DNA of 60,888 nt, counting the filler, from Stramenopiles sp. TOSAG23-3 (taxonomy: Eukaryota), in the NCBI GenBank assembly GCA_900128585.1. It is 15 parts of 15 records of this genome, joined end to end, with 100 filler letters (N's around TTAATTAATTAA, not from the genome) between each part and the next. Parts side by side here need not be neighbours in the genome. Positions count along the whole stretch, not along the records: positions 20,412 to 24,381 come from LT644006.1; 14 more parts are not named here. One strand, written 5' to 3'. A program made the translations under genes and the position numbers. The notes under the pieces were generated by a model. That model saw only the letters and a program-made list of their open reading frames with translations. It made no database searches and had not been told where the DNA came from. This document shows, in pieces, positions 1-60,888 of the stretch. Every line of letters starts with the position of its first letter. Position 1 is the first letter of the stretch.

Positions 1-255
1 TATATTGTAAAATGAATCTCTTGGTGCACCAATTTCTATCCAACGGTATACGGTGTAAATAGGATTCAAATAAATAAAGAATTAATAAAACATATTATTA
101 TATAAAAAAAAAACAAATTAATAATTTTATATACTACCAAGTATATCATTAGTTTTTTTTTAGAAGACAGTAAACTGGAAATCCAACTAGACAATCAATT
201 TCGCGAATCGTTTGGAGTACTGTCTATATATGTAATTCTGACTAATACCCAGGTT

Positions 256-3200
256 TTACAAATCGTCTTTGGCCGCTTTTTTCTTTGCTTTCTCTTCTTT
301 GCGCTTCTTCTTTCTCTTTTTCTTTGCTTCCTTTTTCGCCTTCTTCTTCTCGGCCTTTTCGTCTTCTTCTTTACGCGCCTTGCTCTTCTTTGCAGCTTCG
401 CGTTTCTTCTTTTTCTTCTTCTTCTTTTCTTCCTTGGCAGATTTTTCGTCTGCTGCGGGTGTCTCGGCGCCATCGGTCAGTTCGTACACTACCCAGCGCC
501 TCAAGTGCTCCTCTCCGGCGGCACGCGGCAGGTTTCCGCAGTTTGCATCGGCGCAACCGCACGAAAGCTTCAAGTCGTCGACGCACACTTTCTTGCAACC
601 TTCGTCGTCCATAGTGAATGTGGAAGATTTTGGCCTCTCGTCGAACACAAACGAGTGGCCGTCGGTGCCGGACCGGGCTACCGCAATGTACTTTTTGTTC
701 TTTTCTTGTGCAATGCTGTGAAGCAGTCGAATGTTTGCACCAGACGACGACCCGACGTACTCGCGGTCTTTGAAGCCATCCTCTCCACCTGCGCAGCCAA
801 GGTAGTTGACGGCCAAAGGCTTCAAAACGGGTTCAGGGTCCTCTTCCTCGTCGTCGTAACCATCTTTCGCGTCTTCCGCGTGCTTTTCTCCTGCCATGCG
901 CTTCATGTACTCCTCGTTGTACTTGTCCGCTTGTTTGTCTCGCTTTTTGTTAAAGTCTTCGAGCTGGCTGAAGTCTTTTCTGCTTGCAATCAGCTTGGTC
1001 AGGGCTGGGGGGTATTGACCACTGCAGTACCAGCTGCCTGGGGCATCGCACACGCGGTTCTTCGGGTCAGCGATCCATTTCTTTGATTTCTGGCTCACGT
1101 GCATGACTTTGAAGATGCGCACTTTCCCGTACTTCGTCGTCTTCACGTGCATGAACCGTTGGGGGTTCAGCTTGATGTCCTCTCTGTAGCCGTACTGCGT
1201 CATCTTGTACAACAGCGACTTCCTCATCATTGGGGTGGGGACGCCTCCTTGGTAGAACCCAAATTGGGAGCACGTAGGGTCCCCCGGGCAAATGTCGGAG
1301 TACACAGAGTTTCCGATACGGGCCATGTGCGGGGACTTGGCCAAATCGTCGCCACCTCCGCCTGCCCACACAAGGACGTAGTCTGCTAAATGGCGAATGA
1401 TCCGGTGGGACTTCTTTTCCGGCCCACTCAGCATGCGGCCCAAAGTCGCAATGTGCTCGTGGTTCCAGGTGTTCCCGTCTGCCAAAGACGTGCGGTTTCC
1501 GATGCCAGTGATTTGGTACCCGTAATCCCACCATGCCAGAACCCTGGCGTCTTCGGGGGTCTGGTCGCGAAGCCACCAGTAAGCTTCACGGTAGTCGTCC
1601 ACGATGATCTCTTTCCCGCTGTTCAGCCGCGCTTTGAACATGATCGATGGACCACTCATGCCCTCGGCCATCTGGTGGCAGTACTTGTAGAAATCTTGCG
1701 CTTTTGGGTAGTACGTCACGATCGCCCACGCCCCAAGGCCGATGCGCGCAAGCAGCAGAAGCTTTGAATCGTACACGGACTTGAAGCTTTTCAAGCCCTT
1801 TGCTGCCATGTCCTGCACGCTGGCCTCCTTTTCCTCGTCTGCCTTGTCGTCTGATTCCTCTTTCGTTTTCGGGCAAACCATCGAGTGCACCATGTTAATC
1901 AGCGGGTTCACGATGCACTGGTCCAGCACGAACCCGATCGCGGCGCCGCCAAGGGCGGACGAGACGGGGCCGAGGAGAATGATCAACCGGCTCATCTTCG
2001 AACTGAAGTAATACGCAATTACGGCGTAGGCCATCATGAAAAAGTTTGCATCCGACAAGCGCAGCAGCGAGACCGCTAATCCGTACGGGGCAATGTCGAA
2101 CATGATGTTCAAGTAGTGGCCGTACGCGGCCGCCGACGCGGGCTGGTGCTCGGCAACGCTGTCTACGAGCGGGTTTCCCGTGCGGGTATGCTTGACGAAG
2201 AGACCACGAATGCGGGCAGTCAGCGGCCCGAAGTACCCCGTTGGCAAAAGCAGGGACACCAAGACTCCCGCAGCCACCACGAGCGGCAGGGTCACCTTCA
2301 CGCGCAACAGGAACACTTGGGGGATGCTTAACCCTTTTTTTCTGCGCTGAATCTCGCAGTATTCCAGAATTTGGAACGCCACGAAAACGGCAAGGCCGCT
2401 TAGCTGCTCCAAGGAACGCAGTGGCCCCCACCCAACGACAGGGACGTGGACCGCCCCAAACGTCCCGATGATGTAAAACAAGGAGTAGGCCCGGTGGAGC
2501 TTGCTCGAGTACCTTCCGATGCAGACCAAGATCACCGCGTGCGCCGCGATCAGGTTGATGACAAAGATGAAGCCCCCCCACGTGGCAACCATGAAGATGT
2601 ACGCGAACCCACACAAGGTTCCATACACCACCGAATCTCTGGTGTGCCGTCCGTCCTTTACTTTTGGGTCGCTCCGCAAGGACCGGCACCAAAAGAAGAA
2701 GGTCAGGACCATCGCGGTCATCGCAACGCTCTCGTTGTCGTACCCTCCGCCCACGGAGCGCATGATGTGCGCCGGGATTATCGACATGATGGTAGCCGCC
2801 ACCACGCCCGCGGAGTACGACCCCGTGCATTCACTGGCCAAGAAACCTAAAATGACGGATGCCGACACGCCGAACCAGACAGGGACGTAAACGCACACGT
2901 CGTTGAGGCTCATCCCACCGTTCTTTGGCGAGAAGTATTTTATTGCGTTCCATATCGTCACGGAGGCAATTTGCATACCAGGGTAAATGGTTGTGCCTAC
3001 CGGCCTCCCGAGCGGGTACCACACTTTGTAGTCAAACCAGTGGAAAAAAGCTTGCCAGCCATTATCCCTCAAATACCGAGTGGCACGCATGTTAAACCAT
3101 GGGTCAAACTCGTGAATGACACGGCCGTAGGTGTTGATCGCGTACAGCCGTATGTTGTAGGCCATCATCCCCGCAGGGATGAACGCCATCATCCATATAA

Positions 3201-3375
3201 TGTAACCAATAAAGCGCCCCCCGCCTTTCAGCGTTTCCACGGCCTTCTCTTGCTCCGAGAGCCCCGCCGGTTTTACGCTCTTTGTTTCGACAGCTTTCGG
3301 ATTTGTCTTCGATGTGCCTTCGGGTTTTCCCTCACCCTTCGGGGCCTTCGTCGGCTTCGGACTAGCAGCAGACAT
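256..3375 (-). CDS. STT3: Oligosaccharyltransferase catalytic subunit STT3 (kinetoplastid single-subunit-like signatures) with C-terminal WSC-like domain, Lys-rich tail and KDDL end
   Basis: 1039-aa ORF with IHEFDPWFN, GGYDNE, SVAEHQP and the diagnostic WWDYG (1519-1533), a DDLAKSPHM (DK-type) motif and many TM segments; ends KDDL-stop. Confidence 0.97.
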   Translation of the reverse strand: MSAASPKPTKAPKGEGKPEGTSKTNPKAVETKSVKPAGLSEQEKAVETLKGGGRFIGYIIWMMAFIPAGMMAYNIRLYAINTYGRVIHEFDPWFNMRATRYLRDNGWQAFFHWFDYKVWYPLGRPVGTTIYPGMQIASVTIWNAIKYFSPKNGGMSLNDVCVYVPVWFGVSASVILGFLASECTGSYSAGVVAATIMSIIPAHIMRSVGGGYDNESVAMTAMVLTFFFWCRSLRSDPKVKDGRHTRDSVVYGTLCGFAYIFMVATWGGFIFVINLIAAHAVILVCIGRYSSKLHRAYSLFYIIGTFGAVHVPVVGWGPLRSLEQLSGLAVFVAFQILEYCEIQRRKKGLSIPQVFLLRVKVTLPLVVAAGVLVSLLLPTGYFGPLTARIRGLFVKHTRTGNPLVDSVAEHQPASAAAYGHYLNIMFDIAPYGLAVSLLRLSDANFFMMAYAVIAYYFSSKMSRLIILLGPVSSALGGAAIGFVLDQCIVNPLINMVHSMVCPKTKEESDDKADEEKEASVQDMAAKGLKSFKSVYDSKLLLLARIGLGAWAIVTYYPKAQDFYKYCHQMAEGMSGPSIMFKARLNSGKEIIVDDYREAYWWLRDQTPEDARVLAWWDYGYQITGIGNRTSLADGNTWNHEHIATLGRMLSGPEKKSHRIIRHLADYVLVWAGGGGDDLAKSPHMARIGNSVYSDICPGDPTCSQFGFYQGGVPTPMMRKSLLYKMTQYGYREDIKLNPQRFMHVKTTKYGKVRIFKVMHVSQKSKKWIADPKNRVCDAPGSWYCSGQYPPALTKLIASRKDFSQLEDFNKKRDKQADKYNEEYMKRMAGEKHAEDAKDGYDDEEEDPEPVLKPLAVNYLGCAGGEDGFKDREYVGSSSGANIRLLHSIAQEKNKKYIAVARSGTDGHSFVFDERPKSSTFTMDDEGCKKVCVDDLKLSCGCADANCGNLPRAAGEEHLRRWVVYELTDGAETPAADEKSAKEEKKKKKKKKREAAKKSKARKEEDEKAEKKKAKKEAKKKRKKKRKEEKAKKKAAKDDL

Positions 3376-3913
3376 GGTCTTTGTCGTTTTTACTTAATTT
3401 CAAAAAAGAAAGCAATGAAACAACAAACTACAAACTATTAGAGAAAAAGGAAGAAATATGCTACCAAAGTTGAACATACCTGTTTCACTTCCTCTTCATT
3501 TATACTTCACCTGTTACTTTAAATTAAAATTGAAGCTCGCTATATCTAGTATAGTACCAAATAAAAAAATATCATTCATCATCATCGATCAACAACAAAA
3601 AGAAATAATAAAAAAAAAAAATTATTATTATTTTTCGCGCACAAACCCCGCCCGGGCAACAATAACATAATAAACTTACTTGTTCCTTTCAATTGTTTTA
3701 TTATTAAATGTATTTCGTTTGTTCCATTGATAGTAAAATACATTATTAAAAAAGATATGAAACGATTGGATCAATTGAATGCTGTGATGATATATTTTTT
3801 ATTACCTCGATCCTCCTTCATCCATCGTCTTCTCATTCTCATTTATTTTGTGTGGTCCCAAACCAACGTAATTTTAGATAGGTGCATTGATATTTATAAT
3901 ACATTATTGTACA

Positions 3914-3994
3914 AGAAAGAAAAACAGAAGAACGAAGAACGAAGAAAGAAAGAAGAAGAAAGAAAGAAGAACGAAGAAAGAAAGAAAGAAAGAA
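3914..3994. repeat. GAA/GAAA purine microsatellite at contig end
   Basis: Visible AAGAAAG/AAGAACG run ending at the spacer. Confidence 0.9.
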
Positions 3995-4094
3995 NNNNNN
4001 NNNNNNNNNNNNNNNNNNNNNNNNNNNNNNNNNNNNNNTTAATTAATTAANNNNNNNNNNNNNNNNNNNNNNNNNNNNNNNNNNNNNNNNNNNN
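3995..4094. other. Artificial contig-joining spacer (N44-TTAATTAATTAA-N44); first of 14
   Basis: Identical 100-bp spacers start at 3995, 8079, 12160, 16236, 20312, 24382, 28452, 32516, 36574, 40631, 44687, 48742, 52793 and 56842. TTAATTAATTAA gives stops in all six frames, and contig lengths decrease monotonically. Confidence 0.98.
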
Positions 4095-4097
4095 AAT

Positions 4098-4205
4098 TAA
4101 AAAATCAAGTTAAACCATCAAGATAGGATTAGGGTTGGAACTGAAATAGTAATTGATTTAAAATGAGAGTCTTTAAGCATATCATACTATATAATTTGCT
4201 TTTTT
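4098..4205. repeat. Fragment of a dispersed AT-rich repeat shared with other contigs
   Basis: 4098-4140 aligns with 51131-51173. The reverse complement of 4163-4205 aligns with 16161-16194 and 58054-58090. Confidence 0.6.
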
Positions 4206-4774
4206 CTTCATAATACATTGTTGGCAGTAATCAATTATCAGGACTTTGTTACGAAAATAAATAAAGAGTGTATGGTTTTTTGGCTGTAATTAATACTCGC
4301 GGCAAAAACGTATGAAAACCGAGTTACATTTGATGTACCACACTACTGAGTTGTTTACCATCAAGTGAAAATATTTTTACTTGTAATTTTGAGCAGGAAG
4401 AGCCCGCACCTGTCCCAATTTCAGGGTACATCAACCGCTCGCCAAGCCTCTCCGGCCTGCGCCGGCTTGCCCACATGCTCACTACCGACCTGAACAACCC
4501 TCCCCCGCCATCTCAACTCACAAATGACAATTCCTTGACTGATTTACAAGACAGAAAATGAGCACCTTCAAAACAATTACCCCGCTGCTAGAAAAACCAC
4601 ACAAGGTCTGACTCATCTATGAGTAAGATATCGGATGACGAAGTTGATTACGGGTCATTTAGCATCGTCGGAAGTCGGAAGTTCAAATATCCATTCGGGT
4701 TATCCACGAAGTACACGCCATTATTATTTAATTTTAATTTAGATAAACTGAATTGAGTTTTTTTTAGCACGCTG

Positions 4775-6022
4775 CTAGATCCCTTTGGGTGCAGTTTGCT
4801 CGATAATTTGACGGCCCGTCTTAATAGCATCGTGAAGTCTTACTAGCTTAATTTTTCGCCGTTGTCTTTCCAGCGCAGGGGCTCTTTCCTGAATAGTCTC
4901 CATTGGATCATTCGTTGACTTAATACTACCAAGGTCACATATTTGTTCACTAGCTACACTTTGCATATTTTCTCTCTCGCCGAGTGGGACAGTAGTAAGC
5001 CTATCATATTTCTCAATAGCTCGGCCGATTCTTGATGCAACATTCTGCTTAAACTTAGCCCTTGCAAGGTAGCTCTGGGTAATATTAAGGAACCCCTCCG
5101 CCCCAATTGTCGAAAATTTGTTTCTGCTTGAGATTTGTGAATCATTGCGTGAATCAAGATTATTCGATGTGAAAGTATTTCTGCGTCTTCGAAATGCTTC
5201 TTTGTTTTTCCAAACAATACCCTTCTCTATTGAACCAATACTGCAGTTTCTGTGCCTAGAGACTAATTCCTCGTCTCCCCACCACCGTAAATATTCATCA
5301 ATATCGATTTGTCCGTTTCCATCAATATCAATTTGTAGAATTGCTTCTTTTAATTCTGCGTCATCCAATATTACCCCCAGTTGATAGCTCAAATTTCGAA
5401 ACTCGGAAGCTGTCAAATAGCCTTTTCCACCTGAATCACACCTATTAAAATGTACTTTTACAGCATTAAACCTTTCTGTTACTGTCCCATTATTCATTGT
5501 TTTCTTTATTGCCATGAGCATTTCGTTCATTTTTGCTTCGGACGTTTCAATAACTGTAATTAAACTGTGTATCATTGCACGCGAACCACTACCTTTAGGG
5601 AACCATTGCAGCAGCAACTCGCATACGCCTTTCAAATTGTTGTTACCTTTGATTTTTAGAGCTTGCAAACATGCATTCAGTGGGAAATCCATAGTTGCTA
5701 ATCGCTGTGCCAAGCGAAATCTTTGAGATTCAATTTCTTTCGATAGGGCTTCTTCACGACGATTTGTGGTCAAGTGAATTTTAGGGCAGCGGCTGTGGTT
5801 CTTTTTCCTCTGCTGAAAGGATACCCCGTTGAAAGTATTTCTCCTCATATCACTAGAAATGACATATTTTGATTTTGGCATGTCGTTGACTTTAGGATCG
5901 GGTTCACCCCCATTTGTTTTCGTCAATATTGCATTGATTTGATCATGCCCCGACTTGATTTTTTCTAAAAAAAGTACAAAATCATCCAGCGTCCCGCTTT
6001 TCGTTTTCGTTGTTTTTGCCAT
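4775..6022 (-). CDS. UBA-like + paired EF-hand protein
   Basis: UBA-like segment LATMDFPLNACLQALKIKGNNNLKGVCELLL; EF loops DSGGKGYLTASE and DIDGNGQIDIDE; first ATG at 6022. Confidence 0.75.
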   Translation of the reverse strand: MAKTTKTKSGTLDDFVLFLEKIKSGHDQINAILTKTNGGEPDPKVNDMPKSKYVISSDMRRNTFNGVSFQQRKKNHSRCPKIHLTTNRREEALSKEIESQRFRLAQRLATMDFPLNACLQALKIKGNNNLKGVCELLLQWFPKGSGSRAMIHSLITVIETSEAKMNEMLMAIKKTMNNGTVTERFNAVKVHFNRCDSGGKGYLTASEFRNLSYQLGVILDDAELKEAILQIDIDGNGQIDIDEYLRWWGDEELVSRHRNCSIGSIEKGIVWKNKEAFRRRRNTFTSNNLDSRNDSQISSRNKFSTIGAEGFLNITQSYLARAKFKQNVASRIGRAIEKYDRLTTVPLGERENMQSVASEQICDLGSIKSTNDPMETIQERAPALERQRRKIKLVRLHDAIKTGRQIIEQTAPKGI

Positions 6023-6389
6023 TGCCACTTAGATTCAAAAATGTTTCAAGTATTTCACTGCTTACACAAAAGAAATCTAAACGTTCTTCAATATCACAAA
6101 CATGCGTTTGTTTCAGGAAGTATAATGCGTTCGCTGTTCTATTGAAATGCCGTGAGTAAGCTTTACTGGGTCATCCTACTGTTATATTACACGAAACAAT
6201 ATCTCGAGATAGCGTAGGGGGACACCAGGAAATTATGATTATTAGAATGAACTTTTGGTACTGATAACCCGTGGAGATTTTTCATTTTTAAGGCAGACGA
6301 TTGTTGTTCCAATTGTTTTCATTCTGTGTTTTAAGGAATATTATTATTTACAGTACCAAATTTTAAAAAGGAGCGAACAAATTGTACCT

Positions 6390-6513
6390 ATTAATGTATT
6401 CTAATAAGCAATTGAGAACAGAGACAGAAATCGAAAAGAGTGAAATTGCTATTAATTAATGTATTCTAATAAACAATTGAGAACAGAGACAGAAATCGAA
6501 AAGAGTGAAATTG
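6390..6513. repeat. Intergenic tandem duplication, period 65 bp
   Basis: ATTAATGTATTCTAATAA(G/A)CAATTGAGAACAGAGACAGAAATCGAAAAGAGTGAAATTG at 6390-6448 and 6455-6513. Confidence 0.92.
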
Positions 6514-7420
6514 TACTTAATATTCATTGTATCAATCTACAGGAAATGTCATACAGAGTTGATAAATACCGTAATATAACAGAATTAACAGGAGTTCGAA
6601 GTTTAGATTGAAACGTATTGTACTTATTTCATTAAAGTTAATTCCCATAAGTGCAATAAGAAGAACGAACCGCAAGGACAATAGAGTAAAATTTAATTCC
6701 GCCTGTCAAGTACGCGTGTTGTTTTCTTCTTCTTTTTTCTCCCCTCTGTTTTTTTTGTCCTGTAAATGTGATTGTTCTGAATTAATGTTTTGCCGGAACC
6801 CTGTGAAACAGTAAACTTCGTTCTCTTTCAAAATTGCAATACCTTAATATATAAATACCATTTATCTACTAAAATACTTATTTTTATACACTATTCCTTA
6901 CACTATTTTGTGATGAATCCCTTCCATATTTTATTTTATGACCGTTATAAACAGTTCAGAGCAAGACGACTATCGAGCATCAATCCCATCGAAGAAACCT
7001 TACCTCATATATTTGGTTTGTTTCGAAATAACTCGTATAGTGTTAATCTGAAAGTTTTAGTAAAATATACTTTAAATCTAAATAAGTATTTATTTAGTCA
7101 GGCTACAGTAAGTAATTGAAATTGAAATACATATAAATCACAGATTTTCAAAAAAAACCCTGAAAAGTAAGACGGTCGCATATGTCCACTAATTTTTTTC
7201 CAATGAGATGCTAATTCCATATGCAATGTCACCTGCTGTGTCGTTCAATCGTTAACTAAAAATATACAAGAACACATCATTGTATTTCTTCGCACTTTAT
7301 GGTATTTTCCAAATATTTAGGGTTAAAATAGGGTTACAATATTCAACTTTTGTCCTTAAGAGTGTGAGCTATATTACAATTTTGTCTGTATTGTCTTCAT
7401 TGTTTGTGTAAAAAGCATCA

Positions 7421-7750
7421 ATTGTACTTTCCGATTTTGTGTCCAGAGGGATGTGTGTGTGTGTGAACTTTTCTTTAATTGAAACAGTAGCAGGGAGTTA
7501 GTCTTACGAAAAATAACAGCAGCTAAAATGACGAAAAAACTTATAGTCGTCTACAAGAGTTCATTTTATTTTCAATATACCAAATGTTATAGGGAATTAT
7601 TACAAGTATAAACATATTGAATTTTATCGCAAAAACTTTACATTTACCTGTTATTTTTCGTACAGTAACACTAACTCCCTGCTAGTTTTTTAATTAAAAA
7701 AAGTTCACACACACACACCACCGCTGGACACAAAATCGGATAATTACAAT
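7421..7750. mobile_element. Long imperfect inverted repeat (~100-bp arms, ~130-bp spacer); candidate MITE or foldback element
   Basis: The left arm 7421-7519 (TCCGATTTTGTGTCCAG..GTGTGTGTGAACTTTT..TAGCAGGGAGTTAGT..ACGAAAAATAACAG) is the reverse complement of 7648-7750. No ORF inside and no clear target-site duplication. Confidence 0.55.
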
Positions 7751-8180
7751 ATGTATCATCTTAAATTACATAATAATTATAAAAAATAAATTAAAATCCC
7801 CGTCATTTACAACATTCTGTGATTTAAAAAAATAAAACTTATTCAGCTAAGTAAATATTTCAATTTGATATGTTAAACCATTCTATTATTTCAAAGTAAT
7901 ATAAAAAAGAAAAAACTAATCCAGTTATCTAAATTATAGTAAATGTTTCTATTTGATAATTGATATTTAGAAGTGAAAAAGGTAAGCTGCTATTCAGATA
8001 AAATATTATCTTCAGTTATAAAAGACTTTCCATTCGATGTTGTTTGTTTTTGTCCATTGAATTTTTACTTCTTCGTGTNNNNNNNNNNNNNNNNNNNNNN
8101 NNNNNNNNNNNNNNNNNNNNNNTTAATTAATTAANNNNNNNNNNNNNNNNNNNNNNNNNNNNNNNNNNNNNNNNNNNNGT

Positions 8181-8879
<699 letters not shown>

Positions 8880-9795
8880 TTATTTGGAAGAAGAAAATTA
8901 TTTTTTTCACTATTTATTAGCTAGCCTATTGTACTACTAATTAAACTTCTGCTCTGCTCCTGTAATCGTGTCTTAAATATTTTAAGGGATTATTTTCCGT
9001 CTTATTAATATATATTGTCTCGCCACAACATCATTCGTATTCTGAATTACCCTATTTTTGGAATTACCGTTATGCATTATGACAACACATAAATTACCAT
9101 CATCCTTAATATTTTATTAATGGACTTCTATCTTATCTATATAGTATCAGATATCTCATCACCTCATCACATCACCTCAATAAATTCTTCTTCCTCTTCC
9201 TCCCTCCCATTTTCTATTATTTTTTATTATTTTTAATTTATTATTATTTTTTTTGAATGCTATTACCTTGGTATAATAATATAACTGTGGTGTGTGTGTA
9301 ATTATTAATTATATTTTTATTATTATTATTATTATTATTATTTATTATTATTATATTATTAAAATATTACACATTCTTCTTCTGGGAGCTCTGGACATTC
9401 AAGAGATTGAAGGGTAGTTTGGGCAAGTCATTGTAAAAAGGACACGAATTCAGACCAGAGGTTCATAGAGAAAGAGAGAGAGAGAGGACAGAAACATAGC
9501 ACCTGACCTGATTCTGCTATACGTGCAATTTTAGGGGAAATGAGTACTGCAGTTCCTGATCAAACTTCTTTCTATAGTCTCTTGAACCTATACACACTGG
9601 GGGTTGTTTGTGTTTGGGCGATTTACGTTAATACTTTCCAACAATTTCACGGCGGGCATATTGTAGAAACTGATTACAACACCTTATTAAAAGCAGAAGT
9701 AAACAAAAGTAAGATGGCACGAGAACTTGCCACAAGACCGATCCTTTAGAGATATTGCGTGTCCGTAAACTAAATTAATACCGCTGCCCGAGACG

Positions 9796-11877
9796 ATGAA
9801 ACCGCATAGGCTCTGGAACTCGTTGAGTGAAACCAAGAAGTCGAACGCCGCCCCTTTACGAAAAAAGGGAGCTTATGTTCAACCGCGAAGTTCACTTCAT
9901 CGGTACTCTGAATTGAAACCAGAGAACCGGCGTCTTCAAGCCGCGCTGCTGCGTTATGGAAACAAGGCTGTTACTAAGAACAAGCACAAAGAAAAATATG
10001 CATTTCGGCACGGTGGTGTCGAAACAGTTAATCAGTTGCACCAAGGCCGACCGGCACTTGAACATTCGCCAGATGGGGCCGAGCTAATTGACAGTATAAA
10101 CCGCTTGCATGGATCCATGACGAGAGAGTTGATGTTCAAAGAGATTGAGTCAATGAAGCAAGACTACATGGAGGAGGCGGGCGCAGACTATAGGGCTATA
10201 CGCACCGACGTTGGTTCTGCCGATGTTGAAGACGGTGGTTCGAGAAATTGGATCCACCAACTGCCCAATCCCAAACCGGTAGAAGTTAAAGACCATTTGC
10301 CGCGGACCTTCACAAAACCGAAAGAGATGATCCAGTCTTTGATGATCAGCAATGGTTCTTTCCAAGCGCAATTGCATCGCCATGGGCTCTCAAGAGGAAA
10401 TTGGTCGCATAGTGCAAAAACAGAGAAGCATGGCACGGGGGAGAACGATAATTTGCAAACAGAAAAGAGATTGCCCATCAAAAAGGACGGGAACTCTGTG
10501 AAACTGCCTGCGGGGGACATTATTCCAAAATTTGTTCAGTACGACCGTCATGGCGCAAAAGCACCAAAGGCGCATTGCCTTCCTGATTTTACTCATACCT
10601 ACGAATCAGAGCATGCGGCGTTGCGTATTCAAAAGTTGTGGCGTGGTGTTTCCGCGCGGATGGAAGTACATCTCCCCGGTGGTGCTAAGGAGCAATGGAT
10701 GGCTACAAAGATCCAAAGGCATTATCGAATGTACAGCGTTCGTCGAGAATACCTGCTGTACAAAGAGGTCCACGCCATGATGACGGACTTGCAAGAGAAA
10801 CATGGGCGTTTGCTTGTACGCGTAGCACGAGGGATGCTGGGCAGGGTGAAGGCCCGGCACTTTAGGGAAAGTCGTACCAATGCGTGCATTAGAATACAAA
10901 CGTGCTTCCGTGGCTGGTACCAGCGCGAAAGAGGAAAAGTAAGGAAAAAAATATATTACAAGTGGAAAGCGATGACAATACAAAGGGTTTGGCGTGGCCA
11001 CTGGGGGCGGCAAGTGTTTCGGGCAACCCGATTCAGGGTCAACGCTGCAAAACACCTGCGTACTGACCCTAAGGCGCAATGGGGAATCGTACAAGTTGGC
11101 ATGCGGCTCCACAAGGTAAGGCACGATTTCAGAAAACTGGACGGGTTGATAAACGCGCACAACCAAGCTGCATGGCACCAGCTCTTCAAAAAGGGCCCTA
11201 GGGTGCTTGCTGAAGGTTCCGAGGGGACCCTTCTTTCAAAGCGAGGCCCGTCTGTCGGATTGCGCACTAGATTATACTCACATGCTCTGTTTCAATTGAG
11301 TCGAGACGGGTTGTCAAAAAGTATATTTCCTGACTTGGGGATTGTAATCTACATGAGAAAATTTGAACTGCTCGGTTACGGGCACGTGCCCCCGAGCCAT
11401 GCGTCGCCGTTAGGGGAAACACACATGTTCCATACAGGGTCAAAGTTTGACACAATAGATGACCCCACCCTATTGTACCTTGTCATTGCAATATACGAGC
11501 AAGGCACAAATATGATAGTGGAGATATTCGACCCTGAAACCCATTTTGAATGCGTGCCAATACGAATAAATGCAAAAGAGCTCCAAGCAATGTGCCGCAA
11601 AAATCCAAGTATGTTGGAAGGCGGTAAGCGTTATGTAGATTTGCGGAAATGGATTGCACGATCATTATATATACGAAAAAGGCCGCAATCCTTGTGCCTC
11701 TGCTGCCCCCCCTTAGAGCGTGCCCGCCGTTACATTAAACACGAATTGGCTGCCACGCACATATCGAGGATTGCGAGGGGTTACATGTCCAAATGTAGAG
11801 TGAAACGGATTGTGTTTGCACTGCGTGAGAAAAAGCGGCAGCGCTCGCTGATATCGAAGCTTAGAAAACCGATCTGA
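9796..11877 (+). CDS. Multiple IQ-motif (calmodulin-binding) protein
   Basis: IQKLWRG, IQRHYRM, IQTCFRG, IQRVWRG and ISRIARG motifs in a 693-aa ORF. Confidence 0.8.
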   Translation: MKPHRLWNSLSETKKSNAAPLRKKGAYVQPRSSLHRYSELKPENRRLQAALLRYGNKAVTKNKHKEKYAFRHGGVETVNQLHQGRPALEHSPDGAELIDSINRLHGSMTRELMFKEIESMKQDYMEEAGADYRAIRTDVGSADVEDGGSRNWIHQLPNPKPVEVKDHLPRTFTKPKEMIQSLMISNGSFQAQLHRHGLSRGNWSHSAKTEKHGTGENDNLQTEKRLPIKKDGNSVKLPAGDIIPKFVQYDRHGAKAPKAHCLPDFTHTYESEHAALRIQKLWRGVSARMEVHLPGGAKEQWMATKIQRHYRMYSVRREYLLYKEVHAMMTDLQEKHGRLLVRVARGMLGRVKARHFRESRTNACIRIQTCFRGWYQRERGKVRKKIYYKWKAMTIQRVWRGHWGRQVFRATRFRVNAAKHLRTDPKAQWGIVQVGMRLHKVRHDFRKLDGLINAHNQAAWHQLFKKGPRVLAEGSEGTLLSKRGPSVGLRTRLYSHALFQLSRDGLSKSIFPDLGIVIYMRKFELLGYGHVPPSHASPLGETHMFHTGSKFDTIDDPTLLYLVIAIYEQGTNMIVEIFDPETHFECVPIRINAKELQAMCRKNPSMLEGGKRYVDLRKWIARSLYIRKRPQSLCLCCPPLERARRYIKHELAATHISRIARGYMSKCRVKRIVFALREKKRQRSLISKLRKPI

Positions 11878-12260
11878 CTTCCTCCATGTTATTGATTACT
11901 TTTTAAGTATTTTAGAGTGTTTGGAAATAAGAGTAGTAGGTACGGTCGGCAGTACACCCAGGTGTCAATTCGTACCCGGTTCATATGTATATAGCAAATT
12001 CACTTTTTGTAAAAATGATAATAAGCGAGCCGAATTAAATACTATATAATTTGTTTTTTAACCCCGCACAAATATAATACAACAATTTTATGATAGTTTG
12101 AATGATGAATACCAGAAGTTTTATTCTGGAACAAGGAGGAGTTTGGGTTCTTGAACGGTNNNNNNNNNNNNNNNNNNNNNNNNNNNNNNNNNNNNNNNNN
12201 NNNTTAATTAATTAANNNNNNNNNNNNNNNNNNNNNNNNNNNNNNNNNNNNNNNNNNNNA

Positions 12261-14405
12261 AAACGTGGCCGTGAGAACTCCGTTGTTGTCCAGCTTGTGT
12301 GGAATAATGGCTCCGAAATAGTGAGAACGGTGGGAAATTATTTCAATAATAAACCACCTTCCTTACTTCAGGACGGAACAAGCCCATTAGAACTTCAACT
12401 GAATTCTCCTTTGGCAGCAACAATTCGTGGGTGGTGTGGGCTAGTACTCGAGCGGAACACTACGGATTGCTACAATGCAATAATTTCACATTACTGCTGG
12501 CTTTTCGCTGATATTGATTGGTTCACAACTTGTGAAGATCTCGGGAAGCACATCGAAGAGAAGAATATTTTGTCACATTTTTTTGATATTGTGGAGCCCG
12601 AATTTTATCCACTTTACGAGCAAAAGGTCATGTCCCGTGGCACGACGTTTTTTAGTGTTGAAACGGTGTACAGCTCGCAGCAAATGTGCATCGTCACCGA
12701 AGATTATGCGTCCAAGTATGACTTCAGCTTGAACATTTTTAAACAATTAATATTCAACGTGCACAAACAATTTCATTTAGGAGCATTTGTAACGCCAGGG
12801 CTTGGTAGAAGGCCTTCTATGCCCCATGAGAGTCCAACCAATTTTTTGCCTACTTCATATACTATATCGTATCTGGTAATAGACGATGCAATAAAACTAA
12901 TGGGGGCTGAACGTGAAGACGAATCACTAAAAAATGGGTGGCGAATGAATTCAGATATTATTTTTGTCCGTAAGCAGGCCACGTTTGACACACTTTTACA
13001 GTTTTATAATGAGACAAACAAAAAAATATTCCGCCCGTGCTTAAAATGGTTGGTAATTGTTGCTGCGGACACGTTTATAAATACAACAAATTTAATTTCC
13101 ACGCTCAGTAATAGAGACCCACGCAGGGTGCTGTATTTGGGGAATCCGATCAAATTTTCAAAAAAAAGTTCTGCGATGGACTGTAAAGGAAGATGCAGGT
13201 ACCCAAAACGGCTTGACAATGTCCCATTTGATGTTGAATTCGCAAGTTTTAGTCGGGGTGCCATCATCAGCCGTGGTCTGCTAGACCTTTTGGTGACCAA
13301 AATTCAAGTCGGCGTTCCAGCAATCTACCATGCTTTTTCAGCTTCTGGGAGCTACTGTTATGACAGTATAACAAATGATGCACGTTTAGGCGGTTGCATT
13401 TATTACGAACTAGGGATACCCCTTACGCACATGCATGAGTTAGGGCGGCAGACATCTTCTTCATGCGCCAGCTGGAAACACGAGGACACCCGCGAAGAGA
13501 TTACACTTCGCTATGCAAAAAATGGAAATCACTGTTTCTCAGACGAAGAACAGAACAACGCATCTAAACGACGGAGGTTTACTTTGGCAAGCCTTGCAAT
13601 TGGAGTGGTTACATTTCAGGGTACACGTAATGCAGCTCAAAGTTTTGCGCAAACGCTACGAGAAACCCTAGCAAATAAGAGCGATTTCTCCCCCAATGAA
13701 CGATTGTTTATATACGACGACAGCACTGGGGTTCAAAATATGTACAAAGAGGGAGGGAAAATGGTCCCAATAGAAACAAAATGCCATTATATTGCACCCA
13801 GTGTACAAGCTGCACAAGGTCGATTCATGCGCGCGATTATAGACTTGGGTAGCCGTGTTGAAAGCGATCCAGCAATCAAGTTTGCTGGATTATATGATGA
13901 CGACATGGCAATCAATTTACTTGGGCTGGCAGACCACTTAGGGCAATACATTGACCACTACACCAAGCCTTTTTATCTCTCTGAACATTGGCGTATTGGG
14001 TCCGAAATCAGCCTGATGGCAGGTGGTTCAGTCTTCTCCCGAGAAGCAATTATTCGTCTGAAAAATTACTTGGTAATGATCTGGACAGCTCAAGGAGAAA
14101 TACCAATGGATTTTGTATCCGCAGATTGTGATGCATTTAACAAACAACAGAAAATGGGGACTTGGGGCTTTGATTCGATAGTCCCTCTCTTGGCTCGACG
14201 TAATGGGATTGCCATGATTGATGTTCCCGGAATTTATGCAACAACGGCAGCATGCACATTTCCTTCCGAATACCTAGACGTGCCAACGATTTCTATGCAA
14301 GGATTTCATGGCAGTAATAGTCGCGATGTAAATCACAAAGATGCACAGCAGTGGTATGTACTGCAAAACAAGAAATACCCCCATATGGCACTTTTCGGTA
14401 CATGA
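12261..14405 (+). CDS. Tandem Fringe-like (GT31) glycosyltransferase domains (5'-truncated)
   Basis: Domain 1: KWLVIVAADTFINTTNL...LYLGNP...GAIISRGLL...NDARLGGC. Domain 2: KFAGLYDDDMAIN...PFYLSE...GGSVFSREAI. Frame is open to the contig edge. Confidence 0.7.
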   Translation, partial: KRGRENSVVVQLVWNNGSEIVRTVGNYFNNKPPSLLQDGTSPLELQLNSPLAATIRGWCGLVLERNTTDCYNAIISHYCWLFADIDWFTTCEDLGKHIEEKNILSHFFDIVEPEFYPLYEQKVMSRGTTFFSVETVYSSQQMCIVTEDYASKYDFSLNIFKQLIFNVHKQFHLGAFVTPGLGRRPSMPHESPTNFLPTSYTISYLVIDDAIKLMGAEREDESLKNGWRMNSDIIFVRKQATFDTLLQFYNETNKKIFRPCLKWLVIVAADTFINTTNLISTLSNRDPRRVLYLGNPIKFSKKSSAMDCKGRCRYPKRLDNVPFDVEFASFSRGAIISRGLLDLLVTKIQVGVPAIYHAFSASGSYCYDSITNDARLGGCIYYELGIPLTHMHELGRQTSSSCASWKHEDTREEITLRYAKNGNHCFSDEEQNNASKRRRFTLASLAIGVVTFQGTRNAAQSFAQTLRETLANKSDFSPNERLFIYDDSTGVQNMYKEGGKMVPIETKCHYIAPSVQAAQGRFMRAIIDLGSRVESDPAIKFAGLYDDDMAINLLGLADHLGQYIDHYTKPFYLSEHWRIGSEISLMAGGSVFSREAIIRLKNYLVMIWTAQGEIPMDFVSADCDAFNKQQKMGTWGFDSIVPLLARRNGIAMIDVPGIYATTAACTFPSEYLDVPTISMQGFHGSNSRDVNHKDAQQWYVLQNKKYPHMALFGT

Positions 14406-15960
14406 AAGGTTTCAATCAACCGATGAAACAGAATATAATTTGTGTGTGGGGATAGTACACAATGGCGCTTTGCTGGTGGAATATTTACCTTTAACAACAT
14501 CGCTAGGATATCATTACCCGATTAGTAATAGTGGGACAAAAGAAATTAAAGTGTGGATTGAAGAGAAAACAACAGGGACTAGGATTAGCAATGTTGATAA
14601 TGTTGTGTTTACAATTGATCCGAAAATAAATTTTGTCAATAAAAACTGGGAACGAATATTTCTCAATGCTGGCGATATTGATTTTGTGCAAATTGGATCC
14701 AATTGTGGAACTACTGAATGTGCAGTGTGCGGCGAGCCCATTTGGGAGGATGCAACGACTAATATGTGGAAGGGTACTGTCGTAGAACCAAATCCTGTCA
14801 CGTTTGATGCATTGAAAGCAAACTACGCAGATTATACAAAAGTGCAGGCCATCCAAGCCGCTGTAAACACCTACTCTGGGGACGTGACATTGCATATCCC
14901 AACAAAAAAAGGGGATGCATCGGAACTGTCGAGTTTGAAGAGAGAACACGTTGAGCAGCATGGCCAAAAGTCGGCGGGTATGGCAGTCGGCGGTTTCACT
15001 TTAAATGACTTTTGGGATCGTTTTGTCAAAAAGTGGCACAAAAAAGTAGATATTTTGAACACTGACTTGGAAGGGATGGACCACACAATATTGCAATCAG
15101 CAGAATTACAAAGCCTCAAACCCCAGCCTGCATGTATTCTCTATGAACATCTTCACGCAACCAAAGAAGAACAGGCAAAGACAGAAAACCACTTTAAACG
15201 AAATGGTTATACTCATTTTTTTTACTTGCCTGGTTGTGGAAACGTACACTACGACCGTCTTGCATGTAATAATTGGGGTTTCAACGACCATAACAATTAT
15301 GCATATCAAGTCGTAATAGAGTACCCTGCAAATGTTTTGCTCTCACCATTGGGCAAGGTGGTTAAAACAAGGTTTTCGTTAGTAGAACGGGATGGCTTCT
15401 ACTTGGACTGGTCAAACTACCGCCTTTGTTTAAACATTAGTAATACATCACCAAGTACGAAGTGCATACCAATGAATAGAAATATGTTGGAATATTCCAT
15501 TACAAACATCAATAGTGTGGGGCGATATAAAATTACAGTTTGGGTGGAGCACACCATGACTGGCAGTGCCGTTAGCAACCAAGATACTGGTGAGGTCGTT
15601 GTTCTTCCAGAAGCACATTTTTTGAACGGCAGCAAGACGCAAATTAAATATCAAGTTAACATCGATGGGCCCAGAAACATGTCTCAAATATCACTTGGTG
15701 ATTCAATTAAACCAGAGTTTTCGTTAATAGAATTACTGCAACCAATAGATCGATCAAACTATCAATTTTGTGTCAAACTAAGCACCACAGATCAGGCAGA
15801 ATGTTCACATTTAGGCCATCAATATTATCTTGTGCCAAATAAGGTAGGCAAAATAGAAATGACAGTATGGATTGAAGAAACGGTTATAAGTGGTGATGGA
15901 CGGGGGGGCAATGCAATTGTTAGTAATGTGGATAAAGTTACATTATTATGCAATGGTTAA
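14341..15960 (+). CDS. FkbM-family methyltransferase flanked by three copies of a ~90-aa beta-rich module; possibly the 3' part of the upstream GT gene
   Basis: FVQIGSNCG, VVEPNPVTFDALKANY, DILNTDLEGMD and ILYEH are FkbM motifs; repeated FSxxE..Y(N/R/Q)xC..VW(I/V)E..SNxD modules; overlaps the upstream ORF by 65 bp. Confidence 0.75.
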   Translation: MHSSGMYCKTRNTPIWHFSVHERFQSTDETEYNLCVGIVHNGALLVEYLPLTTSLGYHYPISNSGTKEIKVWIEEKTTGTRISNVDNVVFTIDPKINFVNKNWERIFLNAGDIDFVQIGSNCGTTECAVCGEPIWEDATTNMWKGTVVEPNPVTFDALKANYADYTKVQAIQAAVNTYSGDVTLHIPTKKGDASELSSLKREHVEQHGQKSAGMAVGGFTLNDFWDRFVKKWHKKVDILNTDLEGMDHTILQSAELQSLKPQPACILYEHLHATKEEQAKTENHFKRNGYTHFFYLPGCGNVHYDRLACNNWGFNDHNNYAYQVVIEYPANVLLSPLGKVVKTRFSLVERDGFYLDWSNYRLCLNISNTSPSTKCIPMNRNMLEYSITNINSVGRYKITVWVEHTMTGSAVSNQDTGEVVVLPEAHFLNGSKTQIKYQVNIDGPRNMSQISLGDSIKPEFSLIELLQPIDRSNYQFCVKLSTTDQAECSHLGHQYYLVPNKVGKIEMTVWIEETVISGDGRGGNAIVSNVDKVTLLCNG

Positions 15961-16335
15961 AAAGCTACCCAAGTCGCCAATTCCTCAAAAGTCTCTTCCT
16001 TGATGTCGTGGATTTACCTTTTTTTGCAATTAAAAAAAATCTAATCAAAATTAATATTTTAAATAAATACCCATCATATTAGTTACATCGGTACAATTCT
16101 GGCCGCGCTCGAGAATCTTATACCAATGAATTAATAACATTCTGAGTTCTGTCTTGTATAAAAACAAATTATATAGTATGTTTTAAGACTCTCAAAAAAG
16201 AAAAGAAAAAAGAAGGTAAAACCGTTCAAGAACCCNNNNNNNNNNNNNNNNNNNNNNNNNNNNNNNNNNNNNNNNNNNNTTAATTAATTAANNNNNNNNN
16301 NNNNNNNNNNNNNNNNNNNNNNNNNNNNNNNNNNN

Positions 16336-17199
16336 GAAATCGGTGGACTCTACCTAAGGAACTGCCATTTCATTGATAATGTTGCTTGGAATGAACAAGG
16401 CGGCGCGATAGGAGTGAAATTGTACAGACTTGGCAGTAGAAAAGGACCACGCGACAACGAAGGAATTTTTCTCGAGAATTGCATCTTTCAGAACAACCGT
16501 GCTAGTATCGGAGGTGCCGTGTACTTTGGACACGCATCGAAAGCAATCGTGAAAAATTGCACTTTTTTCAATAACAACGCAACCTCTGGAGATGGGGGTG
16601 GCATTTTCATCGATAATGGTGTCTCCCATGGATCACCGTTTCGTATTGAAAAGAGTTTGTTCGAAAGCAACAGTGCGCTGGAAGGAAATGGGGGTGCCAT
16701 CGCGATGACACGGACATCATCAAACTTGCATCTTTCCCCGGAAGGTCCGATTAAAGGTGAGATTAAATATGAGCCTATGTTAGTGAACGACTGCCGATTC
16801 GATAAAAACGTTGCACATTCCTCCGGAGGGGCCCTGTTCATGAAGGTTCCCAATTACGATAAATTTGAACCGGGGCAGGCGGTGGAACTGAATAATTCAG
16901 TGTTCAAATCTAACTTTGCCATGGGGTCTAATGGCGGCGGTGCTGTGCGTATGTCCCGAGAAAACAAGAACGCTGGACTACTAGAGTTAAAGATTTTGCA
17001 CTCCCGACTCGAATCAAACGCTGCAGTGGGGGGCAGCGGCGGGTCTGTTTCGTTAGCGTGCGCAGCAGGAGAGTTTCGATTTAGTGAGTTCTTAAACAAT
17101 CGTGCGGGCGAGGACGGAGGCAGCGAGATCGACGTCCAGGATTCGGAGCTTTCGAGGACGGAGGCAGCGAGATCGACGTCCAGGATTCGGAGCTTTTGA
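16336..17199 (+). CDS. 5' segment of a GGA(I/L/V)/FxxN (polymorphic-membrane-protein-like beta-helix) surface protein, frameshifted by a 44-bp duplication
   Basis: Repeated FxxNxA..GGA(I/V/L) motifs; open from the contig edge; joins 17196..20105 in frame if one copy of the 44-bp repeat is removed. Confidence 0.8.
   Translation, partial: EIGGLYLRNCHFIDNVAWNEQGGAIGVKLYRLGSRKGPRDNEGIFLENCIFQNNRASIGGAVYFGHASKAIVKNCTFFNNNATSGDGGGIFIDNGVSHGSPFRIEKSLFESNSALEGNGGAIAMTRTSSNLHLSPEGPIKGEIKYEPMLVNDCRFDKNVAHSSGGALFMKVPNYDKFEPGQAVELNNSVFKSNFAMGSNGGGAVRMSRENKNAGLLELKILHSRLESNAAVGGSGGSVSLACAAGEFRFSEFLNNRAGEDGGSEIDVQDSELSRTEAARSTSRIRSF
17109..17196. repeat. Exact 44-bp tandem duplication inside a coding region
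   Basis: CGAGGACGGAGGCAGCGAGATCGACGTCCAGGATTCGGAGCTTT at 17109-17152 and 17153-17196. Confidence 0.97.
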
Positions 17200-20105
17200 T
17201 CTACGAATCTACGTTGACTTCAATCAAGGGTGGCTATGAGGTCATCAAAAGTGACAAAGAATTCACTCTAGTTGACGTTCATGTGTTGCCATTGTTGGGC
17301 TGGCAAAATTATTCCATGGTCGCAAAGTGTAGCTCAAAAACTCGACTGCCTTGCACGACATTTGGGGATTATTCCCAGTGCGTGGACAATACAGTAGAGA
17401 TTTTTGATTACGTCGGCGTAAGGTGTGGGTGTCCTTCTCCAGGTTGTTCTGTTCAGTTACGCCCTGATTTTCCCAAGTCCATAGACTTAACAGGCAGTGT
17501 GGACCACTCGTCGATCCTTGGGCCGTACAATTTAAAAGAAGGCGCCGATGGTATTCATTACAGCCTTCAATTAAGCTCGCCACCGGAAGAGCCTGTAAAA
17601 GTGTGCGCCGATATAACGTCGACACCTCGAGCTTCATCGTTGAAGATAAACGTTGTACCCCGCTGTGTCAATTTTATTACCGGGACGGAAAATGTTGTAA
17701 AAATTACTGTGAACTCAACGGACGATCACATTGACGCTTTGGTTGATCACCAAGATTTTGTCATAATTCATTACGTAGTAAAGAATGAGTCGGATTTTTT
17801 CTATGCTGTCCTTGCGGACAATGTAACCGTTGTCGTGCGTGTTTTTGACGAGAATAAAGCAGGAACAGAGTTAAATCCTCCTGGAGATATTACTCTGTCA
17901 CCGACAAGTACATCTGCGTTGATGAGTTTAATGTTCAAAACAAAACCCCTTCACCCTATAAATTTGGTTTGTTCCTTTGAACGTGCTGATGTATACCTGG
18001 TAGAGATAACGAAAAGAAACATTGTGCGGACAGGCTTTCATTTTACTATTTACAATGACACATTTTGGGACAACGTGGTTGAAATAAAGGTAATTTTACG
18101 TAAAGAAATCTTACCGCCATTGAATTCCAAGCTTACGGTAGAATTTCAAAGTGATGGGGATTCAAATTATCACGATTTGCCGAACATAACAAAGCAAATA
18201 AATTTCCGTCCTTTTCCTCCAAAAGACGTCAAGGTGTCTTCCACTGGTCCTCGTACTCTATATGTCGAATGGGAGTATGCAGAAAGTTCCTCAGACATTG
18301 TCTTTGACGTTGAGGTATCATTTCGTAACCGAACATATAATACAACATATCTCAACATATCGATCGAAGTGCCCTGGCCTCTCCATCAAAAGGTAGCTGT
18401 CGTCCGTGTGAAACAACATGGTAGTGTGGGCGAGTGGTCAAAGGAGAATGAAAAATGGTCGGTTACTGACGACTGTGATGATTCTAAATTTCTAGGGCAT
18501 CGAAGTCCCGACATATACGACTGGACTTGCGAGCCTTGCCCAGAGGGGGCGAGCTGTGCTGGGGAAACCCCTGTTGCAATTTTTGGGTGGTGGCGAGTGC
18601 CGTGGAAGAGTAACTCTTTTCGTGAATGTTTAAGGCGTGCATCATGTCCTCTGAACGACGACTGCGCTCGTTTTCATGCTGGTCCCTTGTGTGCATCTTG
18701 CGTAGTGGGTGCATACCGCGACAAGGCGACGTATGAGTGCTATCCCTGTGGCACTGTGGCGGCCAGCCTCGCTGGTCTGCTTGGCCTCGTCGCGGTGGGT
18801 TCCCTGGTTGTTGCTGGCATTGTTGGTGCAACGCTCGCATCGAGTGGTTCAGAGAGTGCCATTGATATTAAAATTGCGCAAATTGCATTGAATCATTTTG
18901 TCATTGTTAGCATCGCCGCCAATTTCCCGTTGGAATGGCCACCTTTTGTTCTTAATTTTCTGCGCGCGTTCAGTTATGCCAGCGTCAGTTCGTTGGGAGG
19001 AACTAACTCTTTTGGTGATTGCGCGCTGAGACATTTTTCGACTGGGCATTCGTTCACTTGGGCAATCTTTATGATATCGTTGGTGGTTTTGTCCCTTGTT
19101 GCATGGTGTCTGTTTTGGTGGATAGTGTACAGGTGTAAAAATAAAACGAAATCCATTGAGTTGCAAACATCAGTTCTGATTACACTGTTTCTGTTACATC
19201 CTGCTGTCACGAACGCAGCACTGCAATTACTTGCTTGTCGTACTGTGGCCGACAAAGAATTTCTGGAATCAGATTTCACTGTTAGATGCGATGGAAAGGA
19301 TTTCACACAATACCAATTTTTAGGAAATGCCATGTTATGCGTGTTTACGTTTGGGATCCCAATTGTGTATTTTTTCAAAATGCGGGGGAATTTACAAGGA
19401 ATTAGTCGAAGGAGGAGGAGTCAAATTGGCACTGAACTGGTAACTTATAAACGCGTATATGGGTACCTGTTTGATGGATTTTTGGAAAAGGCGTGGTATT
19501 GGGAAATTTGGAACTCGGTTCGCAAATGTTTGATCACCGCGTGCTCCGTGTTGTTCCAAGCATGGGGTTTGCATATGCAAACATGGTCGGCATTAGGACT
19601 GCTTTCATTTTCTCTCGCATTGTTTGTTCACGTGCAACCGTACCGTCGTCCAGTTTTGAACCGTTTGGAGATATATGCCTTGTCTACCGATTTTATCACT
19701 TTATTTCTCGGTTTAGGTCTCTTTAACAATGCAAGGGCAGGCGAAATGCGAAACGAAATCTTTTCTCAAACCTGTAGCATCCTGGTCATTTTGGTCAACA
19801 TGATGTTTGTCGTTTTCCTCCTTTATGTGTTCAAGCAGCAGTCGGAATATGTAAAAACTATAAAATTAGTCGTCGGGAGTATGTGCAAGCCGCAGGAGGA
19901 GAAGGAAGAGGAAGAATATGATGATGACGACAAGTGGGTCAAGAACCCGCTTAAAAGCGTGGTGGGGGCAGCGTTTGAAAACCCATTGTACGGGTCAAGT
20001 CGAAAATCAACCATAAGCTCAAGAATGAAATCACAGAATGGGATAGAAATGGCAAAAGTGATGGCAGCACTAGATGGGAGGAAGAAGGGAAGAGGAGGCA
20101 AGTGA
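17196..20105 (+). CDS. 3' segment of the same surface protein: Ig/FN3-like region, Cys-rich juxtamembrane region, multi-pass (7TM-like) domain
   Basis: FN3-like PFPPKDVKVSS..LYVEW; CEPCPEGASC and GPLCASC; TM block with YGYLFDGF..WYWEIWNSVRK and QPY..LNRLE. Confidence 0.8.
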   Translation: MIYESTLTSIKGGYEVIKSDKEFTLVDVHVLPLLGWQNYSMVAKCSSKTRLPCTTFGDYSQCVDNTVEIFDYVGVRCGCPSPGCSVQLRPDFPKSIDLTGSVDHSSILGPYNLKEGADGIHYSLQLSSPPEEPVKVCADITSTPRASSLKINVVPRCVNFITGTENVVKITVNSTDDHIDALVDHQDFVIIHYVVKNESDFFYAVLADNVTVVVRVFDENKAGTELNPPGDITLSPTSTSALMSLMFKTKPLHPINLVCSFERADVYLVEITKRNIVRTGFHFTIYNDTFWDNVVEIKVILRKEILPPLNSKLTVEFQSDGDSNYHDLPNITKQINFRPFPPKDVKVSSTGPRTLYVEWEYAESSSDIVFDVEVSFRNRTYNTTYLNISIEVPWPLHQKVAVVRVKQHGSVGEWSKENEKWSVTDDCDDSKFLGHRSPDIYDWTCEPCPEGASCAGETPVAIFGWWRVPWKSNSFRECLRRASCPLNDDCARFHAGPLCASCVVGAYRDKATYECYPCGTVAASLAGLLGLVAVGSLVVAGIVGATLASSGSESAIDIKIAQIALNHFVIVSIAANFPLEWPPFVLNFLRAFSYASVSSLGGTNSFGDCALRHFSTGHSFTWAIFMISLVVLSLVAWCLFWWIVYRCKNKTKSIELQTSVLITLFLLHPAVTNAALQLLACRTVADKEFLESDFTVRCDGKDFTQYQFLGNAMLCVFTFGIPIVYFFKMRGNLQGISRRRRSQIGTELVTYKRVYGYLFDGFLEKAWYWEIWNSVRKCLITACSVLFQAWGLHMQTWSALGLLSFSLALFVHVQPYRRPVLNRLEIYALSTDFITLFLGLGLFNNARAGEMRNEIFSQTCSILVILVNMMFVVFLLYVFKQQSEYVKTIKLVVGSMCKPQEEKEEEEYDDDDKWVKNPLKSVVGAAFENPLYGSSRKSTISSRMKSQNGIEMAKVMAALDGRKKGRGGK

Positions 20106-20843
20106 GACAGTATCGTATAACAGTATTATTATTTTGATGGTGTGGACATGCTTTTAATGCGGGGGTGGCAACAAAACTATGGTCGAGGCACCGGCCAATA
20201 CGACAACAACAATAGTGGGGTCTACCACCACCAGTCTTGGCTCGGAAGGAGCAACTAAGCTACAAGCCGGACAAGATTTTCGTAGGTTTTAAGAAAGGGA
20301 AGTAATTTTGTNNNNNNNNNNNNNNNNNNNNNNNNNNNNNNNNNNNNNNNNNNNNTTAATTAATTAANNNNNNNNNNNNNNNNNNNNNNNNNNNNNNNNN
20401 NNNNNNNNNNNCAAGGATTATTTGCAAGCATAATCCACATAAGGATATTAAAATTAACACTATCTTAGTATTCTAAAAACAAACTAACTAACTATATATA
20501 TTATTATTATTATTATTATTTTTTTAGATGATATTTTTTATTTAATAATATTGTTTTTGTTATTATATAACAACCACACAGAACGACACACTGCCGACTA
20601 AATATAATATAATAATAATTTAAAATAATAATAATACCACTCTATCTAATATACTACTACTACAAGTTAGGGAAATATTATTGTTAATTACAACACAAGA
20701 AATAAATATAAGAAAGAGAGACCAAATTTGTTGTTCGGCTTTCGTTATATACGGAGTGCTCATAAACTGTACACACGGAAAGGAAAAGTTGGGGCACTGC
20801 AGATAGGGACAGTTGCAAATATTACCCCAAAAGTTAATACAAG

Positions 20844-22304
20844 ATGTTGAACAAATTCCTGCTCGTGGGCGTTTGCCTTTGCGCAGCATTGTGCTACGGA
20901 AGTGCCAGTGGCACGAAGACGGTGTTCTTTCCAGAGGAAGGCTACGACCTGTCGATGTATGAACCTTTAAACAAAGTGATAATGACTTCGTTTGGCGGAA
21001 AACTCCAAGACTCAGAAATATGCTTTGCGCATGGGAAGAAAGGCTTCGTTGACGGCATGGCAGCGTACAGAAGCAACCCTGAGCGGTGCACGGCCGGCCT
21101 AGTATTGCTAGGTGCAGCCCCGGGCAAAAGCCAAGACCTCCAGGGACTCGAAGCACCGCTTCTTGTTCTTGCTGGTGATCTGGATGGGATATTGCGCTTT
21201 TCGTCGTTTGCGGCAGCCAAGCACAAGTTCGGTTCGACAAAGAGACGCTTCGCAATAATCCAAGGAGCTTCCCACCACAGTTTTGCGTCTGGCGACAAAC
21301 CACTTGCCCTGGACCTTCGGCCTGACATCGGGCACTCGAAAGCACACAGCACGATTGCTGCTGTCGTTAACGACTTTGTCTTTTCCAGCGACAAAGGGGA
21401 CACCATGTTGAAAAAAACAGAAGCGTTGGCAGACAAGCTTGCCGCGCCAATCGTAGCCGCTTTGAAGTTGGAAGGCTCTGGGGCGCTTGGCACCGACGTT
21501 TGCAATTCAGATTTTCCTACCAACCCAACCTGCAACTACCCGAAGTACCCAGACTTCGCCTTGCCCCCTGGACCAGCCCCAGCCCCATCCCCAATGCCCT
21601 CAAGTGACTGCATTTGTGGCTCCAAGTGGGTTACCGATTACGCGTTCCCAACTGTTAGTGGCGCTGCCGACCTTGGATTTTCCCTTCACGCCGCCGACGC
21701 CTTTCACAGTGTTTCCGACGTTCACCCGTTTCACTTGCCTCACATTTGGAACTCATGCCCATCGCCAAGTGGGTGCGATTTGAACGTCACCACTCTGACG
21801 GAAAACTTGCCAGGCTCTGGGAGTTTGTTTCCGAACGGCACAGGCGCCCCACTAAGCGCGTACGAGTTGCGGACAAAGATGAAATCTCGCACGACTTTGT
21901 ACAAAGCCGTTGGAGTGAAACCTGGGCCAAATGTTGACAAAAATCTTACCCTTTGCCGTCAGGCCAACGAAGAGGCGTGGGCGTGGGCCACCAAAAATGC
22001 AGACCCAAGTGTCATGAAGCGATTCGACGCCGACGGGGAGCCATTTGTTATGGTGGATGACAAAGAGGCACCAATTGGGTTGAAAGGTCCAGAATGGATA
22101 GAAAAAACACTAGTTTACAACCGAGTAAAATCTAGCTCAGGCCGAACTCAAATCGAAGTCCAATCGTGGACCTTTGTGGTCGGAGATTTTCCCATTCACT
22201 CCAAATACCTTCCGACTGGGATGCATTATTGCAAGCTTTTGTCGCCGGCTCGTGCAATGGAATGGTTGTACACGGATTCGTTGCGTCAAATGCGCTCTGT
22301 TTAA
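20844..22304 (+). CDS. Secreted alpha/beta-hydrolase-fold-like protein
   Basis: Signal peptide MLNKFLLVGVCLCAALCYG; AGLVLLGA, PLLVLAGDLDG and IIQGASHHSF match the acid/His strands of alpha/beta hydrolases; the nucleophile motif is degenerate. Confidence 0.65.
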   Translation: MLNKFLLVGVCLCAALCYGSASGTKTVFFPEEGYDLSMYEPLNKVIMTSFGGKLQDSEICFAHGKKGFVDGMAAYRSNPERCTAGLVLLGAAPGKSQDLQGLEAPLLVLAGDLDGILRFSSFAAAKHKFGSTKRRFAIIQGASHHSFASGDKPLALDLRPDIGHSKAHSTIAAVVNDFVFSSDKGDTMLKKTEALADKLAAPIVAALKLEGSGALGTDVCNSDFPTNPTCNYPKYPDFALPPGPAPAPSPMPSSDCICGSKWVTDYAFPTVSGAADLGFSLHAADAFHSVSDVHPFHLPHIWNSCPSPSGCDLNVTTLTENLPGSGSLFPNGTGAPLSAYELRTKMKSRTTLYKAVGVKPGPNVDKNLTLCRQANEEAWAWATKNADPSVMKRFDADGEPFVMVDDKEAPIGLKGPEWIEKTLVYNRVKSSSGRTQIEVQSWTFVVGDFPIHSKYLPTGMHYCKLLSPARAMEWLYTDSLRQMRSV

Positions 22305-22414
22305 GAGTTGAGAAAACGTAAAAGAAACTTAATTGTTTTAAATTAAAACTTGGTACCTTTAACAAAACTGACACATTTTTATTGTACCTGCTGTATCTGT
22401 AATTCTAACTCTTT

Positions 22415-24380
22415 TCAGTAAATGCTCCCCGGTATTTTGGGGTTTCCTAGATCCGTAACATCCAGGCCGACATTGCAACGGCCAGGGCACTGAACCTCTT
22501 TAGGAACAGGTTTTAACATCGTTATATTGTAGACCCAGTCCGACAGGTAAAAAGTGCCCTGTTCCCCTGACCCCACCATCTTTCCCCGTTGGTTCCAATA
22601 CCTGTTCATCAATATTACACAATGGTTATCGCCTTCTGAAACAAACTGGTAATAATTTGGAACAGAACTTAAGTTTCCAGGAGCGTATACCTTCTTCATG
22701 TCGGAATTCCACTTCAACTTTTCGGCCAGCCGAGCGCTTCCGCCTACGGTCATCGCCTTCAAGAAAAAGGCTTGGTTCCAGTCGTAGGCGGACGAAAATT
22801 GAGAAACGACATGCTTCGGGTTTGCTTGGCCTATCCAACGGTAAAGTGTGGGCAGAGATAACGAGGAAAAAATTCCAGATCGGATTTCGGTCATCTGAAA
22901 TGCAGACAGGTTGCCGCCAGCAGCCGCATTACTTGGTATCACATTGAAAGGAAACTGCCCCGAAACGTTCCACAGCGCGGTTAAGCCCAAGTTTCCGGTA
23001 ATTACGCCCATTCCAGAGTCCCCGAACTGGACCACCTTCGTACTTTTGTTCTTGTAATGGTTCATTAGATGGGATGCCCACATCAGTGAGCCGTAAGACC
23101 CTGCCGAGCACCCAGTAACAAAAACCAACTCTGGGTCTGCGGGAAGGGCTGAATAAATCCAATCCATGACAACTCTGGCGTTTCTACCACCCGTGTGGAA
23201 TATTTTCAAACTCTCTGTATACTGAACTTCGTTGTCACCCCAATGAAGGTCACCCGTACAATATGGCACAAAAATGTGAGTGTAGTTAGAAAACGGCGAG
23301 TCCACGTCCCCTATTCCACGATAAGGGTATACGAAATCGCTGGCACCTGGATCTCCCTTCTTTGGCACAGTTTTCGGAAGGTCGCGAAACATTCTCCTGG
23401 CATTTTCTGCAGTCTCGCTGAAAATTGCCGTTTGAAGACCACAGGTCCGCTTACTCCAACAGGCACCCCCTCCCATAAACTCAATAAGCAACTTTTTTGA
23501 CCCTGTTTGCCCACGCTTAACAAAGAACACGAAAGGCGTTCCACGAGCGCATTTTGTATTGCCCACAGGCCGCAGTTCGGTCCATTCGTTGACCTTTAAA
23601 TCATTTAAAGATTGCGGCATGAAGTACGATTCGTCCGTCTCAAGGACAAGCTCCTCTTTTGAACTCGTTCTACTGACTTCTGCAGCGTACGAAACGGCAA
23701 CAATAATCACCGTAATGGCCCAACACGCCCCCATGCCCGCATAGGTTCGTTTCAAATCAGCTAGAGGAACCACGGCTGGGTCTTCTTTTGAAGCAGGCTC
23801 AGTCTTTTCTTCGCCGCCACTGCGCGCTGTGCCTTCGTTGGTTTTCTTAAGACACTTGCAAATCTTTTTCATGTCCTGGTAATCTTCCCTTTCCACGGGG
23901 CCAAAGCCGGACAGAAATGCCATAAAGACGACTGTGCCGGAGAGGTAGGCCCACACAACGGCCATAGCCATAAAGATACCAAACTGAAGAAAAAATACAA
24001 AGGTTGCTGCAAACAGGAAGCACGACGATCCCAAGGTAGAGAATGCTGCTGCGCTAACAGAAACGCCCATGGCAGAGAGAGCGTCAATTACGCGTTCACC
24101 GGATGTTCGTTTTTGCGAATGTACGTATGCAACAGCCAGATGCACAGTGTAATCCACAGAAAACCCAACAAGAAAAGTTACGCACGTTGAGCGGACGCTG
24201 CCAAGCTTTCCTCCCTCGATGACAATGCCGCCCAGAACACCAACCACGATTAACGCAATCGACAACAGCGAAAATAGCGATATTCGTGCACTTTTTGTAA
24301 AAAAAAAGACTATCGCGAATGCAAACAACGCACTTATCAGAACAGACCCCACTGCACTCGTGACAAAAAGAACTTGCTCC
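22415..24380 (-). CDS. Patched/Dispatched-family (RND) C-terminal TM region fused to a pectin acetylesterase/Notum-family hydrolase (5'-truncated)
   Basis: RND motif LVGFSVDYTVHLA with flanking helices (ALSAMGVSV, FFLQFGIFM); one extra TM; then CARGTP, IEFMGGGACW, VPYCTGDLHWG, TGCSAG, YDWNQ and NHC in a single open frame. Confidence 0.85.
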
Positions 24381-24685
24381 GNNNNNNNNNNNNNNNNNNN
24401 NNNNNNNNNNNNNNNNNNNNNNNNNTTAATTAATTAANNNNNNNNNNNNNNNNNNNNNNNNNNNNNNNNNNNNNNNNNNNNTTGTTTGTTATATAGATGA
24501 AACATTTTAAATGTATTATATACATAACCGATCAATATAAATATATATATATTGTTGTAATGTGATGTTGGTAGAGGCCAATGGAAAAACGGGAGGAAAA
24601 CATTTACATTTGTTTGATGTGATGGTAGCATTGTTTTAAAAACTTGAGTGTTTATTGTATCGAATAGAGGGGATTTAAATAAATC

Positions 24686-26012
24686 ATGGGAGCGATTTGC
24701 TGCGGGCAGTTTAAAGCCGCAGGTCCCGCGAGGGCGGAGTATATCCAAGCGCAAACCAAGTACGGCAGCCAAACGTCGCAGATGATCGTTGCTACGGACG
24801 ACCGAATTCAATTTGTGGGACGGAGCGTCGTAAATGGGACGGACCGGGAATACAGCTACGCGTCCGGTGTCATCCGATTCCTTGTCAAAGGCCCCGCGAG
24901 CTCCATATCGATTTTGTGTGGCACACCGAAGAACGGGACCCGTGGTAAAAAGATGAGGGGCTTAGGAGGAAAGAATAAAGGTGGGGTCCCGCTTAAACCT
25001 GGCAGCATGATGAACGTATACCACAACGGTGTGCATGTTGATAAAATTGGTGTTGACATTGGGGAAGACCCTCATCGAAGTGTCCAGGTGCTCCGAAGGT
25101 TTCTCGGGGTTGCTCATCTTTAAAGGGATATTTTTGCCAGAGACATGCGAGCTTCTTCAGCCGCCGCCAAAGAGGAAGCTCATCGAGTTCGTAGGGGACT
25201 CCGACACCACTGCGCAAGTTGGACTAGGACCGTTTACCCTGAACGTCAGTGCGATTTTTGCAAACTACGTAACGTGGGGGGACGCCGATTACGGGTGGGC
25301 CCACTATGTCGCCCGCGCGTTTGGGTGTGACTACATAAATTCTAGCACGGGCGGGATAGGAATTTGTTATCAAGGCGACAAATTCGGAAAAAGAAATAAA
25401 GCAGGCCCGGCCCATGAGCATTACGACGATAAGATAAACTTCAACTGGGGCGTGGAAGAGAAAGACGAGAAATTCTCTGTCGGGGAGATGGGTCCTGTGG
25501 ACCTCGTCGTTGTCTGGCTTGGTCAAAACGATGTGGTCGCCGGGCACGGTCCAGGAAAGGTTGCCGAGGGAATCGTTGGGTATGAAAAATTGCTCTCTGC
25601 TATTCGCAAACATCGAGTAGAGACCCCAATTTTGTGCCTCTACCCAACCGGGATAATTCATACCAACCATCCCAAAAATCCGCTGTTTGGTGGCAACAAA
25701 AAGAAATGTCTTGCCGTCAACAGCGACATAAAAGCCTACATCAATGGTGCCATCGAGAAATGGGGCGGAGATGAAAAGGAACTCAATATCTTTGCTCGAG
25801 GTTTCGAAATGAGCCCAGCGTTTGATCCAGCAACGGACTACGGTGCGTTTGGAGAGCTTGGCGTTGGTGGGGCCAGAAAACTCGCCCGCGGCACCTTGCC
25901 ACTTGTCAAAGAAATAACTGGCTGGGAGATTGTCAGCGAAGTCCCCGAAAAGGGTCGGCATGGAGCGTTGCCGGAGACGACAACAGCCCAGTATGTCACG
26001 GAAACAAAATAA
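24686..26012 (+). pseudogene. CE2-like SGNH/GDSL esterase split over two overlapping frames (24686..25123 and 25029..26012)
   Basis: N-part IQFVGR..SGVIRF..NVYHNG resembles the CE2 N-terminal beta domain; C-part has LIEFVGDS and WLGQND. A +1 shift near 25040-25070 is required. Could be a real lesion or an assembly error. Confidence 0.6.
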
Positions 26013-26229
26013 TTTATCGACAAAACTTCATTCGGGGAAGGGCTGAAATGGTCTCTTATTAGCGAGAGTTCGTGCTTCGTGCGCTCTATGGAAATGTGCT
26101 TCGGATTCATTGAAAACTAGTCTTGGACGTACATAAAATAAAAAAAACAACGGACGTACATAAATATTACAGATACGAAAGAGGCATAACATATTTTTAC
26201 ACTCTCTTTAAATGTTTGGTCATTGGCAT

Positions 26230-27201
26230 TCACAGCATGTTGTAATCTTTCCCATTGTCATTTTTTTTACTGTCCCCCATCTCGTAACTATATTCTTCGC
26301 GCCCAGAGGATGCCCCCTTCTGTATACTATTGCTCCTACTCAACGATCCCATTTCAAACCCCGCGCCCGACCCGTCGTCCGCCTCTTCGTCAAATAGGGG
26401 CGGGACTTCCGTTTCGATTTCTGTCCCATCGCTGTTTCGTCTTCCCTGGGCATCTTCGTCGTCGTCGTCGTCGGCGGCCAACAGCCGGTGGCCCTCTGCT
26501 GTCCTGCTCCGCCGATGCCTGTACCGGCTAGATATGAACTGCTTCAGAGAATCCCCCATACCAGAAAACCAATTTCCAGACTCGCTACTTTTGTTAGCAG
26601 TAGCTGTGCCGCTGCTCCCTCCGTCGCCGCCGCCGCTGCCACCTCCACTCGCAGCAGGAATCATATTCTGTCGCCGTGCCCGATCCTGAGCAGCGTCTCT
26701 CTCTTGTGCCATCAAACGGTGGAACAGAGGGTCGGCGTGGAGCTGCTCCCTGAAAATTTCGTTCTGAAGCATTCTTGCCAACTCCTCGTCCCGCAGCATC
26801 GACGGTGGTGCGTTGCTCCCCCCACTTGTAGGGATAAAGTCCCTTGGCAGGCGCAAAAAATCATCCGGTAAAGGGTTCCTCCATTTTTTCGTGCTTCGGT
26901 CCCCACTTGATTCTGTTGTGCCGCCGCTTCCTTTCTGGGCGTCCTTCGTCTCGGCCGCCTGCCGTCGTGCGTGAAGTGCCCGCGCCTCCGCCAAGGACGA
27001 TGAGATTGGTGTGGAATCGTTTGTATTTTTCGGTCGCGCAGGCGGAGTGTCAGTGCTATTTAGCGCCAACAAATTGTCAATTGTGCGCTCCACGTTAAAG
27101 TTGTTTGTTTGAAACACAGACTGTATAACAGCACGATCCATTCCTTCAAACATGGCGGCCATCATATCCACCTCTTCCCGAAAGCTCGACGACGACGACA
27201 T
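26230..27201 (-). CDS. CUE-domain (ubiquitin-binding) protein, CUEDC1-like
   Basis: N-terminal MAAMFEGMDRAVIQSVFQTNNFNVERTIDNLL; LPDDFLR and DEELARMLQNE motifs; ATG at 27201. Confidence 0.8.
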   Translation of the reverse strand: MSSSSSFREEVDMMAAMFEGMDRAVIQSVFQTNNFNVERTIDNLLALNSTDTPPARPKNTNDSTPISSSLAEARALHARRQAAETKDAQKGSGGTTESSGDRSTKKWRNPLPDDFLRLPRDFIPTSGGSNAPPSMLRDEELARMLQNEIFREQLHADPLFHRLMAQERDAAQDRARRQNMIPAASGGGSGGGDGGSSGTATANKSSESGNWFSGMGDSLKQFISSRYRHRRSRTAEGHRLLAADDDDDEDAQGRRNSDGTEIETEVPPLFDEEADDGSGAGFEMGSLSRSNSIQKGASSGREEYSYEMGDSKKNDNGKDYNML

Positions 27202-27798
27202 GGTTACTCCCGGGTACAAAACACACCGTGCGTGACCCGACTATAAAAACGAATACAAACCGGTGCTGTTCTTACCGTGAATCCCTTCCAAATTTAATAA
27301 GAGGACACGTCTGCCTGGGTTAGTTATTCAACGCTATTTGCATCAAATAATAGACATCCATTGAAAACAACTAAACTAAAATTATATAGTTCCCAAGTAT
27401 TGAAAAACAATTAATATAATAATAATCAAAACGTTTTAAGAATAAAATATAATAATAATATTTTATAATAATAATTTTTTTGTCACCTCATCATCCTCTC
27501 GTAACTCTTCTTGTGTTCTTGTGAATGAATGAATGACATTCATCATTTCATCATTTATTATATTTAAAATACATTTAAGTCTAATTATTATTATAACAAT
27601 AATACAATAAATTATTATAATTATATTATAATAAGAGTACCTCGTCTATCAACTATTATAATTTTGACACTGTGTGGACTGTGGTGGAGGAGGAGAGGAC
27701 TTCTGTATTTTGATAATAAAAAATTTTAAAAAAAGAAGAAGCGGAGGGCGGCCGTGGTGGTGGAGATAATATAATTTACAATAAAAACGCAATAAAAT

Positions 27799-28257
27799 TT
27801 AAGCACGTCGGTTTTTCCAGAGTCCTCCGTATCGATAATGGGGGTTGGTAGAATCCCCATCAACGACACCGTTCGCAACGGTTGGTAAATTCCAACACTT
27901 GCCGCATACCATGACCCAATTTGTCTCCGCTGTAACTATACATCTAATCAACAGGTCCGTGCTTCGTCTACACAAATCACAATTCTTCTGACCCGTTTTG
28001 GGGGCAGCCCCCCCGACAGGGCTCGGCTCTTGCTTTTCCTCCGCTAGCTTCTTCTCCCGCTTCTGAAGCCTCCGACGTTCCCTATTGCATCGCTTTGAAC
28101 ACGTTGTAACGTCTTCCCAGCAACGCTCCCATTTCTTTCTCCAGGTAAAGTCTCGGTTGCAAACAACGCAGCTCTTCACAGGTACAAACTTTCCTCGATC
28201 CAACAATATTTTTTGCCCACTCTTCTTCGCAGTTTTCAACGCCAGCTTCAACGCCAT
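27799..28257 (-). CDS. DUF2256-domain protein with a second Cys-rich (zinc-ribbon-like) domain
   Basis: [31 protein letters not shown]-terminal [20 protein letters not shown]; start uncertain (ATG 28257, frame open from TTG 28317). Confidence 0.8.
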
Positions 28258-28551
28258 CTGGTTCGCTGTCTGCTGTAACCTGAAACCTTCGAACAGAATG
28301 ACTATGTCTGAAACCAATATGTTTCCAGAACAACCATTGGCCGAAGAAGCTCCATCAAACTATATAAATACGTGTCGTGCTTCTTGCTTCACTAGCCAAC
28401 AAACGTTGAACTAAAATACCACAAACAGCGAACAACAGGTGTATATCCTCTNNNNNNNNNNNNNNNNNNNNNNNNNNNNNNNNNNNNNNNNNNNNTTAAT
28501 TAATTAANNNNNNNNNNNNNNNNNNNNNNNNNNNNNNNNNNNNNNNNNNNN

Positions 28552-28552
28552 T

Positions 28553-28615
<63 letters not shown>

Positions 28616-28727
28616 GTCTTTCTTTCTTTCGACTCTTTCTTTCTTTCTTTCGACTCTTTCTTTCTTTCGACTCTTTCTTTCTTTCGACTCTTTCTTTCGT
28701 TCTCTTTCTTCTCTTTCTTCTTCTTCC
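28552..28727. repeat. (TTTC)n microsatellite with interspersed GACTC units
   Basis: Directly visible at contig start. Confidence 0.95.
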
Positions 28728-29009
28728 TCGTCGGAGATCTCGGATTATTATTTTTATTATTATTTTTTAGTAGTAGTATTACGACAGAAGAAGAAAGAAA
28801 AGGAGGAAGAAATAAATAAAGAAGAGATTTTTTTATTCAACAAGTTAAATTGATTGTTTCATTTATTATGAGAGACTGAAGGTGTTTGTTGTGATAGGGT
28901 TTATTAAAGATGTAAAAGAAAACATGAATCGTTTGGCACAGGAAACTGGTTTTCCATGCAGTTAAGTTTCTGCACAAAAGTATAAATAAACCTCCTAGGT
29001 TTGCCAAGC

Positions 29010-32000
29010 ATGGTTTGGATCACCTTACTTCTTCTCTCCAGCCTGCTTTGCAGTTTTGGATTCGCGCAGGATGATGACCCTCACTTGCCTAGTCGAATTG
29101 CCTTGAACGGGTTGACGCGGCAAAAAGATCTCGTTGCGTCTCCCTTTTTGTACTTGTCGCCGATTGTGGTTTCTTGGGTTCCAGGGGATACCAAAGGAGA
29201 ACATGCAAGCAATGCTTTAACATCACCCATACAAGTCACAGTATCAGAGGAGTGCCCATACTGTGTGGAGCACACACTTGTTTGGAGTTTCTCTGGGGAA
29301 TTCAAAAGGTCTCCGTCTTTCCAGATTCCAAAACGAATATTGAAAAAAATGATGCCAAAACGTTCCTATGCCATGCAATTGCGCCACAACAACGACACCT
29401 CGTGGTCACAACCACTCGTGTTTGACATTGCCCCTGAAATATCCGACTGGGATAAAGCTGAGTGGGTCGGAGGTGCATCGCAGTTGAGGTCGGAGATCCT
29501 TTTGGCAAAGGGAAAAGAAGTCGGAAAGGCGAGGGCCTACGCCAGTGGATTAGGTGCCTTTCAGCTGCATGTGAACGGGGGAATTGTTGGTGACCACATT
29601 ATGGACCCTGGTGAATCAGTGTATGACCAAAAAGTTCTTTATGTGGGGTTTGACGTGACTCCTCTACTGCAGCCGGGAAAGCTGAACGTTTTTGGTGCGG
29701 TGGTTGGGAATTCAAAATTTGGATATTTGGATATATATGCAAACAGGAGCAAAGTTCACGACCAATCGGGGGACTCCACGCGAGCTTTCATCATGCTTTG
29801 CGTTGTTACATACAAAGATGGTTCCGAAGAAATGTTCACGACCACAAGCGATTCCTCCAGCCCTCAGTCGACTTGGATGGCCAGGCACGGCCCAATAGTC
29901 TACGACCACCTTTGGCACGGCGAGATTTTCGATCATCGTTTGACAATCGAAGGGTGGGATGCAGGATCGTTACAACGTGGAGACGAGTGGGCGGCGGCGA
30001 AGAAAATGGTGCCTGTTGTGGGAGAACTGGTGCCGCAGCAAATGCCCCCGATTAGAATTACAGAGACTCTACTGCCGGTTCACTCTAGATGCAGCAATGA
30101 TGCTTGTGTGTTTGATTTTGGCCTGAACTTCGCTGGACTGACAGCGCTCACGTTCAGCATCCCTTCCTCTAAGATTAGCGCAACAATCATGCTCCGCTTG
30201 AAACACACAGAAATATTGGGGGAGAACGGGGAGCCTTTCAACAATTACTACCCTGGGATGGAGCACAACGGGGCAAGCAAAACATGTTCAATGAGCGATT
30301 GGTACGAGGGACTTTGGTACGAATGCGCAAACCAGACGGACGCCATCATCATCTCAACGCTGAATTCCACTTCTGCCCAGGAATTAGTGATGTATTCACC
30401 CACGTTCACGTACCACGGCTTTCGATTTGTGGAGTTGACCGCTGTAGAGATAGGGGCAGATGGTAAGGAAATGGCGTTGTCGCTCGAATTGGAAAACGCG
30501 TTTCCGTTTGGTGCCGAGCTGGTTGCGCACCGTGCCCATAGCGACATTGAAAAGAGGACCACGATTGACTTTACGCAGCCAGAATCTTCGCCTGGACGTA
30601 CCCAGGAAACTGCGTCACTCTTGGAAAAACTTTTTAACGCAACCATTAACTCGCACACAAGCAACCTGTGGTCCATCCCTACAGATTGCCCACAGCGGGA
30701 AAAGCGAGGATGGATGGCAGACGCTGGAATTTCATCGCTGTCGTTGCAAGAATTTTTTGATAGCTTTGCTTTTCATGCCAATTTTCTCCGACGAATAGTT
30801 GACAACCAGAGGAAAGGTTGCACCGATCAGCCAACAACCAACAACGGCCACCCGTGCCAACACCAAGGCGCAGAGCCAGCGGCGCAATGGTTCAATGGAA
30901 GCGTTCCTGATGTAGTCCCATTTCCAACATCACCTTATGGAGGGAATCCTGGGACAGTAGATTGGCAAGCAGCATTTATTATGATCGGAGGAAATATGCT
31001 GAAAAGCTATGGGAAAGAGAGGACCTCTCCTTTGCTAAACGAACTTTGGCCCCACTATGTATCGTTGATGGATTATTACGAACGAAATGTGGACAAAGGC
31101 ACTGGTTTGCTCTTGCAAGGAGCCCGGGGAGATTGGGTTCCACCTGTAAACACCGCAAAACCAACCGGGGCAGAACCCACAGCGGCTTTTTTTCACACCC
31201 TTTGCGTTCAGTATATGTCAGAAATTGCAACAGCAATCGGCCGTAGTGCCGATGCAGCACGATACTCAAAACGATTAACGACCAACAGGAAAGCTTACCA
31301 TTCTAAGTTCTACAACAAAACGGGCAAATCCTGTTGCTATGGCTCCGGCAGCCAAACCAACAACATCTATGCTTTGTACATACATGCCGTGCCCACAAAA
31401 TCAATTGAAGACGAAACCGTTCAAGCGCTGGTCTCTGCTATTCATTTTCACAACAAGAGTGTGGATGACTCAAGGGTTGTCGAACGAAGTGTTAGTGACG
31501 AATCGGCAGTTGCCCCTGTGCCTCCCTGGGGAGATGGGCCACATTTAGACATGGGAATTTTTGGGACTACTTTTGTATTTGATGTCTTGAAGGCGCATGG
31601 CCTTGATGACCTTGGTTTTCAAATTCTCAACAGAACGGATTACCCGTCCCTGGGCTATATGATTGCGCAAGGGTCTACAACGCTTTGGGAAGGATGGACT
31701 GGAACAAGGAATTTAATTGGCGAGGCAACAAGTCGCAACCATATTATGTTTGGCGGGGGAGTCATCAGGTTTTTAGCTACCCAGCTTGTTGGTTTGCCTT
31801 CCAATGCACACGACGATGGAGTGTTGACCATTTCTCCTGCAAAGTGGGCAATTGAAAACCTGTACCAAATGTCCGGCACCCGTGACATGGGCCGCGGCAG
31901 GGTTGGCGTGGCATGGGCTCGTGCAAAGAACCAGCCCCACACGTTAGAACTCAACGTTTCCCTCCCATCGTTGTCAGCCGCGCATGTCCGACTTCCTGCC

Positions 32001-32180
32001 TCCCACCAATGCGAGAATATTTTTGTACAGCAAGTCTCCGACAGGCAAGGCACTGTTCTACCATTGCCCAAGGTAGACTGTCAAATTGAAAGAAGCCCAA
32101 CTGTAACATACGCCATCCTTCAGATTCCAATCTTCAACCAACGCACACATTGGGTCATTCATACTTCTCTAAATAATTAA
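29010..32180 (+). CDS. Secreted alpha-L-rhamnosidase (GH78)
   Basis: Signal peptide; VFDFGLNFAG, PTFTYHGFRFVE, IPTDCPQREKRGWMAD, TTLWEGW and SRNHIMFG motifs. Confidence 0.93.
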   Translation: MVWITLLLLSSLLCSFGFAQDDDPHLPSRIALNGLTRQKDLVASPFLYLSPIVVSWVPGDTKGEHASNALTSPIQVTVSEECPYCVEHTLVWSFSGEFKRSPSFQIPKRILKKMMPKRSYAMQLRHNNDTSWSQPLVFDIAPEISDWDKAEWVGGASQLRSEILLAKGKEVGKARAYASGLGAFQLHVNGGIVGDHIMDPGESVYDQKVLYVGFDVTPLLQPGKLNVFGAVVGNSKFGYLDIYANRSKVHDQSGDSTRAFIMLCVVTYKDGSEEMFTTTSDSSSPQSTWMARHGPIVYDHLWHGEIFDHRLTIEGWDAGSLQRGDEWAAAKKMVPVVGELVPQQMPPIRITETLLPVHSRCSNDACVFDFGLNFAGLTALTFSIPSSKISATIMLRLKHTEILGENGEPFNNYYPGMEHNGASKTCSMSDWYEGLWYECANQTDAIIISTLNSTSAQELVMYSPTFTYHGFRFVELTAVEIGADGKEMALSLELENAFPFGAELVAHRAHSDIEKRTTIDFTQPESSPGRTQETASLLEKLFNATINSHTSNLWSIPTDCPQREKRGWMADAGISSLSLQEFFDSFAFHANFLRRIVDNQRKGCTDQPTTNNGHPCQHQGAEPAAQWFNGSVPDVVPFPTSPYGGNPGTVDWQAAFIMIGGNMLKSYGKERTSPLLNELWPHYVSLMDYYERNVDKGTGLLLQGARGDWVPPVNTAKPTGAEPTAAFFHTLCVQYMSEIATAIGRSADAARYSKRLTTNRKAYHSKFYNKTGKSCCYGSGSQTNNIYALYIHAVPTKSIEDETVQALVSAIHFHNKSVDDSRVVERSVSDESAVAPVPPWGDGPHLDMGIFGTTFVFDVLKAHGLDDLGFQILNRTDYPSLGYMIAQGSTTLWEGWTGTRNLIGEATSRNHIMFGGGVIRFLATQLVGLPSNAHDDGVLTISPAKWAIENLYQMSGTRDMGRGRVGVAWARAKNQPHTLELNVSLPSLSAAHVRLPASHQCENIFVQQVSDRQGTVLPLPKVDCQIERSPTVTYAILQIPIFNQRTHWVIHTSLNN

Positions 32181-32436
32181 AGAAGAAGAAAAACGAAAAT
32201 AAATAAATTGCAGCATATTATACATACGTATATAGTGTGTATATAATATTATTTATCAAAAAAAAGTCAAAAAAACTCCTCCCTCCTCCTCCTCCTCCTC
32301 CCAAAAAATCCGTCCTCAAGATCTTCTTCTCTATTTCCCCCTATATATATAATATTAATATAATTACAATATATTGTATACTAATAATAGTTGACCGTTC
32401 AAAATAATAATCCAGTCTTCTCTCAGGAAGAAGTCC

Positions 32437-32457
32437 GAAGAAGAAGAAGAAGAAGAA

Positions 32458-32514
<57 letters not shown>

Positions 32515-32515
32515 A
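32437..32515. repeat. (GAA)n/(GAAA)n microsatellite at contig end
   Basis: Directly visible. Confidence 0.95.
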
Positions 32516-32901
32516 NNNNNNNNNNNNNNNNNNNNNNNNNNNNNNNNNNNNNNNNNNNNTTAATTAATTAANNNNNNNNNNNNNNNNNNNNNNNNNNNNN
32601 NNNNNNNNNNNNNNNAAAATAAAAAAACTTAGATAGAAGAATACTTTCTTCTTCTACTACGGTACTTGGTAGACTATTAATAATGATGATTAATTTTATT
32701 ATTTTATAATACAATAATAATACCTTGGTATTATTATTACAAAAAAAAAAAAAAGTTGCTGGCGGCGGCGGGCGGCTGCTGCATTTAAAAAAACATATTT
32801 TGTCATATATAAATACATAGTCCTATATATGACAAGAACGATTATTTTGAAAAAGTGGTAGAATAAGGAAAGGAATTCGTCAATCAGCTTATTTTATTGA
32901 A

Positions 32902-34269
32902 ATGAGGGACAACGAAAGAATGACGACGGGTGGGTTCATCGCAACGGTGTATTTGTTGTTTGGCCTTTTCTGCCTTGTGGTGCAGACGGCTTGTAGCGTA
33001 GACAATGGGGTCGGTCTGACACCTCCGATGGGTTGGCGGTCCTGGAACTGTTTTGGCGCGGACGTTTCGCAAGAAAAAATGACCAACATAATGGATGCCA
33101 TGGCTGATAAGTCGAGGGTCGATGTGGTTACTGGGAATGGAAGCATCAGCTTGCTGGACGTCGGGTACAACAACTGCGGCCTCGACGACAACTGGCAAGC
33201 GTGCGGCGCAGGTCCGCAGGACTCTTTCAACGACGAAAACGGCGCCCCGCTGATCAACACGACAACGTTTCCAGACATGAAGGCGATGACGGACCATGGC
33301 CATAGCCTCGGTCTACGCGTTGGCTGGTACATGAACAATTGCATCTGCAGAGAGAACAAGCTGAAAGGCGACGACTTTGTCGAGAAAGTGTGGGCTGGGT
33401 CTGCGAACGCTGTCGCTTCCTATGGTTTCGATGGTGTAAAGCTTGATGGGTGCGGGCAATTTTTAAACCTGACGAAGTGGGCAATTTTGCTGAACCAAAC
33501 AGGGCGCCCGATTCTCATTGAGAACTGCCACTGGGGGTTCACGTCCCCTGACAACGGGGCCAAGGAGGTGGAAACAGGAGCGGACGGTATCGTATTTCCA
33601 TCACAAAGCAACGGCCCGTGCGACGGCACAAAGTCACCATCCGACTGCCCGTACAATTTTTACCGGACCAGTGTAGACATTCAAGGGAACTGGAACTCCA
33701 TGATAAGCAACTTGCAGTCCGTGGTCAAGTACGTCAACCACGACCCGCCATTGTCGCGCCCAGGGGCGTGGGCCTACCCGGACATGCTGGAAGTCGGAAA
33801 CTGGCACGCAACGTTTACCGAGGACCGGGCCCATTTTGGTGCATGGTGCATTTCCTCCAGCCCCCTTGTCCTTGGGTTTGACTTGACGAACAAGACAACA
33901 ATGGATAGGGTGTGGAGTATTGTTGCGAACCGCGAGCTTATTGCAGTGAACCAGGCATGGCACGGGTCCCCTGGGATCTTGGTAAAAAAGGCTTCCAAGT
34001 CGAGCCTCTTTGGGCGCCCAATCTACCAAGTGTGGTCAAAGCCCGTCGGCAGCTCCATGGTCGCCGTGTACTTGCTGAACAACGACGCTCCTGGCAACGA
34101 GCGGGACATTACCTTCAAACTTGCCGATGTCGGCGTCCCTGCCAGTGCAACCGACGTATCGATTCGGTGCCTGTACGAACACAAAGACCTGGGCAAAGTC
34201 TCTGGGAGCACTTTCACTGCAAAAGGCATCCAAGGACACGATAGTCGGTTCTTTCGTTTGTCCTGGTAA
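32902..34269 (+). CDS. Secreted alpha-galactosidase (GH27)
   Basis: DNGVGLTPPMGWRSWN, LDDNW, GVKLDGC (nucleophile region), RTSVDI and PDMLEVGN; hydrophobic N-terminus. Confidence 0.95.
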   Translation: MRDNERMTTGGFIATVYLLFGLFCLVVQTACSVDNGVGLTPPMGWRSWNCFGADVSQEKMTNIMDAMADKSRVDVVTGNGSISLLDVGYNNCGLDDNWQACGAGPQDSFNDENGAPLINTTTFPDMKAMTDHGHSLGLRVGWYMNNCICRENKLKGDDFVEKVWAGSANAVASYGFDGVKLDGCGQFLNLTKWAILLNQTGRPILIENCHWGFTSPDNGAKEVETGADGIVFPSQSNGPCDGTKSPSDCPYNFYRTSVDIQGNWNSMISNLQSVVKYVNHDPPLSRPGAWAYPDMLEVGNWHATFTEDRAHFGAWCISSSPLVLGFDLTNKTTMDRVWSIVANRELIAVNQAWHGSPGILVKKASKSSLFGRPIYQVWSKPVGSSMVAVYLLNNDAPGNERDITFKLADVGVPASATDVSIRCLYEHKDLGKVSGSTFTAKGIQGHDSRFFRLSW

Positions 34270-34989
34270 GTAGTGAAACATTTCTTTATTAAATTGCGAT
34301 AGGCGTGTTAATCCGTAAACACCTGAAAAAATATTGAACGGTAGGTAAAGCTTAAGTAGTTAAAATAGTGTCTATGAAATATTTTTATATTGATGGGCGC
34401 GTATAGTCTTGTATTATATATAAATAAAATATGTTTTATAGAAAAGAAGAGAAAGAAGAAGAACGGAGAACGGAGAACGGAGGACCCACACCGAAATAAA
34501 TGAGATCTTTTATTATAGGTAAATAAATAATTGTTTAGTATAATTATTTGTATATTGTATATAGAATAAAATCCATCTCAAAATTAAATAACGCATGCAT
34601 AAAAACCCACGCACAAGATTCTGTATGCTGTGTAGTATACATTAGAAGGAAAAAAATAAAAAAAGGAGGAAGAAGAAGCAGTAAATTATTCCTTCTTTTT
34701 TTCCATACTGTGTGGTCTTATTTTAATAAATTACACGAAAAAAAAAAAGATTTTTTGAACATTCTTCCCGTTCCACGTCGTCCGGTTGTGTTGTTTTGCA
34801 TTGTTTCTGAATGAACGAAAAGAAAACAGAAGATAGAGGTTGTCGAATCCAAATTTATAAATGTATACTTGCACTTTTTCAAACCACAACAAAACAAAAC
34901 AGAACACTGATAACATCGGATTTTATTAATTATTGCATCTAAACCGAAACAACTACCAACCTACCCACCAACCCTTCCACCCATCTACC

Positions 34990-36573
34990 ATGTCAAAACG
35001 TAGCAGAGCGAAGCGGGGCGTCGGAGGCCGGGGCACTTCTGACCCTCTTGGACGGCGAGGTTCGTCGGGGGGCAGCAACAAGCGTAGTCGGACGTCCAAG
35101 TCTAAAAAATACGAGCTAAAAGTTGACCCGATTGACCTTGAGAAATTGTGCGAACCGTTCGCCAACCAAAAGTTGACGTTTAAGTGTTATTTATATACTC
35201 GTGACGGGGCCTTGTACAACAAGGACGACAGCCCAGCAATTACAGTATCGCTCTACTTTGCCGACGAGACGAATGTTTCTGCCGGCAGAAACAGCAAAAC
35301 AGGATTCTCGTCGCTCGGAAACCTCATCGCAGGGAAAGCGTGCGAGTCGAGCTTCTTGTCCGTGTCAGGGAACAAAATAAACGAAGAAGGGGAGGCGAAG
35401 GTGACCGTGTCGGTCCGGAAACTGTCCAAGGACCTGCGGAACAGAAGCTTTTGCCTTCGTTTCAGAATGGAAGGGACAGAATTTAACGGCGTGCCCCACG
35501 TACTCTCCCACCCGTTTAAAACTTACAAGTATAAAATTAAAGTGGTGAACACTATCGAAAGCAAGTTTTACAAGGACGAGGGAGGACTTCAGAGATCGAT
35601 GCCGTTGCAGATGGAGCTTCACTCTGTGTCGGGCATAGCAACGAAGAACGAGGTCCCACTGGTTTTGACGCTGCACTATGACAATGACAAAAAGGTGCAG
35701 CTGAAGGAAGACGCGCAGAAACTCTTGAGGATAATGGACAGCAAGGCAAAATTACAGATAAAAAAAGGTAAGGCCATGGTGGATTTTCGCATCAACGATG
35801 TCTCCAAAAACCACCAAAATTGTCGCTTTTGCATCAAGGTTGCCCCCGAGAACGTTCCCAAGTACAAGGACGTTGCGTTTGCGTTCACCTCGGGCGTGAA
35901 GGTGTTGTCCAAGCGCAACAAGGCGCAGCGAAAGCCTGGGGAGCTGCTGAGCGAGCTCGGCACTGCCCTGCCGGCAAATGCGCGGGGCGATGCGGGGGAA
36001 AGCGGCGCCGGCATCAGTAAGGAAGACAAGAAGAAGTACCGCGTAAACATGGCCACCCATTTAAAGAAGAAGATCCAGAACGGCGAGAAGATCCCTTTGG
36101 CGAACCTTGTGATGACGGTTGCACAGTATGCCGCCAACACAACAAAGTGGATGGACGAAGTCACGAGCCGCCACAAACAGTTTCAAAATGATTGGAACAA
36201 ATTAATAGCGCCATGCCTTACTCAGCTGGTGGAGCACGCGAAAGCCATCGAAGCAGAAGACGCATCTGCTAACGGCGACGGGCGAGCCGCTGCCCCGAAC
36301 CGTGGGAGGAAAAAGAGCAATCGCGGAAGCAACAGTGCGGCCACCAACGGGGCTGGCTCTAGTTCATCCGCTCTGGCGCCCACCAGCAGCCTGCATCCTC
36401 TGGGCCCGGGGGAAAACACGGCGCGCGGAACATCTTTCGAGATTTCAAAGCTGTTCGCTTCCGGGGATGTGCATGAAACAAATATGGAGAGGCTCCACAG
36501 CCTGAGTTACATGGGGAGGCTGAACTCCCTTCAGGTCCTTCCGGGTGGCCCCAGAACTTCGAGCCTCCTGCCC
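34990..36573 (+). CDS. Putative nuclear protein with two tandem beta-sandwich domains (CudA/p53-like DNA-binding fold suspected); 3'-truncated
   Basis: Basic NLS-like N-terminus; repeats VSVRKLSKDLRNRSFCLRF..SHPFK and FRINDVSKNHQNCRFCIKV..TSGVKVLSKR; runs into the spacer. Confidence 0.6.
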
Positions 36574-36761
36574 NNNNNNNNNNNNNNNNNNNNNNNNNNN
36601 NNNNNNNNNNNNNNNNNTTAATTAATTAANNNNNNNNNNNNNNNNNNNNNNNNNNNNNNNNNNNNNNNNNNNNTATTTTTAATTAATTTGTTTTTTAAGC
36701 GATTACCCTCTCGAACGTAGAAATAATCACTTTAATTTTTTCTATTGTGTTGCTTGTTGGT

Positions 36762-37838
36762 TTACTCGAACAGATGCCTCAAATCATGTGCTGGACCACC
36801 AAATAATGATTCCTTCGATTTGGCACTAGCATCATAGCCCCCGTCCTTCTTTGTCTCTTTTTTGTCTTCTTCTTCCAACTCGATACTTGTTCCGTATTCC
36901 TTGCCTCGTTTATCCACAGCGGTGCCGTCACCATGCATCTCTAATCGATTGTGTTGCGGAGATGGGCCATTTAGCTTTTCCCCGTTGTGCAGGTACGTTG
37001 TAAAGCATTCCAAAAATCCATGCCCTAAATCTTTTTTCGGGTTGATGCATTTTGCAGTGCTAACTGGCTTTCCTTGGTAAAATACACGTCCACCCATACA
37101 TATCAAATACCCTCCCATAACTTTTTCTGGGTTGACGCATTGCCCTACTTTTTCACCGTTGTAAAATGCAAACATCTGAGTTCCTGCATAGTCCCCACCA
37201 AGCAATTTGAAAGTGCTGGCTTGGCCAGCAATATCAATCCTTTTTCCTTTGAAGTAGCCATGGATGGCATCGGTAGCATAGTGCGGACCGTGCGGTGTAA
37301 CTTTACCGGCAGCGCCGCGTACCCGGTTACCGTGGTAGTAGGCCCGACCGGAAATTTGCGCCCAACCGTGGCCGATCAACTTCACTTTATGACCATCGAC
37401 CCCATTGTTTCGCCTTCCCTTGTAGAAGATTGTACCTGTTTTTCCTACTGCCCAAAAACTTGGCTTCCCATCTGGAGATCTTAACACTTTTAGACCATTT
37501 GCGCGCATCCCCGGTCGAGTAGAGGCAAACTCTTGACCCTTGAAAAACGCTTTGCCCCCAGTTCTGCTTACGGAGTGGGGCATAATAGCGTACCCAGCCC
37601 CCAAAACTTTCAAATTTGGCGTGTCCAATTTCGTCCAAGACTTTGGATCCGATTGCTTTATTTTTGCATAGAAAAAATCCCAATCCCTTTTCCAATACCC
37701 GCTTCCCAGCTTTTTAAAACCAAGTTGGCGATACTTGTAAGGAGTTATGGGCGCCCTCAACGTCGCCGCGCTGGCGCAAGACGATAACGCCACGAAGGCA
37801 CAAACAACAACGCTCGCAGTCCATCGAAGCGAGTTCAT
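36762..37838 (-). CDS. Secreted protein with DKNYY-like repeats
   Basis: Signal peptide; repeated (L/F)K(V/L)(L/I)GxG(Y/W)A..(F/Y)(Y/F)xG units, e.g. HYATDAIHGYFKGKRI and TFKLLGGDYA. Confidence 0.65.
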   Translation of the reverse strand: MNSLRWTASVVVCAFVALSSCASAATLRAPITPYKYRQLGFKKLGSGYWKRDWDFFYAKIKQSDPKSWTKLDTPNLKVLGAGYAIMPHSVSRTGGKAFFKGQEFASTRPGMRANGLKVLRSPDGKPSFWAVGKTGTIFYKGRRNNGVDGHKVKLIGHGWAQISGRAYYHGNRVRGAAGKVTPHGPHYATDAIHGYFKGKRIDIAGQASTFKLLGGDYAGTQMFAFYNGEKVGQCVNPEKVMGGYLICMGGRVFYQGKPVSTAKCINPKKDLGHGFLECFTTYLHNGEKLNGPSPQHNRLEMHGDGTAVDKRGKEYGTSIELEEEDKKETKKDGGYDASAKSKESLFGGPAHDLRHLFE

Positions 37839-38009
37839 GACTACACGGTATATGTATAGTAGCTCTAGAAAAAATATTAGAGCGCACGAAAGGGTTTGCA
37901 GAAACAGGCTTCTTCCAATCCCAATCTCAACTTGAACGGTGTGTTCAGTTTATACATTGTTCGTTTTGTTGTTAGATCCTCAGCTTTCCTCCACAGTCCT
38001 CATTATCAC

Positions 38010-38208
38010 CTCTTCCTCTCCTCTTCTTCTTCTTCTTCCTCTTCCTCCTCTTCTTCTTCTTCCTCTTCCTCCTCTTCTTCCTCTTCCTCTTCCTCCTCTT
38101 CTTCCTCTTCCGTATTCTTTCTTCCTCTTCTTCCTCTTCTTTCTTCTTCTTCCTCTTCCTCCTCTTCTTCCTCTTCCTCCTCTTCTTCCTCTTTCTTCCT
38201 CTTCTTCT
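38010..38208. repeat. (CTT/CCT)n microsatellite
   Basis: Directly visible; produces spurious poly-S, L/P and K/R ORFs. Confidence 0.95.
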
Positions 38209-38316
38209 TAGGTAGTAAAATATGGTTTTATGCCCTATCACACCATCCTCTAGGCTTCGTTTTTAATAATAAAAGAACCAAAGCGCATATGATATTTAGT
38301 ACGTTTCACCTTTTGC

Positions 38317-40215
38317 TCATCTGAATCGACTCCAGTCGGACGGCGGGACCCGTTCCCATTGCTGGGTCTTTTTCTTCTGGCTTTTCTTAACCTTTTGGGA
38401 CGTAGCACCCCGGCCAAACGCTTTCCTTTGCGGGGATGAGGATTGCATCATTTTTTCCGTGTTTTGCACCTTTTGTTCCATCAGATGTTCAGGGTTGTAA
38501 CTTTGAAATTGCTTTGGGACGTTCCCCACGCGCCTGCTCTGGTAATTGCCGTGCCGCATCTCGTTCGCAGTTTTCTTACCCACGTGCGCTCTGTCTTTTC
38601 CGTTGTTCTGTTGCCTTTGCGACTTCCCACGGTGAGAGTTTGGCTTGCCGGGAGGTCTGGTGGGAAGGTGGGCTAACGTTGGTGACTTTTTCGTCAACGC
38701 TTGCCTTGGAGACTTTCGGCGCTCGGGGGCAGGGCCCAGCGTGGACTTCTCGGCCCCCTTTGCAGCGACCATCATGTCGAACGAAGCTTTCTGTCTCATG
38801 TCTGCGAGGTGCTTTGCTTCGAATTTTTCCAAGTCTTCTTTTTCCTTCAGCTTCCGTCTCGTGTCTTGCAGTCTCATTGTTGTCTCGGCGTTCTCCATTT
38901 CCAATCGACCGACGTTGTTCGCCAGGGCCCGCAGAATCTTTGCGTCGCCGCCTATGATGGCCTTTTTCGTGTGATCCCCGCTCACCGAGCTGTGTACGGT
39001 CCTAAGCATTCCTTCTAGTGCGTTAAGTTTCCGAGCCATTGCAGAAACCTGTTCGCTCAGGCAACGAAACCCGTCGGGGCCGGCGGCTTTCATCGCTTGT
39101 TCCTGCTGCCTTTGTTCTAATTTGATGACGAGACGGGCGTAACATGTCGCCCGCATCGCATCGTGCTCTTCTCGTCTCCGCTGCCTGTCGTCTTCCGTTT
39201 GCATCACAGCGTCCTTGATAGCGTCAGGGGTGTCCGAGTGTTCTTCCACTTCGCCTTCCCCGTGAGTGTGCGCCAGGTGCTTTCTCATGAAAAAAATTGT
39301 CAACGCCCGAAACGAGACCCGATTCTCCTTTACGTTTTTTACAAGCGAGTCGTACGCCCTGTGAAACTGCGATGGTACCAGCAAAGGGTTGTGCCCAGAG
39401 TGGCCGTACTGGCGAGCAACGTTTTGAATGTTGTACGAGTTCGAGGTCAGCGCTTTCAGTAGCTGGCACTTCGAAACGTTTCCCGTGTCCGAAATCTGTC
39501 CCAGAATGTCGTAGAACGCTTCCGTGAACCCTTCGAGGCAAAAGGGCTGAGGGCCCACGGTGCCAATGCTGCCTATGATTTCTTTTAGTGTGATGAACCC
39601 TGTCCCGTCGTCATCGATCTCTTTGAACTTTTTCCAGAACGTTTTGGGCCTGCAAAAGGACTTTAAATCGTCGCAGCACTGCGCCAACGCTTGGAGCCGA
39701 GGGTGCTTCATAATTGCCTCCGTGCACTTTCTTCGCGATATGGCGCAGTCGATTCTCGGGTCGTCAATATAGAGCGCGTACTTCACCGCGTTGGCAATCT
39801 CATTGTCTGTCAATGCTTTCTCCGTTCTACTGACGGCACCTCCAGCGTCTCGGCAGTTAGAGACCCATGTCAGAACCTTCGCCGCATCAAACCCCTTCAT
39901 GCCTAAATCGATAAGATCGGCCTTGGCAATAAACCCGCCGTCCAACAGAGCCCCATCGATGCTGTTGGCCTCGAACAGGCTTGTGTATTTTCCCAACCCT
40001 AAGGCAAGCAAAAACTGCGAAACGTGGCCCGTAGTCCAGTCCTTTAAATATTTCGGCAAACTGTCCGCATACTTTTCACTTCTGTACATTTTTTTGTATT
40101 TCTTTAACTCTACCCCCCTTGCTTTCAACTGTTCCCTCAAGAGCACATTCTCTTTCTGCGCTGTGGTGCACTGGTCTTTCAAGGACCGTATAATGGAGGT
40201 CCCCGTCTCTGACAT
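38317..40215 (-). CDS. SAM domain + EF-hand + coiled-coil protein
   Basis: SAM: WTTGHVSQFLLALGLGKYTSLFEANSIDGALL..DLIDLGM; EF loop DDDGTGFITLKE. Confidence 0.85.
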   Translation of the reverse strand: MSETGTSIIRSLKDQCTTAQKENVLLREQLKARGVELKKYKKMYRSEKYADSLPKYLKDWTTGHVSQFLLALGLGKYTSLFEANSIDGALLDGGFIAKADLIDLGMKGFDAAKVLTWVSNCRDAGGAVSRTEKALTDNEIANAVKYALYIDDPRIDCAISRRKCTEAIMKHPRLQALAQCCDDLKSFCRPKTFWKKFKEIDDDGTGFITLKEIIGSIGTVGPQPFCLEGFTEAFYDILGQISDTGNVSKCQLLKALTSNSYNIQNVARQYGHSGHNPLLVPSQFHRAYDSLVKNVKENRVSFRALTIFFMRKHLAHTHGEGEVEEHSDTPDAIKDAVMQTEDDRQRRREEHDAMRATCYARLVIKLEQRQQEQAMKAAGPDGFRCLSEQVSAMARKLNALEGMLRTVHSSVSGDHTKKAIIGGDAKILRALANNVGRLEMENAETTMRLQDTRRKLKEKEDLEKFEAKHLADMRQKASFDMMVAAKGAEKSTLGPAPERRKSPRQALTKKSPTLAHLPTRPPGKPNSHRGKSQRQQNNGKDRAHVGKKTANEMRHGNYQSRRVGNVPKQFQSYNPEHLMEQKVQNTEKMMQSSSPQRKAFGRGATSQKVKKSQKKKTQQWERVPPSDWSRFR

Positions 40216-40730
40216 TCGGTGTTACTACCAGCTCGGTCCTTTAAAAAAACGTGTTCAAAGATGTGATCGTTCGATCGATCATACGTTGTACAAATTCTTG
40301 TTCAATCAAAATATCCACATTGCATTGCGTAAATGATGATCTGATTAATGACAATGTCCATATTTTTTAATATTTTTATTTTTTATATTTTATATTTTAT
40401 TATAATAAATAAATAATTATATATTAAATAATATAACAACAACGACAACAACATCACAAGAAGCTTTATAAAATAATAAGTGAAAAAAAGAAACGTTTCA
40501 CCCATATTTTTATTATTATTGTATTCAATATATTATTCAAGAAGAACAGCAGAAAAGAGAACAGAAGAAAAGAAAAATAAAGAAGAAGGTTCTGTTTGTT
40601 GCTGTTGTTTGTTTTCTTCATTTTTTTGTTNNNNNNNNNNNNNNNNNNNNNNNNNNNNNNNNNNNNNNNNNNNNTTAATTAATTAANNNNNNNNNNNNNN
40701 NNNNNNNNNNNNNNNNNNNNNNNNNNNNNN

Positions 40731-41348
40731 ATTTACGAAGGTAGAGGATGGCTGCAAAAATCCAGTGCGCCGAAAGAGCTAGAACACGGGCTCGATAACC
40801 ACAACAAAGCCCTGTGGCAAGCATGCACCCGGGGGGACATGCACTGTGTGCGATGGGCTTTGGTCGAGAAAAAATTGCTAATATGGAAAAGGAGTGATTT
40901 AGGCCTCCGCAAATTGGGTGGTATGACCGGTTCGGGAACTTGGCAAGTGGTGCAATGCGACGCCCCCATCGAGGACCCAGACAGGTCCGTAAATGCCCGC
41001 CACTACAACTCCAACTTTCAGTGGGCGGAAGGCTGTAGCGCAGCCCACCAAGCGGCGCAAAATAAGTTCCACCCGCAATTAGATATTATGAATTTGCTCG
41101 CGGAACATGGGTGGGATTTGGAGTTAAAAAATGATTATGGCATGACGCCGAAAGCTATATATCATGAAGTAGAGTGGCACAAAGTTGATGCCCACCAGAA
41201 AACGTCCAAGCGCCAGTTTGCAAACAATTCACTACTAGGTAGCCCTGTAGGAGCAAGAATAAACTTGCCCGGGTTTACCCAGAACGTTGACAAAAAGATT
41301 GGGCGGCGAAGTGGGTTTTTGAGGAATGAAAATCAGGGTAAGCAGTAA
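40731..41348 (+). CDS. Ankyrin-repeat-containing protein (5'-truncated)
   Basis: LWQACTRGDMHCVRWALV and SAAHQAA..IMNLLAEHGWDLELKNDYGMTP; frame open from the contig edge. Confidence 0.7.
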   Translation: MYEGRGWLQKSSAPKELEHGLDNHNKALWQACTRGDMHCVRWALVEKKLLIWKRSDLGLRKLGGMTGSGTWQVVQCDAPIEDPDRSVNARHYNSNFQWAEGCSAAHQAAQNKFHPQLDIMNLLAEHGWDLELKNDYGMTPKAIYHEVEWHKVDAHQKTSKRQFANNSLLGSPVGARINLPGFTQNVDKKIGRRSGFLRNENQGKQ

Positions 41349-41450
41349 AAAGTTATGTTACAACTAATTCTTATTATTTTTTTCTCTTTTTCAATACATT
41401 GTAGTTTTTTCAAAATCTTTTGAGGGTGCACTTCCAGCGATGTACCGGGA

Positions 41451-41900
41451 ATGGCGAAAGTGTCCGACGAAATCGGTGCCCAAGGTGTTTTGCTGTTGGG
41501 CGATAACGTTTACTCTCGCGGGGTGGAAACCAACACATCGAAGCATTTCCAGGAAACGTTCGAAGAATTTTACCCTGTTGAAGCGTTCAAGAGCCTGCCC
41601 TTTTTCGTCATCGCCGGGAATCACGACCACGCGGGGAACGTGCAGGCCCAGATTAACTACCATGGGTCGGCGCGCTGGCACTTCCCAGAACTGTACTACA
41701 CGCTCCCATTCCAGTTTACGTCTTCAAGCGGTGTCGCGCGTACGGTGGATCTCATCATGATCGACACGGTAGATTTGTGCAGCTTGTGCGAGGAAGAGTA
41801 CGTCGGTTGCCCTTTGCTTGGCGCGGCAGAGGACGATGCACAGTGGCTATGGCTCGAAAAAGAACTGGAAGCCAGCACGGCGGACTTTCTTTGGGTCTAG
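41451..41900 (+). pseudogene. Internal fragment of an ACP5/TRAP-type purple acid phosphatase
   Basis: Has GDNVY and GNHD motifs but lacks the N-terminal GDWG and stops (FLWV*) just before the expected VxGH and GHxH motifs; in-frame TGA at 41421. Confidence 0.75.
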
Positions 41901-41905
41901 TTGTT

Positions 41906-43393
41906 TCAAAACCACCCTTTTTCACCTTTTGATGCACCTCTGCTTTTGGTGCGCCGAAACCGTCTGCTTGCAACCGTGGTTCTGGTCTGTACACTTTCCC
42001 TGGACAGTTTTTCACTTTTTGACCGATTTTTTGTCGACACTTTCCCGTGTCTCTGGTGCAAGTAAGACGTTGCGATGGAATCAAAACTGCTATCGCTCCC
42101 CCCTAATGATGAATCGCTCCCGCTCTCTTGCGCACGTGCCGTTTCTTCCAAAAGTTGCAGTCTCTTTTCCTCTTCTCTGCGCTTCTTCCTTCTTGCCCGC
42201 TTCTCCAGGTATACCTTGATCAAATCCATCAAATGCTCGAACGCATGGTTCTCTTTCTTTTTGTGCTTGTCGATCTTGTCTTTGGCTTCCAACTCAAACT
42301 CTAACTGCAGTTTTAGTCGCATCGCCTGTCGCCGAATCATCCGTTCCGCCGCTAGCTGCTGTTGCTTCACGTCTGCGCATACGCCTTGAAAGCGTATGTT
42401 TAGTGCGTTCAAGTCCCTCTTCCGCTGCTCATCCGTATTCACCGTGTGACTTTCTATTGTAAGGGATTCTCGTTTGGTCGGGCGGAGTACTGGAGCGGTG
42501 TGAATCACTTGATCTTGCTTTACTTTTGCTTTCCATGTATTCCGCGATGGTGGCGAATGGACCGGCTTGCTAATCCTGCGCCTGCCGCTGTAGGCGGGGC
42601 CGAGTATACCCGCTCTCAAATCTTCATAGTCGTCCTCTAATGCAACGATGTATTCCCCCCAATCGCCCTGAAGTCTTTCCATTTGCCTTCTAAAAGCAAG
42701 CTCCAAATTATGCCTTTCATTTGTAAAATACTTTGAAGCCATGACATCTTCGTAATGGGCGGCCTTTGCTTCGAACGTGTCTTCATACAATCCTAGCCGC
42801 TCCATGTGTTCCTCTAAACTGTAGTTCCGGTTTGGCTCATAGTTTTGTTTGGTGACTGCACAGACAGCTTTACTGATCTCTAGCCACTCGCGTTGATGCT
42901 TTTGTTCCAAGGCTTGCCACTTTGACGCGATTCTGTTGTAGGAGACTCTAAAATGTTTCCGCAGTTGCGTTCGAAACATTTTCTCGACCTTGTCGACAAA
43001 GTGCTGGTACAACGCTTTCTTCTTAGAACGTTCCTCTTCCTCTTTCATTAACTCGTTTAACTGGCGCGAAAATTCCATAGGCGTGGGGTTTAGCCCTATG
43101 TTAACTTGCAAAGAATGCTGTTCGCTAATATGCTGCTCTCGCGTTTCTGTCAGTAAGCTTTTCAAATCCTCAATGACGAGCTTATGAGATTCTTTGCTGC
43201 TAAACGTCGGATCAGTTTCAAAAAACGGAAATTTATCTACAGAAAACGCTTCCCTTGGAGTTCCATACGGGCTACCCCATATATTTGCACTTCCCACTCT
43301 CCCAGCGCGCTGATGTGAGAATCCCCGGCTGCTTTCGCTACGACGCTTCCGTCTAATGCCATGGAACGAATCCGCGGTGGTGCCACGCTTCAT
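41906..43393 (-). CDS. Hypothetical coiled-coil protein
   Basis: 495-aa ATG-initiated ORF rich in E/K/Q/R heptads; no recognised domain. Confidence 0.7.
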   Translation of the reverse strand: MKRGTTADSFHGIRRKRRSESSRGFSHQRAGRVGSANIWGSPYGTPREAFSVDKFPFFETDPTFSSKESHKLVIEDLKSLLTETREQHISEQHSLQVNIGLNPTPMEFSRQLNELMKEEEERSKKKALYQHFVDKVEKMFRTQLRKHFRVSYNRIASKWQALEQKHQREWLEISKAVCAVTKQNYEPNRNYSLEEHMERLGLYEDTFEAKAAHYEDVMASKYFTNERHNLELAFRRQMERLQGDWGEYIVALEDDYEDLRAGILGPAYSGRRRISKPVHSPPSRNTWKAKVKQDQVIHTAPVLRPTKRESLTIESHTVNTDEQRKRDLNALNIRFQGVCADVKQQQLAAERMIRRQAMRLKLQLEFELEAKDKIDKHKKKENHAFEHLMDLIKVYLEKRARRKKRREEEKRLQLLEETARAQESGSDSSLGGSDSSFDSIATSYLHQRHGKVSTKNRSKSEKLSRESVQTRTTVASRRFRRTKSRGASKGEKGWF

Positions 43394-43960
43394 GCCGGGC
43401 GGATCGAACCCTGGTCCTTTGTTACCGAGGCGAAGACGGTGTTAGTGGATGTTTATTGGTGAAAATTAGCAAGAAAAAAACGCTTCCCTGTGGACACATC
43501 TCCAACGAAGTCAATCGTTAATCACGAAGTGCAAACACGCAAGGCAATTTCCTTATTATATACTTCTTCAAACAAATATTATTAACCGTTAGATTAAATA
43601 TGTTAACTACTGAATAAAGTATTAAGCTAAATAATAATATTATGTTACTATTATCTATTATAAAACATAACATGTATGACACGTAATGCATTATAATTTT
43701 TTAATTCATCATGGCTGTGCATTGTGCATTGATTATGTACAAAACTGAGGTCATGGGGCATCGATGGTTTACTGTTTTATTTCGCATCCAAATGGTTGTA
43801 TGCGCAACGGGCTGATCGCGTAATTGCATTTGTTTGCTGTCACCTATCCAATTGCGTTTGATTGGGTTTGAAAGGTTGAACAACGAAAGGTTTTGTGCGT
43901 GCGTACCGAAACTCAGCGGGGCTTGCCTGCCCGGGATTACTCCGTGCTCCATAACACAGC

Positions 43961-44686
43961 ATGAGCTATGCCGAGAAAATGAAAGCATTGCGTTTGATAT
44001 CTCGGGCGTATGAAGAGCAAGATCGAAATTCAACGAATGCGATGGCAATCAAACTAAGGGAGCGAAACGCCAGGAAGCGACGGGAAGAAAAGGAGACCGC
44101 CATGATGGAAGCTGAAGACGAACAGTCGTGTGCGGAACGCGACCGGTACCGGAGGAAACTGCAAAAAGCTGCCAATGCGGGTATCGAGAAAAAACGTCAG
44201 GCTAGGCTCATGCGTGAAATTGAAGAGCGCGAAGCCCGGGAACTGGGAGAGCCGACGGATCGAGCGGGAATTGCCCGGGCAAAAGAGCGACGAAGGCTTC
44301 TTGCATTAGACAAGTTGGAAGACATTCGACTGTTGGCGAGAAATGGGGGTGAACAAAACTTCGTGACAGTCCTTGAATATTTGATGCATCGTCCTTTAAA
44401 AGACATAGTAAAAAAGGGGCTTCTCCCAGAATTTGTATCCTGTGCTCGGGCCAAGTGGCTGCGGACTCGGTTTATGTTGGCAAGACTTTTGCAACGGTTG
44501 CTGGTGGAATTGAAACAGTGGGGAGTAGCAAGTGAAAAAACCCAAGCCTCTGATTCAGAAGACTCCTGGGACGATTCTTCAGACGACGAAGAAAAAAAGA
44601 AACCGACCCCTCAGGCACTTGGGAACGTTTTGATTGGTTGGCCGCGACGCACTCTCGCTTGCATTGGCACTGACCACGATGAAGAC
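43961..44686 (+). CDS. Hypothetical charged helical protein (3'-truncated)
   Basis: ATG-initiated ORF running into the spacer; divergent from the 43393 gene. Confidence 0.65.
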
Positions 44687-44786
44687 NNNNNNNNNNNNNN
44701 NNNNNNNNNNNNNNNNNNNNNNNNNNNNNNTTAATTAATTAANNNNNNNNNNNNNNNNNNNNNNNNNNNNNNNNNNNNNNNNNNNN

Positions 44787-46254
44787 TTCCAATAAATGGA
44801 TTCGTCTTTGACTGCGCAGCTCTGTACAAAGCAACTTGGGAATCCGGAATACCATCTGGAACGCCAGTTCGATCTACAACAGGGCGCACACTTGAACGTT
44901 GCTTCTTACCAGTCAACTCTTCGTCGGACCCTTCATCTTCCTCCTCTTCTTCTGATTCCTCCTCTTCCTCGGACTCATCCTCTTCTTCGGACTCTTCCCC
45001 AGACCCTTCTTCCTCTTCTGATTCCTCCTCTTCTGAATCTTCTTCGGCATCTTCGTCTTCCTCCTCCTCTCCAGACTTCCCATAGTCTCCCTCGGAAACT
45101 GCATCTTCGTTCTGTTCATGTTCGACCGTTCCCCTTCCTCTCTTTCTGATTTCCTGGGATCCACCAGCTCCTCGTGCTTTGGCCTTGTCCCTCTGAGGGT
45201 GCGCATATGTGCACCCTTTTCGGGTACATTTTACGTCATATCTGCACACTCCCTTCGTTGGCGGGCTGTCCGACGCATTCCCTTTTGGGTGCAAAAAGTG
45301 GCAGTTTGGCCGAGTGCAATGGGGATGAAACCTACAAACCGCTTTGGAAGGAACATGAGTTTGGGTGTCATTCGCGGCTGCCGTGTCAAATTTACCCTTT
45401 TGCTTTTTGTTTCCACCTTTGCCTCCAAAAACATTAGTACCGAAGGGGGTGCTTGCCCCTCCCCCTCCCGAATTAAACGGGTTTGCACTTTTCCTGTTCC
45501 CGCTCCCGCTTCCACCAAAACCACTACCACCACCTCTGTCAAAACTATCTGGTTTACTACCGGTGGACCCGAAAACACTCTTTTGAACCACAGATTTTTG
45601 GCCAAACACGTTGTTTCCACTTTTGCCGCCAAAGACGTTGTTTCCACTTTTGCCGCCAAAGACGTTGTTGCCACCTTTACCACCAAAGGCATTTTTGCCC
45701 CCACTCCCCAAATTGAAAGCGTTCGATCCACCATCCCCGAACCCTTTCTTTTTCCCTTTGCCGGTTCCAAAAGCGTTGCTCTTGCGTTTACTAAATGCGT
45801 TTCCCTTTGTCCCGCCGAATGTTTGGGATTTTCTACCGCCACCTGGACTAGAAAATGGATTGCCTTGTGAATTGCCTCCGCCCTTTTTTGACTTTATGGA
45901 GGCATTTGAGGAAATCTTTTGTTTTTGCATTTTACCGAACTGGTTATTCTTCAACTTCTCGCGGCCTTTCCCGCTATTGACTTTGAAAGGGTTTTTCTTG
46001 TTGTTTCCCTGCCGCTGGTTGCTTGCCCCAAAAGGATTGTTAGACTTTTTTGACGTAGCCTTATTGCCTTTGTTGGCAAAAGCGTTACCTCCCCCACCCC
46101 CAAAAGCATTACTCCCCCCACCCCCAAAAGCATTACTCCCCCCACCCCCAAAAGCGTTAACTCCCCCACCTCCAAATGCGGGAACAAATGGCTTAGCTGC
46201 GGGGTTAAATTTTCCAAACCCCCCACCGCCTCCTGAACGAAACACGTTCGACAT
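44787..46254 (-). CDS. PAM2 + FG-repeat + tandem CCCH zinc-finger protein (nucleoporin-like or mRNA-export factor); 3'-truncated
   Basis: KFNPAAKPFVP; many NAFG/NPF/NVFG repeats; CRFHPHCTRPNCHFLH and CRYDVKCTRKGCTYAH; acidic tract. Confidence 0.8.
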
Positions 46255-46911
46255 GCCCGTTCTATAAACAACAGCGTCCAACCAGGTTACAAAAATGCCA
46301 GCCTTTACTTTTTAACAAAAAAAAATGGGTTGGGAACGAACAGCTATCTTATTTAATCAATCATACCCGCAATCATGCATTGAAGAAGTATTGTGATCAT
46401 TCGTTCGCATTCTTTCGTTGTACAAGTATGTGTCGGTTGGGAAGGAGGTAAATTGTACTTCGGTATTAATATATTAATATTTATATCATCTTCTCTTTCT
46501 TCATCAAAAAAAAAACACACCGCCGCACATTCATTCAAAAAAAAGAAGAAGAAGAAAAGAAGAGAGAAGAAAAAAAAGAAGAAGAAGAAAAAAAAGCTTC
46601 TTCTCTCTAGTTATTAGTTATATTATTTCGTACCGTACAAATAGGGATGTGTCGAGGGGATCGGGTAGACTACGAGGTGCCTTGTTATTATATTAATTAC
46701 CAAATAGCACCGTCAAAATTTAAAAATTTATTACTGTATCATCTCTTCCATCTTCTTCGGCCCTAAAAAAACCAAAAAAAATATGTGAATGTAAAAACAA
46801 GAAAATTGACTGTTATTTAATATGAATGTAAGAACAAAAAAAATTACTTTGTCTGAACACGAGCAGTATATATGGAGAAAAAAAAACTAATGATATAGCA
46901 CCTATCCCAAT

Positions 46912-48741
46912 TTATCGTCCCCAGCCGTACTTTTCATACTCGCCCAAAAAATTACCACATGGTGCGAAAGAGAAGAACACATCATACGAACAATTTTGTG
47001 TGTAACAGCCCGAATCGCTTTTCGGTCTTGCATTGGGGTCGAATGTTTTTGTATACTGATAAGTGTAGTCATTATCGTCACACCTACGATTATATCTATC
47101 ATCCAAGGTACAGTCGTTAGCGCAGAAGGAGGATGCGTCGTTAGCAAATTCGCGAAGAAACCGATTCTGGGGTCTAGTCATGCCACTAACTTGCTCTGTG
47201 TTATTCCAAGCATAAAACCGCTGCAACATTTTCATATTCCCAAGATCAAACGGTATATGACCAATACGATTGTTGTGTATTCTCAAATCCATCATACTTT
47301 TCATTTCCCCTATACCCTCGGGAAGAGAAGTGAGCTGATTGTTGAAGGCCCAAAAGTGCGTGGTCTTTTTCACATTGATGAGACTCTCGGGTAAATGCGT
47401 TAGCTGGTTGTGGATGCAAACAAACTGTAACAAGTTTTGTAATTCTCCAATACTCTCTGGCAATGCTTTTAATTTGTTGCCTACGATTCTCAAAACAATT
47501 AGCTTTTTGTGGTCTTTTCCAAACGATTCTGGAAGCATTTTCAGCTCTCCGTGGTAAATTCCCAGCAAATTTAAGGACTTCAGTTTTCCAAACGAATCAG
47601 GTAACGATTCTTGTGTGTAATTGACCATCTGAAGCACAGAGCAATCACAGTTAGGAACAAATACATTCTGGCAGAAGGGAACTTGTATTCGGCACCCTTT
47701 CCAAGTCTGTTCGCTGATGGTATTTGCACAGTATTCATCTGAGGGCCGTGTGGCAAGTTGAACACATATAACACTGACAAAGAATAACAGAAACACAATA
47801 TTGAGCACGATGAAACTATTCCGAAGCCAAAGTGGGAAATGTTTCAACTGTTCCACAAATGCAAGTTTGTTTTTCGACAGTTTCAAAATACTGGATCGCC
47901 TATGAAACGACTGTCCTCGTGTTGTTGATTGCCTTTTGCTCTCGGTCGTATCTTGTATCCGTTGAATATCAAGGGAATAATAATCTTCCCACACGTCATT
48001 TAATTTCAGCAGAGTGGAAACAACAGGGAAGGCCACTATGAGGATCAGTTTTTCCAACTCAACAGGTGCGTCATATGGTAGGAAATGTACATATATTAGG
48101 GGGAACGCGACGCAAAACAGGTCAGTGAAAATATCCAATAATAGCAACCTGTCACGGACCTCTTGCGACTCCATATGAAACGTAGCCCAAATATTTATTG
48201 CTAATTCAACACTAAGAACGAGGCACACAATCACTGAAATTTGTACGGGCATAATGCACGTGTAATAAACATTGAGCGAATAAATTTGCTGAATATGTTC
48301 AAATGCTTCTGCGAAGTACATTTTTGAGATGTAATATTTTCCACTGACGTCAAAGATCGAGCTGTAAAATCTCGTTGCAGTCTTCCATTTTCTATCCAGG
48401 TTACTAGGACCTTGTTCGTCGCGCTCAATGTTTTCTTTCATGTCTCTTTTGCGGCCCAGATAAAAGGGTACAAAACCCAACATTACTGGCAAGCCAACAC
48501 AAACTACAATGGTTCGAATTGTTAATTGATAGATATCCCAAAACGAAACAACTTCTTCCATAAGCAGGCAAATGCCAACCAAGTGGGCCACCGCAGTTGT
48601 TGCTCTTAACGCAAACTCATCATCACCGGAACCAAAGACTGCTGGCTTAATCCTCAAATACAGTGCTATACTTAATGAAGATAATATAAAAATTATCCGC
48701 CAAATAACTTCACGACTTAGCAGAAGTACAAAAAAAGTGTT
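46912..48741 (-). CDS. Multi-TM protein with C-terminal LRRs and an LNR(Notch)-like Cys module (5'-truncated)
   Basis: Several TM helices; LRRs NKLKALPESIGELQNL, NQLTHLPESL and NQLTSLPEGIGEM; CANDC..RCDD..CYTQNCSYD; frame open to the contig edge. Confidence 0.8.
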   Translation of the reverse strand, partial: NTFFVLLLSREVIWRIIFILSSLSIALYLRIKPAVFGSGDDEFALRATTAVAHLVGICLLMEEVVSFWDIYQLTIRTIVVCVGLPVMLGFVPFYLGRKRDMKENIERDEQGPSNLDRKWKTATRFYSSIFDVSGKYYISKMYFAEAFEHIQQIYSLNVYYTCIMPVQISVIVCLVLSVELAINIWATFHMESQEVRDRLLLLDIFTDLFCVAFPLIYVHFLPYDAPVELEKLILIVAFPVVSTLLKLNDVWEDYYSLDIQRIQDTTESKRQSTTRGQSFHRRSSILKLSKNKLAFVEQLKHFPLWLRNSFIVLNIVFLLFFVSVICVQLATRPSDEYCANTISEQTWKGCRIQVPFCQNVFVPNCDCSVLQMVNYTQESLPDSFGKLKSLNLLGIYHGELKMLPESFGKDHKKLIVLRIVGNKLKALPESIGELQNLLQFVCIHNQLTHLPESLINVKKTTHFWAFNNQLTSLPEGIGEMKSMMDLRIHNNRIGHIPFDLGNMKMLQRFYAWNNTEQVSGMTRPQNRFLREFANDASSFCANDCTLDDRYNRRCDDNDYTYQYTKTFDPNARPKSDSGCYTQNCSYDVFFSFAPCGNFLGEYEKYGWGR

Positions 48742-48950
48742 NNNNNNNNNNNNNNNNNNNNNNNNNNNNNNNNNNNNNNNNNNNNTTAATTAATTAANNN
48801 NNNNNNNNNNNNNNNNNNNNNNNNNNNNNNNNNNNNNNNNNCTTTCCTGCGGCTTTTTGTATTTAAGGGCGTTCCTTCCTTCCTTCTTTCCTTCCTTCTT
48901 TCCTTCCTTCTCCCTTCTTCTTGCTTGCACCGAAACATACAGTGGATGGA

Positions 48951-50975
48951 ATGAGCTTGAACGGGGAAAGTGACACTCATTCTATTATTCAAAAAAACAA
49001 CCATCCCCGTCAGTCCCGGAACCGAAACTCGTGGCAAGAGCGCGTCGTAGAACTCTCTTCCAAGGCGTTGGGGATCGATGAGATCGAGGCGGACGTTGAG
49101 AGCCAGGGTGGTGGTGCCGGTGGTGGGCACAGGGGAACGGTTACCTGCGTTCAAATTTTGAAACACAAGCACGAGATTTGGTTCGAAAAGAACAGTGGCA
49201 ACCCAATATGGAAGTTAATTTTACACATCACGCTCCTGGTCATGGTGTTCGTGTACGCGACCGACCGAAAGGAGCAGGGAACGAAGTACTCGTTTTACCT
49301 CACCAAGGCCGTGAAGGAGAAGCTCTTGGAGGGCGGGGGCTTCGAGGACGTACGATACGGGGAGGACATTTGGGCGTTCCTAGAGGGCCCGTTTGCCGAC
49401 GGCATGATCCAAGGGTGCTCCAACGCAACGTCGCTTGCGTGCCACGCAAAGTTGTCCGACAGTCTGCTGGTAGTCGACGACTTTTTGTTCACCCAAGTCA
49501 TGGTGAAGCCGACCAAGGCGGGCCAGCCGGGCTGCGTGGTCCCGCTCGCGCTGAACGCGAACTTGCGGCCGCTGGTGAAGGAATGCTTTTTGGATTTCGA
49601 AGAGGACATGGTGGAAACCCGTGCTTGGATAAACACGACCGGGCCCGTGGATGGCGCCGTGGCAGATTGCTTCAAGGCGGACGAAACTCGCCGGGAGAGC
49701 ACGTACCATGGGTTCTTCCACCTCTCGTACGGGACGGAGGGGACGTACACGTGCTCCCAGTCCACCCTCGGGCCTTCGTTCAAGCAGAACATAGCGCTCC
49801 TGAAGAAGAACGGTTATTTGAACAAGGCAACCCGTGTCTTTTACATAGACTTCGTGCTCTTTTCGCTCAGCCTTCAGTCGTACATAAGCGTGCAGCTGTC
49901 CTTTGAGCACCTCCCGAGCGGGGACATCTACCCGTACTATACCACCAACGTGATGGGCCTCCTGCACCCGACGGAAGAGGGGTTGGAGAAGCGGTACTCG
50001 GAGCGCATTCCCGTGATCCTTGCGGTTTGCTTCCAGGTGTACTACCTCTTGGTGCAATGGTTCTCCGCGGGCATGGTCCCGTGCTTGAAGCGGTTCGTCA
50101 CCCTTCGCTGGCCGTTTAAAATAACCGCCGATGCGATGCTCATCGTCCCGTTCGCCGTAGTCTGGTATTGCGAAATTTACATCGATTACTTGGTGAAAGA
50201 GGCAGAGCCGTTGTTTCGCGACCGAACGTATACGGACGCAGAGAAGCGCAACGTGTTCTCCAAGGTCGCGACCTGCGAGGCGATCGTTTGTTGGTCCCTC
50301 AGCATAATCTGCTGCATGCTTACGCTGAAAACCTTTCGGTATTTGAGGATGAGCAAGAGCCTGAGCATCATCATGCTGTCGCTGGAACGGGCCTGGACCC
50401 AGTCGGTGTTCGTTTTGTTTTCGACGCTGATTGTCATCGTTGGGTACAGCTTCTCGTTCTACCTCGCGTTCGGTTCCACCATTTCTGAGTTTCGGACGTT
50501 GAAGGAGTCGCTGCTGACGTGCGTCAGCAGCCTGTTTGTAGAAGTCGACCTTCGGGACGAGATGTGGAAAGCAAACAGGGTCCTTGGGCCGCTGCTGTTG
50601 TTGACGTACATGTTTTTCGTGTCCTTCATCGTTCTGAGTCTGTTCCTCGCGGTCATCGAGGCCGGGTTCGAGGAAGCCAGCGAAGACTCGAAGAAAGAGC
50701 ACGGCGGGGGAATGGGAAATGACCCCATCATCATGGGATTGTTGCACCAGCTCCACCGGGGCCAGCAAACCATTGCTGGCGTACAGACGACCATGAAGAA
50801 TGGTGTGACTGGCGCAAGCGTGCGGCACTTTGCACGGGGCCTGACGAACGTGAAACATGCGACAGAGGCGTTCCAAACGCAAAAAAAGGGGTTGGGCCGA
50901 ACAGGGTCGGACGGTGGCGCGGCCAAGGCGACGCCGGAACCGCCCTCCCCCGCAAATAAATTAAGTAAAAATTGA
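48951..50975 (+). CDS. Polycystin-2 (TRPP/PKD2-like) cation channel
   Basis: TOP-domain end GYLNKATRVFYIDF..LSFEHLPSG; S4 LKTFRYLR; pore/S6 region FGSTISEFRTL..NRVLGP..LSLFLAVI. Confidence 0.88.
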   Translation: MSLNGESDTHSIIQKNNHPRQSRNRNSWQERVVELSSKALGIDEIEADVESQGGGAGGGHRGTVTCVQILKHKHEIWFEKNSGNPIWKLILHITLLVMVFVYATDRKEQGTKYSFYLTKAVKEKLLEGGGFEDVRYGEDIWAFLEGPFADGMIQGCSNATSLACHAKLSDSLLVVDDFLFTQVMVKPTKAGQPGCVVPLALNANLRPLVKECFLDFEEDMVETRAWINTTGPVDGAVADCFKADETRRESTYHGFFHLSYGTEGTYTCSQSTLGPSFKQNIALLKKNGYLNKATRVFYIDFVLFSLSLQSYISVQLSFEHLPSGDIYPYYTTNVMGLLHPTEEGLEKRYSERIPVILAVCFQVYYLLVQWFSAGMVPCLKRFVTLRWPFKITADAMLIVPFAVVWYCEIYIDYLVKEAEPLFRDRTYTDAEKRNVFSKVATCEAIVCWSLSIICCMLTLKTFRYLRMSKSLSIIMLSLERAWTQSVFVLFSTLIVIVGYSFSFYLAFGSTISEFRTLKESLLTCVSSLFVEVDLRDEMWKANRVLGPLLLLTYMFFVSFIVLSLFLAVIEAGFEEASEDSKKEHGGGMGNDPIIMGLLHQLHRGQQTIAGVQTTMKNGVTGASVRHFARGLTNVKHATEAFQTQKKGLGRTGSDGGAAKATPEPPSPANKLSKN

Positions 50976-51277
50976 GAGAAAAAGAGTAAAATGGTGTTGA
51001 AAAAATAGAACTAAAACCAACAACCAAAACACGGCCGTTTTCCCCTTTTAAAAACAAGAAAATTGGCTGTTATATTTTTAAGTGTAATTAAAATTAATGT
51101 GCACTGCGAACTGAACTCTAGATATTTACATAAAAAATCAAATTAAAAAATCGAGATAGGATTAGTACTGGAATAAAACAAAAGGGGGAAAAGAGGAGGA
51201 AAGATCAAAAAGCCAAATTAAAATTAAAAATTAAAAATATACATTCGTATACTGAAGAGTAAAGGAGGGTATTAATA

Positions 51278-51431
51278 TATAATTGATTACTACTATAAAA
51301 TCAAACACCGTCAACCACACACCCAATAGATAATAGATTTCAGTTCGATTAATTAGATTTTAAGTGATAAAGGTATAATTGATTACTACTATATAAAATC
51401 AAACACACCAACAATAGATTTCAGTTCGATT
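51278..51431. repeat. Imperfect intergenic tandem duplication
   Basis: TATAATTGATTACTACTATA..AAATCAAACAC..AATAGATTTCAGTTCGATT at 51278-51350 and 51374-51431. Confidence 0.8.
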
Positions 51432-51809
51432 CATTTTAATATTTTACTTCATCCTATATAATTACAGCCATAATTTCGTTTTAATTTTTTATATATTATT
51501 ATTATACAAAAACTAACTGTTGGATTATAACTAATAAAAAACATATGTATACTCTCTACCTATTTCATTTGTATTTATATACAAGTAATAATCTTTAAAA
51601 AATGTTTTTATTTTTTTTTATCAAAACTTCGTTAGATTCTTTATTTATGTTAAAGGCATAGAATGATCTTAATGAGTTATCGTAGTATTATAAATGTATT
51701 TAATATTGTATTATAAGTTTTATTGATGATTCGGTCTTCCTTCAAAAAAAAAAGAGAGAAGAAGAAAAGCTACAACGAGAGAAATGTGATGAAGCGCTTT
51801 AATCAAAAT

Positions 51810-51843
<34 letters not shown>

Positions 51844-51865
51844 TTTAATGCTTTTAAGAAAGGAA

Positions 51866-52045
51866 AGAAAGGAAACGAAAACGAAACAAGACGAAAGGAA
51901 ACGAGACGAAACGAAACGAGACGAAACGAGACGAAACGAAAACGAAACAAGACGAAACGAAACGAGACGAGACGAAACGAAAACGATTCGAAAAGAGACG
52001 AAACGAAAACGAAACAAAACGAAACGAGACGAAAGCGAACCGAAA
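51866..52045. repeat. (GAAAC/GAGAC)n pentanucleotide satellite
   Basis: Run of ACGAA/ACGAG/ACAAG units. Confidence 0.92.
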
Positions 52046-52110
52046 CATTTATATCTTCGTATACAGATCAACCAATTCCATTCTTTTATATTGAACGAAA
52101 AGTGAAAAGT

Positions 52111-52792
52111 ATGAAGGGCTTCCTGCTTAGTCTTGTGGTCTTTGCGAGCGGCAAGAGGCATTTTTATATCGGGAGTGGCGCGCACAGGGTGTCGTTGTCG
52201 TGGTTGAACATGACCGGTGGGAACGTAGGGAGCGGCATGGGTGGTTCCATTCGCGTTAAAAACGTAGCTGCCCATTTGAACATATCCCATTGTGTCTTTT
52301 TCAATAATCGTGCTGGTTCTGGTGGTGCTATTTATGCTCGTGATGGACAAGCTAACTTGTTCTTTTCTTTTGCTCGTTTCACTGAGAACAAGGCAGATTA
52401 TGGTTACGGTGGGGCTGTATATTTACGGAATGCAAAGCTTGTTGATCACTCCTCAATGTATAATATGAATACAGCAGGGCAGAGAGGTGGTGCTCTCTCC
52501 CTGACCTCTGGTTCATTTTCTTTCTTTAATAGCTCGTTGGTAAGTAACACCGCAGGGCACAGAGGAGGTGGAATTTATATCATTGGTTATACCACTGATC
52601 CTTCTTTTTTCAATATGTCATCTGTCACCCTACAATCTAATAAACAAATAAATGGGGGGACAAATGGTCAGTATGGTGGGGGTGGACTTGATTTAGTCTA
52701 CAAAGTAACTGCAAATATTAGAGAATGTACGTTTATACGAAACGAAGCAACAGAAGGATCAACAGGAAATAAGCATGGTCACCAGATTTTTA
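52111..52792 (+). CDS. GGA/FxxN (polymorphic-membrane-protein-like) repeat protein fragment; start uncertain, 3'-truncated
   Basis: RHF..LNMTGG followed by FFNNRAGSGGAIY, FTENKA..GGAVY and NTAGQRGGAL. Confidence 0.7.
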
Positions 52793-52892
52793 NNNNNNNN
52801 NNNNNNNNNNNNNNNNNNNNNNNNNNNNNNNNNNNNTTAATTAATTAANNNNNNNNNNNNNNNNNNNNNNNNNNNNNNNNNNNNNNNNNNNN

Positions 52893-55800
52893 AACCAGAC
52901 AGTTTATTCGTGTGTGTCTAATGACGTAACAGGACAGCGTGCAGATGCAGAGGGGTGCATGCCAGGGACCAACTGCAACAGTTTTTTCACGACTAAATCG
53001 TACGCTTCATTAAATTGCGACAACATACGAGGCAGTTTCAAACCAGACACAGATAGTTCCATATCTGACGGATCGAGACAAAACACTGTAATTTACTATT
53101 CACCATTGCGCATGTGTACCAACTGCAAGTATAAAAAATGGTGCCCTGGTGGCCCAACGTCTGCTTGCCTGCACAATCGTTCTGGTTTTGGGTGTAAGGA
53201 TTGCCCAAAGGGTTTTTATAATTTAAACGATGGTTGTGCACCGTGTCCTGTAGGCGCGGAGAACAGTTTTCAATGGTTTGCGGGTTTGCTGGCCATTGTT
53301 GCATACTTTGCGTACCTATACAAAGAGCTTGGCCGTAAAAAGAGAAAGCCCGACGAGGACGATGAACAGAGTACGAAGTTGTCTAACGGGACGCACAAAG
53401 GACCCACCAAAGAAAAAGAAACAAAAGCTACCGTGGGGCCTAAGAAATCTCGAAGGAGTTCGAAGATGGGTGCGAACGAGCAAAAACTGTCCGGGGGCAC
53501 GTTAGCCCGGATTGGGATTTTGCTGTCTCATGTGACATCGATTAACCTCATTCTGCCGTCTGTTACATTGCCCCATATCCCCCCAATAATAAAGATGTCA
53601 TTTATGAATTTCTTTAGCTTCATATCCGTTGACATTTCAGGAATGGTAACTTCGCCCGAATGTCAAATGGAAATGGAAACAGAAACAAAAGTTCATTTCA
53701 ATGCTGGTCTTCCACTGGTCATTATTTTTGCTTGTTGGGTCTGGGGGATATGCTTACGCCGAAGGAATAGGCCGAAAGGTAAGGATATGGTGCGTGAAGG
53801 AGACGATCGCGTGCTTGCTGTATTGCTGCACATCTACGTTGTCAATATGTACATACTCATTTTGGACAAAATATTCACGCCATTTGACTGTACTATGAAG
53901 TATGGCACATGGGATGAAGACCCCACTTACCAATGCGGCGAAATTATCGGAAGATCGATGTTTCCCGTTGCCTTGTACTTGAGCTTTTATATCATTTTCC
54001 CTACAATCTACATAATTGACAATGCGTATGGGGTTGACGTTTGCCGCTGTCCATACACCGCCCGCCAAGAATATTCAGAAGATGTGCTGCTTAAGAAGGA
54101 AAGGATAATGAGGATGACTAAATCAAGGCGAAATTCCTGGTGGGGGAAGCAGCGGGATACCAAAACTGGCCCTCAACCTAGAGTATTCTCTTGCTTTAAA
54201 CACTGTACGTGCTGTCGGAAACGCAAACGCTGTCAAGCGTGCTTCTGCCTGGGGTGCCGTACATATAAAGAAAGTTCTTGTTGTGATTGCAATAATTGTG
54301 CGTGTTGTAATGAGAAATGCAAATGTGGTGATGAATTTTGCAGTAAAAACTGCGGAGATGACGTCTGCTGTGGCAGTGGCAAACACTGTGGCAAATACAC
54401 GTGTAATGAATTCTGTAGCACGGGCTGCTGCTGCGGTTGTACAACAAAGTGTTGTAGCGCATGTTGCATCAGAGGCTGCGCGATATTCTGCAGGGGTTGT
54501 AAATGCTGTTGCTGCAAGAATGGGTGTTGGGATGAAGACCAGCAAGAATTGGATACCGAAGAGGCCGAAGAAAAGTTTTGCTGTCCGTGTGGTTGCTGCT
54601 GCTCCAACATCAATCCCTGTTGTTGTTTGGACTTGTGCAAAATTAAAGACAAAAAGTATATTGTTAGTGGCGAACCCTTTGATGAACCCTTTGATATGAA
54701 TACTGGACATTGGGATAATATTCCTTCGCCACTAAAAGAAGAGTTAGAAAAATTGTCCAACAAGAACATGCCATCATCATGGAAAACGGAAATCAAGACT
54801 CCGTACGTTGGCCCCTGTACAAAATATTGTATTTACAACTTTTTCCCTCTTGCGTTGTTCTATTTGTGCTGTCCTTTGGACAGAAAAAAAGTTTATAAAA
54901 ATGTCTCGCTAGAACCGTCCGTTTTAGAGTCCGCCGGGAACGAGAAGGTGCAAAAGATCCCTTTCGTTATTCCTAATGGGAACATACATGTGTACAAACT
55001 CAAAGATGCAGACGGGTCTGGGGTAAACGTTCACCTCAAACATTCACCATGGATGACCCCGGGGGAACAAATAGAAATCCCTTTCACTGATGAAATGGCA
55101 GAGAGAAGTATTTGTCCTGCACGGTGCTGCTGTTGCTATTGTCTTTGCCTGAGAGATGTAGACGATGAAAGCATAATCGTGCCTTACAGTTGCGCCAATT
55201 GCTGTCGATATTTGCCAGATGGCCGCCACGGTTCTTGCGCTTCTTGTTGGTGTTGCTTTAGAGAAGCAGATCAGAAAAATGACAAATGCTTGTTTTGCTG
55301 CCGATCTTCTTCAAATGCAACAGCGTCTGGTTGCTGCGATGTTCCCGCAGCAGACGCTGGCCCTGGACGATGTTGCTGTTTACTGGGGGACGACGACGAT
55401 GACACTCTTGTCAAAAGGGATTGTGCCACTTGCTGCCGTCGCTGTTGTAGTAAACGATGTTACAAAAAATGGAGATTTTTTTCTTGGTTTTGGGGAGTAT
55501 CGTTGTTCGTGTTTGTCGCTATTCTTGGACTTTCTGGATCTCCTGCGTATTTGAACGTGCTGGTGGTAATGTTGGCTTGTGTGATCGTTGCTGCTCCTTC
55601 ATGTAAGCGGTATAACACCTGTTCTCATGAAGAATTAACCGAGCGCGAAGAGACGAACCGATACTTGGACCGATTTGGGTGGCTATTTTTAAAGTACAAC
55701 CCAGACAGGTTTTATTGGGAAATGGTCGTGGTCGTGCGTAAAGTTTTGATGCTGTTAGTGGCAAAGTTTTTAACAAATGTTCCAGTGTGGTCTATGCCGC

Positions 55801-56381
55801 TGCAATGTGTTATAATCGTTGGTTCTGTTTGTCTTCAGAAGCGCCATATGCCATACGTAGACGATTGCCCAGCAGAACGGGCAGGGAAATGGGACTTTGA
55901 TGCAAACAATCGCTTGGAAATAGTGTTTCTTGTGGCACAGCTCGCACTTGTTATGGGAGAGTTTGCGAACGGCTGGATGGCGTCTGGGGACGATGTGTTG
56001 TACACGCAAACAGAGCTTGACGAAAAGTACCCTGCAGTGTCAATGTTTGCAACTATCTTTGAATGGGTCGGCATAGTTGTGCTGTTTTTGGGAACGGTAT
56101 ATTTCTTTACCGTCCATGGCTACCATGCTAAAATAAAATTAATTGCGAAACGAAAAGAAAAAAAGGAAGCAAGCATAAAAAAAATGAGAAGAAAATCAAC
56201 CATGAACCCGTTTGTGGAAAGCAGGAGTGGACTGGAAGCTCTGGAGAAACGACAACAAGAACGTCCAGCACCGAGGGCCAGCGTTAACGTTGAAATGGTT
56301 GGGGTGAAAACAACGGGCATATTCACTGCATCGGATACTGTTACAAACCCATTATTTAAGAAGAAGTTGGTGGTGAAATAA
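52893..56381 (+). CDS. Cys-rich ectodomain + multi-TM protein (same broad family as 17196..20105) with a giant cysteine-rich loop insertion (5'-truncated)
   Basis: CLHNRSGFGCKDCPKGFY..CAPCP; TM block ending RFGWLFLKY..FYWEMVVVVRK..MPY..NNRLE; frame open from the contig edge. Confidence 0.85.
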   Translation, partial: NQTVYSCVSNDVTGQRADAEGCMPGTNCNSFFTTKSYASLNCDNIRGSFKPDTDSSISDGSRQNTVIYYSPLRMCTNCKYKKWCPGGPTSACLHNRSGFGCKDCPKGFYNLNDGCAPCPVGAENSFQWFAGLLAIVAYFAYLYKELGRKKRKPDEDDEQSTKLSNGTHKGPTKEKETKATVGPKKSRRSSKMGANEQKLSGGTLARIGILLSHVTSINLILPSVTLPHIPPIIKMSFMNFFSFISVDISGMVTSPECQMEMETETKVHFNAGLPLVIIFACWVWGICLRRRNRPKGKDMVREGDDRVLAVLLHIYVVNMYILILDKIFTPFDCTMKYGTWDEDPTYQCGEIIGRSMFPVALYLSFYIIFPTIYIIDNAYGVDVCRCPYTARQEYSEDVLLKKERIMRMTKSRRNSWWGKQRDTKTGPQPRVFSCFKHCTCCRKRKRCQACFCLGCRTYKESSCCDCNNCACCNEKCKCGDEFCSKNCGDDVCCGSGKHCGKYTCNEFCSTGCCCGCTTKCCSACCIRGCAIFCRGCKCCCCKNGCWDEDQQELDTEEAEEKFCCPCGCCCSNINPCCCLDLCKIKDKKYIVSGEPFDEPFDMNTGHWDNIPSPLKEELEKLSNKNMPSSWKTEIKTPYVGPCTKYCIYNFFPLALFYLCCPLDRKKVYKNVSLEPSVLESAGNEKVQKIPFVIPNGNIHVYKLKDADGSGVNVHLKHSPWMTPGEQIEIPFTDEMAERSICPARCCCCYCLCLRDVDDESIIVPYSCANCCRYLPDGRHGSCASCWCCFREADQKNDKCLFCCRSSSNATASGCCDVPAADAGPGRCCCLLGDDDDDTLVKRDCATCCRRCCSKRCYKKWRFFSWFWGVSLFVFVAILGLSGSPAYLNVLVVMLACVIVAAPSCKRYNTCSHEELTEREETNRYLDRFGWLFLKYNPDRFYWEMVVVVRKVLMLLVAKFLTNVPVWSMPLQCVIIVGSVCLQKRHMPYVDDCPAERAGKWDFDANNRLEIVFLVAQLALVMGEFANGWMASGDDVLYTQTELDEKYPAVSMFATIFEWVGIVVLFLGTVYFFTVHGYHAKIKLIAKRKEKKEASIKKMRRKSTMNPFVESRSGLEALEKRQQERPAPRASVNVEMVGVKTTGIFTASDTVTNPLFKKKLVVK

Positions 56382-56396
56382 TCACAATTAATTTCA

Positions 56397-56841
56397 TTAT
56401 TTTATTTTAGTGTTAATAAGAAGTAACAGCAACAGAACCAGGACTAAAATAACTGAAGTACGGATATGGTACACCCAACTAATTAATAATTTCTCTTCGG
56501 TATTGTCTGCTGCAGCAGTACTCATCAACTCGCCTCCGCACCCGAAGAAACATCCCCAGGTCTTCGTCTCTGGGTCGGAATGGCGTGGCACTTTACTTAA
56601 CATTGCCCTGTTGAAATCGAATCCGGGAATACTTTTTCCCATCCTTCTCTTCAGCGCCGTGCGGACCACTTTTTCGTCTGCCGATAGCTCAAATTTTGGT
56701 TGCTCATTTGTCCCTCCCTTGCTGCCGTTTCGATCCGTGAGTGACGTCTTTTGTCTCTTGTGTCCTCCTGGGGATACTGCTTGTTTTTGCAGTTCTTCCC
56801 ATGTTATTTTCGTTACTTCGTCTCTCGTCCTGCGGTTCAAA
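56397..56841 (-). CDS. 3' fragment of a hypothetical protein
   Basis: Open frame from the contig edge with coding-like composition up to about 56490; no recognised motif. Confidence 0.4.
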
Positions 56842-56941
56842 NNNNNNNNNNNNNNNNNNNNNNNNNNNNNNNNNNNNNNNNNNNNTTAATTAATTAANNN
56901 NNNNNNNNNNNNNNNNNNNNNNNNNNNNNNNNNNNNNNNNN

Positions 56942-57045
56942 CTTCTTCTTCTTTCTTCTTCTTCTTCTTCTTCTTCTTCTTCTTCTTTCTTCTTCTTCTT
57001 CTTTCTTCTTCTTCTTCTTCATCTTCTTCTTTTTTTTTTTTTTTT
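56942..57045. repeat. (CTT)n microsatellite plus poly-T
   Basis: Directly visible at contig start. Confidence 0.95.
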
Positions 57046-57396
57046 GTGATGATGATAATACGATTGTTGTGCTAATAATGTACAATCATCTATTTATATG
57101 AACTCCTCACTCCTCCATATATCATCGTCTGTTCTTCCTTCCTATTATATTCTATTTTTTCCTTGCTATGTCGTGTATCTCTTGGTGCACCAATTTATAT
57201 TATTATTATTATAGAGGATGTATTTTTTACACGCTTCACTCATGTGCACTTCATGACAAAATAATAATTAATTACAGAAAGCATCAGTTATACATACACT
57301 GTAGAAAATAAATCATTACCGAAGGAAGAGACAAGAAGAGGGGAAAAGAGCGCGCGTGTGCCAGGGAGACAGATTTGCTATTGCCCAATATTGATC

Positions 57397-57810
57397 ATGG
57401 GGAAAGGGATTGTCCTGACGTTAGCACTTGCAGTTGCACATGTGATAATTGGGGTCCAGGCAGATTGCGATAGGAGTGGGATGTGCCGTCAGATGGTAAA
57501 CATAATCAACGACGAAGAAGATGATTGCCATACAAAACTTGACTGTGTGAAGACGTATGGTATAGATTGCATGAATGACATGGCTTTGTTCAACCGGTTT
57601 GCTTGCAATGCAGCGGATTGCATTGAAATTGCAGCAGTGCTAAAGGGCGGGGCTGATGAGGACGCGTGCGCGGAAAATTTCCCTCAAGTGGTTGGGACGA
57701 GTATGGAAAGGTCTCAAATTGCATCAGGAATAAGAGGGGAAATGGAAGGGCCAAAGGGAAGCTGGAAACAAAAATTTGGTAGCACACACACATCACTGCA
57801 ACCCGTCTGA
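57397..57810 (+). CDS. Small secreted Cys-rich protein, saposin-like spacing suspected
   Basis: Signal peptide MGKGIVLTLALAVAHVIIGVQA; eight Cys in a helical-looking ~70-aa stretch (CRQMVNII..C..C..IAAVLKGG..C). Confidence 0.55.
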   Translation: MGKGIVLTLALAVAHVIIGVQADCDRSGMCRQMVNIINDEEDDCHTKLDCVKTYGIDCMNDMALFNRFACNAADCIEIAAVLKGGADEDACAENFPQVVGTSMERSQIASGIRGEMEGPKGSWKQKFGSTHTSLQPV

Positions 57811-58232
57811 GCCTACCGTACCTGAAGAAAGAATGTCCGTTGCCGTATCGGCAGACTCAAGCGCAGCTTCTTTCCCTCCTCGATCCACCGCTCTATAGAC
57901 GAACGCATCGAAGCGTTGCAATAGTTTCTCCCTGCGCACCCCTTGAAAAACAGCGCGGGTTAATAATATATCGTCTGTTGTAACATCTGTTGCACAAAAG
58001 GGTCCCACTTACAGTTATCAAAGTTCAAGATATAGTACCGAAAATTACTTTATAAAAACAAATTATATTAGTATGTTTTAAGACTCTCATTTACTTTATA
58101 AATAACAGCCACTTTTCAGAACCTGTTTTTAAAAAACAACACGGGCATGTTCTGATTGGTGTTAATTAATTTCACCATATACACTTAATTTATTCGTACT
58201 TAAAAAATTTTTCCAACGCAACGCAACTCTCC

Positions 58233-59840
58233 TCAGAAGCTCAGGCTTGCCGGATGAAACCCGTCCTCGAGCATTTCTTCCGGCAGCCATCGGACGTACA
58301 GTTCAGCCTTCGGAAAGCTACTCCCCGTTTCCATTGCGAGTTCCATGAATTTTGAGGTATTCCACGCCCTTACCAGGGCTACGGTGCGTCTTACGCGCGC
58401 AGTAAACAAGCAAATGATATTTTCTGCTTCAAACGTCAAATCGTGCTCTGTCGAAGTTCGTTCAGTGTTGTTTGTTGCCGTGAGAGGGTCGCGCGCAACC
58501 GCCCAGTTAGCAACATCGCCGTTCCCATCCGCCTCCTGCGTCAAATTAGGCATGTTTTCCAAACACAGAATTTGAAATAACGCTTCAAACGTGAACCCTA
58601 GGCTGACCTCTGCAAGCATTCGGTGCCAGGGGTAATCGACAGAGTCCACTCCACTCGCCATTAGTTCGTCATAGTAAGCGGAAAGGATCTCTCTCGTTTT
58701 TACCAGCTGCGATTCAGGGTCCGTAATGTTGGAGCACAGAAAGACAGCAATGTCTACCCCTGGGCTGTTTTCGTGTATTCGTTGGAAATCGCAAACGATG
58801 ACTTTCGACTCTCCCTGCAGGAGCATGTTCCCCCCCCTAAAGTCCCCGTGGTTCAGCACCATGTTGTGTTCTCCACCAAGCTCTTTTGGGGTTTGGCGTG
58901 CCGTAGCATGGCACAAGTACGCCTTCACGGCGCGGCGGTAAAAGTTCACAATATCGGTCGTCATGGTCCCGAACGGCATGAAACCGTCCTTCTCAAAATC
59001 TTTCAATAAACCCAAGAAACGATCGACGTTGAGCTGCGCTACCTTCAAATTGGCCTGGAACCTTGTAGAATGGTACACCCTTCCGCCCCATCGGGGGCCC
59101 TTCGCCTGAACGCCGTTAAAATATTGGGCGTGCAGTCGGGCGAGGGACCGCACCGCTGCGATACTGTTCGGCATCGGGATTCCTCGCACTTCGTTTGGGC
59201 TGCCGTGGGGTAGGTGCCCTAGCATTTCTAGGACCAAACAAAAGGACTGCCGCCCAGGTATGTACCCGCAAAAATATACATTCGCCGTCAGAAGCGAGCA
59301 GGAGGACGCAATCTTGCTGGCATAAAAATTCGCTTCCGTAAAACTCCAGCCCCTCATACGCGCCCGCAGGCGGGAGGAAAAATTCTGGGGGAATAGTTTC
59401 ACAAACACTTGGCTTGGCCCGCTACGCCCCTTGGCGTAAAAAATGTTCACGCAGTACGTCTGCGCGCGAGTTTCGAAACTGTGGCTGGACAATCGTCGGA
59501 TCGATATTCGCTGAACTTTTACGTCCAGTGGGACCTTTCCACCTTTGCGCAAACAGTGCTGTATGGTGGCCACCGTGATGTCCTCTTCTTTGAACGGTAT
59601 CGATTGCTGGTCAACGAGACCGCACTGTTCGCGAACTATCCAGTAAGCCGTTTGCAACATGGCCATCCCGTAATGTTGGCCTTCCACATGGTCGACAGCA
59701 GCATACGAGTTAAACTTGTACAATGCCGCAGCAAGCGCAGTCGCCGCGCCAACTTTGACGAAGTGGCGTTTCAATACAGCTGGCAAAGGCCCAAACATTA
59801 CCCACCAACTGCAACCGATAATTAAAGTTCCTCCAAGCAA
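58233..59840 (-). CDS. EcKinase/choline-kinase-like (APH superfamily) phosphotransferase with hydrophobic N-terminus
   Basis: VFVKL, EANFY, LVLEML, LARLHA, HGDFRGGNML and CDFQ. Start unclear: there is an in-frame TGA just upstream of the TTG. Confidence 0.85.
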   Translation of the reverse strand: MLGGTLIIGCSWWVMFGPLPAVLKRHFVKVGAATALAAALYKFNSYAAVDHVEGQHYGMAMLQTAYWIVREQCGLVDQQSIPFKEEDITVATIQHCLRKGGKVPLDVKVQRISIRRLSSHSFETRAQTYCVNIFYAKGRSGPSQVFVKLFPQNFSSRLRARMRGWSFTEANFYASKIASSCSLLTANVYFCGYIPGRQSFCLVLEMLGHLPHGSPNEVRGIPMPNSIAAVRSLARLHAQYFNGVQAKGPRWGGRVYHSTRFQANLKVAQLNVDRFLGLLKDFEKDGFMPFGTMTTDIVNFYRRAVKAYLCHATARQTPKELGGEHNMVLNHGDFRGGNMLLQGESKVIVCDFQRIHENSPGVDIAVFLCSNITDPESQLVKTREILSAYYDELMASGVDSVDYPWHRMLAEVSLGFTFEALFQILCLENMPNLTQEADGNGDVANWAVARDPLTATNNTERTSTEHDLTFEAENIICLFTARVRRTVALVRAWNTSKFMELAMETGSSFPKAELYVRWLPEEMLEDGFHPASLSF

Positions 59841-60072
59841 GAAAGCAAGGCGGCGTCAACGGATGACGCGCGGGGCCAACTTTAGTGGTAACCGTAGAGC
59901 GGCAAGAAGAAGTACCGTGTAGTATCACTCGCTGCGGTTGCCTTCCTGAATAAAGTGTTTACCTGAATCTCTTAAAATTTCGTTTACGTCTTAGTCCTTC
60001 ACTGTAATACGTAATACAGCGGCTTGTTGTGAACAACATATTTATAGAAAATAATTAAAATACGAAAAATGC

Positions 60073-60365
60073 CTTCTTTCTTCTTCTTCTTCTCTTCTTT
60101 TTTTTTTTTTTTTTTTTCTTCTTCTTTTTTCTTTTTTTTTCTTCTTCTTCTCTTCTTCTCTTCTCTTCTTCTCTTCTTCTCTTCTTCTCTTCTTCTCTTC
60201 TTCTCTTCTTTCTTCTCCTCTTCTATACTATTTATACCTTGGTATAATATTAATACTACTTCATCTTCTTTCTTCTTCTTTTTTTTTCTTCTCTTCTTTT
60301 CTTCTTTTCTTTTCTTTTCTTTTCTTTTTCTTTTTTTCTTCTCTTCTTTTTCTTTTTCTTCTTCT
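60073..60365. repeat. CT-rich low-complexity tract
   Basis: Directly visible. Confidence 0.9.
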
Positions 60366-60888
60366 GTAGTATAATAATATACTACCTGCTATTTAATAGT
60401 TGTTTATTTCACTTAATGTAGTTTTAAATATATAGGTGTATAATGTATACTCGTAATATATATATTGAAGCTGTTGTCAAACAGTCAATCAGTATTCTTC
60501 AGTAAAAAATACCATCTCCTATGATGTCCTAAACCCTAAACCCTTAAATAAAGCTATATACTCTTTTTTTTTTTCCCTAATTTTTGGTACTTGGTATTCA
60601 TATTCATCATAGAGAAAGAAAGAAATTCAAAAAACTATTTTGACACCTGATAATAAATAAGAGTTTAAAGGCCAAATATTTGGTATTTAAATAGTAGAGA
60701 ATACAGGTATTAATATATATATAGAAAGAGAGAGAAAAGAGCTCACAAGACACACACAGCAGGACAGAGGAGGTCAGGTCAATCAATGCTATTCTAACCA
60801 GTTAGCCTAAAACCTCATACCTTATTACGAGGTATGAAATATGAAATATAAATTAAATTTGAGATTCTTCTTCTCTCTCTCTCTAGAC

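Follow-up and report, generated by a model that had tools for sequence, protein, structure and literature searches.

A conserved fusion of a Dispatched-like transporter and a predicted Notum/PAE-fold esterase in a marine eukaryote

The window, by which we mean the whole 60,888-nucleotide stretch of Stramenopiles sp. TOSAG23-3 DNA that was analysed, carries the 3′ portion of a genuine marine eukaryotic gene that is transcribed and in which a transporter of apparent Dispatched/Patched type is joined to a predicted serine esterase of the Notum/pectin acetylesterase (PAE) fold. The architecture is conserved but unstudied. By analogy with characterised relatives, the chances are about even that transporter and esterase jointly act on one lipidic ester.

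The window consists of ~4 kb contigs strung together by N44-TTAATTAATTAA-N44 links. The part from LT644006.1 occupies positions 20412–24381, and its minus strand holds a frame that is free of stops from 24379 down to the stop codon at 22415–22417, encoding 654 residues (P0001). The earlier note had described one uninterrupted frame; this holds in that no stop occurs across 24379–22417, but the openness at the 5′ end is due solely to the contig stopping at 24381. The transporter portion within the window comprises TM8–TM12 only, and by tblastn the remaining transporter sequence is not encoded anywhere else in the window. All five motifs listed in that note lie exactly at the positions given for them. 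Other contigs of the window encode two secreted-type glycosidases, a rhamnosidase and an α-galactosidase. An STT3 gene is also encoded elsewhere in the window, and its closest named kin hint at a stramenopile.

22415..24379, minus strand: fusion gene, C-terminal 654 codons plus stop (22415–22417), 5′ end truncated by the contig end; from the reading frame
22387..22414, minus strand: short 3′ untranslated region; from the ends of RNA-library contigs in three studies (22387, 22390, and 22403)
24382..24481, no strand: artificial, non-biological contig joint, N44-TTAATTAATTAA-N44; from the sequence

The contig is not chimeric. X3, an RNA-library contig of 2727 nt, spans 22387–24381 and extends beyond, and an RNA contig from a second study covers 23442–23963. 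Contigs from these two studies bridge the junction at 23590–23900 with no joint or loose end reported, and the chimera against which the earlier note had cautioned is not borne out. DNA contigs of other studies also cross the junction, a polyA-selected library contains pieces on either side of it, several assemblies yield full-length proteins that are identical or nearly so, and the gene is found in marine metagenome and metatranscriptome runs of 12 studies. The ends of RNA contigs at 22387, 22390, and 22403 are a weak hint of the transcript end; the DNA contig X2 passes through 22387–22414.

An assembly or gene-calling artefact uniting two neighbouring genes might be suspected from the construction of the window out of short contigs, as well as from the 2357-aa Hondaea protein, in which the esterase is followed by RNA ligase and kinase domains and which looks like a merged gene model. 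However, the frame is open across the junction without a stop, the RNA contigs of two studies bridge it, full-length proteins of 1417–1430 aa from the same 90% cluster are encoded on four further contigs from two sources, and the order of the parts is the same in 18 of 18 relatives. The artefact reading is already largely refuted, and we consider it very improbable. A reading of TM13 as a signal-like segment, cleaved off the product of a separate gene, was likewise rejected, as there is no stop across it, and no joint or loose end in the RNA contigs.

P0003, a public protein of 1430 aa, matches P0001 at 653 of 654 positions over its residues 777–1430 and thus supplies the missing N-terminus of the window protein. 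Its layout consists of TM1, extracellular domain 1, TM2–6 (the sterol-sensing domain), TM7, extracellular domain 2, and TM8–12, with a crude hydropathy scan placing TM1 at residues 21–39, TM2–6 at ~280–440, TM7 at 536–554, and TM8–12 at ~785–930. After TM12, the chain continues with a charged linker of ~60 residues, a 13th helix, and a predicted serine esterase of the Notum/PAE fold, 420 residues long. The Pfam sterol-sensing (PF12349, 55.1 bits vs a cut-off of 22.3), Patched (PF02460, 39.4 vs 23), and PAE models all match P0003 over their cut-offs. The Patched-type HMM scan proposed in the earlier note is therefore positive for the full-length protein, whereas the window fragment alone reaches 18 bits with the sterol-sensing model, under the cut-off of 22.3; the fragment holds TM8–12 only, and the domain proper, TM2–6, lies outside the window.

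23918..24355, minus strand: second transmembrane bundle of the RND transporter, TM8–TM12 (P0001 residues ~9–154); from the hydropathy of P0003 and the DISP1 alignment
24140..24166, minus strand: TM10 motif GFSVDYTVH (residues 72–80), its Asp aligned with DISP1 D1049; from alignment

The best solved relative of the transporter is DISP1 (E 9.6e-34), followed by Patched (1e-9) and NPC1 (6e-9), and P0001 residues 15–162 by themselves match DISP1 chains with an E-value of 1.8e-13. On sequence comparison, these values support the Patched/Dispatched-type RND identity put forward in the earlier note, with Dispatched clearly the top match; the term “Dispatched-like” refers to this E-value ranking among DISP1, Patched, and NPC1. 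DISP1 is a Na+-driven transporter that releases lipid-modified Hedgehog. The two proteins are alike in TM2–6, extracellular domain 2, and TM8–12, the alignment taking in both TM bundles, and their 12 TM helices and two extracellular domains are arranged alike. In contrast, DISP1 has neither a 13th helix nor an enzyme domain, and its identity to the fusion transporter is low. To our knowledge, there is no Hedgehog pathway in protists such as those that host the fusion.

In the alignment, GIGADDVFIL corresponds to GIGADDAFVL of DISP1 and GFSVDYTVH to GLSVDFAVH, and in P0003 these motifs begin at residues 343 (GIGADD) and 848 (GFSVD). The fusion transporter thereby retains all three intramembrane aspartates of the DISP1 Na+ sites, namely the TM4 Asp-Asp pair and the TM10 Asp; a DISP1 report describes the intramembrane aspartates, including D1049, as Na+-binding (bioRxiv 10.1101/2020.09.05.284026). 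Among 19 fusion proteins, a regex search recovers the TM10 motif in 18 and that of TM4 in 17. The nearest ESM Atlas clusters are animal Patched/SSD proteins at 0.84, under the lead level of 0.9, and no fusion cluster is among the nearest clusters shown.

The esterase part is, on conservation and modelling, a complete PAE/Notum-fold domain with a conserved oxyanion loop, Ser, Asp, and His. The claim of a complete domain bearing GGGACW, GCSAG, YDWNQ, and DNHC has held up, with exact coordinates, conserved residues, and a Notum fold. The suggested scan with the PAE model (PF03283) returned 64.3 bits against a cut-off of 26.6 (E 1.4e-17), the match covering profile positions 22–187 of 355 only. 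The AlphaFold2 model of the core (pLDDT 86, pTM 0.88) superimposes on Notum with a Z score of 30.7 over 313 aligned residues (rmsd 3.2 Å) and on a second Notum representative with 29.3, the next α/β hydrolase following at 13.6. The best 50 Foldseek matches of the model are all Notum, at 15–18% identity, and the family profile matches Notum with an E-value of 1.8e-17, the GGG loop and GxSAG being aligned.

22460..23590, minus strand: folded Notum/PAE-type α/β-hydrolase core (P0001 residues ~264–640); from AlphaFold2, Notum Z score, Foldseek, and Pfam PAE
23456..23473, minus strand: oxyanion-hole loop GGGACW (residues 303–308), aligned with the Gly126-Gly127-Trp128 loop of Notum; from alignment
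23105..23107, minus strand: codon of the predicted nucleophile Ser425, in GCSAG (residues 423–427; 23099–23113); aligned with Notum GSSAG
22781..22783, minus strand: codon of the predicted catalytic Asp533, in YDWNQ (residues 532–536; 22772–22786); from conservation and model
22622..22624, minus strand: codon of the predicted catalytic His586, in DNHC (residues 584–587; 22619–22630); from conservation and model

Each of the two oxyanion-loop glycines is kept in 131 of 132 homologs. The column of Ser425, which directly follows strand 185–191 of the model, holds Ser in 130 of the 132; that of Asp533, in the loop after strand 291–297, holds Asp in 131; and that of His586, in the loop after strand 343–348, holds His in 130. 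The assignment of Asp533 and His586 is based on this conservation and on their post-strand positions in the model, where α/β hydrolases carry the acid and the histidine. All three residues are present together in 128 of 132 homologs and in every one of 18 fusion-length rows, which represent 15 distinct proteins and 3 near-copies.

Notum strips palmitoleate from Wnt, and plant PAEs deacetylate pectin. Notum, an extracellular carboxylesterase, provides the closest solved fold, with an aligned oxyanion loop and GxSAG and a Ser-Asp-His triad whose counterpart in the fusion is predicted; however, it is a free secreted protein, whereas the fusion esterase is membrane-tethered. Plant PAEs belong to the same Pfam family, which we take to be CAZy family CE13, and GCSAG, YDxxQ, and HC are typical motifs of theirs, but the Pfam match is confined to the first half of the model and, in contrast to plant PAEs, the fusion esterase is tethered to a transporter. 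We know of no pectin in the fusion-bearing organisms. Closer kin are free-standing bacterial “PAE-family hydrolases” at 33–43% identity over the whole domain. For Notum, the oxyanion loop is given as Gly126-Gly127-Trp128 and the triad as Ser232/Asp340/His389 (PMC8172013).

The two parts are connected by a linker and an additional hydrophobic helix, close to where the earlier note had placed a charged linker and one extra TM (about 23680–23745).

23738..23917, minus strand: charged, poorly conserved linker of ~60 residues from TM12 to TM13, probably cytosolic; from the sequence, the consensus being mostly “x” there
23681..23737, minus strand: extra (13th) transmembrane helix, residues 215–233; hydropathy 1.84

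Dispatched has 12 TM helices with both termini inside; a 13th helix would therefore bring the esterase to the side of the extracellular domains. We infer that it lies on the extracytoplasmic or lumenal face, beside these two domains, which agrees with the topology predicted in the earlier note. A comparable hydrophobic helix stands between transporter and esterase in 18 of 18 C-terminal fusions, and Lys/Arg are commoner upstream of it in 15 of these, the other 3 being ties. The window protein is itself tied (2 vs 2), a count taken against this orientation. Counted in favour of an outside location are the 6 N-glycosylation sequons and 8 cysteines of the esterase part, 4 of the latter invariant. 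Among free-standing homologs that start with Met, 81 of 88 have a hydrophobic N-terminal stretch, as in secreted proteins. In P0056, an independent fusion, the esterase lies within extracellular loop 2, which indicates the same (outer) side.

The search for the same domain pair elsewhere, as the earlier note had advised, found it in 21 cluster representatives, including a coral-symbiont dinoflagellate and a thraustochytrid, and the fusion relatives are 31–83% identical. In the esterase tree (FastTree, midpoint-rooted, with local SH-like supports rather than bootstraps), 14 of 15 fusion proteins form a single clade with a local support of 97. P0056 is placed elsewhere, which suggests a second origin of the fusion. 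As far as sequences can tell, the single clade, the separate position of P0056, and the recurrence in 21 representatives argue for selection for the pairing. Four divergent fusion proteins, P0026, P0061, P0069, and P0093, are without the nucleophile Ser; in these, the N-terminal half of the fold is retained together with the Asp and His residues, and a large insert rich in cysteines and sequons has been acquired. Hydrolysis is thus not required in every lineage.

Other members of the esterase family are combined with an AT3 acyltransferase (P0141), with YdjC and a C39 peptidase (P0092), or with an M1 peptidase, partners that suggest a chemistry of glycans or peptides more than of lipids and weigh against a shared lipidic ester. 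Bacterial free-standing homologs show no RND linkage, which likewise weighs against it: when 2812 ORFs from 80 of their loci (seed, the Myxococcota protein P0024) were scanned with a profile built from 13 fusion RND parts, an RND-like ORF turned up nearby at 1 of 80 loci; as the profile detects AcrB weakly (E 8e-5), this may be an undercount, and other kinds of RND may escape it. The sole match, at locus L066, is a gene of AcrB type that immediately precedes the esterase gene; it is anecdotal and is not counted as support.

Additional domains on the extracytoplasmic side of polytopic proteins have precedents. In NPC1 and the AT3-SGNH O-acetyltransferases (OafA/OatA), an extra helix or linker makes the added domain of a lipid- or acyl-handling protein extracytoplasmic. 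The added domain of NPC1 is a sterol-binding N-terminal domain and no enzyme, whereas that of the fusion is a predicted esterase; the AT3 proteins are not RND transporters, yet the AT3-PAE fusion P0141 is among the relatives. One RND transporter with a hydrolase incorporated on its periplasmic side is QsdH of Pseudoalteromonas byunsanensis, an RND efflux protein with an internal GDSL hydrolase for which action on the ligand class of the pump has been proposed (PMC3466314). In contrast to the fusion, QsdH is bacterial, its transporter is of the multidrug-efflux kind, and its GDSL/SGNH-fold hydrolase sits in the first periplasmic loop at the N-terminal end.

DISP1, PTCH1, and NPC1 move hydrophobic molecules between the outer leaflet and their extracellular domains. 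By analogy, the cation-driven transporter of the fusion would shift a hydrophobic molecule along this route, and the tethered esterase would cut an acyl or steryl ester of the transported molecule at the membrane surface. Two directions may be envisaged: the esterase could liberate sterol or fatty acid from external material, which the transporter would then place in the membrane; alternatively, an ester residing in the membrane could be raised by the transporter to the esterase, resulting in release. The earlier note had likewise suggested a module that hydrolyses and transports, with the phagolysosome as one conceivable site. It is from the fusion itself, and from that alone, that we infer a coupling of hydrolysis to transport.

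A joint action on one lipidic ester has to be weighed against a role of the esterase as a carbohydrate O-acetylesterase similar to plant PAEs, which would remove acetyl groups, at the cell surface, from polysaccharides of walls, scales, mucilage, or prey while the transporter exports an amphiphilic or lipid-linked polymer precursor or merely serves as an anchor. This alternative, to which we assign a minor but appreciable probability, draws on the match of the domain to the Pfam pectinacetylesterase model, on relatives whose fusion partners are an AT3 acyltransferase (P0141) or a YdjC-like sugar deacetylase (P0092), and on the rhamnosidase and α-galactosidase of the window, though these are on other contigs. 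However, the sole solved relatives are the Notum lipid deacylases (no plant PAE was among the solved chains compared), and every characterised kin of the transporter handles sterols or lipid adducts, as is established for DISP1, PTCH1, and NPC1. For anchoring, one helix would do; instead, a 12-TM transporter is conserved together with its ion-site Asp.

It is also conceivable, if improbable, that the esterase-fold domain is mainly a binding or gating module for the cargo of the transporter, with hydrolysis secondary or absent. The loss of the nucleophile Ser in P0026, P0061, P0069, and P0093 fits such a role, but the GGG loop, GCSAG, Asp, and His are kept in the window protein and 14 distinct fusions, and their retention across 31–83% identity is the pattern expected from purifying selection on catalysis.

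A bolder version of the joint action on a lipidic ester, which we hold to be a long shot, is a one-polypeptide machine that extracts and cuts ester-anchored surface molecules. The Dispatched-like part would act on a protein (or glycolipid) that is O-acylated or esterified with a sterol, pulling its lipid anchor from the outer leaflet, and the Notum-type esterase would then split the ester, releasing a soluble head group. If so, one protist protein would unite activities that are separate in animals, Hedgehog release by Dispatched and Wnt deacylation by Notum, which would hint at an older, non-developmental role of both.

The literature search found no paper describing the fusion in main texts, although supplementary domain-architecture tables could mention the pair; a dinoflagellate paper, in the part that concerns this family, merely lists “Pae” among retrogenes (PMC12014239). 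The fusion proteins are present in public databases under automatic names. The earlier note did not know the fusion as a characterised architecture, which still stands as far as describing papers go, but sequence data contain the pair widely (21 cluster representatives, with the gene of the window itself in 12 studies). A further outcome of the analysis is the recognition of a large branch of the Notum/PAE family, bacterial and protist in membership and so far unstudied, which has several fusion partners and one lineage that has lost the catalytic Ser.

Little is known about what Dispatched-, Patched-, and NPC1-like proteins transport in organisms other than animals and fungi. A transporter permanently joined to a predicted ester-hydrolysing enzyme provides an experimental handle on the cargo. 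Since the gene is transcribed, occurs in 12 marine studies, and has kin in a dinoflagellate and a thraustochytrid, the fusion may be relevant to the trafficking of lipids or sterols in abundant marine protists.

The fusion lies on the minus strand of the piece at 20412-24381, and the window that contains it is not one molecule: it consists of 15 pieces of ~4 kb each, sorted from longest to shortest, with 14 joints across which any apparent feature is artificial.

Features of the window
24379 (final complete codon ahead of the joint) to the stop codon at 22415-22417, minus strand: open frame of 654 residues (P0001)
23681-23737, minus strand: extra hydrophobic helix
20844-22304, plus strand: convergent neighbour gene, 486 aa, hydrophobic N-terminus
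25014-26009, plus strand, another contig: GDSL-type lipase gene
28552-28770, at the beginning of a contig: low-complexity repeat that in several frames reads (KKER)n / (SFFL)n
28986-32177, plus strand, another contig: GH78-type alpha-L-rhamnosidase gene of bacterial kind
32851-34266, plus strand, another contig: alpha-galactosidase gene
3995-4094, 8079-8178, ... 56842-56941: joints N44-TTAATTAATTAA-N44, linkers with stops in all six frames

Every motif that the earlier note had named is found in its place, and the extra helix is present. The frame, described there as uninterrupted, is open to its stop, but its 5′ end is the end of the contig, and only TM8-12 of the transporter lie inside the window; tblastn across the window found no further part of the gene. 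The Pfam PAE profile matches P0001 with E 1.4e-17 (64.3 bits vs. a cut-off of 26.6; residues 275-457, profile positions 22-187 of 355). The Pfam sterol-sensing match is below threshold, and the NCBIfam HAE3 and Patched matches are both weak. Among solved structures, DISP1 is the best match to the first 160 residues (E 1.8e-13), followed by Patched (3.8e-5) and NPC1 (4e-3), while the esterase part alone gives a weak match to Notum (0.025).

Among longer proteins, 10 of the 8000 candidates scored reach E ≤ 0.001, and all 10 carry sterol-sensing/Patched and PAE domains (hmmscan). One of these, P0003 (1430 aa), is identical to P0001 at 653 of 654 residues, the single mismatch being Pro521 vs. Thr. 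Its 90% cluster has five other members, three of which (1417-1430 aa) lie on separate contigs of ≤78.7 kb from two sources.

Organization of P0003 according to hydropathy
21-39: TM1
~235 residues after TM1: first extracellular domain
~280-440: TM2-6, followed by a cytosolic loop
536-554: TM7
~225 residues after TM7: second extracellular domain
~785-930: TM8-12, followed by a charged linker
990-1008: TM13, followed by the esterase

In a phmmer search of solved chains, P0003 matches DISP1 (E 9.6e-34), Drosophila Dispatched (3.3e-17), Patched (1e-9), and NPC1 (6e-9), with the DISP1 alignment spanning TM2-6, the second extracellular domain, and TM8-12. GIGADDVFIL and GFSVDYTVH of P0003 align with GIGADDAFVL and GLSVDFAVH of DISP1. 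The aspartates of both DISP1 motifs are described as D571, D572, and D1049, which coordinate three Na+ ions and whose joint replacement abolishes Hedgehog release (bioRxiv 10.1101/2020.09.05.284026). Because the alignment keeps these Na+-site motifs, P0003 is predicted to be a cation-driven, Dispatched-like transporter, which does not imply orthology to animal Dispatched.

When 1.84 billion representatives were searched exhaustively, 5419 matched at E ≤ 0.001, 124 of them reaching E ≤ 1e-30. The best 150 are mostly free-standing proteins of 340-450 aa aligning to residues ~257-600, and 89 of these homologs were aligned with the esterase domain of the window (alignment A1). Conserved in A1 are GGGACW, PYCTGDxHWG, GCSAG, an invariant aspartate in GDSG, DxxQ, and HC, and the A1 profile matches Notum with E 1.8e-17, aligning the Gly-Gly loop and GxSAG. 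In the account of PMC8172013, the triad of Notum is Ser232, Asp340, and His389, and its oxyanion hole is formed by main-chain amides of Gly126-Gly127-Trp128 and Ser232-Ala233. Among the homologs with a full domain, the predicted Ser is kept in 130 of 132, Asp in 131, His in 130, and all three in 128; the predicted triad is complete in 18 of 18 fusion-length rows (15 distinct proteins and three near-copies of P0003). An AlphaFold2 model built from A1 (pLDDT 86, pTM 0.88) places the predicted Ser after strand 185-191, Asp after 291-297, and His after 343-348, i.e., the canonical alpha/beta-hydrolase positions. All top 50 Foldseek hits of this model in the PDB are Notum (E about 1e-14, TM-score 0.5-0.65), and an independent all-against-representatives fold search gives Notum Z scores of 30.7 and 29.3, the next hydrolase scoring 13.6.

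Both termini of DISP1 are cytosolic. DISP1 is described as a 12-TM protein (PMC8453165); therefore, a domain after a 13th helix would be outside. Four observations agree with such a placement of the esterase domain, which we infer from sequence. A hydrophobic 19-mer lies between TM12 and the esterase in 18 of 18 C-terminal fusions examined (Kyte-Doolittle 1.84-3.11), with Lys/Arg commoner on its upstream flank in 15, tied in three (among the ties is the protein of the window itself, 2 vs. 2), and reversed in none. Six N-glycosylation sequons and eight cysteines are found in the esterase part; four of the cysteines are invariant across the family. Of 88 free-standing homologs beginning with Met, 81 have an N-terminal hydrophobic stretch resembling that of secreted proteins. 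In P0056, a fusion of 2456 aa, the esterase domain (1026-1375) falls between TM7 (694-712) and TM8 (~2309), which puts its predicted position inside extracellular loop 2. This loop also has a weak fn3 match beside the esterase domain, which here does not sit behind a 13th helix.

The earlier note had allowed that the contig might be chimeric, an explanation that RNA contigs running continuously over the junction contradict. DNA of the fusion gene is present in 20 public runs from 12 studies, all marine/seawater, six of them recorded as RNA and two of those polyA-selected. Assemblies of four of the 20 were compared with the contig at 20412-24381. In RNA library X3, a 2727-nt contig spans 22387-24381 and continues past the contig end; in RNA library X14, from a different study, a 522-nt contig covers 23442-23963, including the linker and TM13; and polyA library X18 has pieces on either side of the junction. 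None of the four runs was reported to have joints or loose ends. Just 3′ of the stop codon (22387-22403), RNA contigs from three studies end and a DNA contig continues, although run evidence of this kind, being assembled contigs, establishes continuity and not expression level or transcript ends.

Environmental contigs differ slightly from the window at 22328, 22384, 22393, 21453, and 20748 (TT inserted between the genes, plus a few single-nucleotide changes, none within the fusion ORF), pointing to a closely related population in the different studies. The neighbour gene lies on a separate RNA contig (20806-22310), with a word depth above that of the fusion gene in run X3; its Abhydrolase_5 match is weak and sub-threshold (E 6e-4).

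Other pieces of the window have eukaryotic Pfam matches (STT3, EF-hand, IQ, Fringe-like, polycystin channel, GH78-type rhamnosidase, alpha-galactosidase, and GDSL lipase), and the last three genes suggest an organism digesting external or ingested polymers. ORFs of >1000 codons without interruption indicate that it is intron-poor. Oomycetes of the genus Aphanomyces (50-51% identity) and a pelagophyte (56%, partial coverage) supply the best-matching named relatives of its STT3 protein, with unnamed marine sequences far nearer; the result points no more than weakly to a marine stramenopile.

Both parts of the fusion are confirmed by Pfam in P0003-P0012 and in 11 of 20 further proteins scanned: P0013 (a fragment), P0014, P0015, P0016, P0018, P0022, P0026, P0056, P0061, P0069 (PAE score 24.5 bits, slightly below the cut-off), and P0093. 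The remaining nine have PAE without an RND part. Database labels vary: the Durusdinium trenchii fusion is a "Protein dispatched homolog 1", P0015 of Hondaea fermentalgiana (GBG25719.1, 2357 aa) is a "Pectin acetylesterase 3", and JGI records bear the title "predicted RND superfamily exporter protein"; one cluster includes a Tara surface-water member. The RND-PAE part of P0015 is followed by the domains of a tRNA ligase (2H phosphoesterase, RNA ligase, and AAA_33 kinase), so separate genes were probably merged in this gene model.

In a FastTree phylogeny of 126 esterase domains, from which the window fragment and its other 90%-cluster members were left out, 14 of 15 fusion proteins form a single clade (support 97). 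The clade also takes in two fragments plus a pair of short proteins, probably likewise fragments, whose contigs measure 1.2-1.6 kb. Because P0056 falls in a different, well-supported group, the tree suggests that the fusion arose twice, independently, and that one origin spread widely afterwards. The nearest free-standing relatives include a Myxococcota protein titled "pectin acetylesterase-family hydrolase". A prokaryote genome scan seeded with this protein yielded 80 loci, judged by inspection of the titles to be mostly Myxococcota/Polyangia, Bradymonadia, and Oligoflexales, a make-up biased by the seed.

Some of the evidence pulls against a transporter and an esterase that act on one lipidic ester. 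Four divergent fusions (P0026, P0061, P0069, and P0093) have GTDTG, GTGAG, GTGSG, or GTQYG instead of GCSAG while keeping Asp and His, and they contain a long Cys- and sequon-rich insert. The domain in this lineage is probably not a serine esterase, and its members are possibly pseudo-esterases. RND genes show no linkage to the bacterial homologs, occurring at one of the 80 loci, and there as an AcrB-type pump. At this locus (L066, a Polyangiaceae MAG), the pump gene (1727-6070) ends where the PAE-family hydrolase gene (6001-7206) begins. The family has other fusions, namely, AT3 acyltransferase with PAE (P0141), PAE with a C39-like peptidase and YdjC (P0092), and M1 aminopeptidase with PAE (P0105); these partners suggest glycan or peptide substrates. 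The contrary evidence leaves the anatomy of the protein intact and allows for more than one kind of substrate.

A tethered, catalytically competent Notum-type esterase and a cation-driven Dispatched-like transporter might share a single lipidic ester as substrate on the outer or lumenal face of the membrane, a mechanism whose chances we put at about even. It builds on the domain identities, the retained ion-site and catalytic residues, the one contiguous transcribed sequence, and the conserved pairing; the inferred steps are topology, coupling, direction, and a lipid as the substrate. In one direction, proposed by the earlier note, sterol or fatty acid would be freed from prey esters and then taken up; in the other, a membrane-held ester would be lifted to the enzyme for release. 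The phagolysosome, which the earlier note had offered as a possible site, gains no support. There is a bacterial precedent for combining an RND protein with an esterase-type hydrolase: in QsdH, a periplasmic loop of the efflux pump is described as containing a GDSL lactonase (PMC3466314).

A full-text literature search, with supplementary tables and InterPro outside its scope, found no mention of an RND/PAE fusion. Because both families are already well known, the novelty is confined to the architecture. The domain pair is already in public databases under automatic names and is therefore visible to anyone looking; the fusion is real, conserved, expressed, and uncharacterised.
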